A stretch of 64,000 bases of DNA. It comes from Escherichia coli. Lineage in GTDB: Bacteria > Pseudomonadota > Gammaproteobacteria > Enterobacterales > Enterobacteriaceae. Where the stretch lies: assembly GCF_003790525.1 (NCBI RefSeq), contig NZ_CP033635.1. The stretch is one strand, 5' to 3'. Of the stretch, positions 1-64,000 are shown one piece after another. Both the position numbers and the translations under genes were made by a program. The notes beneath the pieces were generated by a model that was not told where the DNA came from, ran no database searches, and saw only the letters and a list, made by a program, of their open reading frames with translations. Numbering within the stretch: the first letter of the stretch is position 1; the number at the start of each line of letters is the position of its first letter.

Positions 1-658
1 TCACTAAACGGCCCAATCATAACCAACGGCCCGAGATATTTCGGCTGGCGATGGAGGATTTTCGCATCAATCACCGCGCTGACTCTGGCAAGTTTTTCCC
101 GCAGTTGAGTATATAAACCGTGTTTCATATTCAGGTCTGGCGCGTTAAAACCGATAGCATCGATACCATACTGTTTTGCCAGCCAGATGGCGCGTTGGTT
201 ATGAAATTCTTGCGAGATAATGGTGATATGGTTTTCACTAAACACCTTGTTGGCACGCACCACCGAATCAAGCGTTGAGAATCCGGCATAGTCGCAGAAG
301 ATCACTTTTGCCGGTACGCCTTTAGCGATCAAGGCTTGCTGCATTCCTGACGCTTCATCGTAATTTTTACGTCCATTATCGCCGCTCACCAATAGCCATT
401 TCACTTTTCCGGCGTGGTACAACTCTGCGGCGCTATCAATACGTCGGGTAAAGTAGCGATTACCCGGCCTGGCTCCCAGCAATAAACCCACGTTCCGCGC
501 CGGAACGGCGTTGACATCGCTCCAGGTCAGTTGTTGGCTGGCGTTTACCATAACGCGATCGGCAATAAAAATGGTCGCTCCTGCTATAAGCAACAATAAA
601 CAGCCAATCTTAAGAGTCCGGCGAGAAAAACAAATACGGAGAAGAAGGCGGGGCTGCA
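1..658 (-). CDS. ygjQ: DUF218 family protein YgjQ (partial; 3' end beyond window start)
   Basis: Reverse-strand frame open from the window edge to an ATG at 656-658; translation begins [19 protein letters not shown]...; lies downstream of ygjP as in E. coli gene order. Not in the ORF track because it is truncated by the window edge. Confidence 0.65.
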
Positions 659-735
659 TGGTCGTTATCCTTAACGAAAGGGGGGAGGTCGATTTTAGGC
701 GCTATAGGAAGAAAAAATAACGCCTGACATCATTT

Positions 736-1239
736 TCAGATTTTGTCCTGCCCAAGCGACAACTGCGTTAGCCACAGCCGGGTGTCGAACTCAAGCTGGT
801 GGTACTGCGGCTCCATATGGCAGCACAATTGATAGAACGCTTTGTTATGCTCTTTCTCCTTCAGGTGCGCCAACTCGTGCACCACGATCATGCGCAAAAA
901 CGGTTCCGGCGCGTTGCGAAACACGGTAGCGACGCGGATCTCCGCCTTTGCTTTCAGCTTGCCGCCCTGCACACGCGAAACAGCGGTATGTAACCCGAGC
1001 GCATTTTTCAGCACATGGATCTTGTTGTCATACATCACTTTATTGATCGGCGGGGCATTGCGCAGAAACTGATTTTTAAGATCCTGAGTATATTGCCAGA
1101 GGGCTTTATCGGTGGCGTAGTCGTGTGTTCCCGGATAGCGTTTTGCCAGCACATCGCCCAGACGCTGTTCGTTAATCAGCGTTCGCACCTGGGAAAGTAG
1201 CTGCTCGGGATAACCCTGAAGATAAGTAAGATTGCTCAT
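736..1239 (-). CDS. ygjP: Metal-dependent hydrolase YgjP (WLM/UTP pyrophosphatase family)
   Basis: Track ORF 736..1275; internal start [15 protein letters not shown] gives 167 aa; HELAHLKE zinc-hydrolase-like motif. Confidence 0.8.
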
Positions 1240-1323
1240 AACCGCCCACGAAAAAGAGAAAAAGGGTATACTCACGCACCCTTTTCAGGGGCAACGTCGA
1301 AATTTTATCATTCAGGAGGGCCG

Positions 1324-2460
1324 ATGAGCCACTTAGACAACGGTTTCCGTTCACTGACACTACAACGTTTTCCGGCGACGGATGACGTTAACCCGCTACA
1401 GGCGTGGGAAGCGGCGGATGAATATTTGCTGCAACAGTTGGACGACACAGAAATCCGCGGCCCGGTGTTGATCCTGAATGATGCCTTTGGTGCGTTAAGT
1501 TGTGCGCTGGCGGAACATAAGCCGTACAGCATTGGCGACTCATACATCAGTGAACTGGCCACGCGCGAGAATTTACGCCTCAACGGGATTGATGAATCGA
1601 GCGTGAAGTTTCTCGACAGCACCGCCGACTACCCGCAACAGCCGGGCGTGGTACTGATCAAAGTACCGAAAACACTGGCGTTGCTGGAACAACAACTGCG
1701 TGCGCTGCGCAAAGTGGTCACGCCGGATACACGTATTATTGCCGGTGCTAAAGCCCGTGACATTCACACCTCCACGCTGGAACTGTTCGAAAAAGTGCTC
1801 GGTCCGACCACCACCACACTGGCATGGAAGAAAGCGCGCCTGATTAACTGCACTTTCAACGAGCCGCCGCTGGTTGATGCACCGCAGACCGTTAGCTGGA
1901 AGCTGGAAGGTACTGACTGGACTATCCACAACCATGCGAATGTCTTCTCCCGCACCGGGCTGGATATTGGCGCGCGCTTCTTTATGCAGCATCTGCCAGA
2001 GAATCTCGAAGGTGAGATTGTCGATCTCGGTTGTGGTAATGGCGTTATTGGTCTGACGCTGCTTGATAAAAACCCGCAGGCGAAAGTGGTGTTTGTCGAT
2101 GAATCGCCGATGGCGGTTGCTTCCAGCCGTTTGAACGTTGAAACCAACATGCCAGAGGCGTTGGATCGCTGCGAGTTTATGATTAACAACGCGCTCTCCG
2201 GCGTGGAGCCTTTCCGCTTTAATGCTGTGCTCTGCAACCCGCCGTTTCATCAGCAACATGCGCTGACCGATAACGTCGCCTGGGAGATGTTCCACCACGC
2301 CCGCCGCTGTCTGAAAATCAACGGCGAGCTGTATATCGTTGCCAACCGTCACCTGGATTACTTCCACAAACTGAAGAAAATTTTCGGCAACTGCACCACC
2401 ATCGCCACGAATAATAAATTTGTGGTGCTGAAAGCAGTGAAGCTGGGGCGTCGTCGGTAA
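1324..2460 (+). CDS. rlmG: 23S rRNA m2G1835 methyltransferase RlmG
   Basis: 378-aa ORF; NPPFH methyltransferase motif and DLGCGNG SAM-binding motif; position between ygjP and fadH. Confidence 0.9.
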
Positions 2461-2577
2461 GATTGGCAGCTACCTGCCAGATAAGGCGTAAACGCCTTAT
2501 CTGGCATACGTTCAGCACATTACCCCCAGGTCGGATAAGACGCGGCAAGCGTCGCATCCGGCACTTCAATGCACAAT
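2461..2577. repeat. REP-like palindromic units in the rlmG-fadH intergenic region
   Basis: gccagataaggcgtaaacgccttatctggc and gtcggataagacgcggcaagcgtcgcatccggcac imperfect palindromes of the REP type. Confidence 0.5.
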
Positions 2578-4623
<2,046 letters not shown>

Positions 4624-4766
4624 TTATGTGGTCGGATGAGTTCTAATTTAGCCGTCGCCGGAGAAAAGGGAAAAGGGGAGTGCGGGGTTTGTGATGGGAT
4701 TCAAAAAGAATACGCCCGTTCGTCATGCCGGACGGCGGTAATACAGTCGTCCGGCATCGGGAAAAA

Positions 4767-14713
<9,947 letters not shown>

Positions 14714-14714
14714 T

Positions 14715-15090
<376 letters not shown>

Positions 15091-15094
15091 AAAG

Positions 15095-16646
<1,552 letters not shown>

Positions 16647-16852
16647 TTAACATCTGTTGTTGTTTTGCACGGTTTTTGTCGGGTATGGATTTGGCGATTG
16701 CTGCGCAAATGCACACTTTCAGGGCAACAACTGCCTGATTTTTGGGCAAGATAATTAACGTTTTCGTATAGTAACAGAGTGAAAGTATTTTAAATCAAGG
16801 GATTAGATTTATGCTTTAATCGCAAATTGCGATCTAAATCAAATTAATCAGT

Positions 16853-16879
16853 TAAAGATAACCGCAGTGGGGCCGACAT
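16853..16879 (+). promoter_or_regulatory. Sigma-28 (FliA) type promoter upstream of aer
   Basis: TAAA at 16853-16856, 15-nt spacer, GCCGACAT at 16872-16879, fitting TAAA-N15-GCCGATAA; about 50 bp upstream of the aer start. Confidence 0.5.
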
Positions 16880-16928
16880 AAACTCTGACAAGAAGTTAAC
16901 AACCATATAACCTGCACAGGACGCGAAC

Positions 16929-18449
16929 ATGTCTTCTCATCCGTATGTCACCCAGCAAAATACCCCGCTGGCGGACGATACCACTCTGATGTCCACTACC
17001 GATCTGCAAAGCTATATCACTCATGCTAATGACACTTTTGTGCAGGTGAGCGGCTTTACCTTGCAAGAGTTACAAGGGCAGCCGCACAACATGGTGCGTC
17101 ACCCGGATATGCCAAAAGCGGCGTTTGCAGATATGTGGTTCACCCTGAAAAAAGGGGAGCCCTGGAGCGGCATCGTGAAAAATCGCCGCAAAAATGGCGA
17201 CCATTATTGGGTGCGGGCCAATGCGGTACCGATGGTGCGCGAGGGAAAAATCAGTGGCTATATGTCGATTCGTACCCGGGCGACGGATGAAGAGATCGCG
17301 GCGGTGGAGCCGCTGTACAAAGCGTTGAACGCCGGACGTACCAGTAAGCGTATTCATAAAGGCCTGGTGGTGCGTAAAGGCTGGCTGGGAAAACTGCCTT
17401 CATTACCGCTTCGCTGGCGGGCGCGTGGCGTGATGACCCTGATGTTTATCTTGCTGGCGGTCATGCTTTGGTTTGTTGCTGCCCCGGTGGTGACGTATAT
17501 CCTCTGTGCGTTAGTGGTATTGTTGGCAAGCGCCTGTTTTGAATGGCAGATTGTCCGCCCGATAGAAAATGTCGCCCGTCAGGCACTGAAGGTGGCGACC
17601 GGAGAGCGTAATAGTGTTGAGCATCTGAATCGCAGCGATGAGCTGGGGCTGACATTACGCGCGGTAGGGCAGCTTGGCCTGATGTGCCGTTGGCTAATTA
17701 ACGATGTCTCAAGCCAGGTGTCCAGTGTCAGAAATGGCAGTGAGACGCTGGCGAAAGGCACCGATGAACTGAACGAACATACCCAGCAGACAGTTGATAA
17801 CGTTCAGCAAACGGTGGCGACCATGAACCAGATGGCGGCGTCGGTGAAACAGAACTCTGCCACGGCGTCGGCTGCTGATAAACTTTCTATCACCGCCAGT
17901 AATGCGGCAGTGCAGGGCGGGGAGGCGATGACTACGGTGATCAAGACAATGGACGATATTGCCGACAGTACCCAGCGCATTGGCACCATTACTTCGCTGA
18001 TTAACGATATTGCGTTTCAGACCAATATTCTGGCCCTGAATGCGGCGGTGGAAGCGGCGCGTGCCGGCGAACAGGGCAAAGGTTTTGCAGTGGTGGCGGG
18101 GGAAGTGCGTCATTTAGCCAGCCGCAGCGCCAATGCTGCCAACGATATTCGCAAGCTGATTGATGCCAGTGCTGATAAGGTGCAATCTGGTTCGCAGCAG
18201 GTACACGCCGCCGGACGGACGATGGAAGATATTGTGGCGCAGGTAAAAAACGTCACCCAGTTGATAGCTCAGATTAGCCATTCAACGCTGGAACAGGCCG
18301 ATGGGCTTTCCAGCCTGACCCGTGCAGTGGATGAGCTTAACCTGATCACCCAGAAAAACGCCGAGTTAGTGGAAGAGAGTGCGCAGGTGTCGGCGATGGT
18401 GAAACACCGCGCCAGCCGACTGGAAGACGCGGTGACGGTGCTGCATTAA
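16929..18449 (+). CDS. aer: Aerotaxis receptor Aer (PAS-FAD sensor with MCP signalling domain)
   Basis: 506-aa ORF; N-terminal PAS region, central hydrophobic hairpin, C-terminal methyl-accepting domain. Confidence 0.9.
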
Positions 18450-18477
18450 TCGGTATGCCGGATCCGGCAATCGGTGA

Positions 18478-19101
18478 TTAATCCAGTTGCGTAATATCAA
18501 AAGCGGCGCGGTCGATCACCGCAATGATCTTTTTTATTTGTGCATCAGTGATATCGCTCTGGTTGACGCGTAAATCCAGCACCGCTTTAAAATTATCCAG
18601 CGCCCGCTTCATTTGCGGGTTCTGGCGCAGCGCAGCGCCAACGCAACGCGATTTGATGCGTTCTTCAATCATCTCTACCTGTTCGCGGTTTTCTTCCAGC
18701 CACTGCGCGCCTTGTTCGGTCAGCGCAATCTGCTTCTTACCACCTTCCTCTTCGCGAATGGTAATCAGCGACTGCTCCTGCAGAAAATCCAGCGTTGGGT
18801 AGATGACGCCCGGGCTTGGGGTGTAATTCCCCTGGGTTAGATTCTCAATCGCTTTAATCAATTCGTAACCGTGGCTGTCATCGCGCGAGAGAATATCCAG
18901 AATCACCAGACGTAATTCACCGTGACCAAAGAAACGTTGCCGACGACCGCCGCCGCGACCGTGGCGACCACCGCAGCATTGACCGTGTTCATGCTGGTGA
19001 CCGTGTCCGCAGTGCTCGTGTTCTGACTTCTCACCTTTGCAGCAGCCCTCATGGCGTGGCTGGCCTTCATGTTTACAACACCCTTCGTGATGATGGCTCA
19101 T
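18478..19101 (-). CDS. yqjI: PadR-family metal-responsive regulator YqjI
   Basis: 207-aa ORF with His/Cys-rich N-terminus (MSHHHEGCCKHEG...) and PadR-like winged helix; divergent from yqjH. Confidence 0.85.
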   Translation of the reverse strand: MSHHHEGCCKHEGQPRHEGCCKGEKSEHEHCGHGHQHEHGQCCGGRHGRGGGRRQRFFGHGELRLVILDILSRDDSHGYELIKAIENLTQGNYTPSPGVIYPTLDFLQEQSLITIREEEGGKKQIALTEQGAQWLEENREQVEMIEERIKSRCVGAALRQNPQMKRALDNFKAVLDLRVNQSDITDAQIKKIIAVIDRAAFDITQLD

Positions 19102-19387
19102 ATCAGCCTCCTTTTGCTTAATTAGATATATCTAATTTATATCTGATATGAGCACTCTTGCAAGAATAAAAATGATTTTTAAATGTGGCTCATCTCACAC
19201 GTAGGCCGGATAAGGCGTTCACGCCGCATCCGACATTGAGCAATGATGCTTGATAAGAGGTTGCGCGTCTTATCAGACTACAGATATATCAGTTCTACAA
19301 ATCGCTTGCATTTATCATGATTAACAATCATTATCATTTACGAAAATTATTTAGATATATCTGATTACTATCACGAAGGCGATAACA
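19102..19387. promoter_or_regulatory. yqjI-yqjH divergent control region with a Fur-box-like site and palindromic operator candidates
   Basis: Perfect 14-bp palindrome ttagatatatctaa at 19122-19135; near-copy ttagatatatctga at 19351-19364; Fur-box-like atgattaacaatcattatc at 19317-19335; REP-like gtaggccggataaggcgttcacgccgcatccgac in between. Confidence 0.5.
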
Positions 19388-20152
19388 ATGAATAACTCCC
19401 CCCGCTACCCGCAGCGCGTTCGCAATGATCTGCGCTTCCGTGAACTGACTGTGTTACGCGTTGAGCGCATCAGCGCCGGTTTTCAGCGCATTGTCCTCGG
19501 CGGCGAGGCGCTGGACGGTTTTACGTCGCGCGGCTTTGACGATCACAGCAAACTCTTCTTTCCTCAACCTGACGCTCACTTTGTGCCGCCAACGGTAACG
19601 GAAGAGGGCATCGTCTGGCCGGAAGGACCACGCCCACCGTCGCGTGACTATACGCCGCTGTATGACGAACTACGCCATGAACTGGCGATCGATTTCTTTA
19701 TTCACGACGGTGGGGTCGCCAGCGGCTGGGCGATGCAGGCGAAACCGGGCGATAAACTTACGGTGGCAGGTCCGCGCGGTTCGCTGGTGGTGCCGGAAGA
19801 TTACGCGTATCAGCTGTATGTCTGCGATGAATCCGGAATGCCCGCACTGCGCCGCCGCCTGGAAACGTTGAGCAAACTTGCCGTTAAACCGCAAGTTAGT
19901 GCGCTGGTTAGCGTGCGGGATAACGCCTGTCAGGATTATCTCGCGCACCTTGATGGTTTTAATATCGAATGGCTGGCACATGATGAGCAGGCGGTAGATG
20001 CGCGTCTGGCGCAGATGCAAATCCCTGCCGATGATTACTTCATCTGGATAACCGGCGAAGGCAAAGTCGTTAAGAATTTAAGCCGCCGCTTTGAAGCGGA
20101 ACAGTATGACCCACAGCGGGTACGTGCAGCGGCTTACTGGCACGCAAAGTAA
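19388..20152 (+). CDS. yqjH: NADPH-dependent ferric-siderophore reductase YqjH (NfeF)
   Basis: 254-aa ORF; siderophore-interacting FAD-binding family; conserved position. Confidence 0.85.
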   Translation: MNNSPRYPQRVRNDLRFRELTVLRVERISAGFQRIVLGGEALDGFTSRGFDDHSKLFFPQPDAHFVPPTVTEEGIVWPEGPRPPSRDYTPLYDELRHELAIDFFIHDGGVASGWAMQAKPGDKLTVAGPRGSLVVPEDYAYQLYVCDESGMPALRRRLETLSKLAVKPQVSALVSVRDNACQDYLAHLDGFNIEWLAHDEQAVDARLAQMQIPADDYFIWITGEGKVVKNLSRRFEAEQYDPQRVRAAAYWHAK

Positions 20153-20172
20153 CTGATATATATAAAGAAAAA

Positions 20173-20198
20173 GGCTGACGATTTCTCGTCAGCCTTTG
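20173..20198. terminator. Hairpin terminator after yqjH, also downstream of the tRNA remnant
   Basis: ggctgacg-atttct-cgtcagcc followed by tttgct. Confidence 0.5.
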
Positions 20199-20205
20199 CT
20201 ATGTC

Positions 20206-20252
20206 TGGTGGCCCCTGCTGGACTTGAACCAGCGACCAAGCGATTATGAGTC
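20206..20252 (-). tRNA. ileX: 3'-terminal 47 nt of a tRNA-Ile (ileX-type) gene; truncated tRNA remnant serving as island att core
   Basis: tggtggcccctgctggacttgaaccagcgaccaagcgattatgagtc is the reverse complement of a tRNA 3' half (T-arm, acceptor stem, CCA); similarity to tRNA stops abruptly at 20253. Confidence 0.7.
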
Positions 20253-20448
20253 ATGAGGCAAGTTCGTTCTATATTGTTTTTGTTTGTTCGTGATTGCTTT
20301 ATTAGTTGTTTGTAATCAATAAATTATGTGATTTTCCCTGTCTCCGCTTGGTTCCGTTTTTTCTTCATTGTACGATCGTTACCTGACCCATTACCTGACC
20401 CAAAATCACGAGTTATTCTGATTGTTACTGGTTTAGAAAAGAGGTTCT

Positions 20449-21765
20449 ATGGCCGTCAATCTTACTGAAACAGCCATCCGAGCATTGAAAGCAAAAAAGA
20501 CATCGTTCTATGTCTGGAGCAACAGCTCTCAACGTGGCACTGGACGACTTGGTGTCAAAGTTCAGCCTTCTGGCAGCAAGATTTTCTATTTCCGCTATTA
20601 CGTGGAAAAAGGGAAAAAAGAAAGATTCATTCAATTGGGTATATGGCCTGAGATGAAACTGGCCACAGCGAATGAACTGACAAAAAAGTATGGTGCCTGG
20701 CTCATTGAAGGAAAGGATCCCCAGGCAGAACTGGAACGACAACAGTTTGCAGAACAGCAGCGGATACAACTCCATCAATCACAGGGCTCATTTGAAGCAT
20801 TGATTCATGGTTATGTTAACAAAATGAAAATTGATAATAAGAGGACATGGCAGGATGTTCTGAAACGCCTTGAAAATGAATGCTATACAGTGATCCCCCG
20901 TGAAACTAAAGCTAAAGATGTGACTTCCGGACAGATTAAACATATCCTGGCCGGGATCATTCAGCGCGGTGCTGTGGTTCACTCTAACCGGATCCGTTCT
21001 TACCTGATGGCTGCATTTAACTATGGACTGAAAGCAGATAACGATCCGATGAACACAAGTGTAGGGATTACTTTTGGGCTGGAGGCAAATCCGGTGTCAG
21101 TGATACCGAAACAGTCATCTGCTGAAAAAGTCGGTGATACCTGGCTGACACTTGAAGAGTTGCGTTTTCTAATGGAACATTTTGCTGAAGCAACCAACGT
21201 TGGATTATTGATGCAACATTTGATCCGATTCTGTATCTATACCGGAGGGCAACGTCCTTTCGAAATGATCGCCAGTCAGTGGTGTGATGTTGATTTTCAA
21301 CAAAAAACGCTGCTGGTGACTGCTGATGTCTCTAAAAATAAACGAGAGCATTTGATACCGTTGACTGAATCAGCATTACAGGAATTATCCTGTGTGCAGG
21401 AGTTAACAAAAGAAAAATCCAGCCCTTACATTTTTCCACTTTCGACTAATGGTAAGCGTCCGGTTCGTACGGACAGTCTGGCTCGCGCTATCATGTATTT
21501 CCGGGCTTTTAATCCTGACTTTAAAATTTTTACAGCACGTGACTTACGTCGGACCTGTAAAACGTTAATGGGAGAAGCTGGGATCAGTAAGGAAATCCGC
21601 GATCGTATTCAAAATCATGCGTTGAACGATGTCAGTTCAAAACATTATGATCGATACGATTATTTGCCAGAAAAACGCAGAGCACTTGAGATCTGGGAGG
21701 ACCGGGTTAATAACTATCAACAGCAAACAGGCAATAATGTTGTCAATCTGTTTGGCAGAAGGTGA
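20449..21765 (+). CDS. P4-type tyrosine integrase
   Basis: 438-aa ORF; C-terminal catalytic region with R...HxxR...Y arrangement (ARDLRRTCKTLM, HALNDVSSKHYDRYDY); directly adjacent to the tRNA fragment. Confidence 0.9.
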   Translation: MAVNLTETAIRALKAKKTSFYVWSNSSQRGTGRLGVKVQPSGSKIFYFRYYVEKGKKERFIQLGIWPEMKLATANELTKKYGAWLIEGKDPQAELERQQFAEQQRIQLHQSQGSFEALIHGYVNKMKIDNKRTWQDVLKRLENECYTVIPRETKAKDVTSGQIKHILAGIIQRGAVVHSNRIRSYLMAAFNYGLKADNDPMNTSVGITFGLEANPVSVIPKQSSAEKVGDTWLTLEELRFLMEHFAEATNVGLLMQHLIRFCIYTGGQRPFEMIASQWCDVDFQQKTLLVTADVSKNKREHLIPLTESALQELSCVQELTKEKSSPYIFPLSTNGKRPVRTDSLARAIMYFRAFNPDFKIFTARDLRRTCKTLMGEAGISKEIRDRIQNHALNDVSSKHYDRYDYLPEKRRALEIWEDRVNNYQQQTGNNVVNLFGRR

Positions 21766-21894
21766 GGGAGTTCCTGGTTGCTGTACGAATTGTGTACAAT
21801 TGATGGGTATTGTTGATGCACTTGGTTCTTGTATTGTTTACTATAATTATTGAGGTAAATTTTCGTGCCGGTATTACTCAGAGGGGATTCAAAA

Positions 21895-22491
21895 ATGGCT
21901 GTAATTCCAATGTCTTACTCCCCTGCTACTGTAGCTCGTCGTTTTTCGATACTGGATGGAGTAACTATTCAGGGCGTGCTTTACCAGATCATCTGGGATC
22001 CAAAGACTCCGTTTGCTGCGGTAATCGAAGCTGCACCTTCTGTTATTGATGGTGATGTTCGCCATAAGGTTGTTGCCACTCTGGAGCTTCAGCGTCGTCC
22101 CCGGCTTGAAGGCGTGTTTGTCCAGAAATTCTGGGAAGAACAGGATGTTGCTCAGATTGAAGGGATTGTTGTCGATGGCGCTGTACGTGATGTTGGTCTT
22201 GCAACGTTTGTTTATGAAACGATAGTCACAAAAGCGGGCGTTGTACTATTAAGTGATAACGAGCAATATGAAGGAGGTAAAGCTCTCTGGCAGCATATTG
22301 CGCGTCGTTCAACGAATCTGAAGGTGTTTATTTTAGATACTGATTCCGCACGGTATTACCCGTTTGATGGCGAACGGATCAGTTATGACGGGAAAAGCAT
22401 CCCGGAATCAGAAATCTGGAGTGAACATCCTGAGCGAAACAGACACGCTGTCGTTCTTGTGGCTGAATCTGTTAATGGTAAAGCCGCATAA
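21895..22491 (+). CDS. Hypothetical protein (198 aa), integrase-proximal cargo
   Basis: Track ORF 21865..22491; ATG at 21895 preceded by AGAGGGGA RBS. Weak resemblance to GNAT motif A (VVDGAVRDVGLATFVYE) is not conclusive. Confidence 0.4.
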   Translation: MAVIPMSYSPATVARRFSILDGVTIQGVLYQIIWDPKTPFAAVIEAAPSVIDGDVRHKVVATLELQRRPRLEGVFVQKFWEEQDVAQIEGIVVDGAVRDVGLATFVYETIVTKAGVVLLSDNEQYEGGKALWQHIARRSTNLKVFILDTDSARYYPFDGERISYDGKSIPESEIWSEHPERNRHAVVLVAESVNGKAA

Positions 22492-22538
22492 TTTGCTGAG
22501 TGTCTCATTTTTTGAGATCTTGCTGGAAAGTCTCCTTT

Positions 22539-22561
22539 GGGGATAGCGAACTGCTATCCCC
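22539..22561. terminator. Bidirectional hairpin between convergent cargo genes
   Basis: ggggatagc-gaact-gctatcccc perfect 9-bp inverted repeat between stops at 22491 (+) and 22574 (-). Confidence 0.45.
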
Positions 22562-22573
22562 TTTCTCAGTGAG

Positions 22574-24178
22574 TTACTGTTCGACCAGACATTTTCCCCA
22601 TAAAGGTCGTATCGAGTATCTATCTTCGCTATATGGATTTATTTTATTTTTTTCCCTCTGTGCTATCAGCAACGTGTCGATCTCATCCTTAATAATGTGT
22701 TGAACTGCTTGACGGTAACGGTTAAGCGAAGTGTCACTGATATCTTGTGGAAGTTGTAGACTGCCATCTGCCTTGACAAGTTCATTTACACCATCTTTAA
22801 TTCTGCGTCCCTGACCATCAGGTATACCTTCATTCAGATCATAGCCTTTTAGTCCTGCAAGACGAATATTCACGTCAATCTTTTCTGTACGTATCTTTTT
22901 GTTACTTACCAACAGAATTTTATTGGCGTTATACCATTTTTCAAATATTTCCAGTTGTTTCATGATGTTTGTGAAGTTATTCAGTTCGCTCCTGAATTCA
23001 ATAGATTTTCTAATTTTACGCTCTTTTGCATCAATGTTTATTCCTGGATAATTTATTTCCATTTTTAACGGTTCTGTGTATGCCTGTTGCAGGCAATCAG
23101 CAAGATTCATTGCTGCATCCTGCAGGGTATTGGTATAAATCAGTTTCAGAAGTTCATCACGCTGTATAGTGATTTGACAATAGTCTTTTTCCCATGCGGT
23201 GGTGTTTTCAATCGTGTCACTTTCATCGGAAATAATTGTTGTGAACTTCCAGGTGTAACGAATAAAATCATTTCCTTTAAAATATTGCACTAATTTATTT
23301 AACCATTCATATATTTCCAGAGCATAAAGTTTAACGTATCCATCATATATTATCTTTGTTGCATTTTTGTTGGCTAGCGAAAACATTTTGTCCACGAATT
23401 CTGTACGCCCGATTGTTAGCAATTGTTTTCTAAGTTTACTCACATCGTTAGTATCTGGTTTCTCACAATTCCAGGGACTTTTGTATTCATTTTCAAAAGG
23501 AGAAAGCCATTCAGGAATCTCTGTTTCTGAGTGATAGCAGTTGTTAATAGCCAAACCAAGGGTTCTGGCAAGTATCGCTGATTCATCAATTTGATGGTAT
23601 CGGTTCAGTTGTTCCAGTAATTCTTTAGTACATGAGTGCGCAACAGAAAGATCCTGATGGCAATATCCTTGTCGAACCAGAGCGGGAAGTGGTGAGCAAT
23701 GAGCTTTACAATCTGTCAGAATATTGAACAAATCGTTTCTGACGAATTCTTCCATCTCAGGTGTTTTCCAGCCACCACTATTTTGGCCGACAAATTTTGC
23801 TGTTGGTTCCCTGTTCATATCTCCCCAGGTTTTCAGGCTGACGAGTCTGTTATCAAAACCATTGTATAAATGGCACATAACCTGAAAAGCAGCATACAGA
23901 TCTTTAGATAGTGGATTATCGGTCTCACTTATGGAGTAGTTCTCTCTGTTTTTCTCTAAAATACTTTGGAGTTTTGTGTTAGCGCGTAATGCCGAGAGAA
24001 TCCGATGTTGTTCATCAAACCAAGGACGATATTCTGGATCCAGATACAATCTGCGTGCTTTGAAAATGAGTAGAAGCAACTGTTCGGAAACAGCTTCATG
24101 TATGTGGGGAAACGGCATGGAGGTGCCGGATAAAACACGATAGTACGGGTGGTTTGTTTTTACCTTTTTAGTTACCAT
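22574..24178 (-). CDS. Hypothetical 534-aa protein, low GC; candidate phage-defence or abortive-infection protein
   Basis: Long uninterrupted ORF in an AT-rich block between integrase and alpA; no motif I can assign confidently. Confidence 0.5.
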   Translation of the reverse strand: MVTKKVKTNHPYYRVLSGTSMPFPHIHEAVSEQLLLLIFKARRLYLDPEYRPWFDEQHRILSALRANTKLQSILEKNRENYSISETDNPLSKDLYAAFQVMCHLYNGFDNRLVSLKTWGDMNREPTAKFVGQNSGGWKTPEMEEFVRNDLFNILTDCKAHCSPLPALVRQGYCHQDLSVAHSCTKELLEQLNRYHQIDESAILARTLGLAINNCYHSETEIPEWLSPFENEYKSPWNCEKPDTNDVSKLRKQLLTIGRTEFVDKMFSLANKNATKIIYDGYVKLYALEIYEWLNKLVQYFKGNDFIRYTWKFTTIISDESDTIENTTAWEKDYCQITIQRDELLKLIYTNTLQDAAMNLADCLQQAYTEPLKMEINYPGINIDAKERKIRKSIEFRSELNNFTNIMKQLEIFEKWYNANKILLVSNKKIRTEKIDVNIRLAGLKGYDLNEGIPDGQGRRIKDGVNELVKADGSLQLPQDISDTSLNRYRQAVQHIIKDEIDTLLIAQREKNKINPYSEDRYSIRPLWGKCLVEQ

Positions 24179-24957
24179 AATGTTAAATTCTTCCGTCTAT
24201 TGCATAGCTGTTTCCAGTAGAGAAACTTGATACAGTCCTTTGTCAGGACATTGATACAGAGTTAACAGCCTCTACGAAATGGGAATCAGTTATGCAGTGG
24301 CATTATACGATGCTGAATCTAATACGATATCCTTAGCGTTTATTCCTGATTTTTTTACGAGCATTCCCTTTTGTTGCATATTGCTCAGGACGCAAATGAT
24401 TTTACGGTTATAGCCCTCTACAGTCACGTCACTTTCATCTGAAAATATGTATCGTTTTCATTCAATTATTATCTTTTGTCTGCACTTTAGCTTTAGAAAG
24501 TTGGCAAAAATCAACTCCCTCTTACAAGTTCTATTATCGCCAGAAGATAATTTTGTGAACTTCGTCACGTTTTCAAACTAATGTTGTGGGGGCTTTTCTG
24601 GGGAGAATTTTTGGTCACTACCCCTCCTCTTGATATCATAGATTATAACAAGATTTTTTTTGTTTTTGTCTGCATAAAATAACCTACGAATATTGTGATT
24701 TTGATTTTTATTTTGTATACCAAAAAGCATTGTTTAAGTTATTTTTATATTGTGACTTTCTTTGTTGTTATTGTGTTATTAGAAGTCAGTTAATTAAATC
24801 ATTTCTCACAATTTGATTTCTTGGTTGTGCAAATGTATTGTTTTGCTCGTGAGTTGCTGGTGCTGTTCAACAGCATACCACTACAGATAGATGTAGTGAT
24901 TTGAGCAGCTCACATGCATATACAATCTGAAAATCATGAATATATAAGGAGAGCAAT

Positions 24958-25185
24958 ATGTGGAAGCCGTTAAGAGATGAGAACCGTTTATCAATTTTGA
25001 AGATCTATGGATACACCTGTGACAGACTGGTACGAGAAAAGGAACGCCAGAAAATTACGTCTATTTCTCGTTCACAAGCCTGGAAACTGGAACGTGAAGG
25101 AAAATTCCCGCCACGTAAAACTATTGGAAAGAAATCCTGTGGGTGGTTATTAAGTGATCTATTGTGGTGGATTAGTCAGTATTAA
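24958..25185 (+). CDS. alpA: AlpA-family phage regulatory protein / excisionase-like HTH
   Basis: 75-aa ORF; ISRSQAWKLEREGKFPPRKTIGKKSCGWLLSDLLWWI fits the AlpA/Xis-type HTH pattern; preceded by a ~780-bp AT-rich non-coding region. Confidence 0.65.
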   Translation: MWKPLRDENRLSILKIYGYTCDRLVREKERQKITSISRSQAWKLEREGKFPPRKTIGKKSCGWLLSDLLWWISQY

Positions 25186-25247
25186 CCTTATAGTATCAGA
25201 ATAATATATATTTCTATATTTTAATTTTATAATTAAAAAGGAGTTTC

Positions 25248-25994
25248 ATGATGAAACGTGTCTCTTTCTCTCTTGCAGAAACATATGAAGCTGATGTAAT
25301 TAAAAAGTATCAGCATTTAAAAAAATGCTCATTTTCAGCAGCGATTAAAGAGTGTTTAAAGCTAGGGGCTCCTGTTTTAAACAGGATAAATGAAAATATT
25401 GCTGCTATAACTGATATAGAGGATAAGCTACGTCAGTTTTTTAATGAGGAACCATTTGTGCAACGGACAAAGCCTGAAATAACAAAAGGAGAGTTTTTTC
25501 ATAGCATTTATAAATCGCATATCAAATATGAATATGATGTTCTCGATAGAAAGATATTTCCTCATGAAAGCACCAGAAATGCTATGGGAGTTGCAGAGAA
25601 AAAGGGAATTAAAGAGAATGCGACCTTAATGCTGGAATATTATAAAGTTGAGAAGGCAATTTGTATTTACACGAACAGAAAAGTTTCCCATACCCTGAAT
25701 CGTGCAGGAGGGTTTTATAAAACCATTCTGATTAAAACCAGTGTTTTTGGGGATTATTTTTTTGACTTTTGCAATTCAGTTTGCCTGCCGATAGATGAGT
25801 TGATTGAGTATGGTACGAAAGAAACAGTGAGGCGACATCAGATTCGTAGTACAGGATTTTGTACTTTTCATATTCCGATTTTTTATATCAATAATAAGGC
25901 TGTAATAGTGCCTGTTCTGAGAACAGAGGAAGTTTCACAAAGTTCCAGAACAGGTGGAGATGTTATTATTATTAACCCATTTGAAGATGAATGA
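25248..25994 (+). CDS. Hypothetical protein with N-terminal ribbon-helix-helix-like segment
   Basis: 248-aa ORF; N-terminus MKRVSFSLAETYEADVIKKYQHL resembles a CopG/RHH beta-alpha-alpha pattern; remainder unassigned. Confidence 0.4.
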   Translation: MMKRVSFSLAETYEADVIKKYQHLKKCSFSAAIKECLKLGAPVLNRINENIAAITDIEDKLRQFFNEEPFVQRTKPEITKGEFFHSIYKSHIKYEYDVLDRKIFPHESTRNAMGVAEKKGIKENATLMLEYYKVEKAICIYTNRKVSHTLNRAGGFYKTILIKTSVFGDYFFDFCNSVCLPIDELIEYGTKETVRRHQIRSTGFCTFHIPIFYINNKAVIVPVLRTEEVSQSSRTGGDVIIINPFEDE

Positions 25995-26215
25995 TTATGG
26001 CCCGCGTAGATTTATTCATAACCCAGAAATCGTGGTGTAAATGATGAACAGAAACCGCTTTCTGAGGTTAAAGAGAGCAATCATTACCCGGGAGTGGCCA
26101 ACTCTTTTATCGAGTACTTTTCCGATGTATCTGGAGAGCCTCCCTTAGAAAAGAGTAATGCGACTCAGGAAAAAACAGGTTCAATAATTAATTCATGACA
26201 CCAGTTTGAGGCATT

Positions 26216-26776
26216 ATGGCGAGTTTTGCATACATAGACTCTGAAAAATGGTCAAAACTTAATCGCTTAAAATCCATGATTCAGAGATATTTTAAAGAAC
26301 CACTATTGCAGTTAACAGGCGAATTGGGTCGCCCGGATTATACTCTGGCAGACAGAAAACGGTTAGTTCGACTCCTGACGCAGGATATGCAAAGGGGTGA
26401 TATTCTGATTACTAAATCGTTAACTTGTTTTGGTAATACGCCGGAAAAAATACAGGAGGTTTTATCTTTAAGTATCAGACAAGGTATTAATATTTGCTTT
26501 TTTACGTCATCAGAGTTGCCGGATGGTGATGATATTCCTGTGGTACTCACCGGGATGATTTTACCTACAGATATTAGAGGAAAAATTCCCGACATCAGTA
26601 TCCGGAAAATTAAAAGAAAACCAGGAAGGAAAGAAGGGAGTATTCATAGTAAAAATATCAGACAGTTGAAATTGCAGGGGTTCAGTCAGTCACAAACAGC
26701 CAGAAAATTAAGCATCAGTTTATCCACTGTAAAAAGACACTGGGATAAAGGTATTGTTGATCTAACTGCAGAGTAA
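26216..26776 (+). CDS. Serine-recombinase (resolvase/invertase)-derived protein with C-terminal HTH; catalytic motifs degenerate (YagL-like)
   Basis: 186-aa ORF; RGDILITKSLTCFGNT aligns with resolvase GDTLVVxKLDRLGRS but lacks the RVS serine motif and DRLGR arginine; C-terminal QSQTARKLSISLSTVKRHW HTH. Confidence 0.5.
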   Translation: MASFAYIDSEKWSKLNRLKSMIQRYFKEPLLQLTGELGRPDYTLADRKRLVRLLTQDMQRGDILITKSLTCFGNTPEKIQEVLSLSIRQGINICFFTSSELPDGDDIPVVLTGMILPTDIRGKIPDISIRKIKRKPGRKEGSIHSKNIRQLKLQGFSQSQTARKLSISLSTVKRHWDKGIVDLTAE

Positions 26777-26970
26777 CATTTTATAGTCCTTGTAGCTATT
26801 GGCAATGGAGTTATAAATACATGTGCGTTGGATAGGTAATATATATTATATCTGTGATGTATAGTATATGTGTAATGATGGATATGATGTACTAATAGAG
26901 CTAATGGTATTCTGATACCAAATAATTAGTTGTGTGTAGATCATAACTCTGTTTAATGTTTTAGAACGTT

Positions 26971-27011
26971 CTAATGTAACTGTGTAACATCATCCTGTTC
27001 TCTAATGTAAC
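26971..27011. repeat. Direct repeats ctaatgtaac (x2, 31 bp apart) upstream of the Gp2-like gene
   Basis: ctaatgtaac at 26971-26980 and 27002-27011, with a related tgtgtaac between them. Confidence 0.35.
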
Positions 27012-27157
27012 AATAGGCAGTAGCGTTTTTCTTAATTGACGCCCAGAGGGTTATATATCCCTCTGGGAACTACTGATACGAATATTAATATCTGCTTCTG
27101 TTGTGTATTGGGTAGGTTAACTATTAGCTTATCTCTGAAAGCAAAAGGAATATTAAC

Positions 27158-27772
27158 ATGATTACGATTGAAACTCTTTACGGTGAATGTCATGAGGCTC
27201 ACGGGTTAAAAATAAGAAACCAGGTGAATAACCTCTTCCAGAAACATCCCAGAATAACGGCAATACGGGTGGATCTCCATTATCCTCCCGTGATTGACAA
27301 CGGGGATACCATTACCTGTTTTCCTAACCTGAGTCCCGGAGAGATATCTCGTTTCCGTAACTCGCTGAATGCGAAAATTAATGCAGATCAACACCGTAAA
27401 AAACAACAAGGCAAACGCACCTACGCAACGTCGGTTTGTATTATCTGGGCGAAAGAATATACGCAGTCCTTTAAATGTCATTATCACGTCTGCCTTTTTT
27501 TTAACAAAGACGCCTATTACCACCTGGGAGACTATGAGCGCTCTGACACCCTGAGAGGGTTAATTACCGGAGCCTGGTACAGTGCCTTAGGGTTAGAACT
27601 GGAAGATCACCAGGGACTAGTTCATTTCCCTGCTAATGGACGTTACATCCTGGATATTAACGATCCTGATTTCCCTGAGCAATATCAGCGCTTATTGGCA
27701 CGTCTGGATTATCTGACGAAGCTCGACACTAAAGCATCAGGCCAGCGTAACTTTGGCTACAGCGGTTTTTGA
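27158..27772 (+). CDS. Inovirus Gp2-like / YagK-YfjJ family protein with HUH motif
   Basis: 204-aa ORF; HYHVCLFF (HUH-like) and conserved HPRITAIRVDLHYP block typical of the YagK/YfjJ prophage family. Confidence 0.5.
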   Translation: MITIETLYGECHEAHGLKIRNQVNNLFQKHPRITAIRVDLHYPPVIDNGDTITCFPNLSPGEISRFRNSLNAKINADQHRKKQQGKRTYATSVCIIWAKEYTQSFKCHYHVCLFFNKDAYYHLGDYERSDTLRGLITGAWYSALGLELEDHQGLVHFPANGRYILDINDPDFPEQYQRLLARLDYLTKLDTKASGQRNFGYSGF

Positions 27773-27799
27773 CCTATTGTAACTGTAAGGTGATTTATT

Positions 27800-28366
27800 A
27801 TGTATACAGAATCAAACGTTAAGCTTTCCTGTAACGCCCTCTGGCAAAAGTATGTCCTTGCAACTCTGTATCGGGCTGCAGCTACACATCCTAAAATTAA
27901 ATTATTACAATTTAAATTAATACCTTGCCCAGGTATGAACAAGGCAATTCCCTCTCTGATGGCTGATTTTACTGGTGAACTGCATAGACTAATTTCTGAA
28001 TATTTGCAGTGCAAGCGACGTAAAGATAAATCTGTTGAGCCCGCCCCTTTATATTATCTCTGGAGTAGGGAAGCTGTGGCTAACGATACCACTCCTTATC
28101 TTATGGTACTGCTACTTAATAACGATGTCTGGTGTAAGAGTCGTGAGGTGGTGGCTCTCAGAAATCTGATTGAGCAGGCGTGGGGAAAAGTATTGGACGA
28201 AGATAACTCCATTACACATCAGGTTGTGTATCCTGAAGTGCTGTCGTTGGTATTTGATGCAGCTAACACATACAACGCTGAGCCTGGTGTACTGGAACAG
28301 ACGGCCCAGGCTTACATTGAATCGCATGGTGCCATTGAACGTCATCTTGGGTGTAGTGACTTTTAA
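27800..28366 (+). CDS. Paralogue of the upstream Gp2-like protein (HUH motif degenerate)
   Basis: 188-aa ORF; N-terminus HPKIKLLQFKLIPCP parallels HPRITAIRVDLHYPP of the neighbour; the HYHV position reads PYLMV. Confidence 0.4.
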   Translation: MYTESNVKLSCNALWQKYVLATLYRAAATHPKIKLLQFKLIPCPGMNKAIPSLMADFTGELHRLISEYLQCKRRKDKSVEPAPLYYLWSREAVANDTTPYLMVLLLNNDVWCKSREVVALRNLIEQAWGKVLDEDNSITHQVVYPEVLSLVFDAANTYNAEPGVLEQTAQAYIESHGAIERHLGCSDF

Positions 28367-28440
28367 CGACGTCAGGTGATGCATAAGGGCCTTTCGCTGA
28401 GAGGCCCTGTTTACACAATTAAATAAGTCGAACCCGACCA

Positions 28441-28561
28441 GCAATTTTGACGTTGACGGCAGGATTATTGAGGGGCAATCAATGTGTTCTTCGGCAGCGA
28501 TTACGGTAGTGAACGGACCTGCTGTCTGAATGGTATCGATCCGCAAGCGTATCTGCGCCAT
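28441..28561 (+). mobile_element. Short IS66-family transposase (TnpC C-terminal) remnant, truncated by IS2
   Basis: Translates to ...SERTCCLNGIDPQAYLR, resembling the conserved LNGxDPxAYL motif near the C-terminus of IS66 TnpC; abuts the IS2 end at 28562. Confidence 0.35.
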
Positions 28562-29650
28562 TGGATTTGCCCCTATATTTCCAGACACCTGTTATCACTT
28601 AACCCATTACTGGCCCGCTGCCGTAGATATTCCCGTGGCGAGCGATAACCCAGTGCACTATGCGGATGCCATTCGTTATAATGCTCGAACGCCTCTGCAA
28701 GGTTCTTTGCTGCCGTTAACCCGTCTGGTTTGGGCATGATACTGATGTAATCACGCTTTATCGTTTTCACGAAGCTCTCTGCTATGCCGTTACTCTCCGG
28801 ACTCCGCACCGCCGTGTTCTTCGGTTCAAGTCCCAGCATCCGGGCGAACTGGCGTGTTTCATTAGCCCGGTAGCATGAACCATTATCCGTCAGCCACTCC
28901 ACTGGAGATGTCGGAAGCTCGCTGCCGAAGCGGCGTTCCACCGCTCCCAGCATGACGTCCTGTACTGTTTCACTGTCGAAGCCGCCCGTAGTGACCGCCC
29001 AGTGCAGTGCCTCACGGTCACAGCAGTCCAGCGCGAACGTGACCCCCAGTTTTTCTCCGTTATCACAGCGGAACTCGAACCCGTCAGAGCACCATCGTTG
29101 ATTGCTTTCTTTCACGGCCACTTTGCCAGTATGTGCCCGTTTCGATGGCGGTACAGCGGTTTTTCGCTCAAGCAACAGCGCATTCTGGCGCATGATCCGG
29201 TAAACACGTTTGGCATTGATAGCAGGCATACCATCAAGTTCGGCCTGTCTGCGAAGCAGCGCCCATACCCGACGATAACCATACGTGGGCAGCTCTCCGA
29301 TAACATGGTGTATACGGAGAAGCACATCCGTATCATCTGAGTGACGGCTGCGGCGACCATCTTTCCAGTCATCGGTTCGTCTGAGAATGACGTGCAACTG
29401 CGCACGCGACACCCGGAGACAACGGCTGACTAAGCTTACTCCCCATCCCCGGGCAACAAGGGAGACCGTCATTCCCGGTTCAAAGCTCTGCTGAACAATA
29501 GCGATCTTTTCCTGTGTAGTACGCCGTCTGCGTTTCTCCGGCCCTAAGACATCAATCATCTGTTCTCCAATGACTAGTCTAGAAACTAGTATTAAGACTA
29601 TCACTTATTTAAGTGATATTGATTGTCTGGAGATTCAGGGGGCCAGTCTA
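28562..29650 (-). mobile_element. IS2 copy with a ~242-bp internal deletion (1089 bp against ~1331 bp expected)
   Basis: IS2 terminal sequences at both ends (tggatttgcccctatatttccagaca at 28562; complement of tagactggccccctgaatctccagacaa ending at 29650). Confidence 0.75.
28573..29559 (-). CDS. IS2 transposase, in-frame InsC(N-terminal 37 aa)-InsD fusion created by the internal deletion
   Basis: [37 protein letters not shown] (InsC HTH start) runs directly into [20 protein letters not shown]... (InsD) through to ...NRCLEI; DDE region intact. Confidence 0.7.
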
Positions 29651-29984
29651 TATATCAATTAATCATTAGTTTAAAAGCTTGTTCAACTGCATACATCATT
29701 AGCGTTTAAGCCAGTGAACAGGAAGTTTACTGGCTTAATTACAGTAATATAGTGTATCGCTATGCTCACTGAGTCTTAGATCTCCACCGTCGGTCTAATA
29801 TTCGCACTCCTGCTAACAACCGGTAATCAAATCGTCCTCCGGTATTGAAAGTTAATACACAAATCAGGATGATGGAGGCTCATACTGGTACAGCGCGACC
29901 ACTTATGCAGGCGTCTCTGTCAGGTTTGTTGCCCGGATCACCCGCATCAGGGACAGGGCTGTTCAGTTATCCGCAGGAGAAAAT

Positions 29985-30995
29985 ATGTCACTCAAGGCTA
30001 TCGCCGCCGAACTCGGGATCTCTGTCACCACAGTCAGCCGGGCGCTTGGCGGATTTTCGGACGTTTCCGCTTCGACCCGTGCACGTGTAGAAGCGGAAGC
30101 TCGGCGTCGTGGTTATCGCCCGAATACCCTGGCAAGACGTCTCAAAACCGGTAAAACCGATGCGGTCGGCCTGGTCTTCCCTGAACATGCTGTACTGTTC
30201 AGCAGTAGTGTGTTTGTGGATATGGTCAGTTGTATCAGCCGGGAACTGGTCCGCCATGATATTGACTTACTGCTGATAGCCGATGATGAACGGGCTGACA
30301 GCCACAGCTATATGCGTCTGGTCGAAAGCCGCCGGGTTGATGCCCTTATCGTGGCGCACACGATGGATAATGACCCGCGTCTTACACACCTGCAGGAGGC
30401 CGGTATTCCGTTTCTGGCACTCGGTCAGGTGCCGTCCGGTCTTCCCTGTGCCTGGTTTGACTTTGATAACCATGCAGGAACCTGGCAGGCCACACAGCAC
30501 CTGATTGCCCTGGGCCATCAGCGAATTGCCCTGCTGAGTGAGGACAACTCCCGTGCCTATGTCACTGCACGACGTCAGGGATGGCGCGATGCCCTGAGTG
30601 AACATGGTCTGCCTGAGACCTGGCTACGCCGGGTCTCTCCCACCCGACGCTCAGGTTTCCAGGCAGTGACTGAGTTAATGTCACTTCCGCTTCCCCCGAC
30701 GGCCATTATTACCGACAGTGACCTGATCGGTGATGGCGCGGCCATGTCGCTGCAGTTATCCGGTCATCTGTCCGGAGAGGATGCCGTCTCTCTTGTGGTT
30801 TATGATGGTCTGCCGCAGGACAGTATTATTGAACAGGATGTGGCTGCAGTTCTTCAGTCAACACGACATCGCGTCGGTCGTCAGATTGCCGACATGATAC
30901 GCCAGCTGGTCACGAATGTTTCACCTGAAATGCTACAAGTACTCTGGCAGCCGGAATTTCATCCTGGCAAGACAACGCTTGCTCCCTCCGCCTGA
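29985..30995 (+). CDS. rafR: LacI-family repressor, RafR-like
   Basis: 336-aa ORF; N-terminal HTH MSLKAIAAELGISVTTVSRAL; immediately upstream of the alpha-galactosidase gene. Confidence 0.65.
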   Translation: MSLKAIAAELGISVTTVSRALGGFSDVSASTRARVEAEARRRGYRPNTLARRLKTGKTDAVGLVFPEHAVLFSSSVFVDMVSCISRELVRHDIDLLLIADDERADSHSYMRLVESRRVDALIVAHTMDNDPRLTHLQEAGIPFLALGQVPSGLPCAWFDFDNHAGTWQATQHLIALGHQRIALLSEDNSRAYVTARRQGWRDALSEHGLPETWLRRVSPTRRSGFQAVTELMSLPLPPTAIITDSDLIGDGAAMSLQLSGHLSGEDAVSLVVYDGLPQDSIIEQDVAAVLQSTRHRVGRQIADMIRQLVTNVSPEMLQVLWQPEFHPGKTTLAPSA

Positions 30996-31088
30996 TTTTT
31001 AATCCCGCTCACAAATTCGAATCGTTTCGGTTGCTATCCGAAACGATTCGGATCAACAGTAAGGCATACCCGAAAACGGAGATGTCTT

Positions 31089-33215
31089 ATGGAACCGATG
31101 TACCGCAGGCTGACCAGTCCCCACTCAGACCTGATTATTAAAACCCACCCGTATGCAGAGATTGTCTGGTGGGGATCCACCCTGAAACACTTTTCACCGG
31201 ATGACTGTATCAGCCTGGAAAGGCCGGTTGCGAATGGTCGTCTGGATACCGACACCCCACTGACGCTGATGGCCGAAAACGGCGCGGGACTTTTTGGCTC
31301 GCCGGGGCTGGAGGGACACCGCAACGGGCTGGATGCGTCCCCTGTGTTCCGTACCATCAGCGTGGTACAGGCCGGAGAATCACTCACCCTGACCAGTGAG
31401 GATGCAGTGGCGGGTCTGCGCATGGTCAGTGAACTGGTGCTGACATCGTCCGGTGTGCTGAAGATGCGTCATGCCCTGACGAACCTCCGTGAAGGGGACT
31501 GGCAGGTGAACCGCTTCGCCATCACGCTCCCTGTGGCTGAAAGGGCAGAGGAAGTCATGGCCTTCCACGGACGCTGGACTCGTGAGTTTCAGCCGCACAG
31601 GGTCCGTCTCACACATGACGGTTTTGTGCTGGAGAACCGCCGGGGCCGCACGTCCCATGAGCATTTTCCGGCACTGATTGCCGGTGCCCCCGGTTTCTCA
31701 GAACAGCAGGGCGAGGTGTGGGCCGTACATCTGGGCTGGAGTGGCAACCATCGCATGAAATGTGAGGTCAAAACTGACGGACGGCGTTACCTCCAGGCGG
31801 AAGCACTGTGGATGCCCGGAGAAAAAGCCCTGAAGAAGGATGAGACCGTGTACACGCCGTGGCTGTACGCCAGCTATTCCCCGGAGGGGCTCAATGGTAT
31901 GAGTCAGCAGTACCACCGTTTTCTGCGCGATGAAATCATCCGTTTTCCTGAGCAGAAACCCCGTCCGGTGCACCTCAATACCTGGGAAGGTATTTATTTT
32001 GACCACGACCCGAACTACATCATGCAGATGGCCGGACGTGCGGCAGCGCTTGGCGTTGAACGTTTCATTATCGACGACGGCTGGTTTAAGGGACGCAATG
32101 ATGACCATGCGGCTCTGGGCGACTGGTATCTGGATGAACAGAAGTATCCGGACGGACTGATGCCGGTGATTAACCATGTGAAATCACTCGGCATGGAGTT
32201 CGGTATCTGGGTGGAACCGGAAATGATTAACCCGGACTCTGACCTCTTTCGCCGCCATCCTGACTGGGTACTGTCAATGCCGGGGTACACACAACCAACC
32301 GGGAGACATCAGTATGTTCTCAACCTGAACATTCCTGAGGCCTTTGCTTACATTTATGAACGCTGTTTATGGCTGCTGGGCGAACACCCAGTTGACTATG
32401 TGAAATGGGACATGAACCGCGAGCTGGTCCAGGCCGGGCATGAAGGTCGGGCGGCGGCGGACGCGCAGACCCGTCAGTTTTACCGGCTGCTGGATCTCCT
32501 GCGCGAACGTTTTCCCCGTGTTGAGTTTGAGTCCTGCGCTTCCGGCGGTGGACGTATCGACTTTGAGGTTCTGACCCGCACGCACCGCTTCTGGGCTTCT
32601 GACAACAATGACGCCCTGGAGCGCTGCACCATACAGCGTGGCATGAGTTACTTTTTCCCGCCGGAGGTTATGGGGGCACACATCGGTCATCATCGCTGCC
32701 ATGCCACCTTCCGGCAGCACAGCATTGCCTTTCGCGGTCTGACGGCCCTGTTCGGTCATATGGGACTGGAGCTGGATCCGGTAACGGCCGGAGAAGAGGA
32801 ATCCGCCGGTTACCGCCGCTATGCCTCGCTCTACAAAGAATGGCGGCAGCTTATCCACACGGGCACCCTATGGCGGGTGGATATGCCGGATGCGGCGACA
32901 CAGGTGCAGGGGGTGGTCAGCCCGGATCAGTCGCAGGCGCTCTTCCTGGTGAGCCAGCTTGCCATGCCGGATCACACCCTGCCGGGTGCTCTACGTTTTC
33001 CGGGGCTGGCACCACAGGCCCGTTACCGGCTTCGTGTTGTTGACCATCCGGATATTCAGCTGGTCGGTGAAGGCGGGCATACCATGCGCAGGCTGCCCGG
33101 CTGGATGAACCAGACCTCCGACATCAGTGGGGAATGGCTGGCGCAGGCCGGTATTCAGCTTCCCGTACTGGATCCGGAAAGCGCCATGCTGATTGCCCTT
33201 GAACGTTTGGCATAA
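31089..33215 (+). CDS. rafA: Alpha-galactosidase RafA (GH36)
   Basis: 708-aa ORF; GH36 motifs (DDGWF, KWDMN, CASGGGR). Confidence 0.8.
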   Translation: MEPMYRRLTSPHSDLIIKTHPYAEIVWWGSTLKHFSPDDCISLERPVANGRLDTDTPLTLMAENGAGLFGSPGLEGHRNGLDASPVFRTISVVQAGESLTLTSEDAVAGLRMVSELVLTSSGVLKMRHALTNLREGDWQVNRFAITLPVAERAEEVMAFHGRWTREFQPHRVRLTHDGFVLENRRGRTSHEHFPALIAGAPGFSEQQGEVWAVHLGWSGNHRMKCEVKTDGRRYLQAEALWMPGEKALKKDETVYTPWLYASYSPEGLNGMSQQYHRFLRDEIIRFPEQKPRPVHLNTWEGIYFDHDPNYIMQMAGRAAALGVERFIIDDGWFKGRNDDHAALGDWYLDEQKYPDGLMPVINHVKSLGMEFGIWVEPEMINPDSDLFRRHPDWVLSMPGYTQPTGRHQYVLNLNIPEAFAYIYERCLWLLGEHPVDYVKWDMNRELVQAGHEGRAAADAQTRQFYRLLDLLRERFPRVEFESCASGGGRIDFEVLTRTHRFWASDNNDALERCTIQRGMSYFFPPEVMGAHIGHHRCHATFRQHSIAFRGLTALFGHMGLELDPVTAGEEESAGYRRYASLYKEWRQLIHTGTLWRVDMPDAATQVQGVVSPDQSQALFLVSQLAMPDHTLPGALRFPGLAPQARYRLRVVDHPDIQLVGEGGHTMRRLPGWMNQTSDISGEWLAQAGIQLPVLDPESAMLIALERLA

Positions 33216-33269
33216 AAGGACCGGAGCCGGTCACGGCTCCCTGCACTCAGTCCCGTGAGGATAACAATA

Positions 33270-34547
33270 ATGAATACTGTCAGTACTCATAAAAACCCCG
33301 ATTTCTGGATATTTGGTCTGTTCTTTTTTCTCTACTTTTTCATCATGGCAACCTGTTTCCCGTTTCTGCCCGTCTGGCTGTCAGACATTGTGGGGCTGAG
33401 TAAAACGGATACCGGGATTGTTTTTTCATGCCTCTCCCTGTTTGCCATCAGCTTCCAGCCGCTGCTGGGGGTCATCTCAGACCGTCTTGGCCTGAAAAAA
33501 CACCTGATGTGGATCATCAGCCTGCTGCTGGTCCTGTTTGCACCGTTCTTTCTGTACGTTTTTGCGCCGCTGCTGCGGTTCAACATCTGGGCCGGAGCAC
33601 TGAGCGGCGGGATTTTTATCGGCTTCGTTTTTTCTGCGGGAGCCGGTGCCATCGAAGCCTATATTGAACGTGTCAGCCGCAGCAGCGGATTTGAATACGG
33701 TAAGGCCCGGATGTTCGGCTGTCTGGGCTGGGCGCTGTGTGCCACCACGGCAGGGCTGCTTTTCAACGTGGATCCGTCCCTGGTATTCTGGATGGGGTCC
33801 GGCTGCGCATTGCTGCTGGTCCTTCTGGTGGCGCTGGCGCGTCCCGGAACCAGTCAGACAGCGATGGTCATGAATGCGCTGGGTGCCAACTCGCCCGTGA
33901 TTTCCGCCGGAATGGTGTTCAGTCTGTTTCGTATGCGTCAGATGTGGATGTTCGTGCTTTACATGATTGGGGTGGCCTGCGTCTATGACGTGTTTGACCA
34001 GCAGTTTGCCACGTTCTTCCGTGCATTTTTTGACACGCCGCAGGCGGGGATCCGGGCATTTGGTTTTGCCACCACGGCTGGCGAGATTTGCAATGCCATC
34101 ATCATGTTCTGCTCCCCCTGGATAATCAACCGCATTGGTGCCAAAAACACACTGCTTGTCGCGGGTCTGATTATGACCATCCGCATCACAGGGTCGGCCT
34201 TTGCCACCACGGCTACTGAAGTGGTGATCCTGAAAATGCTGCATGCCCTTGAAGTCCCATTCCTGCTGGTTGGTGCGTTCAAGTATATCACCGGCGTGTT
34301 TGATACCCGGCTGTCGGCCACCATTTATCTGATTGGCTTTCAGTTCTCCAAACAACTGGCGGCGATATTCCTCTCAACCTTTGCAGGTCACCTGTATGAC
34401 CGCATGGGGTTCCAGAACACCTATCTGGTTCTGGGCGGTATTGTCCTTGCGGTCACCGTGTTATCGGCTTTCACCCTGAGCAGTACCCGTAAAACGGCTG
34501 CCCCGTCAGCAGAAACCGCTACAGCACAGACGGAGGTTCGCTTATGA
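33270..34547 (+). CDS. rafB: Raffinose/oligosaccharide:H+ symporter RafB (LacY family, MFS)
   Basis: Track ORF from 33255 (GTG); ATG at 33270 with GAGGA RBS; 12-TM hydrophobic profile; LacY-like N-terminus (NPDFWIFGLFFFLYFFIM). Confidence 0.8.
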   Translation: MNTVSTHKNPDFWIFGLFFFLYFFIMATCFPFLPVWLSDIVGLSKTDTGIVFSCLSLFAISFQPLLGVISDRLGLKKHLMWIISLLLVLFAPFFLYVFAPLLRFNIWAGALSGGIFIGFVFSAGAGAIEAYIERVSRSSGFEYGKARMFGCLGWALCATTAGLLFNVDPSLVFWMGSGCALLLVLLVALARPGTSQTAMVMNALGANSPVISAGMVFSLFRMRQMWMFVLYMIGVACVYDVFDQQFATFFRAFFDTPQAGIRAFGFATTAGEICNAIIMFCSPWIINRIGAKNTLLVAGLIMTIRITGSAFATTATEVVILKMLHALEVPFLLVGAFKYITGVFDTRLSATIYLIGFQFSKQLAAIFLSTFAGHLYDRMGFQNTYLVLGGIVLAVTVLSAFTLSSTRKTAAPSAETATAQTEVRL

Positions 34548-35974
34548 AACAGCGTCTTGTCTCTGCACAGGTTGCACTTGATACACTCCGCGCCCGTCGT
34601 GGTGATACCTGGTACCCGGTTTTTCATCTGGCTCCACCTGCCGGATGGATGAATGATCCGAACGGGCTTATTTATTTCAGCGGTCGCTATCACGCATTCT
34701 TTCAGCACCATCCGGCAAGTGAACATCAGGGGCCGATGCACTGGGGACATGCCACCAGTCCGGACATGCTGCACTGGCAGCATGAGCCGGTTGCGCTGGC
34801 ACCCGGTGATGAATATGACCGGGATGGCTGTTTTTCCGGCAGCGCAGTGGACGACAACGGCGTGCTGTCGCTTATCTACACCGGTCATCTCTGTCTGGAG
34901 GATCGGGGGGATGACAGCATCATCCGCGAAGTCCAGTGTCTGGCAACCAGCCGTGACGGCATTCACTTTGAGAAACAGGGCTGCGTGCTGACGCCACCGG
35001 AAGGCATCATGCATTTCCGTGACCCGAAGGTCTGGCGGGAAGGGGGATACTGGTGGATGGTTATCGGCGCGCGGGATACCTCTGACACCGGTCAGGTGCT
35101 GCTGTATCGCGGCACATCCCTGCGGGACTGGCGCCAGGAACGGGTTCTAGCGCAGTCGGCAGCCGGAGAAAGCTATATGTGGGAATGTCCGGACTTTTTC
35201 CGCTGTGGCGACCATCACTGGCTGATGTTCTCCCCGCAGGGGATGACGCCCGGCGGATACCGGTTCCGCAACCGCTTTCAGAGCGGAGTTTTACCGGGTC
35301 ACTGGCAGCCGGGGGCCGCCTTTGCCCTGAGCGGGGCATTTGAAGAACTGGATCACGGTCATGATTTTTATGCCCCGCAGTCCCTGGTCGCGGAGGACGG
35401 ACGGCGCATCATCATGGCCTGGATGAATATGTGGGACTCCCCGATGCCTACAAAGCGTGAGGCCTGGGCCGGATGTCTGACCCTGCCGAGGGAACTTTTT
35501 GAACGCCATGGTCGTCTGTGTCAGCGTCCGGTTCGCGAAGCCGAATCCCTTCGCGGGACGTGCCAGCCGTTACACCCTGTAAGGCTCAGTGGCACGCAGT
35601 TGCTGGCTGAGGACGCACAGGCCGTGGAACTGGTGCTGACGTGGCATACCCTCGACAGTCAGGCAGAGCATTACGGCATCCACCTGGGAGACGGGCTCCG
35701 GCTGTATGTGGATAACCAGGCAGGACGGCTGGTGCTTTGGCGTCACTACCCGGATGAGGGGCTGGACGGTTACCGCAGTATCGCGCTGCCTGGCGCAGAA
35801 TATCTGACGCTACGGGTTTTCCTGGACCGTTCATCGGTGGAAGTGTTCGTTAACGATGGCGATGCCACCCTGTCCAGCCGTATTTACCCGCAGCCCGGAA
35901 CCCGCCGGTTGTCGCTATATGCAGCTCACGGCGAGGCTGTGCTGACGGACGGCTCACTGTGGACGCTGGCCTGA
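34544..35974 (+). CDS. rafD: GH32 sucrose/raffinose hydrolase (invertase), RafD-like
   Basis: 476-aa ORF; GH32 N-terminal WMNDPNG motif plus RDP and EC motifs; 4-bp overlap with rafB stop. Confidence 0.75.
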   Translation: MKQRLVSAQVALDTLRARRGDTWYPVFHLAPPAGWMNDPNGLIYFSGRYHAFFQHHPASEHQGPMHWGHATSPDMLHWQHEPVALAPGDEYDRDGCFSGSAVDDNGVLSLIYTGHLCLEDRGDDSIIREVQCLATSRDGIHFEKQGCVLTPPEGIMHFRDPKVWREGGYWWMVIGARDTSDTGQVLLYRGTSLRDWRQERVLAQSAAGESYMWECPDFFRCGDHHWLMFSPQGMTPGGYRFRNRFQSGVLPGHWQPGAAFALSGAFEELDHGHDFYAPQSLVAEDGRRIIMAWMNMWDSPMPTKREAWAGCLTLPRELFERHGRLCQRPVREAESLRGTCQPLHPVRLSGTQLLAEDAQAVELVLTWHTLDSQAEHYGIHLGDGLRLYVDNQAGRLVLWRHYPDEGLDGYRSIALPGAEYLTLRVFLDRSSVEVFVNDGDATLSSRIYPQPGTRRLSLYAAHGEAVLTDGSLWTLA

Positions 35975-36037
35975 AATAATTCCACTGCCGTCGGTGACGG
36001 CAGTACTTTCGGTTCACCCGTAATGAAGGAAAGCACA

Positions 36038-36553
36038 ATGGGATTACTGGGCAGGATTAAACAACTGATAAGTGAAAATGAGAAACCGGCGGAAGTCACC
36101 CGCGTGATGGCACCGCTGTCCGGTGAAATTGTCCCTCTGGACACGGTTCCGGATGCTGTGTTTGCCGGGAAAATAGTGGGGGATGGTATTGCTATCCGTC
36201 CTTCCGGCGGCGATACCTTGATGGCTCCTGTCAGCGGCACTATCGGTAAAATACTGGAGACAAACCACGCGTTTTCCATCCGCACCGACAGTGGCACTGA
36301 ACTGTTCGTGCACTTCGGTATTAACACAGTTGACCTCAGGGGAGAGGGTTTCCGGCGTATTGCCCAGGAAGGCCAGCTGATCAGCACCGGTGACCCCGTC
36401 ATCGGGTTTGACCTTGCGTTACTTCAGCAGAAAGCACAGTCCACGCTGACACCGGTGATTGTGGCGGACTCTGACCGTGTCCAGGAGATAACCCTGTTCT
36501 CCGGCCCGGTCATCGCCGGAGAAACACCGGTTTTTGATATCAGCAGCCAGTAA
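36038..36553 (+). CDS. PTS EIIA-Glc (Crr)-like protein, island-encoded paralogue
   Basis: Track ORF 36023..36553; from MGLLGRIKQL the sequence parallels Crr (GDGIAIRPSGG, HAFSIRTDSGTELFVHFGINTV with the two His positions). Confidence 0.7.
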   Translation: MGLLGRIKQLISENEKPAEVTRVMAPLSGEIVPLDTVPDAVFAGKIVGDGIAIRPSGGDTLMAPVSGTIGKILETNHAFSIRTDSGTELFVHFGINTVDLRGEGFRRIAQEGQLISTGDPVIGFDLALLQQKAQSTLTPVIVADSDRVQEITLFSGPVIAGETPVFDISSQ

Positions 36554-36558
36554 GCGCC

Positions 36559-37135
36559 ATGAGTGACAATATCGCCAGCGGGCAGCTGGTATCAGGGAAA
36601 GCCGCACATCTGGCCTGGTGCGGGCTGGTAGCCCTGCATCTGGCCCGCCGGGATGGCCGGATTGCGTCAAAAATCCAGGAAAACCTGTTTCTAAACCGCT
36701 GGCGGAGCACAGCACTGAAACAGCACCGTTTTCCCCGCACATATCAGAGCCCTGCAGAGTGAAAGCGGGGCGAAAGATATCCGCAGCAGGCTGGAGTATC
36801 TGTGGCAGGCCTGCTCTGGTGATGTGTCGGTACAGACTGACCTGTTCCGCCTGACATTCGCCCTGGAAACCATCAGGGAGCAGGGCTGGTGCTGGCGGAT
36901 ACTGAGCGACCGGAAATGGGAGGGGCGTAATGTCGTGGTTCCGAACGGGGATGCCGGCAGCTTTTATCTTTCCCGCTCACGTCTTGAGGCGGCATTTGAT
37001 TATCAGGGGAGGTTGCTGCATCCCCTGACCGGCGATGTGTCTGCCCTCGCTGCCCTGCTCCGGAATGCGGGTTGGTATCCAATTCCAGCCGGAACCACGG
37101 ATATGGCGATGTTTGAGCTGTCTGTCATCCGCTGA
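36559..37135 (+). pseudogene. Possible frameshifted gene remnant of unknown function
   Basis: Three successive overlapping + strand ORFs in three frames (36559..36762, 36618..36854, 36824..37135) in a GC-rich stretch between the crr-like gene and the fructokinase gene. Confidence 0.2.
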
Positions 37136-37164
37136 ATATGACTGATGAAAATCATGGAGTATGA

Positions 37165-38091
37165 ATGAGTACAGTAAAAGTATGGGGTCTCGGTGATGCC
37201 GTGGTGGATTTATTACCGGAGAAGCCGGGCACGCTGTTGCAGTGCCCTGGTGGTGCGCCTGCCAATGTTGCCGTGGGCGTGGCCCGACTGGGGGGCCTGA
37301 GCGGGTTTGTCGGGTGTGTGGGGGATGACCCTTTCGGGCGTTTTATGCGCAAAACCCTGGCTGATGAGGGTGTGGACACGGCGTATATGCATACCGACCC
37401 TCTGTACCGGACTTCCACAGTGGTGGTGTCGCTGGTGCCGGGTGGTGAACGAACCTTCACATTTATGGTGCGCCCTTCGGCAGACCTTTTCCTTACCCCT
37501 GATGATTTACCGCCCTTTCGTGCCGGTGAATGGCTGCATACCTGCTCCAATGCCCTGAGTGCAGAGCCCTGCCGCAGCGCCACGTTTCAGGCCATGGAGA
37601 ACATCCGGCAGGCTGGCGGCAGGGTCAGCTTTGACCCCAACATCCGGACTGACCTGTGGCAGAGCACATCGCAACTGCGTGAGTGTCTGCACCGGGCGCT
37701 CATGCTGGCGGATGTGGCAAAGGTATCGGAAGAGGAACTGTTCTTTATCAGCGGTGAACAGGATGTCCGGAAGGGAACCGATGTTCTGGCATCACATTAT
37801 CCCCTGGCACTGCTGCTGGTAACCCAAGGAAAGGATGGCGTGATGGCTCGCTGGCAGGGAAAAAACCTGTACTTCCCGGCAACACCGGTGGTGAGTGTGG
37901 ACACGACCGGTGCCGGTGACGCCTTCGTGGCAGGTCTGCTGGCAGCGCTGGCGGCAGAGGGGATGCCCTCCGGTGAGCAGGCACTCGCATCCGTCATCGA
38001 ACAGGCCCAGCGCTGTGGTGCGCTTGCCACGACAGCAAAAGGTGCCATGACAGCGTTACCCCGTCGCCAGGATTTACTGAAACACCCCTGA
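37165..38091 (+). CDS. scrK: Fructokinase (PfkB family), ScrK/CscK-like
   Basis: 308-aa ORF; PfkB signatures (GGAPANVAV; DTTGAGDAF). Confidence 0.8.
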   Translation: MSTVKVWGLGDAVVDLLPEKPGTLLQCPGGAPANVAVGVARLGGLSGFVGCVGDDPFGRFMRKTLADEGVDTAYMHTDPLYRTSTVVVSLVPGGERTFTFMVRPSADLFLTPDDLPPFRAGEWLHTCSNALSAEPCRSATFQAMENIRQAGGRVSFDPNIRTDLWQSTSQLRECLHRALMLADVAKVSEEELFFISGEQDVRKGTDVLASHYPLALLLVTQGKDGVMARWQGKNLYFPATPVVSVDTTGAGDAFVAGLLAALAAEGMPSGEQALASVIEQAQRCGALATTAKGAMTALPRRQDLLKHP

Positions 38092-38139
38092 CCGTTTCCT
38101 GCCCGTAACCGTTGTGCACGTCATTTTTGTTGCGGGTGA

Positions 38140-39687
<1,548 letters not shown>

Positions 39688-39692
39688 ACACT

Positions 39693-39718
39693 AACGCTCC
39701 CGGTGTACCGGGAGCGTT
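39693..39718 (+). terminator. Hairpin immediately after the porin gene
   Basis: aacgctcccgg-tgta-ccgggagcgtt stem-loop 6 nt after the stop; no clear T-run. Confidence 0.4.
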
Positions 39719-39923
39719 GCCGGTCATTGTCCCGTAAATGAAAGCGTTGTTCATCAATAGGAATTTAAACCCCAAAAAGATTAAAAAAACACCTGAAAAA
39801 GGGCGCTTTCTCAGCATCGTCACACATGCCATAACTTCGACGTCATCAATTAAATGGACTTCATTGATTGATACCGGGTATCGTGACGGGAGCCTGTTTA
39901 GGATTCTGTGTAAATGCCTTTTC

Positions 39924-40703
39924 TCAGAAGTGACCGTCCAGGCGGTCACCGAACTCGATAATAAAGCGGCTCATTGCCATTCGCCAGTCCTTCAACGGCA
40001 TCGTCCATTTCTGGGACGCAGACTGGATTGCCAGCCACACCACTTTTTTCACCGAGTCGTCTGTCGGGAACACTTTACGCTTTTTGATCGCATGGCGGAT
40101 CACGCTGTTTAGCGACTCGATGGCATTCGTCGTATAGATCACTTTGCGGATGTCCGTTGGATAAGCGAAGAACGTGGCAAGATTCGGCCAGTTAGCCTGC
40201 CAGCTTCGGCTTATCTGAGGATAGCGACTGTCCCAGGCCGCAGCGAACGCTTCCAGTGCCTGCTGACCTGCCTCTTCCGTGGGAGCTTGATAAATCGCTT
40301 TCAGGTCGCGAGTGACGGCCTTGTAGTCCTTCCATGACACGAAGCGCAGGCTGTTGCGCACCATATGCACGATGCATAACTGGATGCGGGCCTTCGGATA
40401 TACTGTGTTGATGGCATCCGGGAAGCCTTTCAGGCCATCCACACAGGCGATGAGGATATCGTTCAGACCGCGGTTTTTCAGTTCAGTCAGCACATTGAGC
40501 CAGAACTTCGCCCCTTCATTTTCGGCCAGCCACATACCCAGCAGTTCCTTCTGACCTTCGATATTGATGCCCAGTGCCAGGAACACCGATTTGTTGATGA
40601 CGCGACTGTCCTGCCGAACTTTCAGGACGATACAGTCAAGATAAACAATGGGGTAAACAGCATCCAGTGGTCTGTTTTGCCATTCTACAACCTGCTCCAT
40701 CAC
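39924..40703 (-). pseudogene. IS256-family (mutator-type) transposase, C-terminal ~260 aa only; N-terminus removed by the IS3-family insertion
   Basis: ORF translation shows the IS256-family DDE region (...CVDGLKGFPDAI..., ...YTTNAIESLN...); reading frame runs into the IS3-family left end at ~40717. Confidence 0.55.
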
Positions 40704-40716
40704 GGCATCGGTGACC

Positions 40717-41511
40717 TGAGCCGCCCCGGGAATCCTGGAGACTAAACTCCCTGAGAAAGAGGTAAACAGAATGACTAAAAATACTCGTTTTTCCCCCGAA
40801 GTCCGTCAGAGGGCGATTCGTATGGTTCTGGAAAGTCAGGGCGAATATGACTCACAGTGGGCGGCAATTTGTTCCATTGCCCCAAAGATTGGCTGTACAC
40901 CGGAGACTCTGCGTGTCTGGGTGCGCCAGCATGAGCGGGATACCGGAGGCGGTGATGGCGGGCTCACCACCGCTGAACGTCAGCGTCTGAAAGAGCTGGA
41001 ACGTGAAAATCGTGAACTGCGCCGCAGTAACGATATCCTTCGCCAGGCTTCCGCTTATTTTGCGAAGGTGGAGTTCGACCGCCTCTGGAAAAAGTGATGC
41101 CACTGCTGGATAAGCTGCGTAAGCTGTACGGGGTCGGACCGGTATGCAGTGAACTACATATTGCCCCGTCAACGTATTACCACTGTCAGCAACAGCGACA
41201 TCATCCTGATAAACGCAGTGCCCGTGCGCAGCGCGATGACTGGCTGAAGAAAGAGATACTGCGCGTATACGATGGGAATCATCAGGTATACGGTGTGCGT
41301 AAAGTCTGGCGTCAGTTGTTACGGGAAGGAATCAGGGTAGCCAGATGTACAGTGGCGCGCCTCATGGCGGTTATGGGACTTGCCGGTGTTCTCCGGGGTA
41401 AAAAGGTCCGCACTACCGTCAGCCGGAAAGCCGTTGCCGCAGGCGACCGCGTAAACCGTCAGTTTGTGGCAGAACGTCCTGACCAGTTGTGGGTGGCTGA
41501 TTTTACTTACG
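40717..41511 (+). mobile_element. IS3-family element (IS629/IS1203-like) 5' part: left IR, orfA and orfB N-terminal section, ending at the group II intron
   Basis: Left end tgagccgccccgggaatcctggagac; orfA 40771..41097 ([26 protein letters not shown]...), orfB from 41094 reading ...QLWVADFTY up to 41511. Confidence 0.65.
40771..41097 (+). CDS. IS3-family transposase OrfA (HTH/leucine-zipper subunit)
   Basis: 108-aa ORF; conserved IS3-family orfA; 4-bp overlap with the orfB start. Confidence 0.75.
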
Positions 41512-44269
<2,758 letters not shown>

Positions 44270-44497
44270 TCTTAAATGACTCTGAGGTGTCTGTTAAACC
44301 TGTGGCGATTCAGTCTATTAAACCTGTGGCGATTCACTTTATGGTGTCATAAACTTAAATCTAGCGCCGGGTAGAACAAGTTAATCGAACGATGTAGCGG
44401 CCATTTAGGCGTTACAGAAAGAACAGAATTTTAAATTTATAGTGAAGCCGTTGCAGCAACTTTGTGGGGTGCAACCAACACTGAACAGGAAAAGAAA

Positions 44498-46921
44498 ATG
44501 GATCATAGTGTACATAACAAGCTCATCTCATTTATTTGGAACATTGCCGACGACTGTTTACGTGATGTGTACGTTCGCGGTAAGTACCGCGATGTGATTT
44601 TACCTATGGTGGTATTACGACGTTTAGATACGTTACTTGAACCCACCAAAGAAGCCGTGCTTGAAGAGGTCAAGTTCCAAAAAGAAGAGATGCAAGCCAC
44701 GGAGCTTGATGATGAACCATTGAAGGCGGCTAGTGGTTATGTTTTTTACAATACATCTAAATGGACCCTGAAATCCCTGTTCAACACCGCAACGAATAAC
44801 CAACAGATATTACTCGCCAACTTTGAAGAGTACCTGCTTGGCTTTAGCGATAATGTTAAAGAAATCATTGAATGCTTTAACCTCAAGTCGCAAATTCGTC
44901 ACATGGCCTCAAAGCAAGTCCTTCTTGATGTCGTCGAAAAGTTTGTTTCCCCTTACATCAACTTAACTCATGAAACGATCGAAGACCCAGATGGCAACAA
45001 GATGCCAGCCCTTACTAACCTGGGTATGGGGTACGTGTTCGAAGAGTTGATCCGTAAGTTCAACGAGGAGAATAACGAAGAAGCCGGTGAGCACTTTACA
45101 CCTAGGGAAGTGATTGAGCTGATGACACACTTGGTTTTTGACCCAGTGAAAGAGCAGCTACCATTGACCATGACCGTTTACGACCCTGCGTGTGGTAGCG
45201 GTGGTATGCTCACTGAATCTCAAAACTTCATTGAAGAGAAATACCCGAACGACAGCCGAGATATTTACCTTTACGGCAAAGAGATCAATGACGAGACCTA
45301 CGCGATTTGTAAATCGGACATGATGATCAAAGGTAACAACCCTGAGAACATCAAGGTAGGCTCAACCTTGTCTACCGACGAGTTTGCGGCTTCTCGCTTT
45401 GACTTTATGTTGTCTAACCCGCCATACGGTAAGAGTTGGGCGTCTGAACAGAAGCATATTAAAGACGGTAGTGACGTGATTGACCCACGTTTTAAGGTTA
45501 GCCTGAAAGACTATTGGGGAAATCTCGAAGTGGTGGATGCCACGCCACGTTCAAGTGATGGCCAGCTGCTCTTTTTAATGGAAATGGTCAACAAGATGAA
45601 AGATCCGAGCGTAAGCCCATTAGGCAGCCGGATTGCTTCTGTTCATAACGGCTCATCGCTCTTTACCGGTGATGCGGGCGGTGGCGAAAGTAACATTCGT
45701 CGCTTCATCATTGAAAACGACATGCTAGATGCCATCGTTCAGTTACCAAATAACCTGTTCTACAACACCGGCATTACCACTTACATTTGGGTGTTGAACA
45801 ACAATAAACCTGAGGCACGTAAAGGTAAGGTGCAACTGATTGATGCCAGCTTGCTATACCGTAAGTTGCGTAAGAACTTAGGTAACAAAAACTGCGAATT
45901 TGCGCCTGAGCACATCACGGAAATCACCGATACTTACCTCGCGTGTGTGGACGTTGAAAGAGCACTTGATGCAAACAATGATCCTATCGGTATCGCCAGT
46001 AAGGTCTTTAGTAATGACGACTTTGGCTACTACAAAGTCACTATCGAGCGCCCAGATCGCCGCAAAGCCAAGTTTACTCAAGATGCCATAGCCCCACTGC
46101 GTTTTGATAAGCAACTTAGTGAAGTGATGGAGTACGTGTACGCAGAGCACGGCGAACGTGTTTACGAAAAAACTGGCTACGGGTCAGATCAGAAAAAGAG
46201 CTTCTTAAAATCCATCGAGAAAGACATTCTTTCTTGGTGTGAAGATAACGACATCAGTCTCAATGCTAAGGCTAAGGCCAAACTGCTTGATGTGAAACAC
46301 TGGCTGGCGCTAAAAGCATTGCTTGAAACTGCACAAACGCTGATGGCTGACATCGGTAGCATTGAATTTGATGACTTCAATAGCTTTAAAACCCAAGTTG
46401 ATAAATCGCTAAAAGCCCATGCTATTAAGCTTTCAGCACCTGAGAAAAATGCCATTCTTCACGCGGTGAGCTGGTATGACGAAACCGCCAAGAAAGTGGT
46501 TAAAAAGGTAGTTAAATTAACGGGTGATAAATTAAACGACCTGCTGGAGCGCTATGAGTGTGAAGTCGCTGACTTGCCAGATTTTGGTTATTACCCCGTT
46601 CCTTCAGCAGAAGGCGGTAAAAAAGGCGAGTATATCACTTACGAGACCAATTCAGACCTGCGAGATACAGAATCTGTTCCATTAAAGCAAAGCATTTACC
46701 AGTACTTCCTAGATGAAGTGAAGCCTCATGTCGATGAAGCATGGATAAACCTAGATACGGTAAAAATTGGCTATGAAATCAGCTTCAATAAGTATTTCTA
46801 CCGTCATAAACCGCTGCGTAGTTTAGAAGAGGTCGCAACCGACATCATCAACCTAGAACAAAAAGCCGAAGGTTTGATTGCGCAGATTCTTGGTGCGGAA
46901 GTAAAAAAGGTTCAGGGGTAA
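44498..46921 (+). CDS. hsdM: Type I restriction-modification system methyltransferase subunit HsdM (long form, ~807 aa)
   Basis: Track ORF from 44462 (TTG); ATG at 44498 with AGGAAAAG RBS; N6-adenine MTase motifs DPACGSGGML and NPPYG; ~300-aa C-terminal extension. Confidence 0.85.
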   Translation: MDHSVHNKLISFIWNIADDCLRDVYVRGKYRDVILPMVVLRRLDTLLEPTKEAVLEEVKFQKEEMQATELDDEPLKAASGYVFYNTSKWTLKSLFNTATNNQQILLANFEEYLLGFSDNVKEIIECFNLKSQIRHMASKQVLLDVVEKFVSPYINLTHETIEDPDGNKMPALTNLGMGYVFEELIRKFNEENNEEAGEHFTPREVIELMTHLVFDPVKEQLPLTMTVYDPACGSGGMLTESQNFIEEKYPNDSRDIYLYGKEINDETYAICKSDMMIKGNNPENIKVGSTLSTDEFAASRFDFMLSNPPYGKSWASEQKHIKDGSDVIDPRFKVSLKDYWGNLEVVDATPRSSDGQLLFLMEMVNKMKDPSVSPLGSRIASVHNGSSLFTGDAGGGESNIRRFIIENDMLDAIVQLPNNLFYNTGITTYIWVLNNNKPEARKGKVQLIDASLLYRKLRKNLGNKNCEFAPEHITEITDTYLACVDVERALDANNDPIGIASKVFSNDDFGYYKVTIERPDRRKAKFTQDAIAPLRFDKQLSEVMEYVYAEHGERVYEKTGYGSDQKKSFLKSIEKDILSWCEDNDISLNAKAKAKLLDVKHWLALKALLETAQTLMADIGSIEFDDFNSFKTQVDKSLKAHAIKLSAPEKNAILHAVSWYDETAKKVVKKVVKLTGDKLNDLLERYECEVADLPDFGYYPVPSAEGGKKGEYITYETNSDLRDTESVPLKQSIYQYFLDEVKPHVDEAWINLDTVKIGYEISFNKYFYRHKPLRSLEEVATDIINLEQKAEGLIAQILGAEVKKVQG

Positions 46922-46927
46922 GTCGTT

Positions 46928-48238
46928 ATGATGAAGATTTCTGAAATGCCGAAATATGACGATTATGTAGATTCTGGGGTTGAATGGTTGGGACGAGTAC
47001 CTGCTTCTTGGGAATTAACACGATTAGGCACTCGCTTTAATGAGCGTAGATCTAAAGTTTCAGACATTGACTACCCCGCACTCTCCGTAACAAAAAAAGG
47101 CGTTCTACCTCAATTAGATAATGCGGCCAAAACAAAAGATGGCGATAACAGAAAGCTAGTAAAAGAGGGTGACTTTGTTATAAATAGCCGCTCTGATCGG
47201 AAAGGTTCTAGTGGAGTATCTGACAGAGATGGATCAGTATCGCTTATAAATATAGTGCTTAAACCAAAAGGGATTCATCCAAAGTTTTCTGAGCATCTTT
47301 TGAAAAGTCATGCATTTATTGAGGAATACTATCGTGTTGGACGTGGAATTGTCGCAGATTTGTGGACTACTCGATACGATGAAATGCGGACGATTACTAT
47401 ATCTGTTCCTTCACTAGAAGAGCAAACCCGTATCGCCAACTTCCTAGACAAGAAAACCGCTCTAATCGACGAAGCGATTTCGATCAAAGAAAAGCAAATT
47501 AATCTGTTAAAAGAACATAAGCAGATCATCATCCAACAGGCGGTGACCCAAGGGCTTGATCCCAATGTGCCAATGAAAGACTCCGGTGTGGATTGGATTG
47601 GAGATATTCCAGAGCATTGGGAAGTTGTGCCTCTAAAAAGGTTGGCGGTCTTGAGCCCTTCTGTGAAAGTTTCAAATAGAAAGTCCAAAGAATTAGTTAC
47701 TTTCTTAGCGATGGAAAAGGTTTCAACAGATGGATTTATTGATCAAGATACATTAATGCCTATATGTGATGTGAGCCAAGGTTTTACGGTTTTTAACCGG
47801 GGGGATGTGATTGTTGCAAAAATTACACCTTGCTTTGAAAATGGGAAATCTGCTTGGCTTAACAATCTTCAAACTGAGTTTGGATACGGCTCAACCGAGT
47901 TTCACGTTTTAAGATGTGGTCAGAGAATTATAGGAAGTTTTCTCTACTTAATCGTTAGTTCGCCCCTTTTTCTTAATGCCGGTGAGGCTATGATGACTGG
48001 TTCAGCTGGTCAGAAGCGCGTGCCTAGTTCATTTATCCAAAACTTTCCTACCGCAATTCCCGGAGTTGCAGAGCAAGAAAAAATAGTATCAAAGGTAAAA
48101 GAGCTGTTTTCACAGATTGATGTTGTTGTGGCTTCTACGGTAAATCAAATCGAAAAGCTCAAAGAATACAAAACCACCCTGATCAACAGCGCCGTGACAG
48201 GAAAAATAAAAATCACCCCAGAAATGGTTGAGCAATAG
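46928..48238 (+). CDS. hsdS: Type I R-M specificity subunit HsdS (two target-recognition domains)
   Basis: 436-aa ORF 6 bp after hsdM; duplicated architecture with conserved central and C-terminal repeat regions. Confidence 0.8.
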   Translation: MMKISEMPKYDDYVDSGVEWLGRVPASWELTRLGTRFNERRSKVSDIDYPALSVTKKGVLPQLDNAAKTKDGDNRKLVKEGDFVINSRSDRKGSSGVSDRDGSVSLINIVLKPKGIHPKFSEHLLKSHAFIEEYYRVGRGIVADLWTTRYDEMRTITISVPSLEEQTRIANFLDKKTALIDEAISIKEKQINLLKEHKQIIIQQAVTQGLDPNVPMKDSGVDWIGDIPEHWEVVPLKRLAVLSPSVKVSNRKSKELVTFLAMEKVSTDGFIDQDTLMPICDVSQGFTVFNRGDVIVAKITPCFENGKSAWLNNLQTEFGYGSTEFHVLRCGQRIIGSFLYLIVSSPLFLNAGEAMMTGSAGQKRVPSSFIQNFPTAIPGVAEQEKIVSKVKELFSQIDVVVASTVNQIEKLKEYKTTLINSAVTGKIKITPEMVEQ

Positions 48239-48247
48239 GAAGCGAAT

Positions 48248-49411
48248 ATGTTCACGGTAAATTATCAGACCAACAGGATTAGTCCGGTTAAGACGAAGAG
48301 ATTCAGTGAGTTGGGCTTTACTGAGCGCAAAAATCTTCAGGAATGGTTGGCACACGAGCCTTCCGCACTGGGTGAAGAGCTGCTGATTATTCAAAAAGAG
48401 TTCGATGGCTTTGATGACACCCGTGAACGCTTAGATTTACTGGCACTGGATAAAGATGGCAACTTGGTCATTATTGAAAACAAGCTGGACGATAGTGGCC
48501 GCGATGTGGTGTGGCAGGCGCTTAAATATGCCTCCTACTGCGCAAGTTTAACCAAAGCGCAAATCGTTGAAATTTACCAGCAGTACTTAGACCGCTATGA
48601 GCCTGTAACAGGAGAGGTTGACTTGTTTAATACCCCTGCAAGTGCCTCTGCTAGAATATGTGAGTTTTTGGATGCGCCCGATCTCGATGAGTTAAAGCTC
48701 AACCTGGGTAACAGCCAGCGCATTATGTTAGTTGCGGCAAACTTTCGCAAAGAAGTGACCAGCACCGCGCTGTGGTTATTGGGTCAAGGCATTAGCATTG
48801 CCTGCTTCAAAATCACGCCTTATTCACTGGGTGAACAGCTACTGATTAATATTGACCAGATCATTCCAACGCCAGAAGCGAAAGAGTTGATGATCGGCAT
48901 TAATGCCAAGGAAGCGGAAGAAAAAACCACCGAAGTGGTACTAAAAAACCGCCATACCGTGCGTCGCGAGTACTGGGAGCGTGCCTTAGAGGCGTTTCAG
49001 AAAAGCTCTTGCCAACTCTATAACAACATTAGCCCAAGCAAAGATCATTGGTTATCAGCAGGCTCAGGGCTAAGTGGATGTCCGTATAACCTGATATTTC
49101 TGCAAAAAGAGCTTCGAGTAGAGCTTTGGATCAGCCGTGGGGTTACCGAAGAGAATAAATACCTTTTTGATTTGTTGAGTCAGTCCAAACAAGACATTGA
49201 GCATACTTTTGGTGCAGAACTTGAGTGGATGAGGCTGGATGAGAAGAAATCTTGCCGTATCCAGTTTTCGACCAAAGCTGACGGGTTTAACAAAGAGACT
49301 TGGCCCCAAGCGGTTGCGTGGCACTTAGAGCAGATGACAAAGTTAGAAAAAGCCTTAAAAGGACCGCTGCAAAAAGCGGCTGAGGCAATGAAACAGAAGA
49401 ATTTTGATTAA
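48248..49411 (+). CDS. PD-(D/E)xK nuclease-fold protein with DUF4268-like C-terminal region, embedded between hsdS and hsdR
   Basis: 387-aa ORF; RERLDLLALDKDGNLVIIENKLDD ... QALKYASY gives a D / ExK / QxxxY (RecB-type) motif series; 9 bp after hsdS and 14 bp before hsdR. Confidence 0.5.
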   Translation: MFTVNYQTNRISPVKTKRFSELGFTERKNLQEWLAHEPSALGEELLIIQKEFDGFDDTRERLDLLALDKDGNLVIIENKLDDSGRDVVWQALKYASYCASLTKAQIVEIYQQYLDRYEPVTGEVDLFNTPASASARICEFLDAPDLDELKLNLGNSQRIMLVAANFRKEVTSTALWLLGQGISIACFKITPYSLGEQLLINIDQIIPTPEAKELMIGINAKEAEEKTTEVVLKNRHTVRREYWERALEAFQKSSCQLYNNISPSKDHWLSAGSGLSGCPYNLIFLQKELRVELWISRGVTEENKYLFDLLSQSKQDIEHTFGAELEWMRLDEKKSCRIQFSTKADGFNKETWPQAVAWHLEQMTKLEKALKGPLQKAAEAMKQKNFD

Positions 49412-49425
49412 GGGAATTTACAATT

Positions 49426-52400
49426 ATGGTCAGTCAAACCAATGAACAAGCATTAGAGTCGGCCATTGAGAAATGTCTGGCTGGGATCAGTACTGAAGAG
49501 CTTAAAGAGGGACTGAGTCAGCAGTCACTGGGTGCTGGATACTTCATTGGTGCTGCTAGTGACTTTAATATGCAATATGCCATTGATGAACGTTTTTTCT
49601 GGCAATTTCTGCAAAAGACACAAGAAGTAGAGTTGGCCAAACTGCAAAAGAACAACCCCTCAGATTGGCAACGTAAGTTACTCGAACGATTTGACCGACT
49701 GATTAAGAAGCATGGCATTCTTCATTTACTTAAGAAAGGGCTAAGCGTAGACGATGCTCATTTCAATTTGCTCTATCCAGCCCCTTTGGCAAGTAGTAGT
49801 GAGAAGGTAAAGCAAAACTTTGCAGATAACGTGTTTAGTTGTACTCGCCAAGTGCGCTATTCCATGGTAAATCCCCTACAAGAAATCGACATGGTATTGT
49901 TTATCAACGGAATACCCTTGATAACGCTGGAGTTGAAGAACGCATGGACCGGGCAAACAGCACGTTATCACGGCCAAAAGCAGTATCGAGATGATCGGGA
50001 TGCAACTCAGCCATTGCTGACCTTTGGCCGCTGCCTAGTGCATATGGCGGTCGATACCGACGAAGTGTATATGACCACCAAGTTATCAGGTAGCAGTACA
50101 TTCTTCTTGCCGTTCAATAAAGGTCACAATCTTGGACAAGGCAACCCGCCGAATCCATCTGGCCATAAAACGGCATACCTATGGCAAGAAGTATTCACTA
50201 AAGACAGCTTGGCGAATATTATTCAGCATTTTGTGCGTCTGGATGGGTCAAGCAAAGATCCATTACCAAAGCGAACCCTGTTCTTTCCTCGATACCATCA
50301 ATTGGATGTGGTGAGAAAATTAGTAGACCATGCCGCCCAGCACGGTGTCGGTCAGACTTACTTAATTCAACACTCAGCCGGTTCAGGTAAGTCTAACTCG
50401 ATTACCTGGGCAGCTTATCAGCTAATTGAAACCTATCCTGCTTCGTCTGATGTGGCAGGCGGAAAAAGCTTGGAGCAGCCGTTGTTTGACTCTGTGATTG
50501 TGGTCACCGATAGACGCCTATTGGACAAGCAGCTGCGGGATAACATTAAAGAGTTTTCTGAAGTAAAGAACATTATTGCCCCAGCGAATAAGTCTTCTGA
50601 GCTTAAGCAGGCGCTGGAGAATGGCAAAAAGATTATTATAACGACGATTCAGAAATTCCCGTTCATTATTGATGGTATCGCCGATCTTAGTGACAAGCGC
50701 TTTGCAGTGATCATCGATGAAGCACACAGCTCACAGTCTGGTTCGGCGCATGACAATATGAACCGAGCGATGGGCAAGTCTGAAGTCGAAGAGGCAGAAG
50801 ATGCTCAGGATAAAATCCTTCAGGCGATGAGATCGCGTAAGATGCGCGGGAATGCGTCGTACCTGGCATTTACAGCGACACCAAAAAACAGCACTTTGGA
50901 GAAATTTGGTCAACGCCAAGAAGATGGCTCTTACAAGCCGTTTCACTTGTATTCGATGAAACAAGCCATTGAAGAAGGCTTCATCTTGGATGTGCTGGCA
51001 AATTATACGACGTACAAAAGTTATTATGAGATTGAGAAATCAATTGCTGATAACCCTGAGTTTGATACCAAAAAGGCGCAGAAAAAACTCAGAGCTTATG
51101 TAGAACGAAGCCAGCAAACAATTGATATCAAGGCAGAGATTATGCTGGAGCATTTTGTTCCGCATGTCGTGAATACGAAAAAGCTCAAAGGTAAAGGTAA
51201 AGGAATGGTGGTCACTCAAAATATTGAGGCGGCCATTCGATACTACAAAGCGATAAGGCGAATACTTGAGGAGCAAGGAAACCCGTTTAAAGTTGCCATT
51301 GCTTTCTCAGGAACCAAAGAAGTTGATGGTATTGAATATACCGAAGCAGATATTAATGGTTTTGCCGAGTCAGATACCAAAGATATGTTTGATACCGATG
51401 AGTATCGACTTTTAGTGGTTGCTAACAAGTATCTGACTGGGTTTGACCAGCCTAAGCTTTGCGCCATGTATGTAGATAAGAAGCTCGCCAGTGTCTTGTG
51501 TGTTCAGGCGCTATCTAGGCTCAATCGCAGTGCACCTAAGCTAGGGAAGAAAACAGAAGACTTGTTTATCCTGGATTTTTTCAACTCGGTTGAAGATATT
51601 CAATCAGCATTCGATCCTTTCTATACAGCAACGTCATTGTCCCAAGCTACAGATATAAACGTACTGCACGAGTTGAAAGATGAAATGGACGATGTCGGTG
51701 TGTACGAGTGGTATGAAGTTGAAGACTTTGTGACGCGTTATTTCAAGAATGAAGACGCCCAAACACTCAGTCCAATCATTGATATTGCCGCAGCGCGGTT
51801 TGACCATGAACTAGATCTTGAAGCTGAAGCTAAAGTGGACTTTAAGATTAAAGCCAAACAGTTCGTTAAAATCTATGGGCAGATGGCTTCTATCATGCCT
51901 TATGAAATGGTCAGCTGGGAAAAACTGTTTTGGTTCCTGAAGTTTTTAATACCGAAATTGAAAGTGGAAGATCCCGATGCTGATGCTATTGATGAGCTTC
52001 TCGATTCTGTCGATCTGAGTTCATACGGTTTGCAACGTGTGAAGCTTAACCACAGCATTAAACTTAGTGACCAAGAAGCGGAGCTTGATCCTCAAAATCC
52101 GAACCCACGTGGGGTGCATGGCGGTGAAAAAGAAACTGACCCGCTGGATGAAATCATTCGCACATTTAATGAGCGATGGTTCCAGGGCTGGAGTGCCACA
52201 CCTGAAGAGCAAAAGGTTAAGTTCGTGAACATCGCTGAAAGTATCCGCAATCACCCTGACTTCGAATCGAAATACAAAAACAACCCAGATCCCCATAATC
52301 GAGATTTGGCCTTCGAAAAAATGCTCAAGGAAATCATGCTGCAACGCCGTAAAGATGAACTTGAGCTCTACAAGTTGTTCGCAGGAGATTCAGCATTTAA

Positions 52401-52443
52401 AGCCTCGTGGACGCAAAGTATGCAACGAATGGTAGGTAGGTAG
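49426..52443 (+). CDS. hsdR: Type I restriction enzyme endonuclease/helicase subunit HsdR
   Basis: 1005-aa ORF; SF2 helicase motifs (HSAGSGKS Walker A, IIDEAHSS DEAH box) downstream of an N-terminal nuclease region. Confidence 0.85.
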   Translation: MVSQTNEQALESAIEKCLAGISTEELKEGLSQQSLGAGYFIGAASDFNMQYAIDERFFWQFLQKTQEVELAKLQKNNPSDWQRKLLERFDRLIKKHGILHLLKKGLSVDDAHFNLLYPAPLASSSEKVKQNFADNVFSCTRQVRYSMVNPLQEIDMVLFINGIPLITLELKNAWTGQTARYHGQKQYRDDRDATQPLLTFGRCLVHMAVDTDEVYMTTKLSGSSTFFLPFNKGHNLGQGNPPNPSGHKTAYLWQEVFTKDSLANIIQHFVRLDGSSKDPLPKRTLFFPRYHQLDVVRKLVDHAAQHGVGQTYLIQHSAGSGKSNSITWAAYQLIETYPASSDVAGGKSLEQPLFDSVIVVTDRRLLDKQLRDNIKEFSEVKNIIAPANKSSELKQALENGKKIIITTIQKFPFIIDGIADLSDKRFAVIIDEAHSSQSGSAHDNMNRAMGKSEVEEAEDAQDKILQAMRSRKMRGNASYLAFTATPKNSTLEKFGQRQEDGSYKPFHLYSMKQAIEEGFILDVLANYTTYKSYYEIEKSIADNPEFDTKKAQKKLRAYVERSQQTIDIKAEIMLEHFVPHVVNTKKLKGKGKGMVVTQNIEAAIRYYKAIRRILEEQGNPFKVAIAFSGTKEVDGIEYTEADINGFAESDTKDMFDTDEYRLLVVANKYLTGFDQPKLCAMYVDKKLASVLCVQALSRLNRSAPKLGKKTEDLFILDFFNSVEDIQSAFDPFYTATSLSQATDINVLHELKDEMDDVGVYEWYEVEDFVTRYFKNEDAQTLSPIIDIAAARFDHELDLEAEAKVDFKIKAKQFVKIYGQMASIMPYEMVSWEKLFWFLKFLIPKLKVEDPDADAIDELLDSVDLSSYGLQRVKLNHSIKLSDQEAELDPQNPNPRGVHGGEKETDPLDEIIRTFNERWFQGWSATPEEQKVKFVNIAESIRNHPDFESKYKNNPDPHNRDLAFEKMLKEIMLQRRKDELELYKLFAGDSAFKASWTQSMQRMVGR

Positions 52444-52468
52444 GTAGAAAGGAGTGATGGTTTGCTGA

Positions 52469-52591
52469 AGGCAGTCTCAGAGTTATTAGGTGGGTCACCA
52501 GGCCTGAAAGGACGTCAAATTGCCAAGGAGCTGGGGCTGGATAAGTCACAAGTGAACTCGTTTCTTCACAAACACCAGGATACGTTTTGAA
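52469..52591 (+). pseudogene. 5' fragment of a small HTH gene truncated by the IS911 left end
   Basis: TTG-initiated frame LLKAVSELLGGSPGLKGRQIAKELGLDKSQVNSFLHKHQDTF ends in a TGA supplied by the first bases of the IS911 IR. Confidence 0.3.
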
Positions 52592-52922
52592 GTGGCACAC
52601 TGAATTTGGCCACCTGAACAGAGGTGATATGCTCACCTCAGAACAACACAGGTGCTCCAATGAAAAAAAGAAATTTCAGCGCAGAGTTTAAACGCGAATC
52701 CGCTCAACTGGTTGTTGACCAGAACTACACGGTGGCAGATGTCGCCAAAGCTATGGATGTTGGCCTTTCCACAATGACAAGATGGGTCAAACAACTGCGT
52801 GATGAGCGTCAGGGCAAAACACCAAAAGCCTCTCCGATAACACCAGAACAAATCGAAATACGTGAGCTGAGGAAAAAGCTACAACGCATTGAAATGGAGA
52901 ATGAAATATTAAAAAAGGCTAC
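52589..52922 (+). mobile_element. IS911 5' part: left IR and truncated orfA, interrupted by IS30
   Basis: tgaagtggcacactgaatttggccacc terminal repeat; orf[36 protein letters not shown]... ends abruptly after ...ILKKAT where IS30 terminal sequence begins. Confidence 0.7.
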
Positions 52923-53685
52923 TGTAGATTCAATCTGTCAATGCAACACCCCTTTCAATTATCTCTTTCGGTGTTTTGAACTTCAGTGTCTTTCTCGGTC
53001 TGTTGTTTAGCTGAGCAGCAACCAGATCTAGTTCATGTTGAGTATATTGGGCAAGACATGTCTTTTTAGGAAAGTACTGCCGAATTAGCCCATTTGTGTT
53101 CTCATTTGTTCCCCGCTGCCAAGGACTCTGAGGATCGCAGAAGTAAACTTTAACGCCGGTGCTGACAGTAAATTCTAGATGTCTGGCCAGTTCCATTCCT
53201 CTGTCCCATGTCAGTGATTTTCTGAGTTCTGACGGTAAACTCAGGAATTTGTCGGTAAGAGCCTGATTTACTGAGACAGAATCTTTGCCCCTGAGTCTAA
53301 GGATGATCGTATAACGTGATTTTCGGTCTACAAGTGTGGCTATATGAGAGTTTTTTGTACCTGAGACTAAATCGCCCTCCCAATGCCCCAGAGAGCGTCT
53401 GTTATCGATATTTCGGGAACGTTCGTGAATTGGTGTTCCGTTCACTATGTTAATCGTACCTCTTTCGCCTTTGCGGGTATGACGCCTGCCATGGCGAAGG
53501 CTATGCGACCGTCGCAGATGCTGTATATTCAGGTGGTGTAGCGCTTCACGGCTACGAAAGTACAGCGTTTTATAAATTGTCTCAGGTGATATTCGCAGCG
53601 TTTTTTGACGTGGTTTTGTTCGCCTTAACCATCCTGATATTTGCTCTGGAGACCATTTCATCTCCAGCTTTTCCAGAACAAGGTA
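52923..53685 (-). mobile_element. IS30 3' portion (right IR plus C-terminal ~255 codons of the transposase), 5'-truncated
   Basis: Terminal tgtagattcaatctgtcaatgcaacacc at 52923; transposase frame (track ORF 52930..53847) is IS30-like from ...LVLEKLEMKWSPEQISGW... to ...[10 protein letters not shown]; upstream ORF codons derive from unrelated sequence. Confidence 0.7.
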
Positions 53686-54271
53686 AGCGTAAACCGACCG
53701 CCGTATGTAGCCATTAGACAAGAATTGGTAACTTAGACGCCCATCTGACACAGACGGACATCTAAGTATGGAATTACAGGACTGGCGAAAAGAACCTCTA
53801 AAAAGTATTCGAATGAATTCAAACTTCGTATGATTGACTGGCATCACAACCCGGTGCTTGTGTGGCCCAGATTGCTCGAGAAAATGGCGTCAATGATAAT
53901 GTTATTTTCAAATGGCTCAGACTTTGGCAAAACGAAGGGCGTATATCGCGGCGTCTTCCGGTAACAACCTCTTCTGACACTGGCGTTGAATTATTACCTG
54001 TGGAGATAACGCCGGATGAGCCGCAAGAACCGGTGGCTGCTCTTACTCCGTCTTTATCCACCCAGACTACTGTCAGTGCCAGCTCCTGCAAGGTGGAGTT
54101 CCGTCACGGTAACATGACGCTGGAAAATCCTTCACCAGATCTGCTCACAGTGTTGCTCCGTGAACTGAGCGGGAGGGGACAATGATCTCACTCCCGTCAG
54201 GTACCCGCATCTGGCTGGGTGCCGGCATTACCGATATGCGTAAATCCTTCAACGGATACGACATATGCTGA
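53686..54271 (+). mobile_element. IS66-family 5' portion: left end, tnpA (orf1) and the first ~30 codons of tnpB
   Basis: Begins gtaagcgtaaaccgaccgcc; ORF 53862..54185 (MAQIARENGVNDNVIFKWLRLWQNEGRISRR, HTH-like); 54182 starts MISLPSGTRIWLGAGITDMRKSFNG (IS66 TnpB N-terminus) then stops. Confidence 0.5.
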
Positions 54272-54997
54272 AGGAGGAGCAGTAATGGATTAAGTGATAA
54301 CAAATGCCCAGAAATAGAGGTTTAAATCCTGCTTAGTTAGTACATAAATACTATTTTGATGAAAATTATTATATGTCACCTCGGATTTTAATCAGGCGCC
54401 CAGATTAAATCAAGTATTGAGCGCCTGATTATGTTTATTCATTAATATCTGTCATTGATTGTCTTATTATCAGTTACCCCCGTCTTAATCAGAGTTTTCA
54501 TTTATTTTTAATGCATAATCAGATGCCGCCTCATCATTATCCTCAGTATTATCATAGCCGAAAACTTCTCCCGGGCACGGGCGTTCACGATAATAGTCAT
54601 CGTTATAGTTTTCATCGTCAGATAATGATATGTCGTATTCTGAATATGATTCACCACAATTATACATAAAATCATCTCCTTTGGGATTGTTACAATAATT
54701 AGTGAGTTTATTCGAAAAAATAATGAGCGCCAGACCAATCCACCCGACTTTTGATTATAATCATGAAGATACCTGTCTCAGTACAAATAGAATCAAACTC
54801 AATACAGCATGATTCACCTTTATATTCTCTCAGGGAAACCAAATACCACTATTCAACTATTAAGAATAAAATTCTGGAGGTGCGATTATCTGAAGATACC
54901 TGCATCCTAAATAATTTCAGACAGATATTATCTCCGTGAATCCCCCGCCACCTTTCCGGTGCGCGGGGTTTTGTCTTTTTTCACCGGGAATACATGT

Positions 54998-55870
54998 ATG
55001 AATCCGTCTGATGCCATTGAGGCAATTGAAAAACCACTGGCCTCCCTGCCTAATTCGCTTTCCCGCCATATCCTCGAACATCTGCGCAAACTCACCAGCC
55101 ACGAACCCGTGATTGGCATTATGGGTAAAAGCGGGGCCGGTAAATCCTCACTCTGTAATGCACTGTTTCAGGGGGAGGTCACCCCGGTCAGTGATGTTCA
55201 CGCCGGCACCCGGGAAGTGCGGCGCTTCCGTCTGAGTGGCCACGGTCACAGCATGATTATCACTGACCTGCCCGGGGTGGGCGAGAGCCGGGACAGGGAT
55301 GCAGAGTATGAAGCCCTGTACCGTGACATTCTGCCTGAACTTGACCTGGTACTGTGGCTGATTAAAGCCGATGACCGTGCCCTGTCTGTGGATGAGTATT
55401 TCTGGCGACACATCCTGCACCGGGGACATCAGCAGGTGCTGTTTGTGGTGACGCAGGCCGACAAAACGGAGCCCTGCCATGAATGGGATATGGCCGGCAT
55501 TCAGCCTTCTCCCGCACAGGCACAGAACATTCGTGAGAAAACAGATGCGGTATTCCGGCTGTTCCGGCCCGTACATCCGGTTGTGGCCGTATCGGCCCGC
55601 ACCGGCTGGGAACTGGATACGCTGGTCAGTGCGCTCATGACAGCACTTCCCGACCATGCCGCCAGTCCCCTGATGACCCGCCTGCAGGACGAGCTGTGCA
55701 CGGAATCTGTCCGGGGGCAGGCCCGTGAACAGTTTACCGGTGCGGTGGACCGGATATTTGACACGGCGGAGAGCGTCTGTGTTGCCTCTGTGGCTCGTAC
55801 GGTTCTGCGTGCCGTCCGTGACACGGTGGTCTCTGTTGCCCGCGCTGTATGGAACTGGATTTTCTTCTGA
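54998..55870 (+). CDS. YeeP/YfjP/YkfA-family P-loop GTPase
   Basis: Track ORF 54959..55870; start placed at MNPSDAIEAIEK; Walker A GKSGAGKSS and DLPGVGE G3-like motif; sits upstream of Ag43 as in CP4-44. Confidence 0.7.
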   Translation: MNPSDAIEAIEKPLASLPNSLSRHILEHLRKLTSHEPVIGIMGKSGAGKSSLCNALFQGEVTPVSDVHAGTREVRRFRLSGHGHSMIITDLPGVGESRDRDAEYEALYRDILPELDLVLWLIKADDRALSVDEYFWRHILHRGHQQVLFVVTQADKTEPCHEWDMAGIQPSPAQAQNIREKTDAVFRLFRPVHPVVAVSARTGWELDTLVSALMTALPDHAASPLMTRLQDELCTESVRGQAREQFTGAVDRIFDTAESVCVASVARTVLRAVRDTVVSVARAVWNWIFF

Positions 55871-56242
55871 ACAGTCTGCCAGGGGAAATGCCTGATTACA
55901 TTGCGTTAACCAACTGAAAACATGACACAAACACCTCATCCCCCTCCTGTTTCTCTTGCGTGACTGCCTTGCTGTTAATAGAACAAAACGATCAATAAGA
56001 CAGGTGTCGATCGTTGCCATCGATCGTTTGTAGTGGTTAATGGTCTGCGAAAAGGCAGCTGAATCTCTTCATCATGCATAACGGAATTGCACACAACGGA
56101 CTGATACTTCTCTGGCGGATGAGAGAGGGAAAGCATTTATGTCCGGGAAAAACCACTTTATCTGACCATGCTGTTTTGTACCTGCCGGTATCCACTTTTG
56201 TGGGTACCGGCTTTTTTATTCACCCTCTGTAAGGAAAAGCTG

Positions 56243-64000: not shown

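What the first reader, a model, noticed from the sequence alone, without database searches (positions are those of the whole stretch)
2461..2577. No higB-higA (ygjN-ygjM) genes between rlmG and fadH; the interval holds only REP-type palindromes
In E. coli K-12, as I recall, the HigB-HigA toxin-antitoxin pair lies between fadH and rlmG. Here the two genes are separated by 117 bp containing REP-like palindromes, so this strain lacks that TA module or never acquired it.
Basis: established knowledge. Interest (0 to 1): 0.3.

Follow-up and report, generated by a model that had tools for sequence, protein, structure and literature searches.

The report
Empty higBA site between rlmG and fadH
This E. 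coli strain carries a common, already documented variant in which the small HigB-HigA toxin-antitoxin gene pair found in K-12 between rlmG and fadH is missing, most likely deleted between two short repeated palindromes, so the finding is correct but ordinary.

Summary
rlmG (1324-2460, +) and fadH (2578-4596, -) converge on a 117-bp interval (2461-2577). It holds two inverted REP palindromes (one BIME) and no higB/higA. K-12 has a 1055-bp interval there with higB-higA. The window equals the K-12-type arrangement minus 938 bp.

The breakpoint lies in a direct repeat, GCATCCGGCA (2554-2563). The repeat is formed by the 3' arm of REP2 and the 3' arm of a collapsed REP downstream of higA. Deleting in silico between these repeats in an O157:H7 full allele gives a 117-bp product with 4 mismatches to the window.

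Among 5,426 complete E. coli genomes:
- about 52% carry full higBA;
- about 28% carry a 324-bp deletion allele that keeps an orphan higA;
- about 19.5% (1,049-1,064) are empty like the window and have no higBA DNA anywhere.

E. whittamii carries the cassette at the same site with species-level divergence. The window's flanks are closest to occupied alleles. Secondary loss is therefore favoured (about 0.8) over "never acquired". Variation at this locus is already published and REP-bounded rearrangement is, from memory, a known kind of event. Interest is low.

The parts
1324..2460 (+). rlmG (23S rRNA m2G1835 methyltransferase), 378 aa; stop codon at 2458-2460
   Evidence: ORF list. tblastn self-match and 99.2% aa identity to K-12 RlmG. 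PGAP annotation of the 99.9%-identical genome GN03551.
2461..2577 (.). 117-bp convergent intergenic interval: one BIME (REP1, linker, REP2) and the empty higBA site
   Evidence: Sequence. Alignment to K-12 shows a single 938-column gap. Contiguous junction found in 1,064 of 5,426 complete genomes.
2472..2509 (.). REP1, a Y-type REP variant (type assigned from memory) with a perfect 15+15-nt palindrome (arms 2475-2489 and 2492-2506); the stem starts 14 nt after the rlmG stop codon
   Evidence: Inverted repeat I1, 100% complementary. 14-bp hairpin in both RNA folds. Homologous to the canonical REP at the same position in K-12. Sub-threshold naRNA4 hit.
2529..2563 (.). REP2, a Z2-like REP (type assigned from memory) in inverse orientation to REP1; the stem ends 14 nt before the fadH stop codon (on the + strand)
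   Evidence: Hairpin in the RNA folds. Conserved in all E. coli alleles examined. Matched by the REP pattern search.
2554..2563 (.). GCATCCGGCA: the single remaining copy of the direct repeat at which the 938-bp higB-higA segment is missing (the deletion junction)
   Evidence: In occupied alleles this sequence occurs twice, 938-939 bp apart. The perfect repeat is 9-15 bp long depending on the allele. In-silico deletion gives 117 bp.
2564..2577 (.). 14-bp fadH-proximal flank CTTCAATGCACAAT. The same flank type is seen in all sampled empty alleles and in the O157:H7 full allele.
   Evidence: An O157-type right junction is present in 318 genomes at >=99% identity.
2578..4596 (-). fadH (NADPH-dependent 2,4-dienoyl-CoA reductase), 672 aa; stop codon at 2578-2580 on the + strand
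   Evidence: ORF list. tblastn gives 99.0% aa identity to K-12 FadH. PGAP annotation of GN03551.

Best explanation
The 117-bp interval is what remains after the higB-higA cassette was deleted. The cassette comprises about 180 bp of promoter/operator region, higB and higA.

In occupied alleles the order is: rlmG, BIME (REP1+REP2), higB, higA, a collapsed REP, fadH. The 3' arm of REP2 (GCGTCGCATCCGGCA) and the 3' arm of the collapsed REP (GCGTYGCATCCGGCR) are direct repeats. Recombination or replication slippage between them removes 938 bp and leaves a single intact BIME. That is the structure seen in the window.

The deletion leaves a REP hairpin 14 nt downstream of each stop codon, as in the occupied alleles. 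I infer, but did not test, that the 3' ends of the rlmG and fadH transcripts keep their stem-loops.

The allele is not private to this strain. It is inherited, shared by about one fifth of sequenced E. coli, and probably moved between backgrounds by homologous recombination.

Shown: the anatomy, the junction, the population frequencies, and the absence of higBA elsewhere in genomes that have no match. Inferred: the direction of the event (loss rather than gain) and the molecular route (repeat-mediated deletion, possibly followed by allelic replacement).
For: 1. The alignment to K-12 shows one 938-bp gap bounded by GCATCCGGC repeats. The left 103 bp and the fadH-side flank are retained.
2. Perfect direct repeats of 9-15 bp occur 938-939 bp apart in four full alleles. 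They occur 614 bp apart in two orphan-higA alleles. In-silico deletion in the O157:H7 allele gives 117 bp with 4 mismatches to the window.
3. The window's 103-bp BIME is identical to that of MS1050, which has full higBA. Its rlmG 3' half is 99.4% identical to MS1050. Its right flank CTTCAATGCAC occurs in the O157:H7 full allele. The window's flanks are closer to these occupied alleles than to the other sampled empty alleles.
4. Two other alleles at this locus are unambiguous deletions because they truncate ORFs. One is a 324-bp deletion that removes the promoter and 79 codons of higB. The other is an 895-bp deletion that leaves 105 nt of higA. The cassette is therefore decaying in E. coli.
5. 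E. whittamii has full higBA at the same site. Its higA is 94.0% identical to E. coli higA at the nucleotide level, close to rlmG at 93.8%. That is co-divergence, not recent transfer. Escherichia sp. MOD1-EC7003 also has higA there.
6. Population counts: full higBA in 2,825-2,845 genomes, partial in about 1,520-1,550, empty junction in 1,064, no higBA DNA at all in 1,049 of 5,426.
Against: - The junction alone cannot give direction. Integration of a circular REP-bearing cassette at REP2 would produce the same flanking repeats.
- At family level the empty state is ancestral. Of 75 Enterobacteriaceae species representatives with both genes, 70 have no higBA between rlmG and fadH, and in 15 the two stop codons abut with 0 bp between them.
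- A deeply divergent Escherichia lineage (SCPM-O-B-8794, fadH only 90% identical) also carries the empty allele with the same flank type. The polymorphism may therefore predate E. coli.
- All 7 sampled empty alleles share the GCAC flank. Only about 7% of occupied alleles have it. That fits one old empty haplotype as well as it fits recurrent deletion.
- E. fergusonii, E. marmotae and Salmonella were not recovered. No species tree was mapped.
Confidence: 0.78

Rival explanations
1. Never acquired. The rlmG-BIME-fadH arrangement is the original Escherichia state in this lineage. The higBA cassette entered other lineages by recombination at the REP, the reverse of the deletion reaction, or by allelic replacement through the flanking genes.
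For: - The empty state is ancestral for the family: 70 of 75 species representatives lack the cassette and 15 have a 0-bp interval.
- The empty allele is present in a deeply divergent Escherichia lineage (L004).
- higBA is less diverse within E. coli (higA mean 98.2% identity) than rlmG (96.8%) or fadH (95.7%). That could reflect a later spread of the cassette.
- All sampled empty alleles share one flank signature.
Against: - The cassette co-diverges with its flanks between E. coli and E. whittamii.
- It sits at the same site in Pseudocitrobacter and two other lineages, with identities that fall in the same order as RlmG and FadH.
- The window's flanks are nearest to occupied alleles, not to other empty alleles.
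- Two further alleles at the locus are definite deletions.
- In E. whittamii and MOD1-EC7003 a whole BIME lies between higA and fadH. An insertion would therefore have had to duplicate or bring its own BIME.
Confidence: 0.18
2. The module is not lost but has moved. higBA sits elsewhere in this strain's genome, outside the 64-kb window, or on a plasmid.
For: Only 64 kb of this genome can be read. Toxin-antitoxin modules are often mobile.
Against: - Sensitive blastn with the K-12 higBA coding sequence finds at most 2 places per genome.
- Only one of 4,382 places is on a plasmid.
- 1,049 genomes have no match at all, against 1,064 genomes with the empty junction.
- At most about 15 empty-site genomes could therefore carry a copy elsewhere.
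Confidence: 0.02
3. Assembly artefact: the REP repeats caused the assembler to collapse the higBA segment out of the sequence.
For: The breakpoint lies in a repeated sequence.
Against: - The same junction is present in 1,064 independently finished complete genomes, including the E. coli type strain ATCC 11775.
- The repeat is only 10-15 bp long, far too short to collapse an assembly.
Confidence: 0.01

Closest known systems
E. coli K-12 higB-higA (ygjN-ygjM, b3083-b3082) type II toxin-antitoxin locus
   Same: Same chromosomal site, between convergent rlmG and fadH, with the same rlmG-proximal BIME.
   Different: The window lacks the entire 938-bp segment: higB, higA, their promoter/operator region and the 5' arm of the collapsed REP. 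No HigB or HigA homologue is found in the 64 kb.
Orphan-higA allele of CFT073 / NRG857c (described in PMC7232551, Front Microbiol 2020)
   Same: Another decayed state of the same locus. In T309.Ta3 and KC-Dl-1 it sits on the same left BIME haplotype as the window.
   Different: That allele has a 324-bp deletion that removes the promoter and 79 codons of higB but keeps an intact 138-aa higA (about 28% of genomes). The window keeps nothing of the cassette.
REP / BIME elements of E. coli (Y and Z2 REPs; the BIME-2 architecture is named from memory, not typed here)
   Same: Imperfect palindromes of about 35 nt with the GCCGGAT...ATCCGGC core. Two copies lie in inverse orientation with a short linker, in an extragenic position between convergent genes, and belong to a multicopy family.
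   Different: REP1 in the window is a variant made perfectly palindromic by five changes. Binding of gyrase, IHF or Pol I, and any effect on mRNA, were not tested.
REP-bounded chromosomal rearrangements (duplications or deletions with REPs at the join point, as I recall from Salmonella and E. coli work around 1990; not re-read here)
   Same: The deletion end-points lie in directly repeated REP arms with 9-15 bp of perfect identity.
   Different: Here the event is inferred from natural alleles and was not observed experimentally. RecA dependence is unknown.

Membership tests
HigB-HigA type II toxin-antitoxin module (HigB_toxin PF09907 + HTH antitoxin) | A HigB/RelE-fold toxin gene is present | tested here: not met
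   tblastn with K-12 HigB (which matches PF09907 at E = 3.6e-22) gives no hit in the window at E<=1e-5.
HigB-HigA type II toxin-antitoxin module (HigB_toxin PF09907 + HTH antitoxin) | An adjacent HTH (HigA) antitoxin gene is present | tested here: not met
   tblastn with K-12 HigA gives no hit in the window. The interval is only 117 bp.
REP (repetitive extragenic palindromic) element | Imperfect palindrome of about 35-40 nt with the conserved GCCGGAT...ATCCGGC-type core, able to form a stable stem-loop | tested here: met
   REP1 has 15-nt arms that are 100% complementary. Both hairpins appear in the MFE folds, with z = -7.6 and -4.35. The sequences are homologous to the K-12 REPs at the same position.
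REP (repetitive extragenic palindromic) element | Extragenic and dispersed in many copies around the genome | tested here: met
   The elements lie between two stop codons. The K-12 interval that carries the canonical forms matches a median of 25 places per genome. A further canonical copy lies in the window at 19201-19234. Rfam naRNA4 gives sub-threshold hits of 26-31 bits against a gathering score of 59.5.
BIME (bacterial interspersed mosaic element) | Two REPs in inverse orientation separated by a short linker motif | tested here: met
   REP1 (2472-2509) and REP2 (2529-2563) are inversely oriented with a linker of about 20 nt. The subtype (BIME-1 or BIME-2) was not formally typed.
BIME (bacterial interspersed mosaic element) | Bound by DNA gyrase or IHF; effect on mRNA stability or termination | not testable with these tools
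   No biochemical or transcript data are available. The consensus scan finds no intrinsic terminator or promoter in 2300-2750.
Repeat-mediated deletion allele | One copy of a sequence that is directly repeated at both ends of the missing segment in the undeleted allele | tested here: met
   GCATCCGGC(A) occurs twice, 938-939 bp apart, in full alleles and once in the window. The simulated product is 117 bp.
Repeat-mediated deletion allele | Derived state: the undeleted allele is ancestral | tested here: inconclusive
   Favoured by E. whittamii and MOD1-EC7003 as outgroups, by co-divergence and by flank similarity to occupied alleles. The family-level ancestral state is empty, however, and no tree-based reconstruction was done.

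The most novel reading that the evidence does not exclude
The most novel reading not excluded is that the rlmG/fadH junction is an old, recurrently remodelled 'landing pad' in Enterobacteriaceae. In 15 of 75 species representatives the two stop codons abut with 0 bp between them. In the others the gap has been colonised by genus-specific palindromic elements. In at least four genus-level lineages it holds the same higBA cassette, which then decays through defined alleles.

Two sub-readings follow. The frequent retention of an intact but promoterless orphan higA (about 28% of E. coli) could reflect selection for the antitoxin alone, as a regulator or as an anti-addiction gene. The precise replacement of higB by a DUF1266 gene directly upstream of higA, seen in Escherichia sp. 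MOD1-EC7003 and in 2 of 5,426 'E. coli' genomes, could mark a new toxin partner for HigA. E. albertii carries the same DUF1266 start, but its contig ends before any higA.

None of this lies in the window itself, and none of it was tested.
Probability: 0.1. Interest if true: 0.4.

Novelty: already known. Interest (0 to 1): 0.1.

Why it matters
It matters little beyond bookkeeping. The finding tells an annotator that this strain belongs to the roughly one fifth of E. coli that lack the chromosomal HigBA module. That is relevant when K-12 toxin-antitoxin repertoires, persistence results or delta-10-TA strain results are extrapolated to other lineages.

The locus is a tidy natural series of full, orphan-antitoxin and empty alleles, with the deletion junctions resolved to the base. 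It could serve as a teaching example or as a marker for REP-bounded deletion and for toxin-antitoxin decay. It does not open a new question.

Tried and rejected
- **Flank mismatch that seemed to argue against deletion.** At first the 14-bp fadH-side flank of every empty allele (CTTCAAYGCAC) differed from the occupied alleles I had sampled (CTTCAAATAAC). Sampling more alleles showed that the O157:H7 full allele carries the GCAC flank, so this objection was dropped.
- **RNA families.** The Rfam search of 2200-2800 found nothing above threshold, only REP-related naRNA4 at 26-31 bits. An sRNA gene was rejected.
- **Promoters and terminators.** The consensus scan of 2300-2750 gave 0 promoters and 0 terminators.
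- **ORF across the REPs.** The 83-aa ORF at 2318..2569 (-) runs antisense to the 3' end of rlmG and through the REPs. I treated it as spurious and did not pursue it.
- **Outgroups.** It did not return E. fergusonii, E. marmotae or Salmonella. The E. albertii contig ends in an IS10-like sequence (identified from memory) 644 bp after rlmG. Outgroup polarity is therefore incomplete.
- **Literature.** I could not find in the library the paper I recall on REPs within 15 nt of stop codons and translation. That idea is marked as recalled, not cited. Two surveys are cited in other papers but were not readable here: Fiedoruk et al. 2015 and Ramisetty & Santhosh 2016.
- **Phylogroup of the window.** Not determined. 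The closest complete genomes are GN03551 and GN03139, at 99.9% over 24 kb.
- **Insertion signatures in another lineage.** Comparing the occupied L067 with the empty L068 showed no flanking repeats and was uninformative.

Full report
**Observation.** The window holds rlmG at 1324..2460 (+, 378 aa) and fadH at 2578..4596 (-, 672 aa). The two genes converge on a 117-bp interval, 2461..2577. PGAP annotation of a 99.9%-identical complete genome (GN03551) lists the same two CDS with nothing between them. In K-12 MG1655 the same two genes are separated by 1055 bp that contain higA (b3082) and higB (b3083). PMC5120126 tabulates the same layout: rlmG, 283 bp, higB-higA, 44 bp, fadH. tblastn with K-12 HigB and HigA finds nothing in the 64-kb window.

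**What the 117 bp are.** The interval contains two palindromes in inverse orientation.
- REP1 has arms at 2475-2489 and 2492-2506, 15 nt each and 100% complementary.
- REP2 lies at about 2529-2563.
- The interval folds much better than shuffled sequence on both strands (z = -7.6 and -4.35), with both hairpins in the MFE structures.
- No consensus promoter or intrinsic terminator is found.
- The only Rfam signal is sub-threshold naRNA4, which I recall to be a REP-derived family.
- The canonical forms of these REPs in K-12 match a median of 25 places per E. coli genome. A further canonical copy lies at 19201-19234 in the window.

This is a BIME, a pair of inverted REPs. Each REP stem begins 14 nt from the adjacent stop codon. 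From general knowledge of REPs I infer that the two hairpins act as 3'-end stem-loops for the convergent transcripts. That was not tested.

**Relation to the K-12 arrangement.** The pairwise alignment shows that the window equals K-12 minus one block of 938 bp. The 103 bp next to rlmG (REP1, linker, REP2) are retained, and so is the short flank next to fadH. In occupied alleles the missing block is bounded by direct repeats. On the left is the 3' arm of REP2 (GCGTCGCATCCGGCA). On the right is the 3' arm of a short REP just after higA (GCGTYGCATCCGGCR). That short REP is itself a collapsed BIME, because E. whittamii and Escherichia sp. MOD1-EC7003 have a whole BIME at this position. The perfect repeat is 9 bp in K-12, 10 bp in O157:H7, 14 bp in MS1050, AVS0467 and T309.Ta3, and 15 bp in KC-Dl-1. 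The window keeps one copy, at 2554-2563.

**An objection that was resolved.** Every empty allele I sampled has CTTCAAYGCAC next to fadH: the window, E69, SCPM-O-B-8794, UTME-8, SWYH.B349aT, EC21Z-097 and OkiPb01709. The first occupied alleles I looked at had CTTCAAATAAC instead. That appeared to rule out a simple deletion. Further sampling showed that the O157:H7 full allele has the GCAC flank and also the window-type left BIME. Deleting in silico between its two GCATCCGGCA copies removes 938 bp. The 117-bp product differs from the window at 4 positions. The O157-type right junction is present at >=99% identity in 318 genomes. In addition, the window's 103-bp BIME is identical to that of MS1050 (full higBA), and its rlmG 3' half is 99.4% identical to MS1050. 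The same stretch is only 95.7-97.2% identical to the other sampled empty alleles.

**Population picture (5,426 complete E. coli genomes).**

| Allele | Genomes |
|---|---|
| Full higBA | 2,825-2,845 (about 52%) |
| Partial cassette, almost all the 324-bp deletion | about 1,520-1,550 (about 28%) |
| Contiguous empty junction | 1,064 |
| No higBA-like DNA anywhere (blastn, word size 11) | 1,049 |

- The 324-bp deletion removes the higB promoter/operator and the first 79 codons of higB, and leaves an intact 138-aa higA.
- The higBA query never matches more than 2 places per genome, and only one place is on a plasmid. The module is therefore a single-locus element, and an empty site means the genome lacks it.
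- The empty-junction genomes include the E. coli type strain ATCC 11775.
- Rare further alleles exist. One is an 895-bp deletion that leaves 105 nt of higA (strain 2017.10.01CC). Another is a DUF1266 gene in place of higB, in 2 genomes.
- The 324-bp deletion has only 1 bp of microhomology. It nevertheless occurs with an identical junction on two different left-flank haplotypes. This shows that alleles at this locus are moved between backgrounds by recombination.

**Direction: loss or never gained?**

For loss:
- Two other alleles at the locus are unambiguous deletions.
- E. whittamii carries full higBA at the site. Its higA is 94.0% identical to E. coli higA, matching rlmG (93.8%) and fadH (92.0%). 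That is co-divergence rather than recent transfer.
- MOD1-EC7003 also has higA there.
- Homologous cassettes sit at the same site in Pseudocitrobacter faecalis and two other lineages. Their homology includes about 170 bp upstream of higB, and their identities fall in the same order as RlmG and FadH.
- The window's flanks are closest to occupied alleles.

Against loss:
- The junction is symmetrical with respect to deletion and integration.
- At family level the empty state is ancestral. Of 75 species representatives with both genes, only 5 have higA or higBA, and in 15 the two stop codons abut (taacta).
- A deeply divergent Escherichia lineage also carries the empty allele.
- The cassette is less diverse within E. 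coli than its flanks.

I put secondary loss at about 0.8 and 'never acquired' at just under 0.2. Relocation and assembly artefact are each 0.02 or less.

**Comparison with what is known.** PMC7232551 states that K-12 and HS encode complete HigBA in the fadH-rlmG intergenic region, while CFT073 and NRG857c encode an orphan higA. Surveys of type II toxin-antitoxin distribution across E. coli phylogroups exist: Fiedoruk et al. 2015 and Ramisetty & Santhosh 2016. They are cited but were not readable here. REPs as end-points of rearrangements are established knowledge that I recall rather than re-read. The fully empty allele is present and correctly annotated in over a thousand public genomes. Nothing here is new in kind.

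**Verdict.** The finding is accurate and its interpretation is supported. The refinement is that the absence is best read as an old, common, REP-bounded deletion allele rather than a site that was never occupied. It is an ordinary presence/absence polymorphism of a chromosomal toxin-antitoxin module. Interest is low and the novelty rating is 'already known'.

Noticed in passing
window 2475-2506 (also L087, L089, L002, L090): REP1 is a perfect 15+15-nt palindrome (GCCAGATAAGGCG / CGCCTTATCTGGC). The canonical form in K-12 is imperfect (GCCGGATGCGGCG / CGCCTTATCCGGC). A G>A change in one arm is matched by C>T in the other, and a GC>AA change removes the two canonical mismatches. This looks like compensatory change or hairpin-templated correction. 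The variant is shared with the O157:H7, MS1050, T309.Ta3 and KC-Dl-1 alleles.
   Followed up: partly
window 2461-2474 and 2564-2577: Both REP stems start exactly 14 nt from the stop codons of rlmG and fadH. The occupied alleles also keep a REP about 14-15 nt after the fadH stop. I recall a report that REPs within about 15 nt of a stop codon reduce expression through ribosome stalling. I could not find the paper in the library, and the idea was not tested.
   Followed up: no
L002:1997-2487, L090:1498-1988, L092:1498-1988: An orphan-higA allele is present in about 28% of complete E. coli genomes. A 324-bp deletion removes the higB promoter/operator and 79 codons of higB but leaves an intact 138-aa higA. 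The identical junction, with only 1 bp of microhomology, lies on two different left-flank haplotypes, which implies spread by recombination. The allele is already noted for CFT073 and NRG857c in PMC7232551.
   Followed up: partly
L091:2000-2159: Strain 2017.10.01CC has a fourth allele. An 895-bp deletion runs from 13 nt after the rlmG stop into higA. It removes the BIME and higB and leaves the last 105 nt of higA.
   Followed up: partly
L005:5333-6130; L003:1833-1850; H231, H232: In Escherichia sp. MOD1-EC7003 a low-GC DUF1266 gene (PF06889, E = 1.7e-24) replaces higB and its promoter. It ends 21 bp upstream of an intact higA. E. albertii NBRC 107761 has the same gene start, cut after 21 nt by an IS10-like end (identified from memory), and its contig ends before any higA. 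Only 2 of 5,426 'E. coli' genomes carry this allele. Whether DUF1266 and HigA are functionally paired is unknown.
   Followed up: partly
L003-L082 (rlmG-fadH interval in species representatives): In 15 of 75 Enterobacteriaceae species representatives the rlmG and fadH stop codons abut with 0 bp between them (taacta). In most others the gap (19-457 bp; 1,580 bp in L055) holds genus-specific palindromic repeats. Homologous higBA cassettes occupy the same site in E. whittamii (L006), Pseudocitrobacter faecalis (L053), 'Citrobacter sp. 18056' (L067) and strain RIT691 (L069). HigB is 64-69% identical to K-12 HigB in the three non-Escherichia loci.
   Followed up: partly
L001:5685-5728 versus L006:6146-6249 and L005:6566-6682: The short REP between higA and fadH in K-12 (GCCGGATGCGTTGCATCCGGC) looks like an internally collapsed BIME. 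It joins the start of a Y-type REP to the end of a Z2-like REP. E. whittamii and MOD1-EC7003 have the full two-REP BIME at that position.
   Followed up: partly
window 1324-4596 versus L001, L002, L083-L092: rlmG and fadH are unusually diverse among E. coli strains. Pairwise nucleotide identity runs from 93.2 to 98.5%, with means of 96.8% for rlmG and 95.7% for fadH. That approaches the distance to E. whittamii (93.8% and 92.0%). higA between them is less diverse (mean 98.2%). This may reflect old haplotypes or imports from other clades.
   Followed up: no
window 20449-~62600: A large island starts with a tyrosine integrase (20449-21765) next to nfeF. No tRNA gene is found in the window. By comparison with GN03551 the island carries carbohydrate-utilisation genes, IS fragments, a Cah/Ag43-like autotransporter and a CbtA/YeeU-type module. 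A group II intron reverse transcriptase lies at 42333-43691.
   Followed up: partly
window 44266-54384: This segment has no counterpart in the island region of the closest complete genome that was compared (L094, GN03551 718000-764000). It encodes a type I restriction-modification system in the order hsdM (44462-46921), hsdS (46928-48238), a DUF4268 protein (48248-49411) and hsdR (49426-52443).
   Followed up: partly

Follow-up and report, generated by a model that had tools for sequence, protein, structure and literature searches.

The interval 16819–16879 of the window (the whole 64,000-nucleotide stretch of Escherichia coli DNA that was analysed) is, with a probability of about 0.88, the core of the known aer promoter, and the palindrome at its upstream end is part of that promoter and not a separate device. 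This promoter, including its assignment to sigma-28 (FliA), is already known; its start site, sigma factor and activator were defined by experiment between 2007 and 2014, and the interval has little discovery value. The palindrome would be a composite, made up of the upstream CRP half-site and the A/T flanking it, the last bases of the tract contacted by the alpha-CTD of RNA polymerase and about four neutral bases. A perfect palindrome beside a promoter can thus arise where the half-site of a known activator adjoins neutral linker DNA, and the two can be told apart with a tree-aware footprint.

The 701 bp around the palindrome and the promoter were 100% identical to E. coli SMS-3-5 and others, in which the flanking genes are annotated aer and ygjG (patA). 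The aer coding sequence (16929..18449, + strand, 506 aa) encodes the aerotaxis receptor and diverges from patA (15132..16511, − strand, 459 aa with a TTG start, as annotated), which encodes an aminotransferase; the divergent spacer between them is 417 bp. Alignment of this spacer with that of K-12 revealed no indels and 17 SNPs, and on this indel-free alignment published coordinates were converted as window position = 3,236,005 minus the NC_000913.3 coordinate. The K-12 aer promoter is the same locus, and the −35 and −10 octamers, the 22-bp CRP site, the palindrome and the spacing are all identical to those of the window. Only two SNPs fall in the promoter: an A replaces the G of K-12 at 16850 (position −35, in the gap that separates the CRP site from the −35 octamer), and a T replaces the C at 16868, within the sigma-28 spacer. 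Both lie outside the positions tested by Hollands 2010; four further SNPs lie just upstream, at 16801–16817, none of them at a tested position. All wet-lab evidence on the aer promoter comes from K-12 grown in LB.

The sequence-only reading had proposed a sigma-28-type promoter driving aer, and this proposal was borne out by the mapped start site, by mutations in the −35 and −10 elements, and by FliA ChIP-seq together with RNA-seq. The sequence TAAAGATAACCGCAGTGGGGCCGACAT at 16853–16879 reads as TAAA-N15-GCCGACAT, which is the experimentally defined FliA promoter of aer. Scored against the FliA octamers TAAAGTTT and GCCGATAA with their 11-nt separation, TAAAGATA-N11-GCCGACAT matched at 6/8 and 6/8 and was the sole match in the window; likewise, the FliA-type pattern TAAA-N15-GCCGAYAW occurred once in the 64 kb against 0.02 expected, which is clearly non-random. 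The −35 octamer TAAAGATA occupies 16853..16860 (+ strand, −32 to −25) and is marked by point mutations and by a TAAAG that is invariant in 19 orthologues; the −10 octamer GCCGACAT occupies 16872..16879 (+ strand, −13 to −6) and is marked by the CGA mutation, by a GCCGA that is invariant in the 19 orthologues, and by the FliA ChIP-seq motif centred on it. In the numbering of Hollands et al. the T of the −35 element is at −32 and the CGA of the −10 element at −11 to −9, and therefore the aer start site (+1) falls at window position 16885 (+ strand), with coordinates carried over from K-12 and a precision of about ±1–2 nt. The ATG at 16929 is preceded by a 5′ UTR of 44 nt.

In K-12, aer has a single promoter, TAAAGATA-n11-GCCGACAT (Hollands, Lee, Lloyd & Busby 2010, Mol Microbiol 75:1098; PMC2859248), and primer extension placed its start 6 bp past the −10 octamer (PMC2859248). 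Comparison of this mapped start with the −35 and −10 elements of the sequence-only reading showed that they are compatible, the start being 6 bp downstream of GCCGACAT. Promoter activity was 223 Miller units with FliA and 12 in its absence; substitution of single bases at −32, −30 and −28 brought the 223 down to 23–50 Miller units, and replacement of CGA by GCT at −11 to −9 reduced it to the level without FliA (PMC2859248). In vitro, transcription and melting of the promoter were obtained with E-sigma28 and not with E-sigma70, and KMnO4 reactivity from −10 to +4 appeared with E-sigma28 only (PMC2859248). The comparison with the FliA regulon gave the same answer: aer is listed as a FliA ChIP-seq site, TAAAGATAACCGCAGCGGGGCCGACATA, and its RNA level was 225 compared with 12 in a fliA deletion (Fitzgerald et al. 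2014). FlhDC was considered as a direct regulator of aer and rejected, since according to Fitzgerald et al. FliA transcribes aer and FlhDC does not target it directly. That the palindrome and the sigma-28 element are both chance matches to a consensus, without function, is accordingly a reading of negligible probability. Consensus scans are weak when taken alone, and the window contains 45 palindromes with 7-bp arms, both of which speak for chance; against it stand the excess of the sigma-28 pattern over expectation, the invariance of the −35, −10 and CRP cores across genera, and the direct mutational, in vitro and ChIP evidence. Chance is refuted for the promoter and for the CRP box; it survives for the left arm of the palindrome alone, where it merges with the interpretation preferred here.

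CRP recognizes a 22-bp site with the consensus core TGTGA-N6-TCACA. At aer this site is AATTGCGATCTAAATCAAATTA (16825..16846), whose core TGCGA-N6-TCAAA lies at 16828–16843 and whose centre, at −49.5, falls between 16835 and 16836. The core matched the consensus at 8/10 positions and the 22-mer at 17/22; no other sequence in the spacer reached 8/10, and 29 matches of at least this quality occurred in the window. Published data place CRP at one site centred at −49.5, which is needed for direct activation of aer: with FliA supplied independently, activity was 223 Miller units with CRP versus 53 without it, and binding of CRP to the aer200 fragment gave a single shift in EMSA (PMC2859248). CRP and E-sigma28 alone reconstituted the regulation of aer on aer200 (PMC2859248); this fragment, on which all of these assays were run, starts at window position 16793 (primer D53041) and so includes the whole palindrome. 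Activation by CRP in vitro was seen at limiting polymerase, and CRP was dispensable at high polymerase concentration (PMC2859248). Moving the site by −8, +12 or ±5 bp (to −41.5, −44.5, −54.5 and −61.5) abolished sigma-28-dependent activation, which depends on helical phase (PMC2859248).

FeBABE cleavage located the alpha-CTD at −72/−64 and at −38/−30, that is, at sites centred 18.5 bp on each side of the CRP centre (PMC2859248). In the window, the upstream contact corresponds to the A/T tract GCTTTAAT at 16813..16820 (+ strand, about −72 to −65, centre near −68), which includes the AT that starts the left arm of the palindrome, and the downstream contact to 16851..16856 (+ strand, centre near −31), which overlaps the start of the −35 octamer. 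A GGTTTA or GCTTTA is conserved here in the orthologues, with 0.9–1.5 bits over −72 to −67 (1.05 at −71) and 0–6 Fitch steps, and conservation of GGTTTA at −72 to −67 is consistent with the upstream alpha-CTD site. In K-12, the sigma-28 holoenzyme recognizes the −35 octamer TAAAGATA and the −10 octamer GCCGACAT; both depart from the consensus, and for this reason the promoter requires CRP-cAMP. CRP, bound at the unusual position −49.5, recruits polymerase through contacts of its AR1 with alpha-CTD at about −68 upstream and about −31 downstream.

The same recruitment of alpha-CTD through AR1 of CRP operates at Class I (−61.5, lac) and Class II (−41.5, galP1) sigma-70 promoters, and the alpha-CTD positions of aer relative to CRP combine the two: downstream as in Class I and upstream as in Class II. 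The aer promoter differs from both in its use of sigma-28 and in a CRP site at −49.5, a position from which sigma-70 promoters are activated only very weakly. The comparative data independently support this published model, since the CRP position at −49.5 and the A/T tract of the upstream alpha-CTD contact were kept in every orthologue examined.

The palindrome ATCGCAA-A-TTGCGAT at 16819..16833 (−66 to −52) is exactly the perfect 7-bp inverted repeat with a 1-nt spacer that had been described from the sequence alone. That description also placed it about 20 bp upstream of the sigma-28 element, which holds (the gap is 19 bases), and called it a candidate operator of an unknown regulator; this last part is mostly unsupported, the right arm being a CRP half-site and the left arm not being conserved. 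The regulator that acts at the right arm is CRP. Positions 2–9 of the CRP 22-mer are supplied by the central A and the right arm TTGCGAT (−58 to −52), and its position 1 by the A that ends the left arm (−60), so that AAATTGCGAT within the palindrome comprises positions 1–9 of the 22-mer with one A in front. At the other end, the first two bases of the palindrome, AT (−66, −65), end the A/T run TTTAAT that is contacted by the upstream alpha-CTD. The sole stretch of the palindrome without an assigned role is CGCA (−64 to −61), about four bases; judged by the comparative analysis, it would be linker DNA that completes the dyad by happenstance and drifts freely in other enterobacteria. The dyad axis of bound CRP lies at 16835/16836, not at 16826, the axis of the palindrome.

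Analysis of the abundance of such repeats revealed 45 perfect inverted repeats with 7-bp arms and 0–4-nt spacers in the window, compared with 21.5 ± 5.1 in Markov-1 simulations. For a 306-bp stretch of the patA–aer spacer, with its own composition, the chance of at least one such repeat was 0.13, or 0.034 for a spacer of exactly 1 nt; by this measure the palindrome is only mildly out of the ordinary. No further copy of the palindrome was found in intergenic DNA of the 64-kb window, the only near-match being inside ebgC, and a literal full-text search of the literature with the palindrome and CRP-box strings returned no match.

To compare the conservation of these elements, a protein-guided scan with one genome per species was used; it gave 80 aer loci, among which L002–L019 are the enterobacterial orthologues. 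All 18 of these contained the sigma-28 promoter and a CRP box at the identical offset. Across 19 genomes, information content reached 1.87 bits/column in the upstream CRP half, 1.35 in the downstream CRP half, 1.76 in the −35 octamer and 1.83 in the −10 octamer; the right arm of the palindrome exhibited 1.65 bits/column, the left arm 0.67 and the sigma-28 spacer 0.74. The sigma-28 elements and their 11-nt spacing were kept in 19/19 enterobacterial aer loci, and the distance from the CRP box to the −35 element was equally invariant (TGYGA to TAAAG = 25 nt in 19/19 genomes). At the level of E. coli itself, the 30-mer spanning the dyad and the CRP box was exact in 5,252 of about 5,421 genomes, a count that is uninformative at E. 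coli divergence.

Metagenome contigs were scanned with a pattern made of the invariant CRP, −35 and −10 columns only, and therefore blind to the left arm; the scan yielded 76 haplotypes of the promoter and, with the CDS included, 120 unique sequences. The exact dyad was present in 23 of the 76 haplotypes, with very different sigma-28 spacers and flanks, and 45 of the 76 had a dyad score of 5/7 or less. A first pass on the 19 genomes had taken the left arm as simply neutral, a view that was challenged by these 23 haplotypes; re-tested on a tree, it stands, with marginal retention above the null. The tree was built from the first 450 nt of aer in the 120 unique sequences, and Fitch steps were counted for each promoter column. 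The left-arm columns −66 to −61 required 15, 12, 18, 15, 16 and 12 steps, compared with 12.8–15.5 for third codon positions, 9.7 for the sigma-28 spacer and 13.4 for the region −102 to −73; position −60 required 1 step, and position −59 was A or T only. The left arm thus changes at the neutral rate across the whole tree, though this rate is uneven.

The unevenness bears on another reading, in which the palindrome is a lineage-restricted operator of a dimeric regulator centred at −59, present in Escherichia and Citrobacter-type genomes and lost in those of the Enterobacter type. Such an operator would extend into both the CRP half-site and the alpha-CTD contact on the upstream side, and would serve an anti-activator of aer or be a distal site for patA; it would add a second, CRP-antagonising input to the expression of the aerotaxis receptor (or to patA). 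We regard this as quite improbable. A clade of 23 Citrobacter-type leaves, chosen post hoc, had 0 left-arm steps compared with 1.1 for each non-coding and 2.1 for each third-codon column, where six columns would be expected to accumulate 6.6 (non-coding rate) to 12 steps (third-codon rate), and this favours an operator, as do the perfection of the 7-bp dyad (chance P 0.03–0.13) and its retention in 23 haplotypes whose spacers and flanks have otherwise diverged. In the Escherichia clade, the left arm was indistinguishable from neutral, and in the Enterobacter-type clade (48 leaves) it was the fastest segment, with 7.3 vs 2.5 steps per column; this, with the neutral rate over the whole tree, argues against an operator. 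When lineages were defined by the CDS alone, ATCGCA was shared by 16/72, 12/58, 9/46 and 6/32 lineages, about twice the third-codon nulls of 7.4, 5.6, 4.5 and 3.3 (P=0.03–0.09); ordinary spacer 6-mers such as ATTATC scored equally well in this test, and the signal is weak, non-decisive evidence of lineage-restricted constraint. Compensatory changes between the arms, a further mark of an operator, were absent, as CRP holds the right arm fixed.

Adjacency to patA was examined in the same loci. The dyad was seen only beside a divergent patA (51/51 testable loci), which could be taken to favour an operator; patA was, however, also the divergent neighbour in 59 of the 67 loci that lack the dyad. 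Presence of the dyad does not follow adjacency to patA, and the palindrome was rejected as a patA-side operator. As for binding factors, wet-lab data from K-12 in LB would have missed one that acts under specific conditions, which leaves room for an operator; against this, no published factor is mapped onto the palindrome, and CRP gives a single shift on the dyad-containing fragment. The interpretation of the palindrome as a CRP half-site joined to linker DNA was also compared with the second CRP-activated sigma-28 promoter, that of trg. Here the offset from the CRP box TGTGA-N6-GAGGT to the first base of the −35 octamer is 25 nt, as at aer, and the box is followed by TAAGTAAT-N11-GCCGATGA; trg differs from aer in having TTGTAAA at the position of the left arm and no dyad. 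The palindrome is therefore outside the architecture shared by CRP/sigma-28 promoters, and the lack of a counterpart at trg, like that of a second intergenic copy in the window, weighs against an operator.

Recognition sites of LysR-type regulators typically lie near −65, have a T-N11-A dyad and usually accompany a divergently transcribed LysR-type gene. The aer sequence ATCGCAAATTGCGAT has the ATC-N9-GAT form of the nod-box, centred at −59, and this resemblance to a LysR-type T-N11-A box is a point for the operator as far as resemblance goes. It differs from such a box in the lack of conservation of its left arm, and CRP accounts for half of the motif. No LysR-type gene was present within the roughly 8 kb annotated on each side of the palindrome, where the divergent neighbour is patA, an aminotransferase gene. 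Nac, or another LysR-type regulator, received no support as the binding factor, the Nac ChIP-exo paper assigning patA to NtrC; AtoC was rejected, since its site GCTATGCAGAAAATTGCGCA matches at only 10/20 positions and ygjG is cited only as a sigma-54 promoter. Neither AtoC nor Nac thus fits the palindrome.

Further factors have been placed in the patA–aer spacer. After conversion of coordinates, the published peaks comprised NtrC ChIP-seq at 16526–16606, ArcA at 16655–16680, an aerobic-only sigma-70 peak at 16668 and FNR peak centres at 16768 and 16739; an RpoD-SELEX/H-NS peak is also published for the spacer, with no precise position. A weak NagC site was predicted by FITBAR at about 16736–16758, and NagC was on this account rejected as a factor acting at the palindrome. 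All positioned peaks and predictions (FNR, ArcA, sigma-70, NtrC and NagC) lie to the left of the palindrome, within 16526–16770.

Among these factors, FNR offers a reading that is compatible with the CRP-dependent promoter described above: GCGAT-N4-ATCAA (16829–16842) would be shared by CRP and FNR, and anaerobic FNR could couple aer, patA or both to oxygen. This appears unlikely, though less so than a separate operator. No other 14-mer in the spacer resembles an FNR site as closely (8/10, all positions of the core G-A-T...A-T-C-A-A being matched), and Myers 2013 report an aer/ygjG FNR peak in ChIP-seq and ChIP-chip that was called by all four peak callers, and predict a single, well-scoring FNR site (ln p = −10.23) at −96.5 relative to a ygjG TSS; FNR represses ygjG, where sigma-70 is bound under aerobic conditions only. 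However, the two FNR peak centres are 67–96 bp away from the box's centre (16835.5), a weaker FNR-like 14-mer at 16785–16798 (7/10) is nearer to the peak, and aer has 0 occurrences in the main text of Myers et al.

On the patA side, a sigma-54-like element, TGGCGC-N5-CTGCA, lies at 16573..16558 (− strand) in the patA control region as a consensus-level match. An RNA-level role of the palindrome was rejected by inference: the palindrome is upstream of the aer +1, and the placed patA-side features, namely this sigma-54-like element and the sigma-70, ArcA and NtrC ChIP peaks, are at 16526–16680. The palindrome is very probably not transcribed.

Comparison of the aer loci revealed a conserved block upstream of the aer promoter, AAAGTATTTTAAATCAAnnnATTAGA, at 16781–16807 (−104 to −78 of aer), which is kept in Escherichia, Citrobacter, Enterobacter and Pseudescherichia and partly in Phytobacter. 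Most of this block falls outside aer200, the promoter fragment used in the published K-12 work on aer (Hollands 2010), which starts at 16793. A candidate IHF site lies within the block, where AATCAAGGGATTA (16791–16803) matches the consensus WATCAANNNNTTR perfectly. Closer to aer, in the Enterobacter-type clade (48 leaves; loci L005–L008 and L086–L200), the seven bases between the GGTTTA tract and the CRP box, corresponding to the left arm of the palindrome at 16819–16833, change faster than any other part of the promoter, with 7.3 versus 2.5 Fitch steps (parsimony changes) per column at the left-arm position. These bases vary even among near-identical CDS haplotypes, as in the Phytobacter-like group (CCGCGGA, CTGCCGA and CTGCGGA), and a local hotspot of mutation, or a relaxation of constraint, may account for their fast change in this clade.

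The patA side of the spacer between patA (ygjG) and aer is crowded with published ChIP peaks, namely those of ArcA (16655–16680), sigma-70 (16668) and FNR (16739–16768). The ArcA peaks persist aerobically, which is unusual, and the sigma-70 peak is aerobic-only (430 versus 7). A robust FNR peak containing a single well-scoring motif (ln p = −10.23) was reported in aer/ygjG, together with repression of ygjG by FNR (Myers 2013); the ChIP authors termed the co-regulation of ygjG by ArcA and FNR "surprising" and its physiological significance unclear. Judged by motif match, the best putative FNR-type site of the spacer is the aer CRP box itself (GCGAT-N4-ATCAA, 16829–16842; 8/10, with a perfect downstream half), and the published FNR peak centres lie 67–96 bp from this match. 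An FNR-like 14-mer, GTATTTTAAATCAA, with 7/10 agreement to the consensus, is also present inside the AAAGTATTTTAAATCAAnnnATTAGA block; this block and the centre of the FNR ChIP-seq peak (16768) are 23 bp apart.

A sigma-70-like element, TGGGCA-18-TATAGT, was found by consensus match on the plus strand at 16743–16772, directed towards aer and approximately 110 bp upstream of the aer sigma-28 start; such matches occur at chance frequency. A TATAGT −10 element was predicted for aer from an RpoD-SELEX peak, but with TTGATC given as the −35 (Shimada 2014). Since the element lies outside aer200, the published "single promoter" conclusion applies to that fragment, without this element. In the middle of the spacer, the plus strand carries a hairpin resembling a terminator, GGGCAACAACTGCCT and then GATTTTTGGG (16722–16745), with both K-12 differences (16728 and 16731) located in its loop; the count of terminator-like sites in this region is at chance level. 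Overlapping the hairpin is a TGCAC...GGGCA stretch, a possible NtrC-type site.

On the patA side, RefSeq annotates patA as 459 aa with a TTG start codon at 16511, and the mechanical ORF list contains a longer patA ORF (15132–16622) that starts with the ATG at 16622 and encodes 496 aa. Within this longer ORF, a sigma-54-type element, TGGCGC-N5-CTGCA, was matched to the consensus on the minus strand at 16573..16558. Its position fits both the RegulonDB listing of ygjG under sigma-54 and the NtrC ChIP peak at 16526–16606; sigma-54-type matches in the window numbered 18 against 26 expected, and the patA-side match is at consensus level only. Upstream of this sigma-54-like promoter is an inverted repeat with perfect 8-bp arms, CACAAATG-N7-CATTTGTG (16605–16627), which may serve patA as an architectural site or as the target of a regulator. 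K-12 differs at 16612–16613, which shortens the left arm of the repeat to 7 bp there.

Follow-up and report, generated by a model that had tools for sequence, protein, structure and literature searches.

An orphan gene and a GNAT-fold gene, independently inherited, between the integrase and alpA-like genes of an Escherichia coli island: a possible anti-phage family on mobile elements

The interval between the integrase and alpA-like genes of an integrative island of Escherichia coli contains two accessory genes, ORF198 and ORF534, which are inherited independently of each other. ORF534 is an orphan, belonging to a tiny, fast-evolving and mostly alpha-helical family without recognisable fold, whose members are cargo moving among islands, ICE-like elements, P2-like and lambdoid prophages and IncFII plasmids. 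We tentatively read ORF534 as a conflict protein, most probably of the abortive-infection anti-phage type, a reading in which our confidence falls somewhat short of even. ORF198, tied to the integrase block, encodes a divergent protein of GNAT fold under strong constraint, a putative acetyltransferase.

The features of the locus, located in the window (the whole stretch of 64,000 nucleotides that was analysed), are collected in Table 1. The ileX fragment shares an exact 20-mer and flanking similarity with the full tRNA-Ile gene adjoining mug in strain W2-5; no complete tRNA was detected in the window by ARAGORN. A search of 5426 complete genomes of E. coli found the integrase in 438. ORF198 (RefSeq entry WP_000268404.1) and ORF534 (RefSeq entry WP_000256688.1) lie tail to tail at the coordinates given in the preliminary description. 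Both are real genes, intact in every allele examined and present in about 650 to 695 of the 5426 complete genomes, and both are, as described before, accessory genes without a characterised function, close to the integrase at one end of the island. Literature searches with the two RefSeq accessions gave no match, and those on ileX islands and pmgF yielded no relevant papers. The downstream open reading frames match only AlpA, HTH and Gp2/YfjJ-like families.

Table 1. Features of the integrase-proximal end of the island, in window coordinates
Feature	Coordinates	Strand	Remarks
ileX (tRNA-Ile) 3'-half, partial copy, 47 nt	20206..20252	-	Marks the attachment-site end of the island next to the integrase
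P4-type tyrosine integrase, 438 aa	20449..21765	+	NCBIfam integrase-domain match; RefSeq annotation tyrosine recombinase
ORF198, divergent GNAT-fold protein, putative N-acetyltransferase, PHROG 7522, conserved integrase block	21895..22491	+	
Perfect hairpin, 9-bp stem and 5-nt loop, between the convergent genes	22539..22561	.	
ORF534, mostly alpha-helical orphan, invariant E32-Q33 and R169-x-G-Y-x-H174, mobile-element cargo	22574..24178	-	
AT-rich non-coding interval, 779 bp, 33.9% GC, separating ORF534 from the divergent alpA-like gene	24179..24957	.	
AlpA-family excisionase/regulator, 75 aa	24958..25185	+	PHROG 2790, E = 3e-22; RefSeq annotation HTH or AlpA-family regulator

The hairpin between the convergent genes is perfect, as had been claimed (GGGGATAGC-GAACT-GCTATCCCC), with a folding energy of -21 kcal/mol and z-scores against shuffled sequences of -3.8 on the plus strand and -4.1 on the minus strand. 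Its stem is kept in the diverged alleles L011 and L012 through one compensatory change from G-C to A-T. The terminator scan does not call it, because its T tract is weak; it is probably a transcript-end structure. The AT-richness noted for ORF534 was borne out, the gene having 38.3% GC against 53.4% in adjacent core genes, as was that of the roughly 780 bp of non-coding DNA, which lie upstream (5') of ORF534 and before the alpA-like gene. When this interval was searched for a hidden partner gene, a conserved open reading frame or an RNA (Rfam), none was found, and promoter-like sites occur at shuffle expectation, not above. Island alleles cannot be aligned here (about 42% identity), and the interval is presumed to be a shared promoter and regulatory region of the divergent ORF534 and alpA-like genes.

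ORF198 has the alpha/beta fold of GNAT proteins and contains their motif A (Q/R-x-x-G-x-G/A, the acetyl-CoA pyrophosphate loop) as R98-D-V-G101-L-A103, in which G101 is invariant and R98 nearly so; in a Ralstonia phage homologue the loop reads K-L-S-G-L-G. The preliminary description could assign no motif to ORF534, which holds except for one motif that is specific to the family and invariant in it; in ORF198, the GNAT fold is clear. Curated GNAT profiles give no significant match (Pfam Acetyltransf_1 E = 0.16 for ORF198 and 0.094 for the best member; none in NCBIfam), and scores lie below the Pfam and NCBIfam thresholds, which sets ORF198 apart from its closest known counterparts, among them the GNAT acetyltransferases HAT1, ESCO1 and NatD and the toxin AtaT. 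In contrast to AtaRT and TacAT, no antitoxin gene (RHH/DUF1778) is located directly upstream; the 129 bp from the integrase stop to the ORF198 start contain no open reading frame. The P1-like phage-plasmids SJ46 and RCS47 carry ORF198 alone, in the pmgF slot and with bplB upstream. The match of P1 PmgF to ORF198 is confined to residues 4–66.

When the window is compared with strain STEC346, the integrase gene and ORF198 are 97–100% identical in nucleotides up to about position 22400, while beyond it identity falls to 58–73% across ORF534 and about 42% in the intergenic interval. This recombination breakpoint, at about 22400–22490, parts ORF198 from ORF534 and speaks against the two-gene unit that had been proposed. 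The ORF534 alleles are 57–60% identical to one another in amino acids, and one ORF198 allele (99% identical) occurs with ORF534 alleles that are 58% identical. The rates of evolution also differ, with dN/dS ratios of 0.03–0.21 for ORF198 and 0.24–0.50, indicative of purifying selection, for ORF534. A single two-gene defence system, in which ORF534 would sense and the GNAT protein would serve as modifier or effector, is contradicted by the sharp breakpoint, by the pairing of one ORF198 allele with such different ORF534 alleles and by the solitary ORF198 of the P1-like phage-plasmids. ORF198 never adjoins ORF534 relatives in Klebsiella, Serratia, Enterobacter, Vibrio or plasmids, where the partners are upstream and divergent, whereas ORF198 is downstream and convergent. 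The two genes are nevertheless adjacent and convergent in all E. coli contexts examined, comprising four combinations of alleles and two or more chromosomal sites, and occur together in about 650 genomes. The small partners of the ORF534 family vary elsewhere, so that ORF198 as a clade-specific partner is conceivable; all in all, we consider a joint system improbable.

The preliminary description regarded the stretch from int to alpA as a recognised hotspot for anti-phage systems. The documented P4 hotspot is located between int and psu-delta-sid (bioRxiv 10.64898/2026.02.27.708500), and neither psu, delta nor sid is present in the RefSeq annotation of the (near-identical) island; neither in location nor in variable content does the locus match the cargo of P4-like satellite hotspots. 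Of the 438 integrase-bearing genomes, about 428 to 437 carry ORF198 together with an ORF534 allele, so the interval swaps no unrelated cargo in this island family, its content being constant over about 430 islands. Constant presence in the island type had been put forward beforehand as one half of a case against defence cargo, and constant presence is what is observed. The ORF534 family shares with the accessory genes of P2-like phages (Orf30 slot, old, tin, fun/Z) and with those in hotspots of P4-like satellites that its DNA is AT-rich, moron-like and exchanged, but the copy in the window differs from these in being located in a tRNA-Ile island, between int and alpA, and in being constant rather than swapped.

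Such constancy beside this integrase would also fit an element backbone or regulatory protein, for example one that binds DNA and regulates excision, transfer or silencing together with AlpA and the integrase. In E. coli, ORF534 and alpA invariably point away from each other, with a long AT-rich stretch between them; a Vibrio relative is likewise located between a P4-type integrase and AlpA, and Pfam gives an AimR-like hint for one family member (E = 0.1). A backbone role is nonetheless quite unlikely: relatives without a nearby integrase or alpA gene occupy a late-gene slot of P2, the ends of lambdoid prophages and accessory regions of IncFII plasmids, and 57–60% amino acid identity among alleles of one species and one locus would be unusual for such a protein beside a 97%-identical integrase.

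An HMM search with the ORF534 family retrieved 42 matches among 1.84 billion protein representatives, confined to Enterobacterales and Vibrio. The weakest of these (P0178, E = 9e-4) is repeat-rich and matched piecemeal, and looks spurious. Sequence, profile and Foldseek searches place ORF534 in no defence or other family, in agreement with its initial description: there is no match in PADLOC, NCBIfam, PHROGs or Pfam, a PDB sequence search with the family profile gave nothing, and Foldseek against AFDB50 retrieved uncharacterised relatives only. The names "tRNA-dihydrouridine synthase" and "propionate kinase" attached to some of these relatives find no support here. The PADLOC check recommended earlier for the island returned no match for ORF534 or ORF198 (PADLOC-DB 2.0), nor did the PADLOC 2.0 system protein models match P0015, P0019, P0156 or the acidic partner described below; this lack of similarity counts against a defence reading. 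Homology to CP4-57 YfjL, suggested on the basis of an equal length of 534 residues, was not upheld. K-12 YfjL, now AbpA, acts against phages, comes from the same island type and is similar in length, but it has 538 residues, shows no sequence or profile similarity to ORF534 (BLASTP E = 0.31, hhalign probability 0.13%), and an AbpB-like helicase is not adjacent to ORF534. K-12 YfjH, which occupies the same position between int and alpA on the opposite strand, likewise has no sequence or profile similarity, and homology to it was rejected.

The ORF534 motif R169-x-G-Y-x-H174 is shared without change by 17 members, with identities as low as 18%, and is also present in the distant member P0172; E32-Q33 is invariant too. 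The motif has the form of the Rx4-6H motif of HEPN proteins (R169-x4-H174). The Rx4-6H superfamily includes the HEPN abortive-infection and toxin RNases AbiD/F, AbiJ, AbiU2, AbiV and RnlA. ORF534 is similar to these RNases in being mostly alpha-helical, with the R-x4-H motif (R169...H174) at the amino-terminus of a helix, in having further invariant acidic and polar residues, and in the presence of its family on mobile elements, in several contexts beside other defence genes. Comparison by hhalign with a HEPN_LA2681 protein and with RnlA gave no support for homology to these two.

About 15 genomic contexts of ORF534 relatives were inspected by eye, and the relatives were found to occupy slots for accessory or defence genes in many kinds of mobile element. 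In Klebsiella, a relative and its partner are located between gpV and gpS of P2-like prophages, the exact slot of Orf30, which is a nonessential gene of P2; defence systems have been reported at P2 late-gene loci (bioRxiv 10.64898/2026.02.27.708500). On one IncFII plasmid, a relative has a DUF4145 protein on one side and a Shedu nuclease on the other, with a restriction endonuclease nearby, and on another a type II restriction-modification system is about 5 kb away, across two IS elements. One relative is flanked by a pPIWI_RE nuclease and a HEPN_LA2681 protein, and another is near a DNA methylase, a DUF4928 protein, an AAA_15/21 ATPase and ICE genes. Further relatives are carried by lambdoid prophage ends. 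That its family is carried by many mobile elements and frequently adjoins genes for phage defence makes ORF534 a candidate defence gene.

Outside E. coli, the large protein is usually accompanied by a small partner, encoded divergently about 340 bp away and either acidic or of the glycine-zipper type. The acidic partner has 136–150 residues and a pI of about 4.05, and is 63–85% identical across contexts; the glycine-zipper membrane partner has about 100 residues and is 77–83% identical where the large proteins are 26–38% identical. The E. coli alleles are without these partners, and tblastn detected no acidic, glycine-zipper or other small partner in the window; this, too, counts against a defence reading.

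The extreme acidity of the acidic partner, resembling that of Ocr- and ArdA-type mimics, raises the alternative of a counter-defence or inter-element competition module that aids establishment of the element, with the acidic protein as a possible DNA mimic. The family is found on phages, plasmids, ICE-like elements and islands alike, and its large protein evolves fast. This alternative appears unlikely, as the IncFII copies are near repA and defence genes and not in the leading region, the prophage copies are in moron slots typical of lysogen-expressed genes, the acidic protein is missing from the E. coli alleles and there is no similarity to known anti-defence families. A pair of genes with a small acidic or membrane partner, a patchy spread on mobile elements and invariant putative catalytic residues would also suit an addiction cassette resembling a toxin-antitoxin system, in which a large toxin and a small antidote merely stabilise the element and the E. 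coli copies are orphan or attenuated toxins. We judge this very improbable: the genes are divergent and about 340 bp apart, in contrast to the co-transcription of typical type II systems, and E. coli retains an intact ORF534 under purifying selection without a partner.

Defence or conflict cargo is the likeliest function of ORF534, though at less than even probability. In the abortive-infection reading, the large variable protein would act as sensor, effector or both, and the invariant R169-x4-H174 motif may form a HEPN-like RNase site with a cluster of E32, Q33 and D109. The small divergent partner present outside E. coli, acidic or glycine-zipper, would couple or restrain the activity of the large protein; in the E. 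coli alleles, it may have been lost or never been present, and ORF534 is there divergent from alpA, the long AT-rich region between them being probably regulatory. Six of eight random unknown loci from P4 defence hotspots were protective against phages, which provides a prior for the defence reading; the constancy of ORF534 in the E. coli island counts against it, as a backbone or regulatory role would fit this too. It is conceivable, if rather doubtful, that the protein of about 540 residues with the RxGYxH motif represents an undescribed anti-phage family, the fold of which would be new and mostly alpha-helical, perhaps with a cryptic nuclease site of the HEPN type. Its fast-evolving core would have exchangeable partners (acidic, glycine-zipper or, in E. 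coli, none) and be shuttled among islands, ICE-like elements, prophages of the P2 and lambdoid kinds and IncF plasmids.

The ORF534 gene is present in about one eighth of complete E. coli genomes, with relatives on clinically relevant Klebsiella IncFII plasmids and on prophages. ORF198, common to the island and to P1-like phage-plasmids, is a second testable gene, and its family explains P1 PmgF as a match to the N-terminal part only. If ORF534 is an immunity or conflict protein, a new family with modular partners would join the defence repertoire, and the integrase-proximal slot of CP4-57-type islands could then hold a fixed, allelically diversifying gene rather than swapped cargo.

The window derives from the E. 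coli chromosome, with aer, nfeR (yqjI) and nfeF (yqjH) located upstream of a genomic island. The integrase end of the island is marked by a 47-nucleotide segment that partially duplicates the 3' half of tRNA-Ile (ileX; positions 20206–20252), and in the closest complete genome, that of strain W2-5, the full tRNA-Ile adjoins mug at the far end. The complete tRNA is thereby placed just beyond window position 64000; ARAGORN detects no tRNA in the window, because the window stops short of it. The partial copy and the full tRNA past the window end together indicate an island of more than 44 kb, integrated at tRNA-Ile. Window positions 29985–39687 and 42333–43691 carry a cluster for the utilisation of raffinose/sucrose-type sugars, comprising a LacI-family regulator, an oligosaccharide MFS permease, a sucrose-6-phosphate hydrolase family enzyme, a fructokinase and a LamB-like porin, followed by a group II intron reverse transcriptase/maturase. 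The sugar-cluster stretch is unlike W2-5, whose match to the window stops at about 29.8 kb and resumes at about 54.9 kb. The island's recognisable defence cargo is a type I restriction-modification system (44462–52443).

Features of the island and of related loci (L numbers are loci elsewhere that hold relatives of ORF198 or ORF534)
Feature	Locus	Coordinates	Strand
Integrase	window	20449–21765	+
ORF198	window	21895–22491	+
Hairpin	window	22539–22561	.
ORF534	window	22574–24178	-
Non-coding interval, 779 bp	window	24179–24957	.
alpA-like gene	window	24958–25185	+
248-aa protein without family match, 3' of alpA	window	25248–25994	
186-aa protein, C-terminal HTH only, 3' of alpA	window	26216–26776	
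Gp2/YfjJ-like tandem gene 1, PHROG 25019	window	27158–27772	
Gp2/YfjJ-like tandem gene 2, PHROG 25019, also PHROG 32179	window	27800–28366	
hsdM	window	44462–46921	
hsdS	window	46928–48238	
PADLOC candidate PDC-S11 match (E = 4.5e-182), between hsdS and hsdR	window	48248–49411	
hsdR	window	49426–52443	
ORF198 homologue	L003, phage SJ46	5965–6597	
ORF198 homologue	L004, phage RCS47	6001–6597	
Acidic partner	L005	7225–7662	
Acidic partner	L018	7205–7651	
Acidic partner	L022	7200–7652	
Acidic partner	L025	3023–3472	
Acidic partner	L028	7001–7411	
Acidic partner	L030	7001–7450	
Glycine-zipper-like partner	L009	7344–7667	
Glycine-zipper-like partner	L010	2274–2588	
Glycine-zipper-like partner	L033	1261–1560	

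ORF198 and ORF534, the convergent genes for the 198-aa and 534-aa proteins, and the hairpin, with a perfect 9-bp stem and a 5-nt loop, lie exactly where the preliminary description placed them. The AT-rich block it reported was also borne out: GC content is 38.3% for ORF534 and 33.9% for the interval upstream of it, versus 53.4% for neighbouring core genes, and the non-coding interval of about 780 bp contains neither a conserved ORF nor an Rfam match. The hairpin folds far more stably than shuffled sequence (z scores of -3.8 and -4.1 for the two strands), and its stem is preserved in diverged alleles through one compensatory change from G-C to A-T; a terminator scan does not call it, and its T tract is weak. 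Both genes, labelled as hypothetical proteins in RefSeq, are genuine; they are intact in every allele examined, with dN/dS values of 0.03–0.21 for ORF198 and 0.24–0.50 for ORF534.

The region is found in about 650–695 of 5426 complete E. coli genomes. The integrase is present in 438 genomes; the window-type allele of the stretch from integrase to alpA occurs in 258, and about 170–179 more contain the integrase and ORF198 followed by a diverged ORF534 allele, so essentially all islands with this integrase hold both genes. This constant position beside the integrase would fit a backbone or regulatory role for ORF534, a reading we consider quite unlikely. The ORF198-ORF534-alpA block also occurs without this integrase in about 240 further genomes, for example in strain F8 and, at another site, on the proA side. 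In F8 (L012, 5560–8476) the block borders on P22-like injection genes, a PerC-family regulator and a pair of Panacea-domain proteins, an arrangement that indicates a rearrangement or composite element. The slot is thus fixed in content and allelically very diverse. The premise that it is a recognised hotspot was imprecise; the published P4 hotspot is located between int and psu-delta-sid (bioRxiv 10.64898/2026.02.27.708500); none of psu, delta and sid is present in the RefSeq annotation of this island.

When the window is aligned with STEC346, the integrase and ORF198 are 97–100% identical up to about position 22400, after which identity drops abruptly (58–73% in ORF534, about 42% in the intergenic DNA and 73% in alpA). 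One ORF198 allele has therefore been combined with ORF534 alleles whose proteins are only 58–60% identical. ORF198 is present without ORF534 in phage-plasmids, and was never found near ORF534 relatives in other genera. Judged from these comparisons, ORF198 and ORF534 are not a unit; the pair proposed earlier does not hold, and a true two-gene system is very unlikely.

ORF198 is a GNAT-fold protein. Sequence profiles do not detect it (Pfam Acetyltransf_1 at E = 0.16, no NCBIfam or PADLOC match); in the alignment R98-D-V-G101-L-A103 corresponds to the Q/R-x-x-G-x-G/A acetyl-CoA loop, and the protein belongs to PHROG 7522. The P1-like phage-plasmids SJ46 and RCS47 carry homologues (87% identical) alone, between bplB and the repL region. 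Compared with its SJ46 homologue, ORF198 is saturated at synonymous sites, with dN at 0.07, so the protein is under strong constraint. In P1 itself, pmgF occupies the slot that full-length homologues occupy in SJ46-type phage-plasmids, and PmgF, annotated with a putative morphogenetic function, matches the GNAT family over residues 4–66 of ORF198 only.

A lack of any assignable motif or family, untenable for ORF198, stands as regards family for ORF534, which has no match in Pfam, NCBIfam, PHROGs or PADLOC and no sequence relative in the PDB. The suggested link to CP4-57 YfjL fails: YfjL (now AbpA) has 538 residues and no similarity to ORF534 by BLASTP or hhalign, and neither has the positional analogue YfjH. 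Searching 5.8 billion proteins by word index returned 20 clusters, all from Enterobacterales where the source is named, and a full HMM search across 1.84 billion representative proteins gave 42 matches, about 15 of full length. The confidently predicted structure (pLDDT 78.9, pTM 0.80) is largely alpha-helical and has two small beta elements; Foldseek against AFDB50 retrieves nothing beyond family members and two remote relatives, mostly uncharacterised and with no credible functional name. The names tRNA-dihydrouridine synthase and propionate kinase/acetate kinase, borne by some of the family's UniProt entries (A0ABC7ZZ27, A0A085GKA2, A0A376U8N3), find no profile or fold support here. Seventeen family members, with identities as low as 18%, share without exception the polar residues E32, Q33, R42, D109, R169, Y172, H174, D447, S481, R487 and Q507. 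The motif R169-x-G-Y-x-H174, at a helix N-terminus, formally conforms to the HEPN RNase signature Rx4-6H.

Relatives of ORF534 are located on diverse elements. In Klebsiella, one occupies the gpV–gpS position of a P2-like prophage, where P2 has its nonessential Orf30; another, on an IncFII plasmid (L025), has a DUF4145 protein on one side and a Shedu nuclease on the other, close to a restriction endonuclease; a third, on the IncFII plasmid L023, is about 5 kb from a type II restriction-modification system, with two IS elements between. On a metagenomic contig, a relative is flanked by a pPIWI_RE nuclease and a HEPN_LA2681 protein; in an ICE-like region, the gene is close to a methylase, a DUF4928 protein and an AAA_15/21 ATPase. 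Enterobacter relatives are found at the ends of lambdoid prophages, next to umuDC-like genes and a colicin, and in Vibrio the gene lies between a P4-type integrase and AlpA, on an element with RepA_C and TrbL. The Serratia copy (L018) is flanked by two genes (5437–6807, 9944–13063), one for an FRG-domain protein that weakly matches PADLOC candidate PDC-S15 and one for a 1039-aa protein without a Pfam domain; this neighbourhood is possibly a further small defence islet.

Neither of the small partners seen in this family occurs with the E. coli alleles. Relatives about 41% identical to ORF534 are accompanied by a divergently oriented, very acidic protein of 136–150 residues (pI about 4), 63–85% identical between contexts. 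Its tiny family (31 clusters) always adjoins an ORF534-family gene in divergent orientation, in prophage, plasmid, ICE-like and chromosomal contexts of Klebsiella, Serratia, Enterobacter, Dickeya and Vibrio. In three remoter relatives the upstream partner is a different protein, about 100 residues long, glycine-zipper-like and rich in glycine and alanine, and adjoined by another small acidic protein. The glycine-zipper-like protein is 77–83% identical in three contexts, versus 26–38% for the adjacent large protein, which suggests a conserved small membrane partner beside a fast-diverging large protein.

The ORF534 family thus combines a narrow, patchy distribution, AT-rich DNA, accessory slots of many unrelated mobile elements, frequent defence-gene neighbours, and a large protein that evolves fast and whose small partners are exchangeable, a pattern usual for conflict systems. 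In a recent test, six of eight unknown loci from P4 defence hotspots gave phage protection. Together, these points suggest that ORF534 most likely functions in conflict, either against phages or between elements. Defence proper, perhaps with a HEPN-like catalytic site, is a tentative reading; a counter-defence role is unlikely, and a pure addiction module highly improbable. Many candidates of this kind exist, and ORF534 is a legitimate, undescribed one that is worth cloning.

Follow-up and report, generated by a model that had tools for sequence, protein, structure and literature searches.

The 779-bp spacer that separates a gene for a 534-aa protein from an alpA-like gene in the Escherichia coli DNA studied here is most probably an ordinary divergent regulatory region, and a CRP-like site near its center is the one testable lead. 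The window, as the term is used below, is the whole 64,000-nt stretch of DNA that was analyzed. Judging from the comparison of homologous spacers, we favor with moderate confidence the view that the spacer, genuinely free of coding sequence, controls transcription in both directions and belongs to a CP4-57-like island (int - cargo - alpA - YagK/YfjJ) that lies beside nfeF. The unusual property of the spacer is its length. The equivalent yfjH-alpA spacer of CP4-57 in E. coli K-12 measures 43 bp, and the spacer of the sister island of NCTC9064, which occupies the same nfeF site with other cargo, measures 92 bp and is without homology. A spacer of 690-779 bp was found in every island carrying a homologue of the 534-aa gene, and the long spacer was seen only together with that gene.

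Horizontally acquired DNA has other AT-rich control regions like this one, which is mostly as expected for an alpA-type island. Its palindrome of 16 bp offers a concrete and cheap test of cAMP-CRP input into the activation of CP4-57/PICI-like islands. The long spacer is also tied to a small uncharacterised gene family that is found in a P2-prophage hot spot as well, and knowing how the 534-aa gene is switched on would help in testing it as a defence gene.

Position, composition and distribution of the spacer

The initial annotation described an AT-rich, ORF-free gap with poly-T runs upstream of alpA, and this description was borne out. The spacer has a GC content of 33.9% (A 27.5%, T 38.6%), contains no ORF of more than 50 aa, and includes runs of seven and eight T at 24350 and 24654, respectively. 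It is bounded by the start of the 534-aa ORF at 24178 on the minus strand and by the start of alpA at 24958 on the plus strand; the two flanking genes diverge, and the RefSeq annotation agrees with these orientations. The AT content is 66% over the whole spacer, as against 49.7% in the window and 47.5% in the chromosomal flank, which is the kind of enrichment looked for in H-NS-silenced DNA, and it peaks at 75-80% per 100 nt within 24620-24800. The AT-richness is genuine relative to the host and modest relative to the island: the GC content is 39.5% in the island (20449-28366), 50.3% in the whole window and 52.5% in the left chromosomal flank, and other parts of the island are comparably AT-rich, namely the 248-aa gene (34.5% GC) and two other island spacers (16% and 32.5% GC). 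The longest start-to-stop ORF in the spacer has 50 aa. Since 38% of composition-preserving shuffles were likewise without an ORF longer than 50 aa, the absence of ORFs is at chance level. The features discussed in this paper are collected in Table 1.

Table 1. Positions in the window of the spacer, its predicted elements and its two neighboring genes
Feature	Position	Strand	Remarks
534-aa gene, left neighbor	22574..24178	-	no family match
Whole non-coding spacer, 779 bp	24179..24957	.	between 534-aa gene (-) and alpA (+)
Segment adjoining the 534-aa gene start, ~100 nt	24179..24280	-	33-43% invariant columns vs 23% overall
Candidate -10 TATCGT for the 534-aa gene	24324..24329	-	~150 nt upstream of ATG
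Pyrimidine tract CTCCCTCTTAC	24515..24525	+	left of palindrome
CRP-type palindrome TGTGA-ACTTCG-TCACG	24554..24569	.	half-sites invariant in 14 spacers
AT core, 75-80% AT, T-rich on plus strand	24620..24800	.	directly upstream of predicted alpA -35; defined by composition
Direct-repeat partner CCCCTCCTCTTG	24621-24632		right of palindrome
Alternative candidate -10 TATAAT	24642..24647	-	positional counterpart in 6/7 scanned spacers
Predicted alpA promoter TTGATT-17-TATTGT	24813..24841	+	-35 24813-24818, -10 24836-24841
Nested inverted repeats in predicted alpA leader	24849..24913	+	predicted RNA three-way junction
alpA Shine-Dalgarno AGGAG	24947..24951	+	6 nt before ATG at 24958; invariant in 14 spacers
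alpA-like gene, 75 aa	24958..25185	+	PF05930 Phage_AlpA, E = 2.5e-14; phrog_2790, excisionase and transcriptional regulator

The spacer is carried by 259 of 5426 complete E. coli genomes (at least 97% identity), as a rule in one copy per genome, and no feature is annotated within it in any of these 259 carriers. A mobile repeat or MITE was ruled out, there being one spacer site per genome, no phage match to the spacer and a single plasmid match that was mis-assigned. The plasmid record in question (CP101363.1, Salmonella enterica; L002) is a linear contig of 11.7 kb in which the spacer and the alpA start are 99.9% identical to those of the window. Because the contig also carries aer, nfeR and nfeF along with the island, it probably derives from the chromosome and was deposited as a plasmid by mistake, or else the assembly contains E. 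coli DNA. Repeats inside the spacer were limited to short two-copy matches, none of them significant, and a 24-nt match of the spacer to the interior of the 534-aa gene was at chance level (12-nt seed, 14 kb).

Conservation among diverged lineages

An alignment was made of 14 homologous spacers from three diverged lineages. The spacers of the other lineages, which are 690-735 bp each, are about 54-62% identical to the spacer of the window, a level near saturation, whereas the flanking genes are 69-77% identical in DNA. Invariant columns make up 23% of the alignment of the 14 spacers, and there are only two invariant runs of at least 5 bases, i.e., TTTTGTGA (24551-24558) and the AGGAG of alpA. 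The alignment demonstrates that the length of the spacer (690-779 bp) and its layout were kept across three lineages whose sequences otherwise appear nearly randomised.

Conservation is not evenly distributed. The segment adjoining the start of the 534-aa gene has a higher proportion of invariant columns than the alignment as a whole (Table 1) and is probably the 5' leader of this gene; its consensus RNA structure is weak (-4.9 kcal/mol). The AT core is the fastest-evolving part of the spacer and has the lowest conservation across lineages. Copies with 97-99% identity vary at 28 positions, of which about half are located within 24680-24830. Such variation would fit a tract in which composition alone matters.

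The central palindrome

The central palindrome, which the initial annotation does not mention, is the most conserved element of the spacer. The run TTTTGTGA is the only invariant run of 8 bases in the 14 spacers and includes the left arm of this palindrome. The cAMP-CRP dimer has the consensus TGTGA-N6-TCACA. The palindrome matches this consensus at 9 of 10 positions in the window and at all 10 in strain D10 and in all other lineages; in the latter it reads TTTGTGA-N6-TCACAAA. The difference between the window and D10 is a G/A polymorphism at 24569 (TCACG in the window, TCACA in D10). The half-sites are fixed while the N6 between them occurs in seven variants among the 14 spacers, which is the pattern of conservation that a CRP site should have, and six of the seven variants start with T, as in the CRP consensus TGTGAT. 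Fixed half-sites around a free spacer are the signature that would be expected of a dimeric helix-turn-helix protein, and the palindrome would most simply be a putative site for the host cAMP-CRP dimer. The pattern TGTGA-N6-TCAC has a single match in each related locus and two in the 64-kb window, where 0.42 would be expected. The second exact match in the window, TGTGATTGTGGTCAC, lies at 50493-50507.

The palindrome resembles the cAMP-CRP sites of E. coli in its half-sites, its 6-bp spacing, the T after TGTGA and its A/T-rich flanks, but differs from them in position, as no conserved promoter lies at a class I or class II distance from it and the two best promoter candidates are roughly 245 and 286 bp away. 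The distance from its center to the predicted alpA start is 265.5-286.5 bp in every lineage, and that to the ATG of the 534-aa gene varies by lineage from 303 to 375 bp. From no promoter conserved in all lineages is the palindrome at a canonical CRP activation distance (-41.5, -61.5 etc.). The candidate promoter nearest to the palindrome overlaps it, so that a protein bound there would be expected to repress. On reading of the sequences, the geometry of a class II CRP promoter was seen in L003 only (with TATTAA as the -10), the spacing not being kept in the window and in group C, and such an arrangement was set aside. A site of the P2 Ogr / P4 Delta type (TGT-N12-ACA) was ruled out, likewise on reading of the sequence, the spacing in the palindrome being N10. 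When the sequences are anchored on the palindrome, each of the three lineages shows pyrimidine tracts on both sides of it that form direct repeats. Read on the minus strand, these tracts (Table 1) are GGAGG-like, but no start codon follows them.

The position of the palindrome, off the standard CRP distance from a promoter, could possibly be explained if it were instead the operator of a regulator encoded by the island, either AlpA or the 198-208-aa protein, with the spacer acting as a self-contained switch. In agreement with this, the palindrome occurs only in islands sharing AlpA, the 198-208-aa protein and the 534-aa protein, in which AlpA is 78-85% identical with a nearly invariant HTH half, and the sister island, whose AlpA is more distant and whose cargo differs, lacks it; positive autoregulation by AlpA is, moreover, known in PICIs. 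On the other hand, the half-sites and the 6-bp spacing are those of a textbook CRP site, no winged-helix protein of the AlpA/Xis type is known to recognize a palindrome of this kind, and no DNA-binding domain was identified in the 208-aa protein. An AlpA operator of this form would be without precedent, because the one AlpA site that has been defined structurally, GGGACG, is 6 bp long, is bound by a monomer and belongs to an unrelated larger protein of Pseudomonas (PMC9371919). We consider regulation by an island-encoded protein at this palindrome unlikely.

A further-reaching proposal can be built on the putative cAMP-CRP site. In this proposal cAMP-CRP, or an island protein of like specificity, would act at the palindrome, midway between the promoters, to co-ordinate the 534-aa cargo and alpA activation with host physiology through two promoters about 530 bp apart, and it might counter-silence an H-NS filament on the tract of 72-80% AT. 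Such co-ordination seems rather unlikely. If it were true, the carbon status of the host would feed into how a satellite-like island moves, together with the cargo presumed to serve in defence. No paper was found in the literature that links AlpA-type islands to CRP.

Promoters and the alpA leader

The initial annotation suggested that the divergent promoters of the 534-aa gene and of alpA might lie in this region. A position-weight scan of both strands in seven aligned spacers from three diverged lineages upheld this in silico for alpA, with a site conserved in position in all seven, and gave three weak, mutually exclusive candidates for the 534-aa gene. The predicted alpA promoter was the best-scoring of the promoter-like sites that recur at one alignment column in all seven spacers (scores 7.1-12.8). 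Its equivalents in the other spacers read TTGACT/TTGACC-17-TACCTT/TACATT, and the pattern was matched in 14 of 14 spacers. In the window, only 8 of 12 consensus positions are matched and transcription is predicted to start near 24848; the predicted leader measures 110-117 nt. As a prediction, the alpA promoter is well supported in silico. A simple consensus scan of the spacer found 3 promoter-like sites, fewer than in the shuffles (5.2).

The candidates for the 534-aa gene differ in location. The TACGATA containing the -10 nearest to the gene is common to all three lineages, 145-164 nt from the ATG, and a promoter cluster is present in the other lineages at alignment column 213; this candidate appears weak because its -35 is poor in the window. 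A further candidate has its -35 inside the palindrome. The alternative TATAAT beyond the palindrome belongs to a site that reads CAGACA-19-TATAAT in the window, TTGGGA-18-TAAAAT in L011 and L015, and TATGTT or TATGCT at the -10 in group B; no counterpart was listed for L016. With a start at this site, the transcript would cross the palindrome and have a leader of ~455 nt.

The predicted alpA leader contains nested inverted repeats (Table 1), and the fold of 24830-24929 was more stable than that of shuffled sequences on both strands (plus strand, z = -4.8; minus strand, z = -3.9). The leader itself, taken as 115 nt, folds at -33.8 kcal/mol (z = -3.1). The z values of its equivalents in other lineages were -2.5, -1.5, -0.4, +0.3 and +1.4, and because of this range the modeled fold is treated as lineage-specific, its meaning being uncertain. 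No homology was found between the alpA leader and the sister island of NCTC9064.

H-NS and IHF

Silencing by H-NS had been put forward as typical of such regions. For this spacer it is a plausible prediction, suggested by its composition (66-80% AT) and by the precedent of the alpA region of CP4So (PMC5148205). In CP4So, a P4-like cryptic prophage of Shewanella oneidensis, H-NS binds and represses the alpA promoter; measurements showed derepression by 19-fold as well as excision, and the alpA region was noted to contain two GATAATG motifs (PMC5148205). No copy of the H-NS high-affinity motif TCGATAAATT with up to 2 mismatches was found within 24179-24957, so that the spacer is without a nucleation motif of this kind, and the total number of such motifs in the window equals the chance expectation. 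The IHF consensus was likewise not found inside the spacer.

Proposed operation of the control region

If the spacer is a bidirectional control region, as we favor, its parts could be arranged in the following manner. The left half, of 300-375 bp, would be that of the 534-aa gene, with the leader and one or more weak promoters. The invariant TGTGA-N6-TCACA palindrome, as a putative cAMP-CRP dimer site, would come next. It would be followed by a tract of ~230-250 bp, with 65-77% AT depending on the lineage (72.5% in the window), which may be the likeliest H-NS binding platform because only its composition is kept. The predicted sigma-70 promoter of alpA, the leader of ~110 nt and a strong Shine-Dalgarno sequence would then complete the region.

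In related elements AlpA activates excision and serves as the master regulator (PMC5148205, PMC11773190). The AT tract would keep alpA nearly silent while the island is at rest, and hence also the activation or excision of the island. A dimeric regulator bound at the palindrome could modulate one or both of the divergent units from about 245-290 bp away. Alternatively, it could act directly on the promoter that overlaps the palindrome.

Decayed genes and small RNAs

The length of the spacer could also have arisen from the decay of a divergent gene followed by drift, in which case the spacer would be mostly functionless filler and only short promoter-proximal pieces would matter. Outside the E. 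coli type of island, the homologues of the 534-aa gene have an upstream region of 330-350 bp followed by a divergent partner gene, of 104-150 aa, which encodes either an acidic protein of 145-150 aa or a Gly/Ala-rich protein of 104-107 aa accompanied by one of 88 aa, and 350 bp and 450 bp together come close to the spacer length found here. The fast evolution of the AT core points in the same direction, as does an acidic ORF of 70-132 aa that survives upstream of the gene in L003 and L014 and is frameshifted in L009. However, a relic of the 145-150-aa gene or of the 104-107-aa and 88-aa genes was sought by tblastn in six E. coli-type spacers with negative results, and all partner proteins taken together gave nothing below an E value of about 0.4 against these six spacers. 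Because the partners leave no tblastn trace in the E. coli spacers, the idea of a decayed partner gene appears unsupported at the protein level, though the arithmetic of 350 + 450 bp is suggestive. In addition, many indels separate the lineages and yet the length of the spacer and the distance from the palindrome to alpA stay constant to about 20 bp, a constancy not predicted by neutral decay, and the invariant palindrome would stand in the middle of the supposed relic. We regard a spacer of mere filler as quite improbable.

An unannotated small RNA, which had been offered as another possible content of the region, found no support. There was no match in the spacer when Rfam was searched at the gathering score over the whole window, and a search of 24000-25250 at E values up to 10 gave only noise (eukaryotic snoRNA, miRNA and lncRNA models). 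No intrinsic terminator was found in the spacer on either strand, and a search for tRNA and tmRNA genes was negative. For the two gene-proximal segments, the RNAalifold consensus structures reached only -3.3 and -4.9 kcal/mol, and the z values of the folds were inconsistent between lineages. That the spacer is an sRNA gene or a type I toxin-antitoxin pair (a small hydrophobic peptide and an antisense RNA) is most improbable: the region is indeed long, AT-rich and T-rich, with several hydrophobic ORFs of 25-50 aa, a minus-strand TATAAT and a segment that outfolds shuffles on both strands (24830-24929), but its small ORFs are neither conserved between lineages nor preceded by a ribosome-binding site (no small ORF or type I toxin conserved with the window lineage emerged from a six-frame cross-comparison), hydrophobic peptides are the default translation of T-rich DNA, and the segment that folds well is part of the predicted alpA leader and has no equally stable counterpart in most other lineages.

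Comparison with related elements

In gene arrangement the island resembles the cryptic prophage CP4-57 of K-12 (intA - yfjH - alpA - yfjI - yfjJ): order and orientations of the genes agree, a divergent cargo gene precedes alpA, and genes of the YfjI/YfjJ type lie downstream; YfjI/DUF3987 is present in the sister lineages L003, L009, L014 and others. Unlike the island of the window, CP4-57 is inserted at ssrA and not beside nfeF, and the two spacers have no sequence similarity. The spacer resembles the alpA promoter region of CP4So in that each precedes the gene of an excision activator of the AlpA family, in an island that carries an integrase, and in that H-NS silencing is the proposed resting state. 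It differs in having no high-affinity motif, in being far longer and in being shared with a divergent cargo gene, and H-NS action is only predicted here.

In the phage-inducible chromosomal islands (PICIs) of Gram-negative bacteria, such as EcCIMP1, alpA likewise lies just downstream of int as the master regulator (PMC11773190). The alpA promoter region of the EcCIMP1 type was studied from -449 to +50 and is inducible and positively autoregulated (PMC11773190). Unlike the PICIs, the island of the window has no recognisable morphogenesis, packaging or primase genes, and it has a divergent cargo gene between int and alpA. The AlpA antiterminator of Pseudomonas aeruginosa (PMC9371919) has its name in common with the present protein, and also an HTH for the recognition of promoter DNA. 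It recognizes its GGGACG monomer site between the -35 and the -10 and needs a downstream terminator (PMC9371919), whereas neither a GGGACG-type site nor a terminator is evident in the spacer and the 75-aa protein lacks the N-terminal ring-forming part.

The left-operon control region of the satellite phage P4 can also be set beside the spacer. This control region (PLE/PLL) extends over several hundred bp and has more than one promoter upstream of an AlpA/Vis-type gene and then a primase gene, Vis being an AlpA-family protein. Unlike in P4, no CI RNA or C4-type RNA was detected by Rfam, and the genes sid, psu and delta are absent.

The island and the flanking genes

The island is inserted directly after nfeF (yqjH) and begins with int (20449-21765, plus strand), followed by a gene for a 208-aa protein on the plus strand and then by the 534-aa gene. 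Downstream of alpA are genes of 248 aa and 186 aa (HTH), two YagK/YfjJ genes and then IS elements. The domain content is that of an int/AlpA/YagK-YfjJ island, with PF00589 and PF13356 in int, PF05930 in AlpA and YagK_YfjJ_C found twice. YfjI, present in the sister lineages, is missing from the island of the window. In 25248-26776, the YfjI/DUF3987 primase-like gene of K-12 CP4-57 and of all sister lineages is replaced by the 248-aa gene, which has no family match, and by the 186-aa gene, which has a C-terminal HTH of the resolvase type.

The 534-aa protein has no match in Pfam, NCBIfam, PHROG or PADLOC. Its AlphaFold model is fairly confident and mostly helical (pLDDT 78.9, pTM 0.80), and no Foldseek match to it was found in the PDB at E values up to 0.001. 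The family is small, with 20 clusters at 90% identity, all annotated as hypothetical, and the organisms named by the sources are Enterobacterales only. In E. coli islands of the same design the homologues are 57-60% identical. In Klebsiella the homologue lies between genes S and V of P2-like prophages, and in Serratia and others it lies in other islands; loci with homologues elsewhere include L005/L006 (6001-7623), L007, L013, L022 and L023. The palindrome was not found in the contexts of Klebsiella, Serratia and other hosts. The 534-aa gene together with its small divergent partner is a candidate two-gene cargo module, possibly one of defence.

In lineage B, an acidic ORF of 70-132 aa (MTTTASTDRNIQ(Q)EEEEEGDL...) is located at 5546-5945 on the plus strand in L003 and at 3827-4039 on the minus strand in L014. 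It lies 55 nt upstream of the 540-aa gene in the same orientation, is frameshifted in L009 and was not seen in the window lineage. A small gene that is decaying, or one confined to a lineage, could account for it.

Right after the terminator hairpin of nfeF and before int, a fragment of 47 nt (20205-20251, minus strand) reads as the 3' part of a tRNA, from the anticodon loop CTCATAA to ...GGGGCCACCA. We take the fragment to be of the tRNA-Ile2/ileX type. Since ARAGORN found no intact tRNA in the window or in five related loci, the fragment looks like the island's copy of the att core, the complete gene being either missing or located elsewhere. At 20314-20326, AATCAATAAATTA fits the IHF consensus, and TCAATAAATT differs from the high-affinity motif of H-NS by 1 mismatch. 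With the tRNA fragment on one side and int on the other, these sites are where the arm of an attachment site would be expected.

Mobile elements are abundant in the window to the right of the island. The Rfam matches outside the spacer (41052-41168, 43695-43781 and 55988-56224) were to the ALIL pseudoknot, which is a frameshift signal of the IS3 family, a group II intron domain and the IS102 RNA.

Follow-up and report, generated by a model that had tools for sequence, protein, structure and literature searches.

Here we report that a gene of 186 codons on a mobile integrative island of Escherichia coli encodes a YagL-family protein whose ancestor was a small serine recombinase of the resolvase/invertase type; all five core catalytic residues of these enzymes are missing from it. 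The protein is best read as a non-catalytic pseudo-recombinase that binds nucleic acid sequence-specifically and likely serves its island as a regulator or architectural factor, a reading to which we assign a probability of about 0.6.

The gene occupies positions 26216-26776 on the plus strand of the window (the whole stretch of 64,000 nt that was analysed), starts with ATG, and has a GAGG Shine-Dalgarno sequence 5 nt upstream of the start. Its product, a catalytically degenerate homologue of the small serine recombinases, is identical to RefSeq entry WP_000135718.1, which most genomes list as a 'hypothetical protein' and some recent RefSeq/PGAP annotations as a 'type I phosphoribosyltransferase'. 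The DNA of the gene was found in 257 of 5426 complete E. coli genomes (about 5%), always on the chromosome, and 256 of these 257 copies are at least 99% identical across the open reading frame; a truncated variant of 113 aa (P0002) occurs in some strains. BLASTP against YagL of E. coli K-12 gave 36% identity over 142 aa (E = 2e-25), with about 70% identity in the helix-turn-helix (HTH). The protein belongs to the YagL family of resolvase-like HTH proteins of CP4-6-type islands, and the YagL clade as used here comprises this protein and 21 further members. The resolvase likeness of YagL is already recorded in EcoCyc and RefSeq; the gene studied here is real and under selection, and within this recognised family its product is a new, more degenerate member.

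Origin and structure

The original prediction had recognised, by eye, a resolvase core block and a C-terminal HTH. On the single sequence, the Pfam model HTH_7 scored 24.2 bits against a cut-off of 23.8, which bears out the HTH, while the Resolvase model (PF00239) reached 13.6 bits (E = 0.073, residues 45-98) and stayed below its cut-off of 23.3, so that the resolvase call could not be assumed. A phmmer search of the PDB with the same sequence placed Tn3 and gamma-delta resolvase at E = 0.04-0.1, behind HPRT. An exhaustive HMMER search of 1.84 billion representative proteins recovered a small family of relatives of 181-194 aa and, with the studied sequence as query, a canonical recombinase fragment carrying DRLGRD (P0021; E = 6e-6). 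A second, profile-based search added YagL-clade members from Salmonella, Yersinia, Serratia and Providencia, and also yielded a sister clade (P0058-P0069) of recombinases of about 190 aa from Pseudomonas, Marinobacterium, Motilimonas and metagenomes.

A profile built from 10 members of the YagL clade, without any canonical recombinase, matched gamma-delta resolvase with E = 2e-11 (positions 1-182 against 1-175) and Tn3 resolvase with E = 7e-11. Taken individually, seven of the ten members match PF00239 (best E = 1.2e-6) and all ten match HTH_7. In the alignment, the GDILITKSLTCFGNT block of the studied protein lies opposite GDVILVKKLDRLGRD of gamma-delta resolvase, as expected of the predicted core block, and the N-terminal FAYIDSE lies opposite FGYARVST. 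The alignment to serine recombinase families that had been suggested along with the original prediction thus returned an end-to-end resolvase match in which the catalytic residues are lost.

The AlphaFold2 model of the protein has a mean pLDDT of 80. Residues 1-100 (pLDDT 86-96) have the beta-alpha-beta arrangement of a resolvase-type catalytic domain, and the HTH at residues 145-176 is also predicted with confidence. When the model was compared with the PDB using Foldseek, the top 25 matches were small serine recombinases only (Tn3 and gamma-delta resolvase, then Sin), followed at ranks 27-46 by Gin and large serine integrases and, further down, by response regulators. The alignment used for the model contained 37 sequences including canonical recombinases, which possibly steered the fold, and the fold result is therefore not fully independent; the match of the clade profile to resolvases is free of this bias. 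The studied protein descends from a small serine recombinase, and it has in common with gamma-delta and Tn3 resolvase, Hin/Gin and Sin a collinear homology over the full length, the fold of the catalytic domain, the Gly-Arg arm and HTH_7. Unlike these enzymes, it lacks the nucleophile and the arginine triad, and its E-helix is eroded.

Active site and DNA-binding region

Catalytic residues were compared in an alignment of 22 YagL-clade proteins, 12 proteins of the sister clade, and gamma-delta and Tn3 resolvase, using gamma-delta numbering. The five core residues are all replaced in the studied protein: R8 by D (arginine kept in 8/22 of the YagL clade), S10 by E (serine in 2/22), D67 by T (0/22), R68 by C (0/22) and R71 by N (5/22). 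YIDSE thus stands for Y-x-R-V-S and TCFGN for DRLGR, and no member of the clade (n = 22) retains more than two of the five. The missing RVS serine and DRLGR arginine of the original prediction are therefore a property of the whole clade and extend beyond the studied gene. The alignment was also inspected for an intact serine and arginine that might have been misplaced by eye, and neither is present. In Tn3 and gamma-delta resolvase, mutagenesis has established that losing any one of R8, S10, R68 and R71 abolishes cleavage. The replacements vary between subgroups of the YagL clade, so there is no conserved alternative active site, and resolvase activity is not to be expected from any member of the family, including YagL.

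Other positions of the catalytic domain have been kept. Y6 is present in the studied protein and in 21/22 members of the clade, D36 (as D or E) is E in the studied protein and conserved in 22/22, and D59 is D in the studied protein (its residue D62) and in 22/22. These three positions belong to the segment of residues 1-100 (positions 26216-26515, plus strand), which combines a resolvase-type alpha/beta fold with a lost active site, as delimited by the AlphaFold2 model, Foldseek, the residue table and dN/dS.

The following segment, residues 101-135 (26516-26620, plus strand), is a remnant of the E-helix and linker, recognised by its pLDDT of 47-63 and by an alignment gap relative to the recombinases. 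Compared with recombinases, the E-helix region has lost about 5 residues and includes prolines; across residues ~101-140 the model is of low confidence (pLDDT 47-63), with a single helix at 118-122 and no long helix. E124 is replaced by I (0/22 in the clade), and R125 is R in the studied protein, a residue kept in 1/22 members of the clade. The long E-helix of recombinases (E118, E124, R125) forms the dimer and tetramer interfaces and is needed for synapsis and subunit rotation, and resolvases need to dimerise for tight binding to their sites. Erosion of this helix makes dimerisation of the studied protein uncertain.

Residues 136-181 (26621-26758, plus strand) form the Gly-Arg arm and the resolvase-type HTH with the recognition helix SLSTVKRHW, as supported by HTH_7, conservation in the clade and dN/dS. 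G141 and R142 (G137 and R138 of the studied protein) are invariant in the YagL clade (22/22 each), and the mean identity within the clade is 56% in the HTH part versus 28% in the N-terminal domain.

The sister clade shares the C-terminal signature LGRP..S...SLSTVKRHW and 43-48% identity in the arm and HTH, and its members are likewise encoded on small islands with a tyrosine integrase. Unlike the YagL clade, all of its 12 proteins retain every catalytic residue and the full E-helix: Y6, R8, S10, D36, D59, D67, R68, R71, E124, R125, G141 and R142 are each present in 12/12. Its islands lack flanking YagM and YagK genes and the conserved boxes described below.

Island context

The island in the window adjoins nfeF. 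It carries a P4-type tyrosine integrase beside that gene (20449-21765, plus strand), followed by two hypothetical genes, an AlpA-family HTH protein, a YagM-family protein, the studied gene and two YagK-like genes, after which come IS elements, a DMSO-reductase cluster, a type I restriction-modification system, a GTPase and an Ag43 autotransporter. Matches above the Rfam gathering score in the window comprise an ALIL pseudoknot (the frameshift signal of IS3-family elements) at 41052-41168, a group II intron domain at 43695-43781 and an IS102 RNA at 55988-56224; mobile elements are abundant on this island.

Four of these genes form a conserved module on one strand. The AlpA-family protein (24958-25185, plus strand; Pfam Phage_AlpA, E = 2.5e-14) is the first, followed by the YagM-family protein (UCP007319; 25248-25994, plus strand), which is always directly upstream of the YagL-like gene and in the window has a ribbon-helix-helix-like (RHH) N-terminus and a C-terminal domain without structural match. 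Always directly downstream of the YagL-like gene is a YagK/YfjJ protein of the 'inovirus Gp2 family' (27158-27772, plus strand; Pfam YagK_YfjJ_C, E = 4e-55), which also matches a PHROG replication initiation protein (E = 7e-5). A second, shorter open reading frame with the YagK/YfjJ domain follows 27 nt after the first (27800-28366, plus strand); the conserved boxes described below are missing upstream of it. A literature search found no function for YagK, YfjJ, YagM or UCP007319.

The order AlpA (or HTH_17), UCP007319/YagM, YagL-like, YagK/YfjJ was found on the same strand in 12 of 12 loci, consisting of the window, CP4-6 of K-12 and ten loci with divergent family members from Providencia (3), Serratia, Yersinia, Salmonella (2), another NCBI assembly and two metagenome assemblies. 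The gene order of CP4-6 (intF, yagN, ykgV, yagM, yagL, yagK) matches that of the window. A P4-type integrase lies upstream in eight of the ten further loci, and the remaining two loci end before the integrase position. The downstream cargo of the further loci is variable and includes CBASS (SMODS and SAVED), an OLD-family ATPase/UvrD helicase pair, a TIR protein, a deaminase, and PAAR and LHH toxins with SUKH immunity; together with the type I restriction-modification system of the window, defence or toxin genes are present in at least 5 of the 12 module loci. In CP4-57 of K-12 (intA, yfjH, alpA, yfjI (DUF3987), yfjJ), the slot of YagM and YagL is filled by a different protein. The studied gene is a fixed backbone gene of CP4-6-type mobile integrative islands, in which a variable gene stands between the integrase and the four-gene module.

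Non-coding elements

When the intergenic regions that separate YagL-like from YagK-like genes were aligned for 11 loci, two conserved boxes emerged immediately 3' of the YagL-like gene, CTAAyTnCAGAGTAAC (box 1; 26762-26777, plus strand, in the window) and (A)TGTTGGAWAGGTAwTATA (box 2; 26826-26844, plus strand), the latter occurring once per locus. They were compared across the window and loci L002-L005 and L008-L014, in which the flanking proteins are just 25-35% identical. All 11 loci have the boxes precisely 58 nt apart, and the sequence between them is variable. The stop codon of the studied gene lies within box 1 in the window, and this box encodes an additional C-terminal DLTAE, so that the protein ends in ...DLTAE and not in ...GIIG.

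CP4-57 has related boxes, AAGAGTAA ... TTGATAGGTAATATAT, about 46 nt apart and upstream of yfjJ (L015 4426-4490). These boxes precede yfjJ on an island without a YagL-like gene; the boxes therefore go with YagK/YfjJ, and their interpretation as a binding site of the YagL-like protein was dropped. They may serve as an operator, as an origin, or as the site at which the Gp2-like YagK/YfjJ protein nicks DNA. A structured RNA was rejected on the grounds that RNAalifold gave no consensus fold on either strand and that Rfam had no match there. A sigma-70 promoter was rejected as well, with no promoter on the plus strand and just generic AT-rich matches on the minus strand, fewer than in shuffled sequences.

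Two further elements lie in the AT-rich interval between the YagL-like and YagK-like genes. An exact direct repeat of 11 nt, TCTAATGTAAC, is present at 26970-26980 and 27001-27011 (31 nt apart), and a perfect palindrome with 9-bp arms, CCCAGAGGG-ttatatat-CCCTCTGGG, is located at 27042-27067, 91 nt upstream of the YagK-like start. Other loci have different inverted repeats at the same relative position, such as ACGGTC...GACCGT in CP4-6, Serratia and Salmonella. The direct repeat and the palindrome were the only notable repeats around the studied gene, where neither res-like arrays nor res- or hix-like paired sites were found.

Proposed function and alternatives

The pattern of lost and retained parts suggests the following mechanism for a non-catalytic pseudo-recombinase. 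Since its descent from a small serine recombinase, the protein has lost the cleavage chemistry, namely the nucleophilic serine, the three phosphate-holding arginines, D67 and most of the E-helix, and it has retained its DNA-reading parts, the minor-groove Gly-Arg arm and the HTH. The resulting protein would bind nucleic acid sequence-specifically without cutting it, presumably with the adjacent RHH-type YagM-like protein as its partner, and may act on genes or sites of the island. The resolvases of Tn3 and gamma-delta repress tnpA and tnpR by binding to res, and those of their subunits that occupy res sites II and III have an architectural role only; the proposed non-catalytic role parallels this repression and these architectural subunits, and it is this part of resolvase function that is proposed to survive in the studied protein.

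The suggestion that a recombinase had been domesticated as a DNA-binding regulator holds in its first part, given that both domains are under purifying selection and that synteny is kept in 12/12 loci, while a regulatory role on DNA is one that we infer. Among the conserved boxes and the repeats around the gene, no DNA site could be tied to the protein. A literature search returned no report of catalytically inactive resolvase homologues acting as regulators, and a paper that lists YagL within a predicted LexA regulon reports no motif that YagL itself would bind.

A broader arrangement, which we put forward tentatively and consider unlikely, is that the dead recombinase joins its two neighbours, the RHH protein of the YagM type and the Gp2-like YagK, in a replication or mobilisation module that also comprises the two boxes with their fixed 58-bp spacing and the hairpin upstream of yagK; the pseudo-recombinase would be a site-specific architectural or origin-binding subunit and not an enzyme. 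If this were true, the module would drive widespread P4-integrase islands that ferry defence functions (CBASS, Gabija-like, type I restriction-modification, TIR, toxins).

The main rival to a sequence-specific pseudo-recombinase is an RNA-binding protein or RNA chaperone, whose HTH would bind RNA without specificity and which as a whole would remodel RNA structures. We give it a low probability, but it draws on the sole experiments on a homologue: YagL of K-12, described there as a predicted resolvase, binds single- and double-stranded RNA in vitro via its C-terminal HTH, which is its nucleic-acid-binding domain, and the purified protein speeds the refolding of a misfolded Tetrahymena ribozyme, for which the full-length protein is required (PMC11587861). 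The word 'serine' is absent from the text of that study, and the active-site residues of recombinases are not discussed in it (PMC11587861). The substrate was heterologous, the affinities were modest, and the protein assayed was YagL, which is 36% identical to the studied protein overall and about 70% in the HTH. The invariable position in a mobility module (12/12) and the invariant resolvase-type Gly-Arg arm and HTH suggest that the native ligand is DNA. Basic DNA-binding proteins often show RNA binding or chaperone activity in vitro.

There is only a slim chance that the gene is a decaying recombinase remnant without present function, a view that would fit the missing catalytic residues, the cryptic, IS-ridden island and the truncated variant of some strains. 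Against it stand intact open reading frames of 181-204 aa across genera at 25-35% identity, the invariant position and orientation in all 12 loci, and the selection acting on the gene. Substitution rates were estimated by the Nei-Gojobori method for three orthologue pairs from other genera, comparisons within E. coli offering no information, as the alleles share at least 99% identity. For the Yersinia/Serratia pair, dN/dS was 0.26 for the whole gene, 0.32 for the N-terminal domain and 0.08 for the arm and HTH; the corresponding values were 0.20, 0.17 and 0.07 for two Providencia sequences and 0.10, 0.12 and 0.08 for two from Salmonella. Whole-gene values of 0.10-0.26 identify a selected gene and not a decaying one, and the degenerate 'catalytic' domain is still constrained, although less than the HTH.

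That the protein is instead a divergent but still active serine recombinase with a shifted nucleophile, such as Ser9 in YIDSE, was the second option of the original prediction and is very unlikely. Its length of 186 aa and its domain order fit the small serine recombinases, it retains Y6, E36 and D59, and a serine is present one residue ahead of the S10 position, but R8, D67, R68 and R71 are all replaced, and variably so across the clade, with 0/5 core residues in this protein, a maximum of two in any member, and an E-helix that is shortened and contains proline.

Least probable is a type I phosphoribosyltransferase, the newer RefSeq/PGAP name of WP_000135718.1 in several genomes: the single-sequence phmmer search of the PDB does rank HPRT first (E = 2.6e-4, residues 46-119) and GDILITKSLTCFGNT resembles the HPRT PRPP loop VLIVEDIIDSGNT, but the clade profile drops HPRT to E = 0.003-0.15 as against 2e-11 for resolvase over the full length, Pfam Pribosyltran (PF00156) gives no match at E <= 10, the acidic pair ED of the PRPP motif is TK in the studied protein and not conserved in the clade, no phosphoribosyltransferase appeared in the Foldseek search, and the resolvase-type HTH at the end of the protein is absent from phosphoribosyltransferases. 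The HPRT lead was rejected on the clade profile, the PRPP motif and the fold search, and the name probably comes from the local likeness of the core block to the PRPP loop.

Significance and comparison with YagL

This study corrects two poor labels, 'hypothetical' and 'type I phosphoribosyltransferase', for a protein that about 5% of the complete E. coli genomes encode. In the literature searched, three points seem to be absent, namely the clade-wide loss of the active site, the existence of an intact sister clade, and the four-gene module with boxes at a fixed spacing; they are incremental rather than surprising. The reuse of a dead enzyme as a nucleic-acid-binding protein is a familiar theme, and the surprise is modest. 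Knowledge of the functions of the AlpA/YagM/YagL/YagK backbone would shed light on the regulation, excision or copying of such islands.

The closest characterised relative, YagL of K-12, has in common with the studied protein the domain order, the loss of R8, D67 and R68, and the slot between YagM-family and YagK/YfjJ genes downstream of a P4-type integrase. It is a different paralogue, and the studied protein is encoded on another island, beside nfeF. YagL aligns with S10 and R71, whereas the studied protein retains 0/5 core residues, has a still shorter E-helix region and carries the C-terminal extension of 5 residues. The annotated YagL (b0278; L002 5221-5919) is 232 aa long, and nothing in the other family members corresponds to its first 43 residues; judging from this alignment, the true start may be an internal methionine (MRSFFY...) about 43 codons downstream, which would give a protein of about 189 aa.

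Follow-up and report, generated by a model that had tools for sequence, protein, structure and literature searches.

Our analysis shows that two adjacent genes of the window (the whole 64-kb stretch of Escherichia coli DNA studied here) encode a YagK/YfjJ-family HUH-Y1 protein of 204 aa and a catalytically degenerate paralogue of 188 aa, and that both genes belong to the conserved int-alpA-yagM-yagL-yagK core of an E. coli island inserted after nfeF (Table 1). For this pair we propose that the 204-aa protein is a nickase which, accompanied by its dead paralogue, nicks the excised circle of the island for rolling-circle replication or single-strand transfer, a proposal that we regard as about evenly poised between right and wrong. 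An earlier note on this DNA had described the pair as a possible replication or mobilisation module, and all the features that it gave for the two genes are found at its coordinates in the ORF list and on checking the sequence. In Enterobacterales, Aeromonas and Pseudomonas, YagK/YfjJ-type proteins are neighbours of alpA within the core that integrase islands conserve; should they prove to be working nickases, many integrase islands that have no recognisable mobility machinery would have in them a route for replication or transfer.

Table 1. Features of the island core and of the gene pair in the window
Feature	Position	Strand	Evidence or sequence
Tyrosine integrase, island left end, directly after chromosomal nfeF (yqjH)	20449-21765	+	ORF list; RefSeq annotation of the identical locus in strain THO-010
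AlpA-family excisionase/regulator, 75 aa, opens the co-oriented core block	24958-25185	+	PF05930, E 2.5e-14; phrog_2790 'excisionase and transcriptional regulator'
248-aa protein, YagM position of K-12 CP4-6	25248-25994	+	Homologues at the same position in Yersinia, Photorhabdus, Providencia, Aeromonas and others
YagL-like 186-aa protein, C-terminal resolvase-type helix-turn-helix	26216-26776	+	PF02796 HTH_7, E 3.7e-5; synteny
Box B, conserved noncoding motif	26762-26774	+	CTAACTGCAGAGT (family pattern CTAAYTNNAGAGT)
Box A	26827-26843	+	GTTGGATAGGTAATATA
Direct repeat, copy 1	26970-26980	+	TCTAATGTAAC
Direct repeat, copy 2	27001-27011	+	TCTAATGTAAC
Perfect 9-bp GC-rich hairpin, 8-nt AT loop	27042-27067	+	CCCAGAGGG-ttatatat-CCCTCTGGG
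204-aa ORF, YagK/YfjJ-family HUH-Y1 protein	27158-27772	+	E100, H108, H110, Y185, K188
188-aa ORF, catalytically degenerate paralogue	27800-28366	+	P99-Y-L101 vs H-Y-H

The 204-aa protein matches PF11726 (YagK/YfjJ) with 186.8 bits against a gathering cut-off of 25.8 and is 57-59% identical to YagK, and the 188-aa protein passes the same model at 37.8 bits; the kinship with YagK/YfjJ suggested by the earlier note thus holds for both. RefSeq already annotates the two as YagK/YfjJ family ('inovirus Gp2 family protein'), while NCBIfam has no model for either. The family comprises 1006 representative clusters, and residue conservation was scored over 141 diverse representatives with mutual identity of at most 50%. 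Each of E100, H108, H110, Y185 and K188 is present in 141/141 of them and K192 in 140/141, with W97 and N116 likewise invariant or nearly so. The HYHV which the earlier note had placed at the HUH position is therefore well chosen, occupying residues 108-111 with both histidines in every representative. In the AlphaFold model, the HUH motif H108-Y-H110 lies on beta-strand 107-116, E100 is predicted on the adjacent strand 94-101, and the Y-x-x-K motif (Y185-x-x-K188), C-terminal to HUH, is predicted to carry its tyrosine on helix 172-187. The best matches of this model are the HUH endonucleases parvovirus NS1, AAV Rep and SIRV1 ORF119, and the modelled structure appears to conform to the HUH-type alpha/beta fold of Rep, relaxase and TnpA nuclease domains. 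On the sequence side, 29 of 30 family members weakly match PF23343 (REP_ORF2-G2P), the 204-aa protein itself at 21.6 bits and so below the threshold of 27.8, and PF23343, phrog_2969 'replication initiation protein' and one Microvirus Rep can each be aligned with the E..HUH block; a search of solved structures by sequence gave nothing relevant. Taken together, the sequence matches and the model support homology of the 204-aa protein to HUH endonucleases, with all sequence and fold hallmarks apparently present, so that the lack of any detectable HUH homology, which the earlier note had named as evidence against its idea, is not what we find. Our literature searches returned no functional study of the YagK/YfjJ family, which is already annotated but functionally unstudied; that they show no nicking, replication or transfer experiment for any member is also counted against the nickase model.

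The label 'inovirus Gp2' is, as judged by sequence comparison, a misnomer, and a misleading one. The earlier note had pointed to inovirus gpII for comparison, but M13 gpII scores -1.8 bits with the family profile, tblastn among 50,697 phage records returns no inovirus match, and there is no match to Pfam Phage_CRI either; beyond the label, the family shares with the gene II protein of Ff phages (M13/f1/fd) no more than the broad notion of an initiator that nicks. The weak similarity is instead to Microvirus-type Rep, whose E-x7-H-U-H block aligns to the family at 25.9 bits (tblastn E 1e-3) and which has Y-V-T-K-Y-I-A-K where the family has Y-L-x-K-x-x-T-K. However, phiX174-type gpA/VP4 of the Microviridae have two catalytic tyrosines and the YagK/YfjJ family one, and the family members, of about 200 aa and without extra domains, reside in chromosomal islands or large plasmids, whereas the Microviridae initiators reside in phage genomes. 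An origin of the family from phages was considered and rejected, since the phage records hold two matches, one an unverified 4.5-kb contig and the other the weak Microvirus Rep match. As to the structural relatives, parvovirus NS1 and AAV Rep show 6-15% identity to the 204-aa protein and carry a fused SF3 helicase, which the stand-alone 204-aa protein lacks; in related islands a DUF3987 protein is a separate neighbour. Like the 204-aa protein, RepB of pMV158 (about 210 aa) is an HUH protein that stands alone, but the two have no detectable sequence similarity. In E. coli K-12, YagK (CP4-6) and YfjJ (CP4-57) belong to the same family and carry the HYH and Y-L-T-K motifs.

The 188-aa ORF starts 27 nt downstream of the 204-aa ORF and is preceded by the Shine-Dalgarno sequence AAGGTGA. 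The two proteins align pairwise with E 6e-6 and 22% identity (BLASTP), and the family HMM matches the 188-aa protein at E 4e-17. The earlier note had them sharing an N-terminal block; because the HMM match spans residues 15-148 and the PF11726 score exceeds the cut-off, the shared region is in fact most of the 188-aa protein. The other half of that description, PYLMV at the HUH position, stands: residues 99-103 align exactly to HYHV in BLASTP, family HMM and MAFFT. The protein is a true paralogue, and its structure model indicates that it has kept the fold, with the reservation that family members in the alignment behind the model bias it towards the family fold. Both histidines are lost, the motif-I positions R37 and D39 are changed, and no lysine stands at the positions of K188 or K192. 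By its model the protein shares the HUH fold, yet with these residues it ought not to be classed among the active HUH enzymes. Its gene is still under purifying selection (dN/dS ~0.25, six alleles), occurs in ~790 E. coli genomes, and is intact in ~540 genomes with a truncated upstream gene. A separate tandem of an active and a degenerate member exists at loci L038/L039, and the degenerate paralogue of L038 is 27% identical to the 188-aa protein over 93 aa.

Under the explanation that we propose, E100, H108 and H110 are predicted to bind metal, and Y185 would cleave one DNA strand by way of a covalent 5'-phosphotyrosine intermediate. The paralogue, presumably co-transcribed, would be unable to cut after the loss of the metal ligands and of the motif-III lysines, and would most likely act as a DNA-binding partner or modulator. 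The origin-binding domains of SV40 large T antigen and papillomavirus E1 have an HUH-type fold without nuclease residues and bind double-strand origins; with this precedent the 188-aa protein may be an origin-binding partner, although the T antigen and E1 domains belong to viral helicases and the paralogue is a separate bacterial protein. Transcription would probably start at Box A, ~330 nt upstream, and produce a long AT-rich leader, predicted to fold more stably than shuffled sequence, in which the TCTAATGTAAC repeats and the GC hairpin would lie. The enzyme would then nick the excised island circle at a specific position and thereby launch rolling-circle replication or single-strand transfer. 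From this scheme E100, H108, H110 and Y185 emerge as the catalytic-residue candidates for mutation, and the naturally inactive paralogue as a ready control or a possible partner.

Besides the gene pair itself, its surroundings are conserved. The AlpA-family gene is syntenic with gp2 homologues in many genera, the order being alpA-hyp248-yagL-gp2 in many and alpA-DUF3987-gp2 in others. The gene order of K-12 is intF-yagN-ykgV-yagM-yagL-yagK, and the yagK island thus shows the same core order int...yagM-yagL-yagK as the window together with the same Box B and Box A upstream; unlike in the window, no degenerate paralogue follows yagK. Among the neighbours, the 248-aa protein has no match in a Pfam search, and the 186-aa YagL-like protein also has a weak Resolvase N-terminal match and a match to phrog_125 (DNA invertase) at residues 135-177. 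In the intY/alpA islands of Pseudomonas, a Gp2-like protein is a core gene and the islands are moved by a jumbo phage (bioRxiv 10.1101/2024.08.29.610337). Plasmid-borne family members are found mostly on large conjugative replicons, and their rarity on small rolling-circle plasmids is counted against the nickase model. An 11.7-kb 'plasmid' with identical genes (CP101363.1) was considered as an extrachromosomal circle and rejected, being a linear chromosomal fragment that includes aer-nfeR-nfeF.

Alternatively, the gene pair may be a domesticated or vestigial remnant, its products serving as DNA-binding regulators of island genes or decaying as in CP4-6 and CP4-57. K-12 YagK and YfjJ do lie in cryptic elements, H-NS is flagged at the K-12 yagL-yagK promoter (PMC3946193), the dead paralogue would exemplify retention of the fold without catalysis, and no phenotype is on record for the family in the literature searched. 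In addition, gp2 (the 204-aa gene) has suffered frameshifts or truncation in some strains, which can hence do without it; this damage is also counted against the nickase model. On the other hand, the five residues E100, H108, H110, Y185 and K188 are absolutely invariant, from which we argue that catalysis is what selection maintains, gp2 has a dN/dS of 0.05-0.16, and the place of the gene in the int/alpA core is kept in many genera and in the demonstrably mobile islands of Pseudomonas. On this balance a mere remnant seems unlikely to us.

Upstream of the gene, a bipartite noncoding element made up of Box B and Box A is conserved across genera, a sharply defined piece of DNA that is a candidate substrate or operator. 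In 31/37 related loci Box B precedes Box A with a constant spacing; the final codons of the YagL-like ORF overlap it in the window, whereas K-12 yagL has its stop codon before Box B, whose conservation is therefore not that of coding sequence. Box A is present in 34/46 loci, including those of Aeromonas and Providencia, in each of them as a single + strand copy that precedes the gene. Among 19 Box A matches in IMG/VR, nine adjoin a gp2 homologue or its upstream genes and the other ten have no such neighbour; at the IMG/VR locus L062, hyp248/yagL adjoin Box A and the sequence is cut just past it. Neither Box A, single in the 64-kb window, nor the repeat pair has a second occurrence there as a candidate terminus, and this is counted against the nickase model. 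A -10-like TATATT abuts Box A at 26842-26847, and the SELEX-mapped RpoD promoter of K-12 yagK (TTTAGA-16-TATAAT) coincides with Box A (PMC3946193). Because of this SELEX result, Box A is probably the promoter core of the 204-aa (Gp2) gene. A consensus scan for a sigma-70 promoter on the + strand of the window leader found none; the -35 is poor, which is a further point counted against the nickase model.

The leader folds with z -2.95 on the sense strand versus -1.06 on the antisense strand. A long-range helix, P1, is present in leaders of the K-12 yagK type and of the L023 type; in the window leader it was looked for and is absent (z = -0.6), and the sequence past Box A is unrelated between K-12 yagK and the window. 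Searches against Rfam 15 gave no match at E <= 1 for positions 24000-29000 of the window, likewise none for the L023 leader, and only a chance snoRNA match for the K-12 leader. We also tried, and discarded, the idea that each lineage folds Box A into the 5' side of a hairpin, as for a nick-site cruciform: L034 alone is significant, with p = 0.985 in the window. Box A (GTTGGATAGGTAATATA) may loosely resemble the nick core CTTG|ATA that phiX174 and pC194-type origins have. A bolder reading, which we regard as a long shot, would see in the two boxes and the structured leader more than a promoter region: together they would form the cis site of the HUH enzyme, kept from Escherichia to Aeromonas and working as a double-strand origin or as a switch of single-strand/RNA type. 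The active protein and its dead paralogue would then be an initiator pair of unequal members, by which integrase/AlpA islands without conjugation or capsid genes could replicate or exit as ssDNA.

Conflict systems commonly pair an enzyme with a dead paralogue, and the HUH protein might accordingly act against foreign DNA, whether of ssDNA phages or of rolling-circle plasmids, or use a helper phage the way a satellite does, with the paralogue as sensor or inhibitor. Defence cargo is indeed found in such islands: the window also holds a type I R-M system according to the annotation of the locus, AbpAB adjoins yfjJ in K-12, and the jumbo-phage-moved Pseudomonas islands with the Gp2-like core gene carry defence systems (bioRxiv 10.1101/2024.08.29.610337). 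However, no PADLOC model matches any of seven neighbouring proteins, the gene belongs to the conserved core beside alpA instead of the variable cargo, and the conservation of Box A and Box B along with the gene speaks for regulation or for a function directed at the island itself, so that a role against foreign DNA appears improbable and the island's own circle remains the target that we prefer.

Two direct repeats with a spacing of 31 lie upstream of the 204-aa ORF, as the earlier note reported, although the repeated unit is an 11-mer, one base longer than given there; copy 2 ends 147 nt before the ATG. The origin of pMV158, on which RepB acts, consists of a nick locus and a bind locus of 11-bp direct repeats, and this is the architecture that the earlier note had in mind with its iteron-like binding sites. 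In that case the two copies would be iterons bound by the 204-aa initiator and, with the hairpin, a replication origin upstream of the rep gene. Of dinucleotide-shuffled versions of the 314-nt leader, 2.7% contain an exact repeat of at least 11 nt (p = 0.027, a post hoc choice and uncorrected), which makes the repeat modestly unusual; TGTAAC is clustered, with 5/11 of its window copies within 26975-27830. In rolling-circle plasmid origins the specificity determinants vary between lineages while the nick region stays conserved, and variation of the repeats by lineage would be expected on this ground. Nevertheless, unlike the pMV158 bind locus there are just two copies, and conservation in related islands, which the earlier note had made a test of its idea, is confined to 264 near-identical E. 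coli loci with equally invariant flanks; as the whole 380-nt leader is 94-100% identical across these genomes, conservation in close relatives is uninformative. Leaders of 20 other lineages contain no recurrent direct repeats, the longest being at shuffle level in 18/20 and marginal in two, and the window repeats lie inside what is probably a transcribed leader. With a lineage-specific repeat and related loci devoid of recurrent ones, the iteron reading is unsupported; by these sequence comparisons the short repeats are probably not replication iterons, and the origin model built on them is quite improbable. The perfect hairpin, absent from the earlier note, lies 91 nt before the ATG, is itself unlikely in shuffles (p = 0.02, post hoc) and was counted with the repeat in favour of that model; a natural variant in L043 turns one of its G-C pairs into G-T/G-U.

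In this E. coli chromosome a genomic island follows nfeF (yqjH), and the two genes belong to its left-hand core. The gene order there (see the table) matches intF-yagN-ykgV-yagM-yagL-yagK of K-12 CP4-6. The best-supported reading is that the 204-aa gene encodes a predicted stand-alone HUH-Y1 nickase, followed by a probably co-transcribed, catalytically dead and selectively maintained paralogue of 188 aa. Both proteins are already known: they match annotated RefSeq entries exactly, and these belong to an established Pfam family, identical copies being named 'inovirus Gp2 family protein' and 'YagK/YfjJ domain-containing protein'. The new points are modest: the dead paralogue, the misnomer, and a Box B/Box A element (conserved noncoding motifs upstream of the 204-aa gene) with a leader helix in sister loci.

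Features of the island core and of the leader, in window coordinates unless a related locus (L number) is named
Feature	Position	Remark
Integrase gene	20449-21765	first in island gene order
Two genes of unknown function		between integrase and alpA
alpA	24958-25185	
248-aa gene		after alpA, before 186-aa gene
186-aa gene	26216-26776	resolvase-type HTH
Box B	26762-26774	CTAAYTNNAGAGT
Box A	26827-26843	GTTGGATAGGTAWTATA
16-nt unit	26844-26859	ATATATTATATCTGTG, directly after Box A
16-nt duplication, examples	L043 1567-1590; L044 1568-1599	
11-mer direct repeat	26970-26980 and 27001-27011	TCTAATGTAAC
Clustered TGTAAC	26975, 26983, 27006, 27778, 27830	
Perfect 9-bp GC hairpin	27042-27067	p = 0.02 against shuffles
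204-aa gene	27158-27772	
188-aa gene	27800-28366	
AGGGCC/GGCCCT hairpin + GTTT	28386-28408	shortly after 188-aa stop codon
IS3 element, then sugar-utilisation and type I R-M cargo		beyond 188-aa gene
Helix-bearing loci	L048 5947-6211 (-), L002-L008, L018, L019, L036; L022-L040	

The positions given in the earlier note hold for both ORFs, for HYHV and PYLMV and for the repeats, and the paralogy it proposed is borne out by BLASTP (E 6e-6) and by the family HMM, which covers residues 15-148 of the 188-aa protein at E 4e-17; both proteins exceed the PF11726 threshold. Searching 1.84 billion representatives with a profile gives 1006 family clusters, nearly all single-domain and about 200-250 aa long. 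Among 141 aligned family representatives, W97, E100, H108, H110, Y185 and K188 are invariant, and N116 and K192 nearly so. The AlphaFold2 model of the 204-aa protein (pLDDT 84, pTM 0.83) places H108 and H110 on a strand, E100 on the adjoining strand and Y185 on a C-terminal helix. PF23343 ('Replication-associated protein ORF2/G2P') is matched below threshold by 29 of 30 relatives, and phrog_2969 ('replication initiation protein') by the 204-aa protein itself. In addition, the family profile aligns a Microvirus Rep over the E..HUH block, with YVTKYIAK at the position of the family's Y-L-x-K-x-x-T-K. The suspected HUH homology is thus upheld, while the likeness to inovirus gpII is not: M13 gpII, the family's namesake, is not recognised by the family profile, Pfam Phage_CRI does not match the 204-aa protein, and no inovirus match occurs among 50,697 phage records. 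Because of the residue invariance, the model layout, the Rep matches and these null results, YagK/YfjJ is an HUH-Y1 family nearer the phiX174-type initiators than its namesake, and we infer that the 204-aa protein is catalytic.

In the 188-aa protein the W, E, N and A-W of the family are kept, P-Y-L stands in place of H-Y-H, motif I lacks R37 and D39, and no lysine is equivalent to K188 or K192. Its gene is not a decaying pseudogene, since dN/dS is 0.23-0.27 over six alleles and PYLMV is present in all six. Homologues are detectable solely in E. coli and close relatives, where the full-length gene occurs in 792 complete E. coli genomes, against about 256 for the 204-aa gene with its leader. 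The remaining genomes (about 540) share a recombination breakpoint at window 27620, inside the 204-aa gene, from which point on they are homologous to the window, and keep a 65-aa C-terminal stub of the upstream gene before the intact 188-aa gene; upstream of the stub are a Hha-like gene, another YagK-like gene and two DUF7828/zinc-ribbon genes (related loci L041 and L042 6776-7567). When island pairs are compared, the 188-aa gene has a synonymous divergence of about 0.09, and in those pairs its neighbour, the 204-aa gene, has 0.02-0.04; this two- to fourfold difference indicates a mosaic history in which recombination has exchanged alleles inside the tandem. An unrelated, distant lineage (L038 3956-5513 and L039) has its own tandem, in which an intact family member is followed by a 200-aa member without HUH, Tyr or Lys and then by a DUF3987 gene; therefore the active-plus-dead arrangement has arisen, or been retained, on at least two occasions.

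The gene pair would form part of the island's excision/maintenance core. Given the enzyme class, the core position and the DUF3987 neighbour in sister islands, the most economical inference is that it would serve to replicate the excised island by the rolling-circle mode or to transfer it as a single strand. A Gp2-like protein is listed as a core gene of Pseudomonas intY/alpA islands transduced by a jumbo phage (bioRxiv 10.1101/2024.08.29.610337); we found no functional study of the family in the open-access literature. That the pair is instead a domesticated regulator or a remnant is unlikely. Interference with foreign single-stranded replicons is still less probable, and anti-phage defence models match no protein of the gene block. 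Of 72,556 plasmid records, 67 carry a family member, and these are for the most part large conjugative plasmids. An 11.7-kb Salmonella 'plasmid' (CP101363.1, L049), with 100% identical genes, was considered as an excised circle and rejected, being linear; it is a mislabelled chromosomal contig or a contaminant, because the chromosomal aer-nfeR-nfeF flank is part of it. The 186-aa HTH protein is called 'type I phosphoribosyltransferase' in recent PGAP annotations and 'hypothetical' or 'DNA-binding' elsewhere, and its K-12 counterpart YagL 'resolvase-like catalytic domain-containing'; in Pfam it matches HTH_7 and, weakly, the Resolvase N-terminal domain, nothing else.

An iteron origin at the 11-mers, as the earlier note suggested, is the most doubtful alternative. 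A repeat as long arises in 2.7% of leader shuffles. Across 20 further lineages, the longest direct repeats are those expected from shuffles, with two marginal exceptions. The GC hairpin had been overlooked in that note; long perfect hairpins are significant in 5 of the 20 lineages but not universal. Repeats and hairpin are unchanged in E. coli variants (94-99% identity), as is nearly all other sequence there, and outside E. coli the leader is not alignable. On conservation, the iteron reading therefore does not survive the refuting condition set for it in the note. The variation in these leaders consists of a tandem duplication of the 16-nt unit in some strains and a polymorphic 7-nt GTATCTG indel close to it, near Box A. 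Post hoc, 5 of the 11 TGTAAC copies of the 64-kb window lie within 0.86 kb around the two genes, and TGTAACTGT is present in the leader and again in the 27 nt that separate the two genes.

The conserved part of the upstream region is the bipartite Box B/Box A element, in which about 49 nt separate the two boxes. The window contains it once, and it precedes the gene in Escherichia, Yersinia, Photorhabdus, Dickeya, Pectobacterium, Providencia, Proteus and Aeromonas (window, L002-L040, L047 and L048). Among 19 IMG/VR matches, 9 are tied to gp2 homologues or genes upstream of them; the other 10 have no neighbour of either kind and may have arisen by chance. In K-12, Box B lies outside coding sequence, so the upstream protein is not what conserves it. 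For yagK of K-12, genomic SELEX gave a constitutive RpoD promoter, TTTAGA-16-TATAAT, with H-NS flagged there (PMC3946193), and this promoter overlaps Box A. The window keeps a -10-like TATATT with a poor -35, and a consensus scan of its leader calls no promoter. Both genes would be expressed from this conserved promoter region through a long leader. The hairpin behind the 188-aa gene could act as a weak terminator at the end of the two-gene unit; it is not among the calls of the terminator scan.

In the window, the leader is more stably folded than its shuffles when read as the sense strand (z -2.95) but not as the antisense strand (-1.06), and no Rfam family matches the Box B/A region or the leader. 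Core modules of related islands are of two types, alpA-yagM-yagL-yagK, as in the window, and alpA-DUF3987(YfjI)-yfjJ. In yagK-type and L023-type loci the Box B-Box A spacer can pair with 5' UTR sequence located 20-55 nt ahead of the start codon, with duplex energies of -23 to -41 kcal/mol and z of -2.8 to -6.7 in most loci (weaker in L018, -2.2, and L036, -2.1); this helix is not seen in the window (z -0.6). Within groups the changes are one-sided (G-C/G-U), and three compensatory double changes separate the two helix groups. The pairing could reflect a so far undescribed structure of the leader RNA or of single-strand DNA, with the promoter enclosed in it.

Follow-up and report, generated by a model that had tools for sequence, protein, structure and literature searches.

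Internally deleted, non-autonomous derivatives of insertion sequences are MITE-like elements: they keep both ends, and the transposase that moves them must be supplied in trans. Within the IS3 family, the full-length element closest to the locus described here is IS2, whose left and right ends (IRL and IRR) have been characterized, IRR being the exclusive donor end (PMC3219604). The end-binding domain of its transposase, OrfAB, covers residues 13-58 and consists of helix 1 (13-26), helix 2 (32-38), a turn (39-42) and helix 3 (43-58) (Lewis et al. 2011, PMC3219604). A leucine zipper (LZ)-like motif at residues 73-100 serves oligomerization (PMC3219604). When single residues of helix 3 or of the LZ-like motif are substituted, DNA binding and/or transposition is lost or strongly reduced; with W49R, it is transposition alone that is lost (PMC3219604).

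Here, we describe an IS2 deletion derivative of 1089 bp that has both termini intact and lies on the minus strand at 28562-29650 of the window, by which we mean the whole stretch of Escherichia coli DNA that was analysed (64 000 nucleotides). The element and its parts are as follows.

28562-29650, minus strand: IS2-delta242, the deleted IS2 copy, from alignment to full-length IS2 and the BLAST pieces 1-202 and 431-1331.
29609-29650, minus strand: IRL, ~42 bp, outer dinucleotide TA, starting TAGACTGG; its extent is taken from the literature and its terminus is that of the full-length copy.
28562-28602, minus strand: IRR, 41 bp, ending ...GGGGCAAATCCA, from the alignment, with the 41-bp length from PMC3219604.
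29449-29456, minus strand: deletion junction, with one kept copy of the 8-bp repeat TTGCCCGG, from the alignment and BLAST.
28573-29559, minus strand: 328-aa fusion ORF, from translation, residue mapping, Pfam, NCBIfam and RefSeq WP_001354443.1.

As the alignment reference we used the 1331-bp IS2 on plasmid pSTEC174, which was picked by similarity search. Against this copy, the window element shows six substitutions and a single gap, which is exactly 242 bp long; outside the gap, its identity to full-length IS2 is 99.4%. The initial annotation, made from the letters of the window, had described a 1089-bp IS2 with an internal deletion of ~242 bp; the pairwise alignment bears this out, places the deletion at IS2 nt 195-436 and rules out a full-length IS2. 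BLAST recovers IS2 nt 1-202 and 431-1331 in the window element at 99.3-99.5% identity, as two pieces that overlap by 14 nt (29449-29462), and finds 28562-29650 to be the sole IS2 sequence in the 64-kb window. IRL reads TAGACTGGCCCCC... from 29650 (the minus-strand left end is also given as TAGACTGGCCCCCTGAATCTCC...), IRR ends at 28562, and both termini are identical in the alignment to those of the full-length copy. The nearest full-length copy is separated from the deleted one by one non-synonymous and two synonymous changes only.

IS2 contains the 8-bp sequence TTGCCCGG twice in direct orientation, at nt 195 and again at nt 437, and the missing segment lies between these repeats. These can be extended to CCCTTgTTGCCCGG and CCCTTaTTGCCCGG, which match at 13 of 14 positions. 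Such a short-direct-repeat signature would fit an origin by slippage or illegitimate recombination, and the 242-bp loss may represent one event of illegitimate recombination or replication slippage between the 8-bp repeats. Both the A6G slippery site (nt 409) and the GTG start of insD (nt 415) fall inside the deleted segment. At the protein level, the repeats encode SLVAR and ALIAR, each then followed by x-x-G-V; these are the ...L-V/I-A-R ends of two similar HTH-like stretches (SLVAR-QHGV and ALIAR-GWGV), and the 29-residue stretches share seven identities. Because the repeats encode the ends of two similar HTH-like stretches, the insC frame runs from residue 37 into InsD and two similar motifs are joined.

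Since 242 = 3 x 80 + 2, the insC frame carries on into insD. This is the hard-wired, in-frame InsC'-InsD fusion that had been deduced from a deletion of 3n+2 nucleotides, and the translation of the ORF agrees with it. The programmed -1 frameshift with its two overlapping ORFs (orfA/insC and orfB/insD) is absent, and a single 328-aa ORF is found instead: the long ORF spans 28573-29604, with an ATG at 29559 and its stop at 28573, and the translation begins MIDVLGPEK. The loss of the InsC-only regulator, also proposed in the initial annotation, follows as well, a separate InsC product being impossible from the fused ORF. For comparison we reconstructed a native OrfAB of 409 aa. The fusion joins InsC residues 1-37 in frame to InsD from G11, which amounts to OrfAB minus residues 38-118 (81 residues), and otherwise differs only by R253G (OrfAB numbering), a lineage-specific change.

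The fusion is without the turn and recognition helix of the HTH (39-58) and without the whole LZ-like motif (73-100), and the end-binding domain (H+HTH, 13-58) is incomplete, residues 38-58 being gone. The fusion retains the first two helices of the DNA-binding bundle, the HTH_21 region and the DDE core, in which the triad is intact (D159, D225 and E261 in the fusion, equivalent to D240, D306 and E342 in OrfAB). Pfam models reflect this pattern. HTH_21, rve (E 1e-18) and rve_3 (E 4e-18) match the fusion as they match native OrfAB, whereas the HTH_Tnp_1 match shrinks from model positions 2-74 of 75 in native OrfAB (E 5e-18) to positions 2-36 in the fusion (E 3e-5). With NCBIfam, the fusion scores 688 bits against ‘IS2 transposase TnpB’ (cut-off 597) and 75 bits against ‘IS2 repressor TnpA’, far under its cut-off of 229, and the general IS3 transposase model matches the fusion from position 98 only. 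The exact protein (WP_001354443.1) is named only ‘IS3 family transposase’, the label under which annotation pipelines call the ORF intact despite two missing activity modules.

Two further analyses gave little. AlphaFold2, run without alignments on the fusion and on native OrfAB, returned a mean pLDDT of 36-37, which is unusable on the folding of the chimeric HTH. Scanning 28400-30000 for consensus promoters gave no match within IRL on the minus strand; this result is uninformative because the IS2 promoter is of the weak, extended -10 type (PMC3219604).

The surroundings of the element are very different on its two sides. Beyond IRL, the following features were identified.

29651-29984, no strand assigned: invariant flank from IRL to rafR, with the junction ...TTGATATA followed directly by IS2 in nearly all copies, from sequence comparison of the copies.
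29985-35974, plus strand: raf cluster, always on the IRL side, from ORFs, Pfam families of identical neighbours and RefSeq annotation.
29985-30995, plus strand: rafR-like LacI repressor, from ORFs, Pfam and RefSeq.
31089-33215, plus strand: GH36 alpha-galactosidase, from ORFs, Pfam and RefSeq.
To 34547, plus strand: LacY-type permease, from ORFs, Pfam and RefSeq.
34544-35974, plus strand: GH32 hydrolase, from ORFs, Pfam and RefSeq.

The order of repressor, GH36, permease and GH32 is the organization of the raf (raffinose) operon. The IRL junction stands 334 bp upstream of the LacI-type repressor gene. The cluster is part of a genomic island with a tyrosine integrase at 20449-21765 of the window, and the sites of this island differ: it lies beside nfeF in the window arrangement, whereas strain DAX4 has it at ssrA and strain 2452 has it near ycdU (the three chromosomal positions come from loci L004, L019 and L020). 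As the island occupies different chromosomal sites, the deleted IS2 spreads by hitch-hiking. ARAGORN found no tRNA or tmRNA gene in the 64-kb window, and an attachment site is not obvious. Every context that we read retains the raf flank, a type A or B IRR flank (described below) or both, with the exception of two metagenome contigs.

Some other features are worth recording. Downstream of raf, at ~40770-44260 of the window (34272-37762 of L020), lies an IS3-family element with an annotated AL1L frameshift pseudoknot; it is split by a group II intron that carries ltrA (ORF 42333-43691), and an IS1414 fragment adjoins. Two adjacent ORFs of the YagK/YfjJ type (inovirus Gp2 family) are present at 27158-28366, between the putative IS66 remnant and the rest of the island backbone; in the 101 genomes of the window arrangement, both they and the IRR flank of IS2 are conserved. 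Plasmid pGF43-A (L005, NZ_CP172128.1) has a different full-length IS2-group element of 1337 bp at 4041-5377, which is found on some raf plasmids. It has the same raf-flank junction (...TTGATATA followed by T..., compare 29651 of the window) and the same orientation, and its identity to IS2 is ~65-70% along most of the element and ~96% in the last 140 bp. The presence of two distinct elements at one raf junction suggests IR-targeted insertion or replacement by recombination.

On the other side of the element, IRR abuts what is probably the remnant of another insertion sequence.

28484-28561, plus strand: putative C-terminal remnant of an IS66-family tnpC (VFFGSDYGSER..TCCLNGIDPQAYLRH), cut by the IS2 IRR, from tblastn.

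The initial annotation had pointed to a truncated IS66-family tnpC at this place, and tblastn with IS66 TnpC points the same way, through a match that is weak and comes from a tiny database (E=2e-4, 38% identity over 37 aa). It had also seen no matching 5-bp duplication and had proposed an adjacent deletion. Both points stand: with ATATA beside IRL and ATGGC beside IRR, the window copy has no 5-bp duplication, and a sister allele, type D (L015), which shares the IS2 and the raf junction of the window, keeps 96 more bp between IRR and ATGGCGCAG. These 96 bp continue the tnpC homology and finish in an IS66-type terminal repeat; this terminal part of tnpC and the IS66 end, which the window lacks, can be seen in both the type D and the KOL-1 allele. 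The window allele is type D minus 96 bp, cut exactly at the IS2 terminus, and represents an adjacent deletion. Type D likewise has no target duplication, so an earlier event is hidden as well.

Across the copies, five different sequences abut IRR at its exact terminus, which we call types A (the window), B, C (L002), D (L015) and E (metagenome contig L021). In type B, found in 51 genomes, the island contains phoH-pgaDCBA-dgcT a second time, as a divergent copy, and IRR lies 90 bp upstream of it. The two phoH-pgaDCBA-dgcT copies of L019 (NZ_CP031833.1), at 1006-10005 and 26963-35929, are allelically divergent; the second copy of type B ends at an IS5 and the native copy is ~25 kb away and inverted, chromosomal DNA having been captured beside the IS2 right end. 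Because all five IRR alleles carry the internal deletion, the rearrangements post-date it. The junctions could come from the trans-acting transposase of full-length copies or from recombination with other IS2 copies, between which the data do not discriminate.

Strain CM IVRI KOL-1 (L006, NZ_CP033158.1) has no IS2 at this locus, and 120 bp separate its raf flank from ATGGCGCAG. We considered this allele as a simple empty site and rejected it: the 120 bp are only ~50-60% like type D while the next stretch is ~97% identical, which marks a recombinant allele and not the state before insertion. At 4040-4160 of this sequence the raf flank is joined to 46 bp and an intact IS66-type end, and the sharp recombination breakpoint is at ATGGCGCAG, the very base where the window IS2 IRR abuts.

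To follow the deleted form through genome collections, we used a 40-mer across the deletion as the junction probe; it cannot seed on full-length IS2. Of 5426 complete E. coli genomes, 249 contain the junction 40-mer. Its 258 places are all on chromosomes, and the number per genome has a median of one and does not exceed three. In the same collection, IS2 overall is found in 4839 genomes, with a median of three and up to 41 places per genome. A probe for the junction of IRL and its flank is fully matched in 235 genomes, and both window flanks are common to 101. Among the best 30 chromosomes listed, the deleted copy is the sole IS2-like sequence in 11 and is still single-copy. Extra places number nine for the junction probe and eight for the IRL-raf probe; this near equality suggests duplicated raf modules and not new insertions. 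In the multi-copy strain DAX4, no second deleted copy was found within 20 kb of the first.

Outside the complete genomes, the exact fusion protein is present on at least 1000 contigs of a large collection, and the junction probe is present in two records only of the plasmid collection. Three 30-nt plasmid matches of the probe appear to come from variants of full-length IS2 whose second repeat has an A>G change, and not from deletions. The species-representative genomes, scanned with the junction 40-mer, gave no match. The deletion allele is of single origin. A search of the literature for rafR with IS2, for WP_001354443 or for a raffinose genomic island at ssrA found nothing; the element is already in the databases, yet undescribed in the literature that was searched.

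A scan of metagenomes with the junction probe yielded four contigs, two of them raf-linked. On contig L023 (ENA ORUM01011601, human gut), the deleted IS2 lies at 700-1788 on the reverse strand, downstream of ilvN, and is bounded by a perfect 5-bp duplication, ACGAT; it is the only such deleted copy that we found. In 1198 complete genomes, the empty site that we reconstructed, which has ACGAT once only, occurs without interruption, and none of the complete genomes has any IS2 at this site. Coverage of this contig is 1.4x and its SNPs form a mosaic, so that an assembly chimera is possible. The L023 copy looks like a real IS2 insertion, and it may be weak evidence for rare mobilization in trans. 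A further contig, L024, was rejected as a transposed or independent deleted copy. It ends inside the IS and is probably an assembly chimera: over its first ~110 nt the SNPs match the resident full-length copy, and beyond that they match the raf-linked lineage. At this place, complete plasmids carry IS2 in full length.

Our preferred reading, which we hold with good confidence, is of a defective copy of IS2 that has a single origin, does not move by itself and stays at the edge of the raf cluster as a neutral passenger. With the turn, helix 3 and the whole LZ-like motif missing, and without a frameshift site or a separate InsC, the fusion would be expected to be unable to bind IS2 ends or to form synaptic complexes. 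The element would then persist beside the raf genes and spread with the integrase-bearing island. Its intact ends would still be substrates, either for recombination with other IS2 copies or for transposase provided in trans by full-length copies, and either route would explain the deletion together with rearrangements exactly at IRR. Two observations sit less easily with a passive passenger: the duplication-flanked L023 copy, by which a deleted copy may have transposed at least once, and the five IRR junctions, which put the right end in repeated rearrangements after the deletion and leave the acting protein unspecified. These same observations, namely a deleted copy with its duplication at a normally empty site and junctions that vary exactly at the terminus, can be turned into the stronger proposal of a still-mobile non-autonomous element, whose protein is dead and whose intact ends are mobilized in trans at a frequency that matters. 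These ends do not differ from those of full-length copies, and a full-length IS2 is co-resident in many carriers (9 kb off in DAX4, for example). Chromosomal IS2 copies let null IS2 constructs transpose at background level (PMC3219604), which makes trans mobilization plausible. We nevertheless consider the proposal unlikely, since there is one such contig only, at 1.4x and with mosaic SNPs, no complete genome has an IS2 at that site, L024 looks like an assembly chimera, and nine extra places against eight extra raf-IRL junctions in 249 genomes point to duplicated raf modules.

The remaining explanations give the fusion protein a role, or deny the deletion. The initial annotation had suggested that the fusion ‘might give constitutive transposase’, an unregulated and active enzyme released by the loss of the frameshift and of InsC. 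It is true that the frame fusion is real, that A6G is gone and an InsC-only product impossible, that the DDE triad is intact, and that an engineered frame-fused IS2 (A7G) yields OrfAB as its main product (PMC3219604). However, the A7G fusion retains the residues that are missing here (38-118, including the recognition helix and the LZ-like motif) and is therefore not a valid analogue; point mutants in either module lose DNA binding, transposition or both (PMC3219604), and the Pfam and NCBIfam models confirm the loss of the modules. An unregulated active transposase should also have amplified, and the deleted copy has not: it stands at ~1.04 copies per genome, even where it is the sole IS2-like sequence in the chromosome. 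The missing residues and the copy number contradict a deregulated transposase, which we regard as very improbable. In short, the observation and the structural interpretation in the initial annotation were right, and the functional speculation was not. It is highly unlikely, too, that the junction rebuilds a working chimeric HTH from helix 2 of InsC and the turn and helix of the HTH-like stretch at the start of InsD, with an unregulated fusion driving IRR-initiated, one-ended events as the source of the five IRR junctions and the L023 copy. The HTH-like sequence that the junction recreates might allow some residual DNA binding, and if this idea were true, the element would encode an IS3-family transposase that is hard-wired by nature and needs no leucine zipper to work. 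That the fusion has been domesticated, or is kept as a dominant-negative protein that modulates IS2 activity or serves another host function, is extremely improbable. All copies read have an intact ORF (identical at 1086-1089 of 1089 positions) and the exact protein is on at least 1000 contigs, but such near-identity, with few changes relative to the nearest full-length copy, speaks of recent spread and not of demonstrable selection, the constant linkage to the raf island lets hitch-hiking explain the frequency, and the fusion is without the LZ-like motif used for protein interaction in the IS3 family (PMC3219604). Finally, we give practically no credence to a sequencing or assembly artefact with no real deletion behind it. 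IS elements are often mis-assembled, and nothing more specific speaks for this explanation; it is already refuted by the same junction in 249 independently closed genomes and by RefSeq WP_001354443.1. Hundreds of complete genomes have the identical 1089-bp element, which excludes an assembly error.

Seen as a neutral passenger, the element is an ordinary decayed insertion sequence of little mechanistic import. Its 40-nt junction is a clean single-origin marker of the raf-carrying island, which it tags in ~4.6% of complete E. coli genomes. Additionally, the alleles that differ exactly at IRR provide natural material on IS2 right ends, adjacent deletions and the capture of chromosomal DNA.

With MITE-like derivatives, the element shares intact terminal repeats, a disabled transposase gene and possible mobilization in trans (L023). 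It differs from them in that only 18% of the element is missing, a long ORF is left and there is about one copy per genome, without evidence of amplification. With the wild-type 1331-bp IS2 (IS3 family, IS2 group), it has in common IRL, IRR, the start of insC, the ribosome-binding region and the InsD/DDE core; it is 242 bp shorter and is without the A6G window, separate InsC and InsD products, the recognition helix, the LZ-like motif and the 5-bp duplication. The published OrfAB point mutants (S44N, L58I, L97H and others) are hit in the same two modules that are missing here and lose IR binding and/or transposition (PMC3219604). Those are single substitutions that were assayed experimentally, whereas here the sequence shows the modules to be deleted outright. 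The engineered A7G IS2 of Lewis and co-workers (PMC3219604) likewise has a single orfA-orfB ORF that needs no ribosomal frameshifting. The engineered fusion has all 409-410 residues and is active, whereas the natural fusion is without 81 residues, which comprise most of the HTH and the whole oligomerization motif.

Follow-up and report, generated by a model that had tools for sequence, protein, structure and literature searches.

Among the known systems closest to the locus is the raf cluster (rafR-rafA-rafB-rafD ... rafY) of the E. coli raffinose plasmid pRSD2, described by Ulmke et al. in 1997 (cited through PMC12987596). In the latter, a single study, rafY was associated with E. coli from chickens, for which soy-based feed is a raffinose-rich diet, and complete rafABD was present in only 23 of 45 rafY-positive isolates (PMC12987596). 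Here, we analysed a window of 64,000 nucleotides of Escherichia coli DNA (contig NZ_CP033635.1 of RefSeq assembly GCF_003790525.1), that is, E. coli chromosome with ebgA, ygjG and aer on one side, bearing a genomic island. The window shares with the raf cluster a LacI-type regulator, an alpha-galactosidase, a LacY-like permease and a GH32 invertase, and it resembles the cluster further in a LamB-like porin about 2.2 kb downstream of the invertase, in the flanking of the island by IS elements and in the existence of both plasmid and chromosomal copies. Over positions 28562-44269, the window is an almost exact match to the raffinose island of strain 2452. There, the gene order runs from an IS3 transposase through the regulator, the alpha-galactosidase, the permease and the invertase to crr, two coding sequences named 'DUF2913 family protein', a kinase, the carbohydrate porin and, behind it, IS1414, IS3 and a group II intron. 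The 2.2 kb between invertase and porin are a poorly described part of the raf island and hold, in the window, a crr-like gene, a relic of a DUF2913 gene and a fructokinase. In the window, each of the seven sugar genes that surround the relic is intact.

The second system with which the locus has to be compared is the DUF2913 family itself (PF11140; also phrog_15786). Its members are proteins of roughly 200 residues that are annotated without a function and occur intact on Enterobacterales plasmids and integrative elements. The matching PHROG family, phrog_15786, likewise has no assigned function, our searches matched DUF2913 to neither a defence system nor an NCBIfam model, the similarity of its fold to solved structures and viral models did not go beyond generic helical bundles, and the literature on DUF2913 consists of incidental mentions. 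Intact members, such as WP_004152389.1 of the K. pneumoniae plasmid pBIC-1a and the Erwinia billingiae protein P0007, are colinear with the window copy over profile positions 7-56 and 75-183. Compared with its nearest intact relatives, to which it is 44-49% identical, the window copy is broken by a net loss of 23 nt and a 12-nt gap. The setting differs as well: whereas the window copy lies inside a sugar-utilisation operon, other DUF2913 genes sit on plasmid or ICE backbones, with repA, relaxase, TraG, resolvase and Rpn/YhgA-like genes as neighbours. The genes directly upstream are heterogeneous there (Rpn/YhgA-like at 9 of 34 loci, PLD at 3, PIN at 2 and ProQ at 1), and of the 80 DUF2913 loci that we inspected in species-representative genomes of other species, not one had a gene for crr, fructokinase, GH32 or a LamB-like porin at a distance of up to 5 kb. 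In this family, whose members are otherwise enterobacterial in our data, we also encountered DUF2913 genes of enterobacterial type, 78-81% identical to the homologue P0003 in contigs assigned to Streptomyces morookaense and Chryseobacterium sp., which are probably contaminating plasmid contigs in those assemblies.

On its 5' side, the relic is bounded by an intact crr-like PTS EIIA-Glc gene (36023-36553, plus strand; RefSeq start 36038), which matches Pfam PTS_EIIA_1 at E = 1.9e-42 and the NCBIfam equivalog PRK09439 with 235.7 bits at a cut-off of 212. On its 3' side follows an intact PfkB-family fructokinase (37165-38091, plus strand; Pfam PfkB, E = 2.6e-58; NCBIfam fructokinase equivalog, 477 bits at a cut-off of 450). 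These Pfam and NCBIfam matches bear out the flanks that had been assigned from the letters alone. Three open reading frames of the plus strand overlap between the two genes, each in a different frame. The first, in frame A (positions equal to 1 modulo 3), spans 36559-36762, encodes 67 residues and ends in a TGA at 36760-36762; its ATG lies 5 nt past the crr-like stop codon. The middle one, in frame B (0 modulo 3), spans 36618-36854 with 78 residues, and the third, in frame C (2 modulo 3), begins with GTG and spans 36824-37135 with 103 residues. Successive frames overlap by 145 nt (first and middle) and 31 nt (middle and third), and the GC content is 0.59-0.595 throughout. The three overlapping frames in about 600 bp of GC-rich DNA that the sequence-only reading had described, and had taken to suggest a gene decayed by two frameshifts, are thus present.

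Is such a three-frame pattern in itself a sign of a broken gene? When 36500-37200 was shuffled 2000 times with dinucleotides preserved, open reading frames of at least 60 codons turned up in all three plus-strand frames in 126 cases (6%). In the seven intact neighbouring genes (8.8 kb in total), we counted ten alternative-frame ORFs of at least 60 residues on the same strand, six of them of at least 78, which amounts to about one per kb. By itself, the pattern is only marginally beyond chance, and we count the feature as real because two of its three frames match DUF2913. This match was obtained with a custom HMM built from 40 intact DUF2913 homologues and scored on every stop-to-stop stretch in all six frames. 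Frame A (36538-36759) scores 80.3 bits (E = 5.7e-27) over profile positions 7-56; for frame C (36719-37132), the score is 117.2 bits (E = 2.8e-38) over profile positions 75-183, with the match itself at 36773-37087. The two matches are colinear along the profile, and no other frame of either strand scores above zero bits. With the intact Klebsiella protein WP_004152389 as tblastn query, the frame of the first ORF shows 68% identity over 47 residues and that of the third 45% over 110 residues. Against Pfam PF11140, neither single piece reaches the gathering score of 23: the first ORF obtains 21.1 bits, just below it, and the C-terminal piece alone gives no match. The joined translation of frames A and C passes with 33.4 bits.

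On the plus strand we therefore distinguish an N-terminal DUF2913 fragment in frame A at 36559-36762 and a C-terminal fragment in frame C at 36773-37135, each supported by the custom HMM, by tblastn and by RefSeq (WP_001313182.1 and WP_001313183.1, respectively). Both ends of the DUF2913 copy are complete and the damage is internal. The frameshift-tolerant translated search that had been proposed from the letters alone hence supports the idea of a decayed gene and gives it an identity: the homology spans two frames, and neither of the ORFs is a conserved intact small gene. The accompanying suggestion, that the remnant derives from a transporter or regulator of the sugar cluster, did not survive. 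DUF2913 is the only family match, no transporter or transcription-factor family is matched in any frame (Pfam, NCBIfam), and neither the surroundings of the other DUF2913 loci nor the related sugar clusters described below connect DUF2913 with sugar genes. The DUF2913 label as such is already public: RefSeq names both pieces 'DUF2913 family protein', but as two genes and not as one pseudogene. Across hundreds of genomes, RefSeq/PGAP carries the halves as separate protein-coding genes and flags neither a pseudogene nor a frameshift. Its C-terminal call covers 36824-37135 only and leaves out the conserved LEYLW motif at 36791-36805, although frame C is open from 36719.

The break is located at 36742-36772 (plus strand), where 31 nt stand in place of the 54 nt of the family (profile positions 57-74). 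The frame A match stops at 36741, the frame C match begins at 36773, and the 31 nt in between show no recognisable DUF2913 homology in any frame. In all 40 homologues, the distance from the FxR to the YLW motif is exactly 33 codons (99 nt), ungapped; here it is 76 nt (36730-36805). Through this net loss of 23 nt, 18 family positions are gone and the homologous frame continues in +1, so that translation from the ATG at 36559 halts at the stop at 36760-36762. The lost positions correspond to residues 53-70 of the homologue P0003 and lie within a predicted helix spanning residues 51-71 (AlphaFold model, pLDDT 87.5). With them went the invariant D56 and the near-invariant W59, L60 and G64, the latter being three of the eight near-invariant residues that are altered. 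A second lesion, an in-frame gap of four codons (12 nt) between HPL and TGD, lies at 37027/37028 on the plus strand: both the frameshift-aware and the HMM alignment read 'PL----TG' there, where the family alignment of 40 homologues is ungapped, and the gap falls within a predicted strand (155-160) of the structure model. Were the 23 nt restored, the gene would have about 199 codons. The family norm is one uninterrupted ORF of about 195-215 codons, and the window offers homology over two frames instead. Based on the split of the homology over two frames together with the stop at 36760-36762, we regard the copy as a pseudogene derived from DUF2913 and not as a functional member.

The sequence-only reading had gone further and proposed two separate frame-changing mutations, with the ancestral coding running from frame A through B to C. 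Homology, as described, is found in only two frames. Frame B (36567-36851) scores -3.7 bits against the custom HMM, and the middle ORF has no Pfam match; its only homologues among 5.8 billion protein clusters are ORFs called as genes at this very E. coli locus. The passage in question is short. Frameshift-aware alignment to two of three homologues prefers about 12 codons in frame B at 36738-36773 ('HISEPCRVKAGR' against 'DIEWLLKQGR'), for a profile gain of 3.9-6.5 bits, while alignment to the remaining homologue gives a single shift. The best reconstruction through all three frames obtains 162.7 bits compared with 156.2 bits for a direct passage from A to C, and the DNA alignment with the Erwinia homologue can be read as a loss of 25 nt followed by a gain of 2 nt at GCAGCAG. 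However, the gain of 3.9 bits, obtained with the shorter construct, was equalled by 15 of 100 shuffles of 36742-36790, and the placement of the gaps differs among the DNA alignments to four homologues. The net loss fits a single -23, a pair of -11 and -12, or -25 together with +2 about equally well. We therefore consider two frame changes possible and the less likely account of the lesion. Since no intact close relative was found (the best is 49% identical), the exact mutational events are not reconstructable.

In any of these readings, the ancestral coding within the 78-codon middle ORF, which overlaps both DUF2913 fragments, amounts to at most about a dozen codons (about 36 of 237 nt), so that even with two frameshifts the ORF itself remains a chance ORF. 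It is most likely an alternative-frame ORF of GC-rich DNA and not a piece of a gene. In our reading it is a by-product of GC-rich sequence, its frame never having been coding or having been so for at most about a dozen codons.

Several explanations would leave the locus without a pseudogene. A sequencing or assembly artefact in the homopolymer T4C4 (36729-36736) could have split an intact gene, as deletion of one C would join frames A and C, and one error-ridden public assembly, the source of protein P0001, has precisely that reading. The fused reading would still be 8 codons short in the region of invariant length. Moreover, the same sequence occurs in about 226 independent complete E. coli genomes as full-length, identical or near-identical copies, and on nine plasmids of E. 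coli and Salmonella, eight of them near-identical and one a diverged Salmonella plasmid. A sequence common to so many independent assemblies is not a sequencing error, and we regard the artefact as refuted, with practically no probability left to it. P0001 and P0038, which had come up as candidate proteins bridging both frames, were rejected, their source assemblies being error-ridden. Over 10.1 kb, the copy on the diverged Salmonella plasmid shows 81 substitutions and not one indel, and the same lesion is present.

If the sequence is genuine, its two halves might still act, alone or together, as the 67-residue and 103-residue products of a split gene. RefSeq calls both pieces as genes, 23 of the 24 invariant DUF2913 residues survive (and 13 of the 21 near-invariant ones), and the 5 nt between the crr stop and the first ORF would permit coupled translation. 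The high conservation outside the lesion indeed counts against the pseudogene reading, in the sense of a residual role of the pieces, and the comparison of the C-terminal piece with the Salmonella copy, with 3 synonymous and 1 non-synonymous changes, hints at constraint in counts far too small to test. Yet none of the other DUF2913 members found is split at such a place, both called products are without the whole conserved helix and the LEYLW motif, no Shine-Dalgarno-like sequence precedes the GTG at 36824, and natural deletions of the region, described below, are accompanied by no loss of other raf genes. We consider a working split gene improbable. Programmed +1 ribosomal frameshifting, for instance at GAG-TGA (36757-36762), would be a way to a full-length protein, and a one-base skip at this TGA would join frame A to frame C. 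However, the junction offers no slippery codon; judged by prfB-type +1 sites, GAG is unable to re-pair in the +1 frame. Within 36730-36790 there is neither a slippery heptamer nor a CUU-UGA site like that of prfB, the recoded product would still miss 18 conserved positions, and no DUF2913 family member found requires recoding, which leaves this route highly improbable. Equally improbable, and refuted as the main explanation, are chance ORFs in a non-coding spacer that carries a promoter or RNA element for the downstream fructokinase-porin genes. The ORF pattern alone, found in 6% of shuffles, is not significant and would fit such a spacer; the DUF2913 homology at E values of 1e-27 and 1e-38 would not. 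Promoter-like sites were absent within 35900-38300, and the sole Rfam match, chrB-b RNA at 36989-37026 on the minus strand, is taken as chance (20.6 bits compared with a gathering score of 36.5; E = 0.28).

With high confidence, we thus interpret 36559-37135 as a DUF2913-family pseudogene, complete at its ends and broken inside, that is a passenger between intact genes of the raf island. From the sequence, we infer that neither fragment product would be functional. That so many invariant residues are kept suggests a break that is fairly recent relative to the divergence of the gene from its relatives.

How might such a gene have come to lie in a sugar cluster? We carried out the comparison with homologous clusters that had been suggested in advance and found no DUF2913, in any frame, in three sister clusters, those of E. 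albertii pEA8_2, Klebsiella michiganensis and Citrobacter braakii. Their permease, invertase, crr-like and kinase genes show 66-77% DNA identity to the window. On pEA8_2, the invertase is directly followed by the kinase with neither crr nor DUF2913 in between. In K. michiganensis and C. braakii, the GH32 gene is followed by a crr-like gene, with an invertase-crr-like spacer of 65 nt and 63 nt, respectively, compared with 63 nt in the window. Homology between pEA8_2 and the window ends at 35978 and resumes at 37119, two points that are 42 nt apart on the plasmid and 1140 nt apart in the window. The right-hand junction at 37119-37164 (plus strand) holds the last DUF2913 codons and the stop, and from its first position onward the window is homologous to the fructokinase leader of pEA8_2. 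This leader, including a GGAG ribosome-binding site, is conserved with positions 5001-5047 of the pEA8_2 locus. In pEA8_2 itself, the intergenic spacer between invertase and kinase measures 93 nt, and a different hairpin with a run of T follows the invertase stop.

In the window, a GC-rich hairpin with a stem of 9-10 bp, a loop of 3 nt and a weak T tail lies at 35984-36004, 10 nt past the invertase stop, and has a terminator-like score on both strands. This hairpin is a candidate for the end of the rafABD transcript or for the boundary with the crr module.

We infer from these comparisons that the DUF2913 gene arrived with plasmid or other mobile-element DNA when an invertase-crr and a fructokinase-porin module were joined, and decayed afterwards. 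The net loss of 23 nt at 36742-36772 has removed most of the helix and left the remainder in the +1 frame, and the relic is now a 0.6-kb passenger between the two modules. The raffinose island is thereby shown to be a mosaic, with its modules joined across the relic of a mobile-element gene. One may also imagine that the crr-like EIIA-Glc paralogue and DUF2913 once formed a functional pair in the donor of the island, with DUF2913 as partner or modulator of EIIA-type regulators, or that the fragments still form a split protein. The tight spacing of 5 nt suggests the former pairing, which finds no support beyond this adjacency in one lineage, and we hold this idea to be very doubtful.

Natural variants of the island bear directly on the role of the relic. 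In one widespread deletion variant, contained in 53 blocks of the sequence collection, 36212-36953 is gone and every other raf gene is intact. The deletion fuses the first 57 crr codons to the last 58 codons of the relic, with an alignment overlap of 8 nt (loci L015 and L016). Some sources name the 115-residue product of this deletion allele 'PTS glucose transporter subunit IIA'. In E. coli YJ4, everything from 36750 onward is lost, with the breakpoint at 36749/36750 inside the relic. In place of the remainder of the relic, the fructokinase and the porin, this strain has an IS3 remnant and a group II intron. That natural deletions leave other raf genes intact makes the relic appear dispensable, and for the same reason a contribution of the relic to the chicken-associated raffinose trait is unlikely.

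The overall significance is small; the feature is an ordinary pseudogene of a known family of domain-of-unknown-function proteins. Its practical consequence is a correction of the annotation, in which WP_001313182.1 and WP_001313183.1 become two halves of one inactivated DUF2913 gene.

The intact neighbour of the relic may merit a look of its own. The crr-like gene is an extra intact copy of EIIA-Glc within a non-PTS raffinose cluster, and even its nearest relatives share only about 58-66% identity with it. Inducer exclusion of LacY-type permeases is exerted by EIIA-Glc, and this cluster-borne paralogue lies beside a LacY-like raffinose permease.

Beyond the relic, the raf island is decaying at different places in different strains. 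The alpha-galactosidase gene, an intact ORF of 708 codons in the window (31089-33215), carries an internal stop in strain 2452 (positions 3273-5399 of that locus). Past the porin, the window continues at 39700-46900 with IS1414 and IS3 remnants and a group II intron reverse transcriptase, followed by a type I restriction-modification system and an Ag43-type autotransporter, and the flanks of the island vary among strains that share the raf segment.

Follow-up and report, generated by a model that had tools for sequence, protein, structure and literature searches.

The 387-aa open reading frame (ORF) that lies between hsdS and hsdR in a type I restriction-modification (R-M) operon of Escherichia coli is best explained as a restriction nuclease that works on its own, probably depends on modified DNA and rides in that operon as cargo, a reading to which a probability of about 0.6 is given. 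The gene, called here the DUF4268 gene after its C-terminal domain, would be expressed from the hsd transcript and would yield a self-sufficient DNA endonuclease of the restriction type. Its N-terminal NucS/RecB-like domain (D63, E77 and K79, with Q90 and Y94) would cut DNA, and DUF4268, tethered by a long helix, would provide target selection, dimerisation or both. The likeliest substrate would be hypermodified phage DNA, for instance DNA that contains glucosyl-hydroxymethylcytosine like that of T-even phages, and this type IV-like nuclease would cover phages against which the neighbouring type I enzyme fails. Should this be true, one operon would restrict both unmodified and hypermodified phage DNA, which would bear on host range in phage therapy and on how ICEs shape phage susceptibility.

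The gene is found in a window of 64,000 nucleotides, the whole stretch of DNA that was analysed, and this segment of the window matches a locus on the chromosome of E. coli LR-72 at 100% identity. The encoded protein is WP_001349632.1, which the LR-72 annotation describes only as a "DUF4268 domain-containing protein". The cassette and its genes are arranged as follows:

~44313..52591, + strand: mobile four-gene cassette common to ICE and plasmid copies (blastn of the window against L090, L092 and L002; annotation of the identical E. coli LR-72 locus)
44462..46921, + strand: hsdM, type I methyltransferase, long form (PADLOC MTase_I, E=3.4e-268; NCBIfam hsdM; RefSeq annotation of the identical locus)
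46928..48238, + strand: hsdS, specificity subunit (PADLOC Specificity_I, E=2.3e-118)
48237..48242, + strand: Shine-Dalgarno-like AGGAAG, read from the sequence, 5 nt upstream of the ATG of the DUF4268 gene and overlapping the hsdS stop codon
48248..49411, + strand: DUF4268 gene (the 387-aa ORF; PADLOC PDC-S11), predicted NucS-like PD-(D/E)xK nuclease plus DUF4268, ATG start
49426..52443, + strand: hsdR, type I restriction subunit (NCBIfam hsdR, E=2.2e-62; PADLOC REase_I)

All four genes are thus read from the + strand in the order hsdM-hsdS-DUF4268 gene-hsdR. The gaps of 9 bp after hsdS and 14 bp before hsdR, which the sequence-only reading had given for this 387-aa ORF, agree with the coordinates 48238, 48248..49411 and 49426. 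The start of hsdR is preceded by an AAGGGA, read from the sequence, 10 nt upstream of its ATG. A site scan of the + strand detected no promoter-like or terminator-like site at either junction of the DUF4268 gene, and the G+C content is even over the four cassette genes (0.40-0.47). Because the gaps are small, the junctions are free of such sites and the base composition is uniform, co-transcription of the DUF4268 gene with the hsd genes is a reasonable reading. HsdR in the window carries its own intact nuclease motif (D155...E169-x-K171) and full helicase domains, and the type I system is therefore complete without the DUF4268 gene. The start of hsdM differs between sources, the ORF list placing it at a TTG at 44462 and RefSeq at an ATG at 44498, 36 nt downstream (MDHSVHNK...).

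As judged from its sequence relatives, the DUF4268 gene is a real, conserved gene. Among 1.84 billion cluster representatives (clusters at 50% identity), 5540 clusters match it at E<=1e-3 and 478 at E<=1e-30, and the matching relatives are mostly around 370 aa long and aligned over their full length. An alignment of 67 homologues that are 29-59% identical (hereafter A1) was used to evaluate the conservation of individual residues. The protein is divided into these parts:

48248..48865, + strand: N-terminal nuclease domain, aa 1-206
aa 26-94 of the protein: catalytic core, with E26, E51, D63 (48434..48436), E77 (48476..48478), K79 (48482..48484), Q90 and Y94
48872..49000, + strand: long connecting helix between the domains, aa 209-251 (AlphaFold secondary structure)
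48959..49363, + strand: DUF4268 (PF14088), aa 238-372 (Pfam E=2e-39, model positions 1-138 of 140)

The N-terminal half had been read from the letters alone as a RecB/Cas4-type nuclease with a D / ExK / QxxxY series. This series, formed by D63 (DLLALD), E77-N-K79 (IIENK) and Q90...Y94 (QALKY), is borne out by A1, where E26, D63, K79 and Y94 never vary, E77 and Q90 are each kept in 66 of the 67 homologues and E51 in 65. The domain shows the alpha-beta-beta-beta-alpha-beta order of the restriction-endonuclease-like fold, and the combination of D...(D/E)xK with QxxxY is that of the RecB/NucS branch of PD-(D/E)xK nucleases. With the motif residues conserved among the homologues, a nuclease fold and a NucS-like profile match, the assignment to a nuclease family holds, and the N-terminal domain is predicted to cleave DNA. 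The Cas4 part of the earlier comparison has to be dropped, since the cysteines are lacking: set against the four Fe-S cysteines of Cas4, only C186 is conserved in at least 90% of A1, and Cas4 was not matched in Pfam or NCBIfam.

The closest solved structure is that of NucS. The A1 profile matches the active-site segment of the Pyrococcus protein (PDB 2vld) with E=0.006, aligning D63 with D160, E77 with E174, K79 with K176, Q90 with Q187 and Y94 with Y191. In the sequence search of the PDB the single protein obtained no match, and the A1 profile matched only NucS, at this E-value, and a designed protein. The N-terminal half has weak matches alone in Pfam, to PDDEXK_4 and NucS_C. With regard to phages, the window protein matched only a family of unknown function in PHROGs, and a tblastn search of phage genomes gave just three weak partial matches, so its gene is not a typical phage gene.

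The C-terminal half had been likened to DUF4268-type domains, and this is confirmed by the full-length Pfam match to PF14088 over aa 238-372 listed above. The domain has the order alpha-beta3-alpha2-beta2-alpha with conserved W243, W327 and W352, and its best structural neighbours are polypeptide binders, namely T3SS secretion chaperones (of the SicP, SycN and CesT type) and YbjN proteins. DUF4268 thus has a secretion-chaperone/YbjN-like fold. When its model was compared with AFDB50 by Foldseek, almost only unannotated DUF4268 proteins from many phyla were retrieved, and none with a functional name. Recognised modified-base reader domains (SRA, PUA/EVE/YTH, winged helix, DUF262 and similar) are absent from the window protein. 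In GmrSD type IV enzymes, too, DUF4268 recurs as an accessory domain at the C-terminus (PMC4619093, PMC5714182). How a chaperone-like domain that is fused to GmrSD enzymes as well could recognise modified DNA is the mechanistic point raised by this architecture, in which a role of DUF4268 in target selection or dimerisation would be expected. Among the relatives, P0172 (726 aa) and P0229 (739 aa) have no nuclease domain and are built entirely from tandem copies of DUF4268, four or five in number, and P0244 (822 aa) seemingly holds two NucS-like modules and no DUF4268 match in Pfam.

The protein belongs to a family that has already been singled out as a defence candidate. The PADLOC model PDLC04913 of PDC-S11 matches aa 1-383 of its 387 residues over profile positions 1-373 of 375 (E=4.5e-182), and seven more PDC-S11 models match at E<=2e-30. 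The PDC families of Payne et al. were defined by their nesting in type I R-M, BREX and DISARM systems, that is, by "guilt by embedding", and entered PADLOC as untested candidates (bioRxiv 10.1101/2024.01.29.577857). The window gene shares with PDC-S11 both the full-length profile and the same-strand embedding in a type I R-M operon, although PDC-S11 is itself a prediction, for which neither a mechanism nor a phenotype is stated (bioRxiv 10.1101/2024.01.29.577857). The proposal of the sequence-only reading that the ORF is a second defence gene riding in the operon thus gains support from the full-length PDC-S11 match and from the recurrent embedding described below, and it had been published before, since nesting in defence systems is precisely the rationale by which these families were defined.

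Two proteins of this architecture are MdgA and MdgB, single-gene defences with a predicted nuclease and DUF4268 that were recovered in a functional metagenomic screen (Cell Host Microbe 2025, PMC12366544). Both protect E. coli from T4 and not from T4-GT7, whose cytosine is unmodified, and MdgA additionally protects from Mu (PMC12366544). Purified MdgA degrades T4 DNA, which contains glucosyl-hmC, much better than T4-GT7 DNA, and its E77A variant is inactive (PMC12366544). The window protein resembles MdgA in joining nuclease and DUF4268 in a single polypeptide and in having its catalytic glutamate at position 77; the glutamate of the ExK motif is likewise residue 77, by own numbering, in 50 of the 67 homologues of A1. 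It differs in that MdgA comes from a metagenomic insert and not from a type I operon. The two probably belong to the same family; that this kinship is drawn from architecture and from the coincidence in E77 numbering, and not from an alignment, counts against the preferred reading. Modification dependence of the window protein would follow by analogy with MdgA, and hypermodified phage DNA appears the most probable target by analogy with MdgA and with DUF4268-bearing GmrSD enzymes. Both the concept of defence cargo in type I operons and the family, PDC-S11 and probably MdgA, are therefore already in the literature, and what the present gene adds is a well-documented family member together with a quantified survey of its context.

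Other known systems offer partial parallels. On VPI-2 of V. cholerae, a type I R-M operon houses the type IV system TgvAB, which has been argued to complement it against hypermodified phages (PMC11411939). TgvAB shares with the window gene, itself probably modification-dependent, the nesting in a type I operon, and GmrSD often bears a C-terminal DUF4268. Catalysis is different, however, relying on a ParB-like DUF262 and an HNH domain of DUF1524 rather than on PD-(D/E)xK, and TgvAB is made of two genes. Embedding is also much less frequent for TgvAB homologues (79 of 1341, ~6%; PMC11411939) than for the DUF4268 gene (37 of 62 informative loci). In EcoprrI, the gene prrC sits within the type IC operon prrABD, and the type I enzyme keeps its product PrrC sequestered (PMC3874165). 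The parallel with the window gene lies in this operon position, and PrrC acts against T4, which resists type I enzymes (PMC3874165). PrrC is an ABC-ATPase tRNA(Lys) anticodon nuclease under control of the type I complex, whereas such domains are absent from the window protein. An anticodon nuclease of the PrrC/RloC type was accordingly rejected, with no ABC-ATPase or PrrC match in Pfam, NCBIfam or PADLOC, and a search on the rlo genes of Campylobacter gave no usable link.

The relationship of the family to type I systems was surveyed in one genome per species at 80 loci with relatives 53-87% identical to the window protein. The scan was seeded with 15 closer sequences, which biases the 80 loci towards relatives of at least 53% identity; ORFs were called, and HsdM, HsdS and HsdR were labelled by HMMs seeded from the window proteins. 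At 37 of the 80 loci the gene shares its strand with hsdS (or hsdM) and hsdR and stands between them, with stop and start codons often overlapping or nearly abutting, and at 17 it adjoins the type I genes otherwise, that is, after hsdR, before hsdM or in divergent orientation. At another eight, at least 6 kb to either side is free of type I genes, and 18 were left out because a contig end was too close, leaving 62 informative loci. The recurrence of homologues inside other hsdMS...hsdR operons, which had been named as a check on the original proposal, is thereby established, and with adjacency at 54 of the 62 informative loci the linkage of the family to type I systems is unusually strong.

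This linkage extends over very different partners. By their HsdR, the associated type I systems form 11 clusters that are less than 40% identical to one another, with embedding between S or M and R in four of them. Relatives of the window protein at 75% identity adjoin an HsdR that is either 77% or only 21-23% identical to that of the window; in the two largest HsdR clusters the gene has apparently been co-inherited with the type I system over a long divergence. Among more distant homologues, about 31-60% identical, P0227 (35% identical) shows the M-S-X-R order again with gaps of 0-12 bp, and P0155 has an hsdR gene ~6 kb away. P0121, P0138, P0173 and P0252 stand alone, some of them beside housekeeping genes, and three closer relatives (L017-L019, 74-81% identical) have no type I genes within 8 kb. 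The stand-alone homologues imply that there is no obligate partner.

The gap between hsdS and hsdR is not reserved for this family. In related operons it also carries DarT/DarG, Septu PtuA, GmrSD-like pairs, SoFic and PDC-S23/S05, and since known defence genes occupy it too, the S-R gap is evidently a cargo site for defence genes. Loci with such gap cargo beside the DUF4268 gene are these:

L059, 9148..10875
L014, 9661..11642
L006, 9161..12546
L032, 3657..4670
L029, 9155..10174

The PtuA of Septu is accompanied by an HNH partner, and the two GmrSD-like proteins stand in a TgvAB-like arrangement. Two recurrent types of gap gene (L029 6739..8013 and L037 7258..8001) had no match in PADLOC.

The case for an autonomous defence nuclease as the most likely explanation follows from two of these results, namely that the type I system is complete without the gene and that the gene occurs alone in other genomes; independence from HsdR would accordingly be expected in the window cassette as well. 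The same linkage (54 of 62) and the long co-inheritance could nevertheless reflect functional coupling rather than simple cargo, which counts against the preferred reading. The adjacency at these loci, the 11 unrelated HsdR clusters and the frequently overlapping codons could mean that the gene is functionally linked to the type I enzyme and is not mere cargo, and DUF4268 could be a sensor of a novel class, with no kinship to any of the known modified-base readers; this combination is considered doubtful. Possible variants of such a link are a nuclease loaded or licensed by HsdMS or HsdR, and one set off when modified DNA or anti-restriction proteins block the complex. Somewhat less probable is a guard like PrrC, in which the nuclease would be held latent by, or bound to, HsdM/S/R and freed when a phage anti-restriction factor blocks the type I enzyme, leading to abortive infection. 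It would occupy the same operon slot as prrC in EcoprrI (PMC3874165), and it would account for the very tight linkage (37 embedded and 17 adjacent loci), for start and stop codons that often overlap hsdS or hsdR, and for an association that holds over the 11 HsdR clusters and down to 35% identity. It is hard to reconcile with homologues that stand alone beside housekeeping genes, with L017-L019, with the variable position of the gene relative to hsdR, and with a window protein that has no ABC-ATPase or anticodon-nuclease domain; moreover MdgA, which probably belongs to this family, acts as a one-gene defence and remains active once purified (PMC12366544).

About as unlikely as the guard is a sensor of a phage protein or another infection cue, in which DUF4268 would bind a phage protein instead of modified DNA and switch on a non-specific nuclease. 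The polypeptide-binding chaperones and YbjN proteins among the structural neighbours of DUF4268, and the existence of proteins made only of 4-5 tandem DUF4268 domains, are in keeping with this idea. Improbable by comparison is a subunit of the type I enzyme with an accessory or regulatory role, serving as an extra cleavage module, in restriction alleviation or in the repair of self-inflicted breaks. The tight hsdS-hsdR spacing, read as co-transcription, and the long co-inheritance with hsd genes in two HsdR lineages would fit, but the D...ExK motif of HsdR is intact and its helicase domains are full, and the gene pairs with unrelated type I families and also occurs alone. Well-studied type I systems such as EcoKI and EcoR124I function without a DUF4268 gene. 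A nuclease accessory to HsdR was consequently set aside. The least credible of the alternatives, with very little probability left to it, is a housekeeping mismatch-repair endonuclease of the NucS/EndoMS type, to which NucS as the closest solved structure and the weak NCBIfam and Pfam matches had pointed. The NCBIfam match (NF003270, E=2e-5) covers only aa 25-101 and reaches 23.7 bits against a cut-off of 216, and Pfam reports just a weak NucS_C and no NucS N-terminal domain, so that membership in NucS/EndoMS was rejected. NucS/EndoMS is a core repair gene, whereas the window gene is mobile and defence-linked and has DUF4268 in place of the NucS N-terminal domain; ICEs and plasmids have carried it at 97-100% identity into Vibrio, Proteus and Alteromonas as well as E. 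coli, where only 63 of 5426 genomes possess it. What invites attention is how the DUF4268 fold functions and why the family is so unusually faithful to type I operons.

The autonomous nuclease proposed here travels with its operon. Of 5426 complete E. coli genomes, 63 have the four-gene cassette, which occupies 42 sites on chromosomes and 23 on plasmids. Besides E. coli, the hosts of proteins at 97-100% identity include Vibrio, Proteus, Providencia, Morganella, Alteromonas and Marinomonas. At the nucleotide level the cassette is 94-100% identical on ICEs of the SXT/R391 type, plasmids of ~110 kb and chromosomal islands, and these vehicles have spread it through E. coli, Vibrio, Proteus, Providencia, Alteromonas and Marinomonas. 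The commonest allele, P0073 (98% identical, >1000 contigs), resides in an SXT/R391-like ICE, where the order is rumAB, RNase T, a WYL/BrxR regulator, hsdM-hsdS-X-hsdR, a CBASS operon and traI. This locus is laid out in L090-L094 as follows:

2387..21164: locus of the P0073 allele, with CBASS composed of SAVED-HNH and a CD-NTase

The layout matches defence "hotspot 5" of such ICEs (bioRxiv 10.1101/2020.12.16.423150). Hotspot 5 of ICEVchInd6 restricts T2, T4 and T6 in E. coli, the responsible gene not being named (bioRxiv 10.1101/2020.12.16.423150).

Within the cassette, two stretches of hsdS (46987..47440 and 47638..48145) are unmatched in ICE and plasmid cassettes that are otherwise 94-99.6% identical, and the DUF4268 gene is 96-99.6% identical among the copies despite these differing recognition regions. 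As the target-recognition regions of hsdS differ and the DUF4268 gene is conserved, specificity is being swapped within a fixed cassette. The copy in the window has undergone changes of its own: the WYL regulator gene found upstream in the ICE copies is absent, and the cassette is flanked on both sides by IS remnants. A cassette clipped in this way counts against the preferred reading, and its expression in the window is presumed.

A cassette 99.8% identical is carried by plasmid pM160133_p3 (L002, NZ_CP022167.1) and other plasmids of ~105-120 kb, next to a recombinase and a 5'-3' exonuclease. The plasmid copies in E. coli include ones on non-mobilisable plasmids of ~110 kb, a setting reminiscent of phage-plasmids. 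In the window, remnants of IS3-family transposases (40771..44239) lie directly upstream of the cassette and enclose an ORF for a group II intron reverse transcriptase/maturase (42333..43691, + strand), which corresponds to a frameshifted ltrA in the LR-72 annotation. Past hsdR, the region 52624..54185 contains an IS30 fragment (52930..53847, - strand) and pieces of the IS66 family. Beyond these, a segment of a CP4-type island is recognised by identity with L001, with a GTPase (54959..55870), cah/Ag43, an antirestriction protein, RadC and a CbtA/YeeU toxin-antitoxin pair, and it ends near a tRNA-Ile gene. The antirestriction gene of this segment is located ~10 kb from the restriction cassette.
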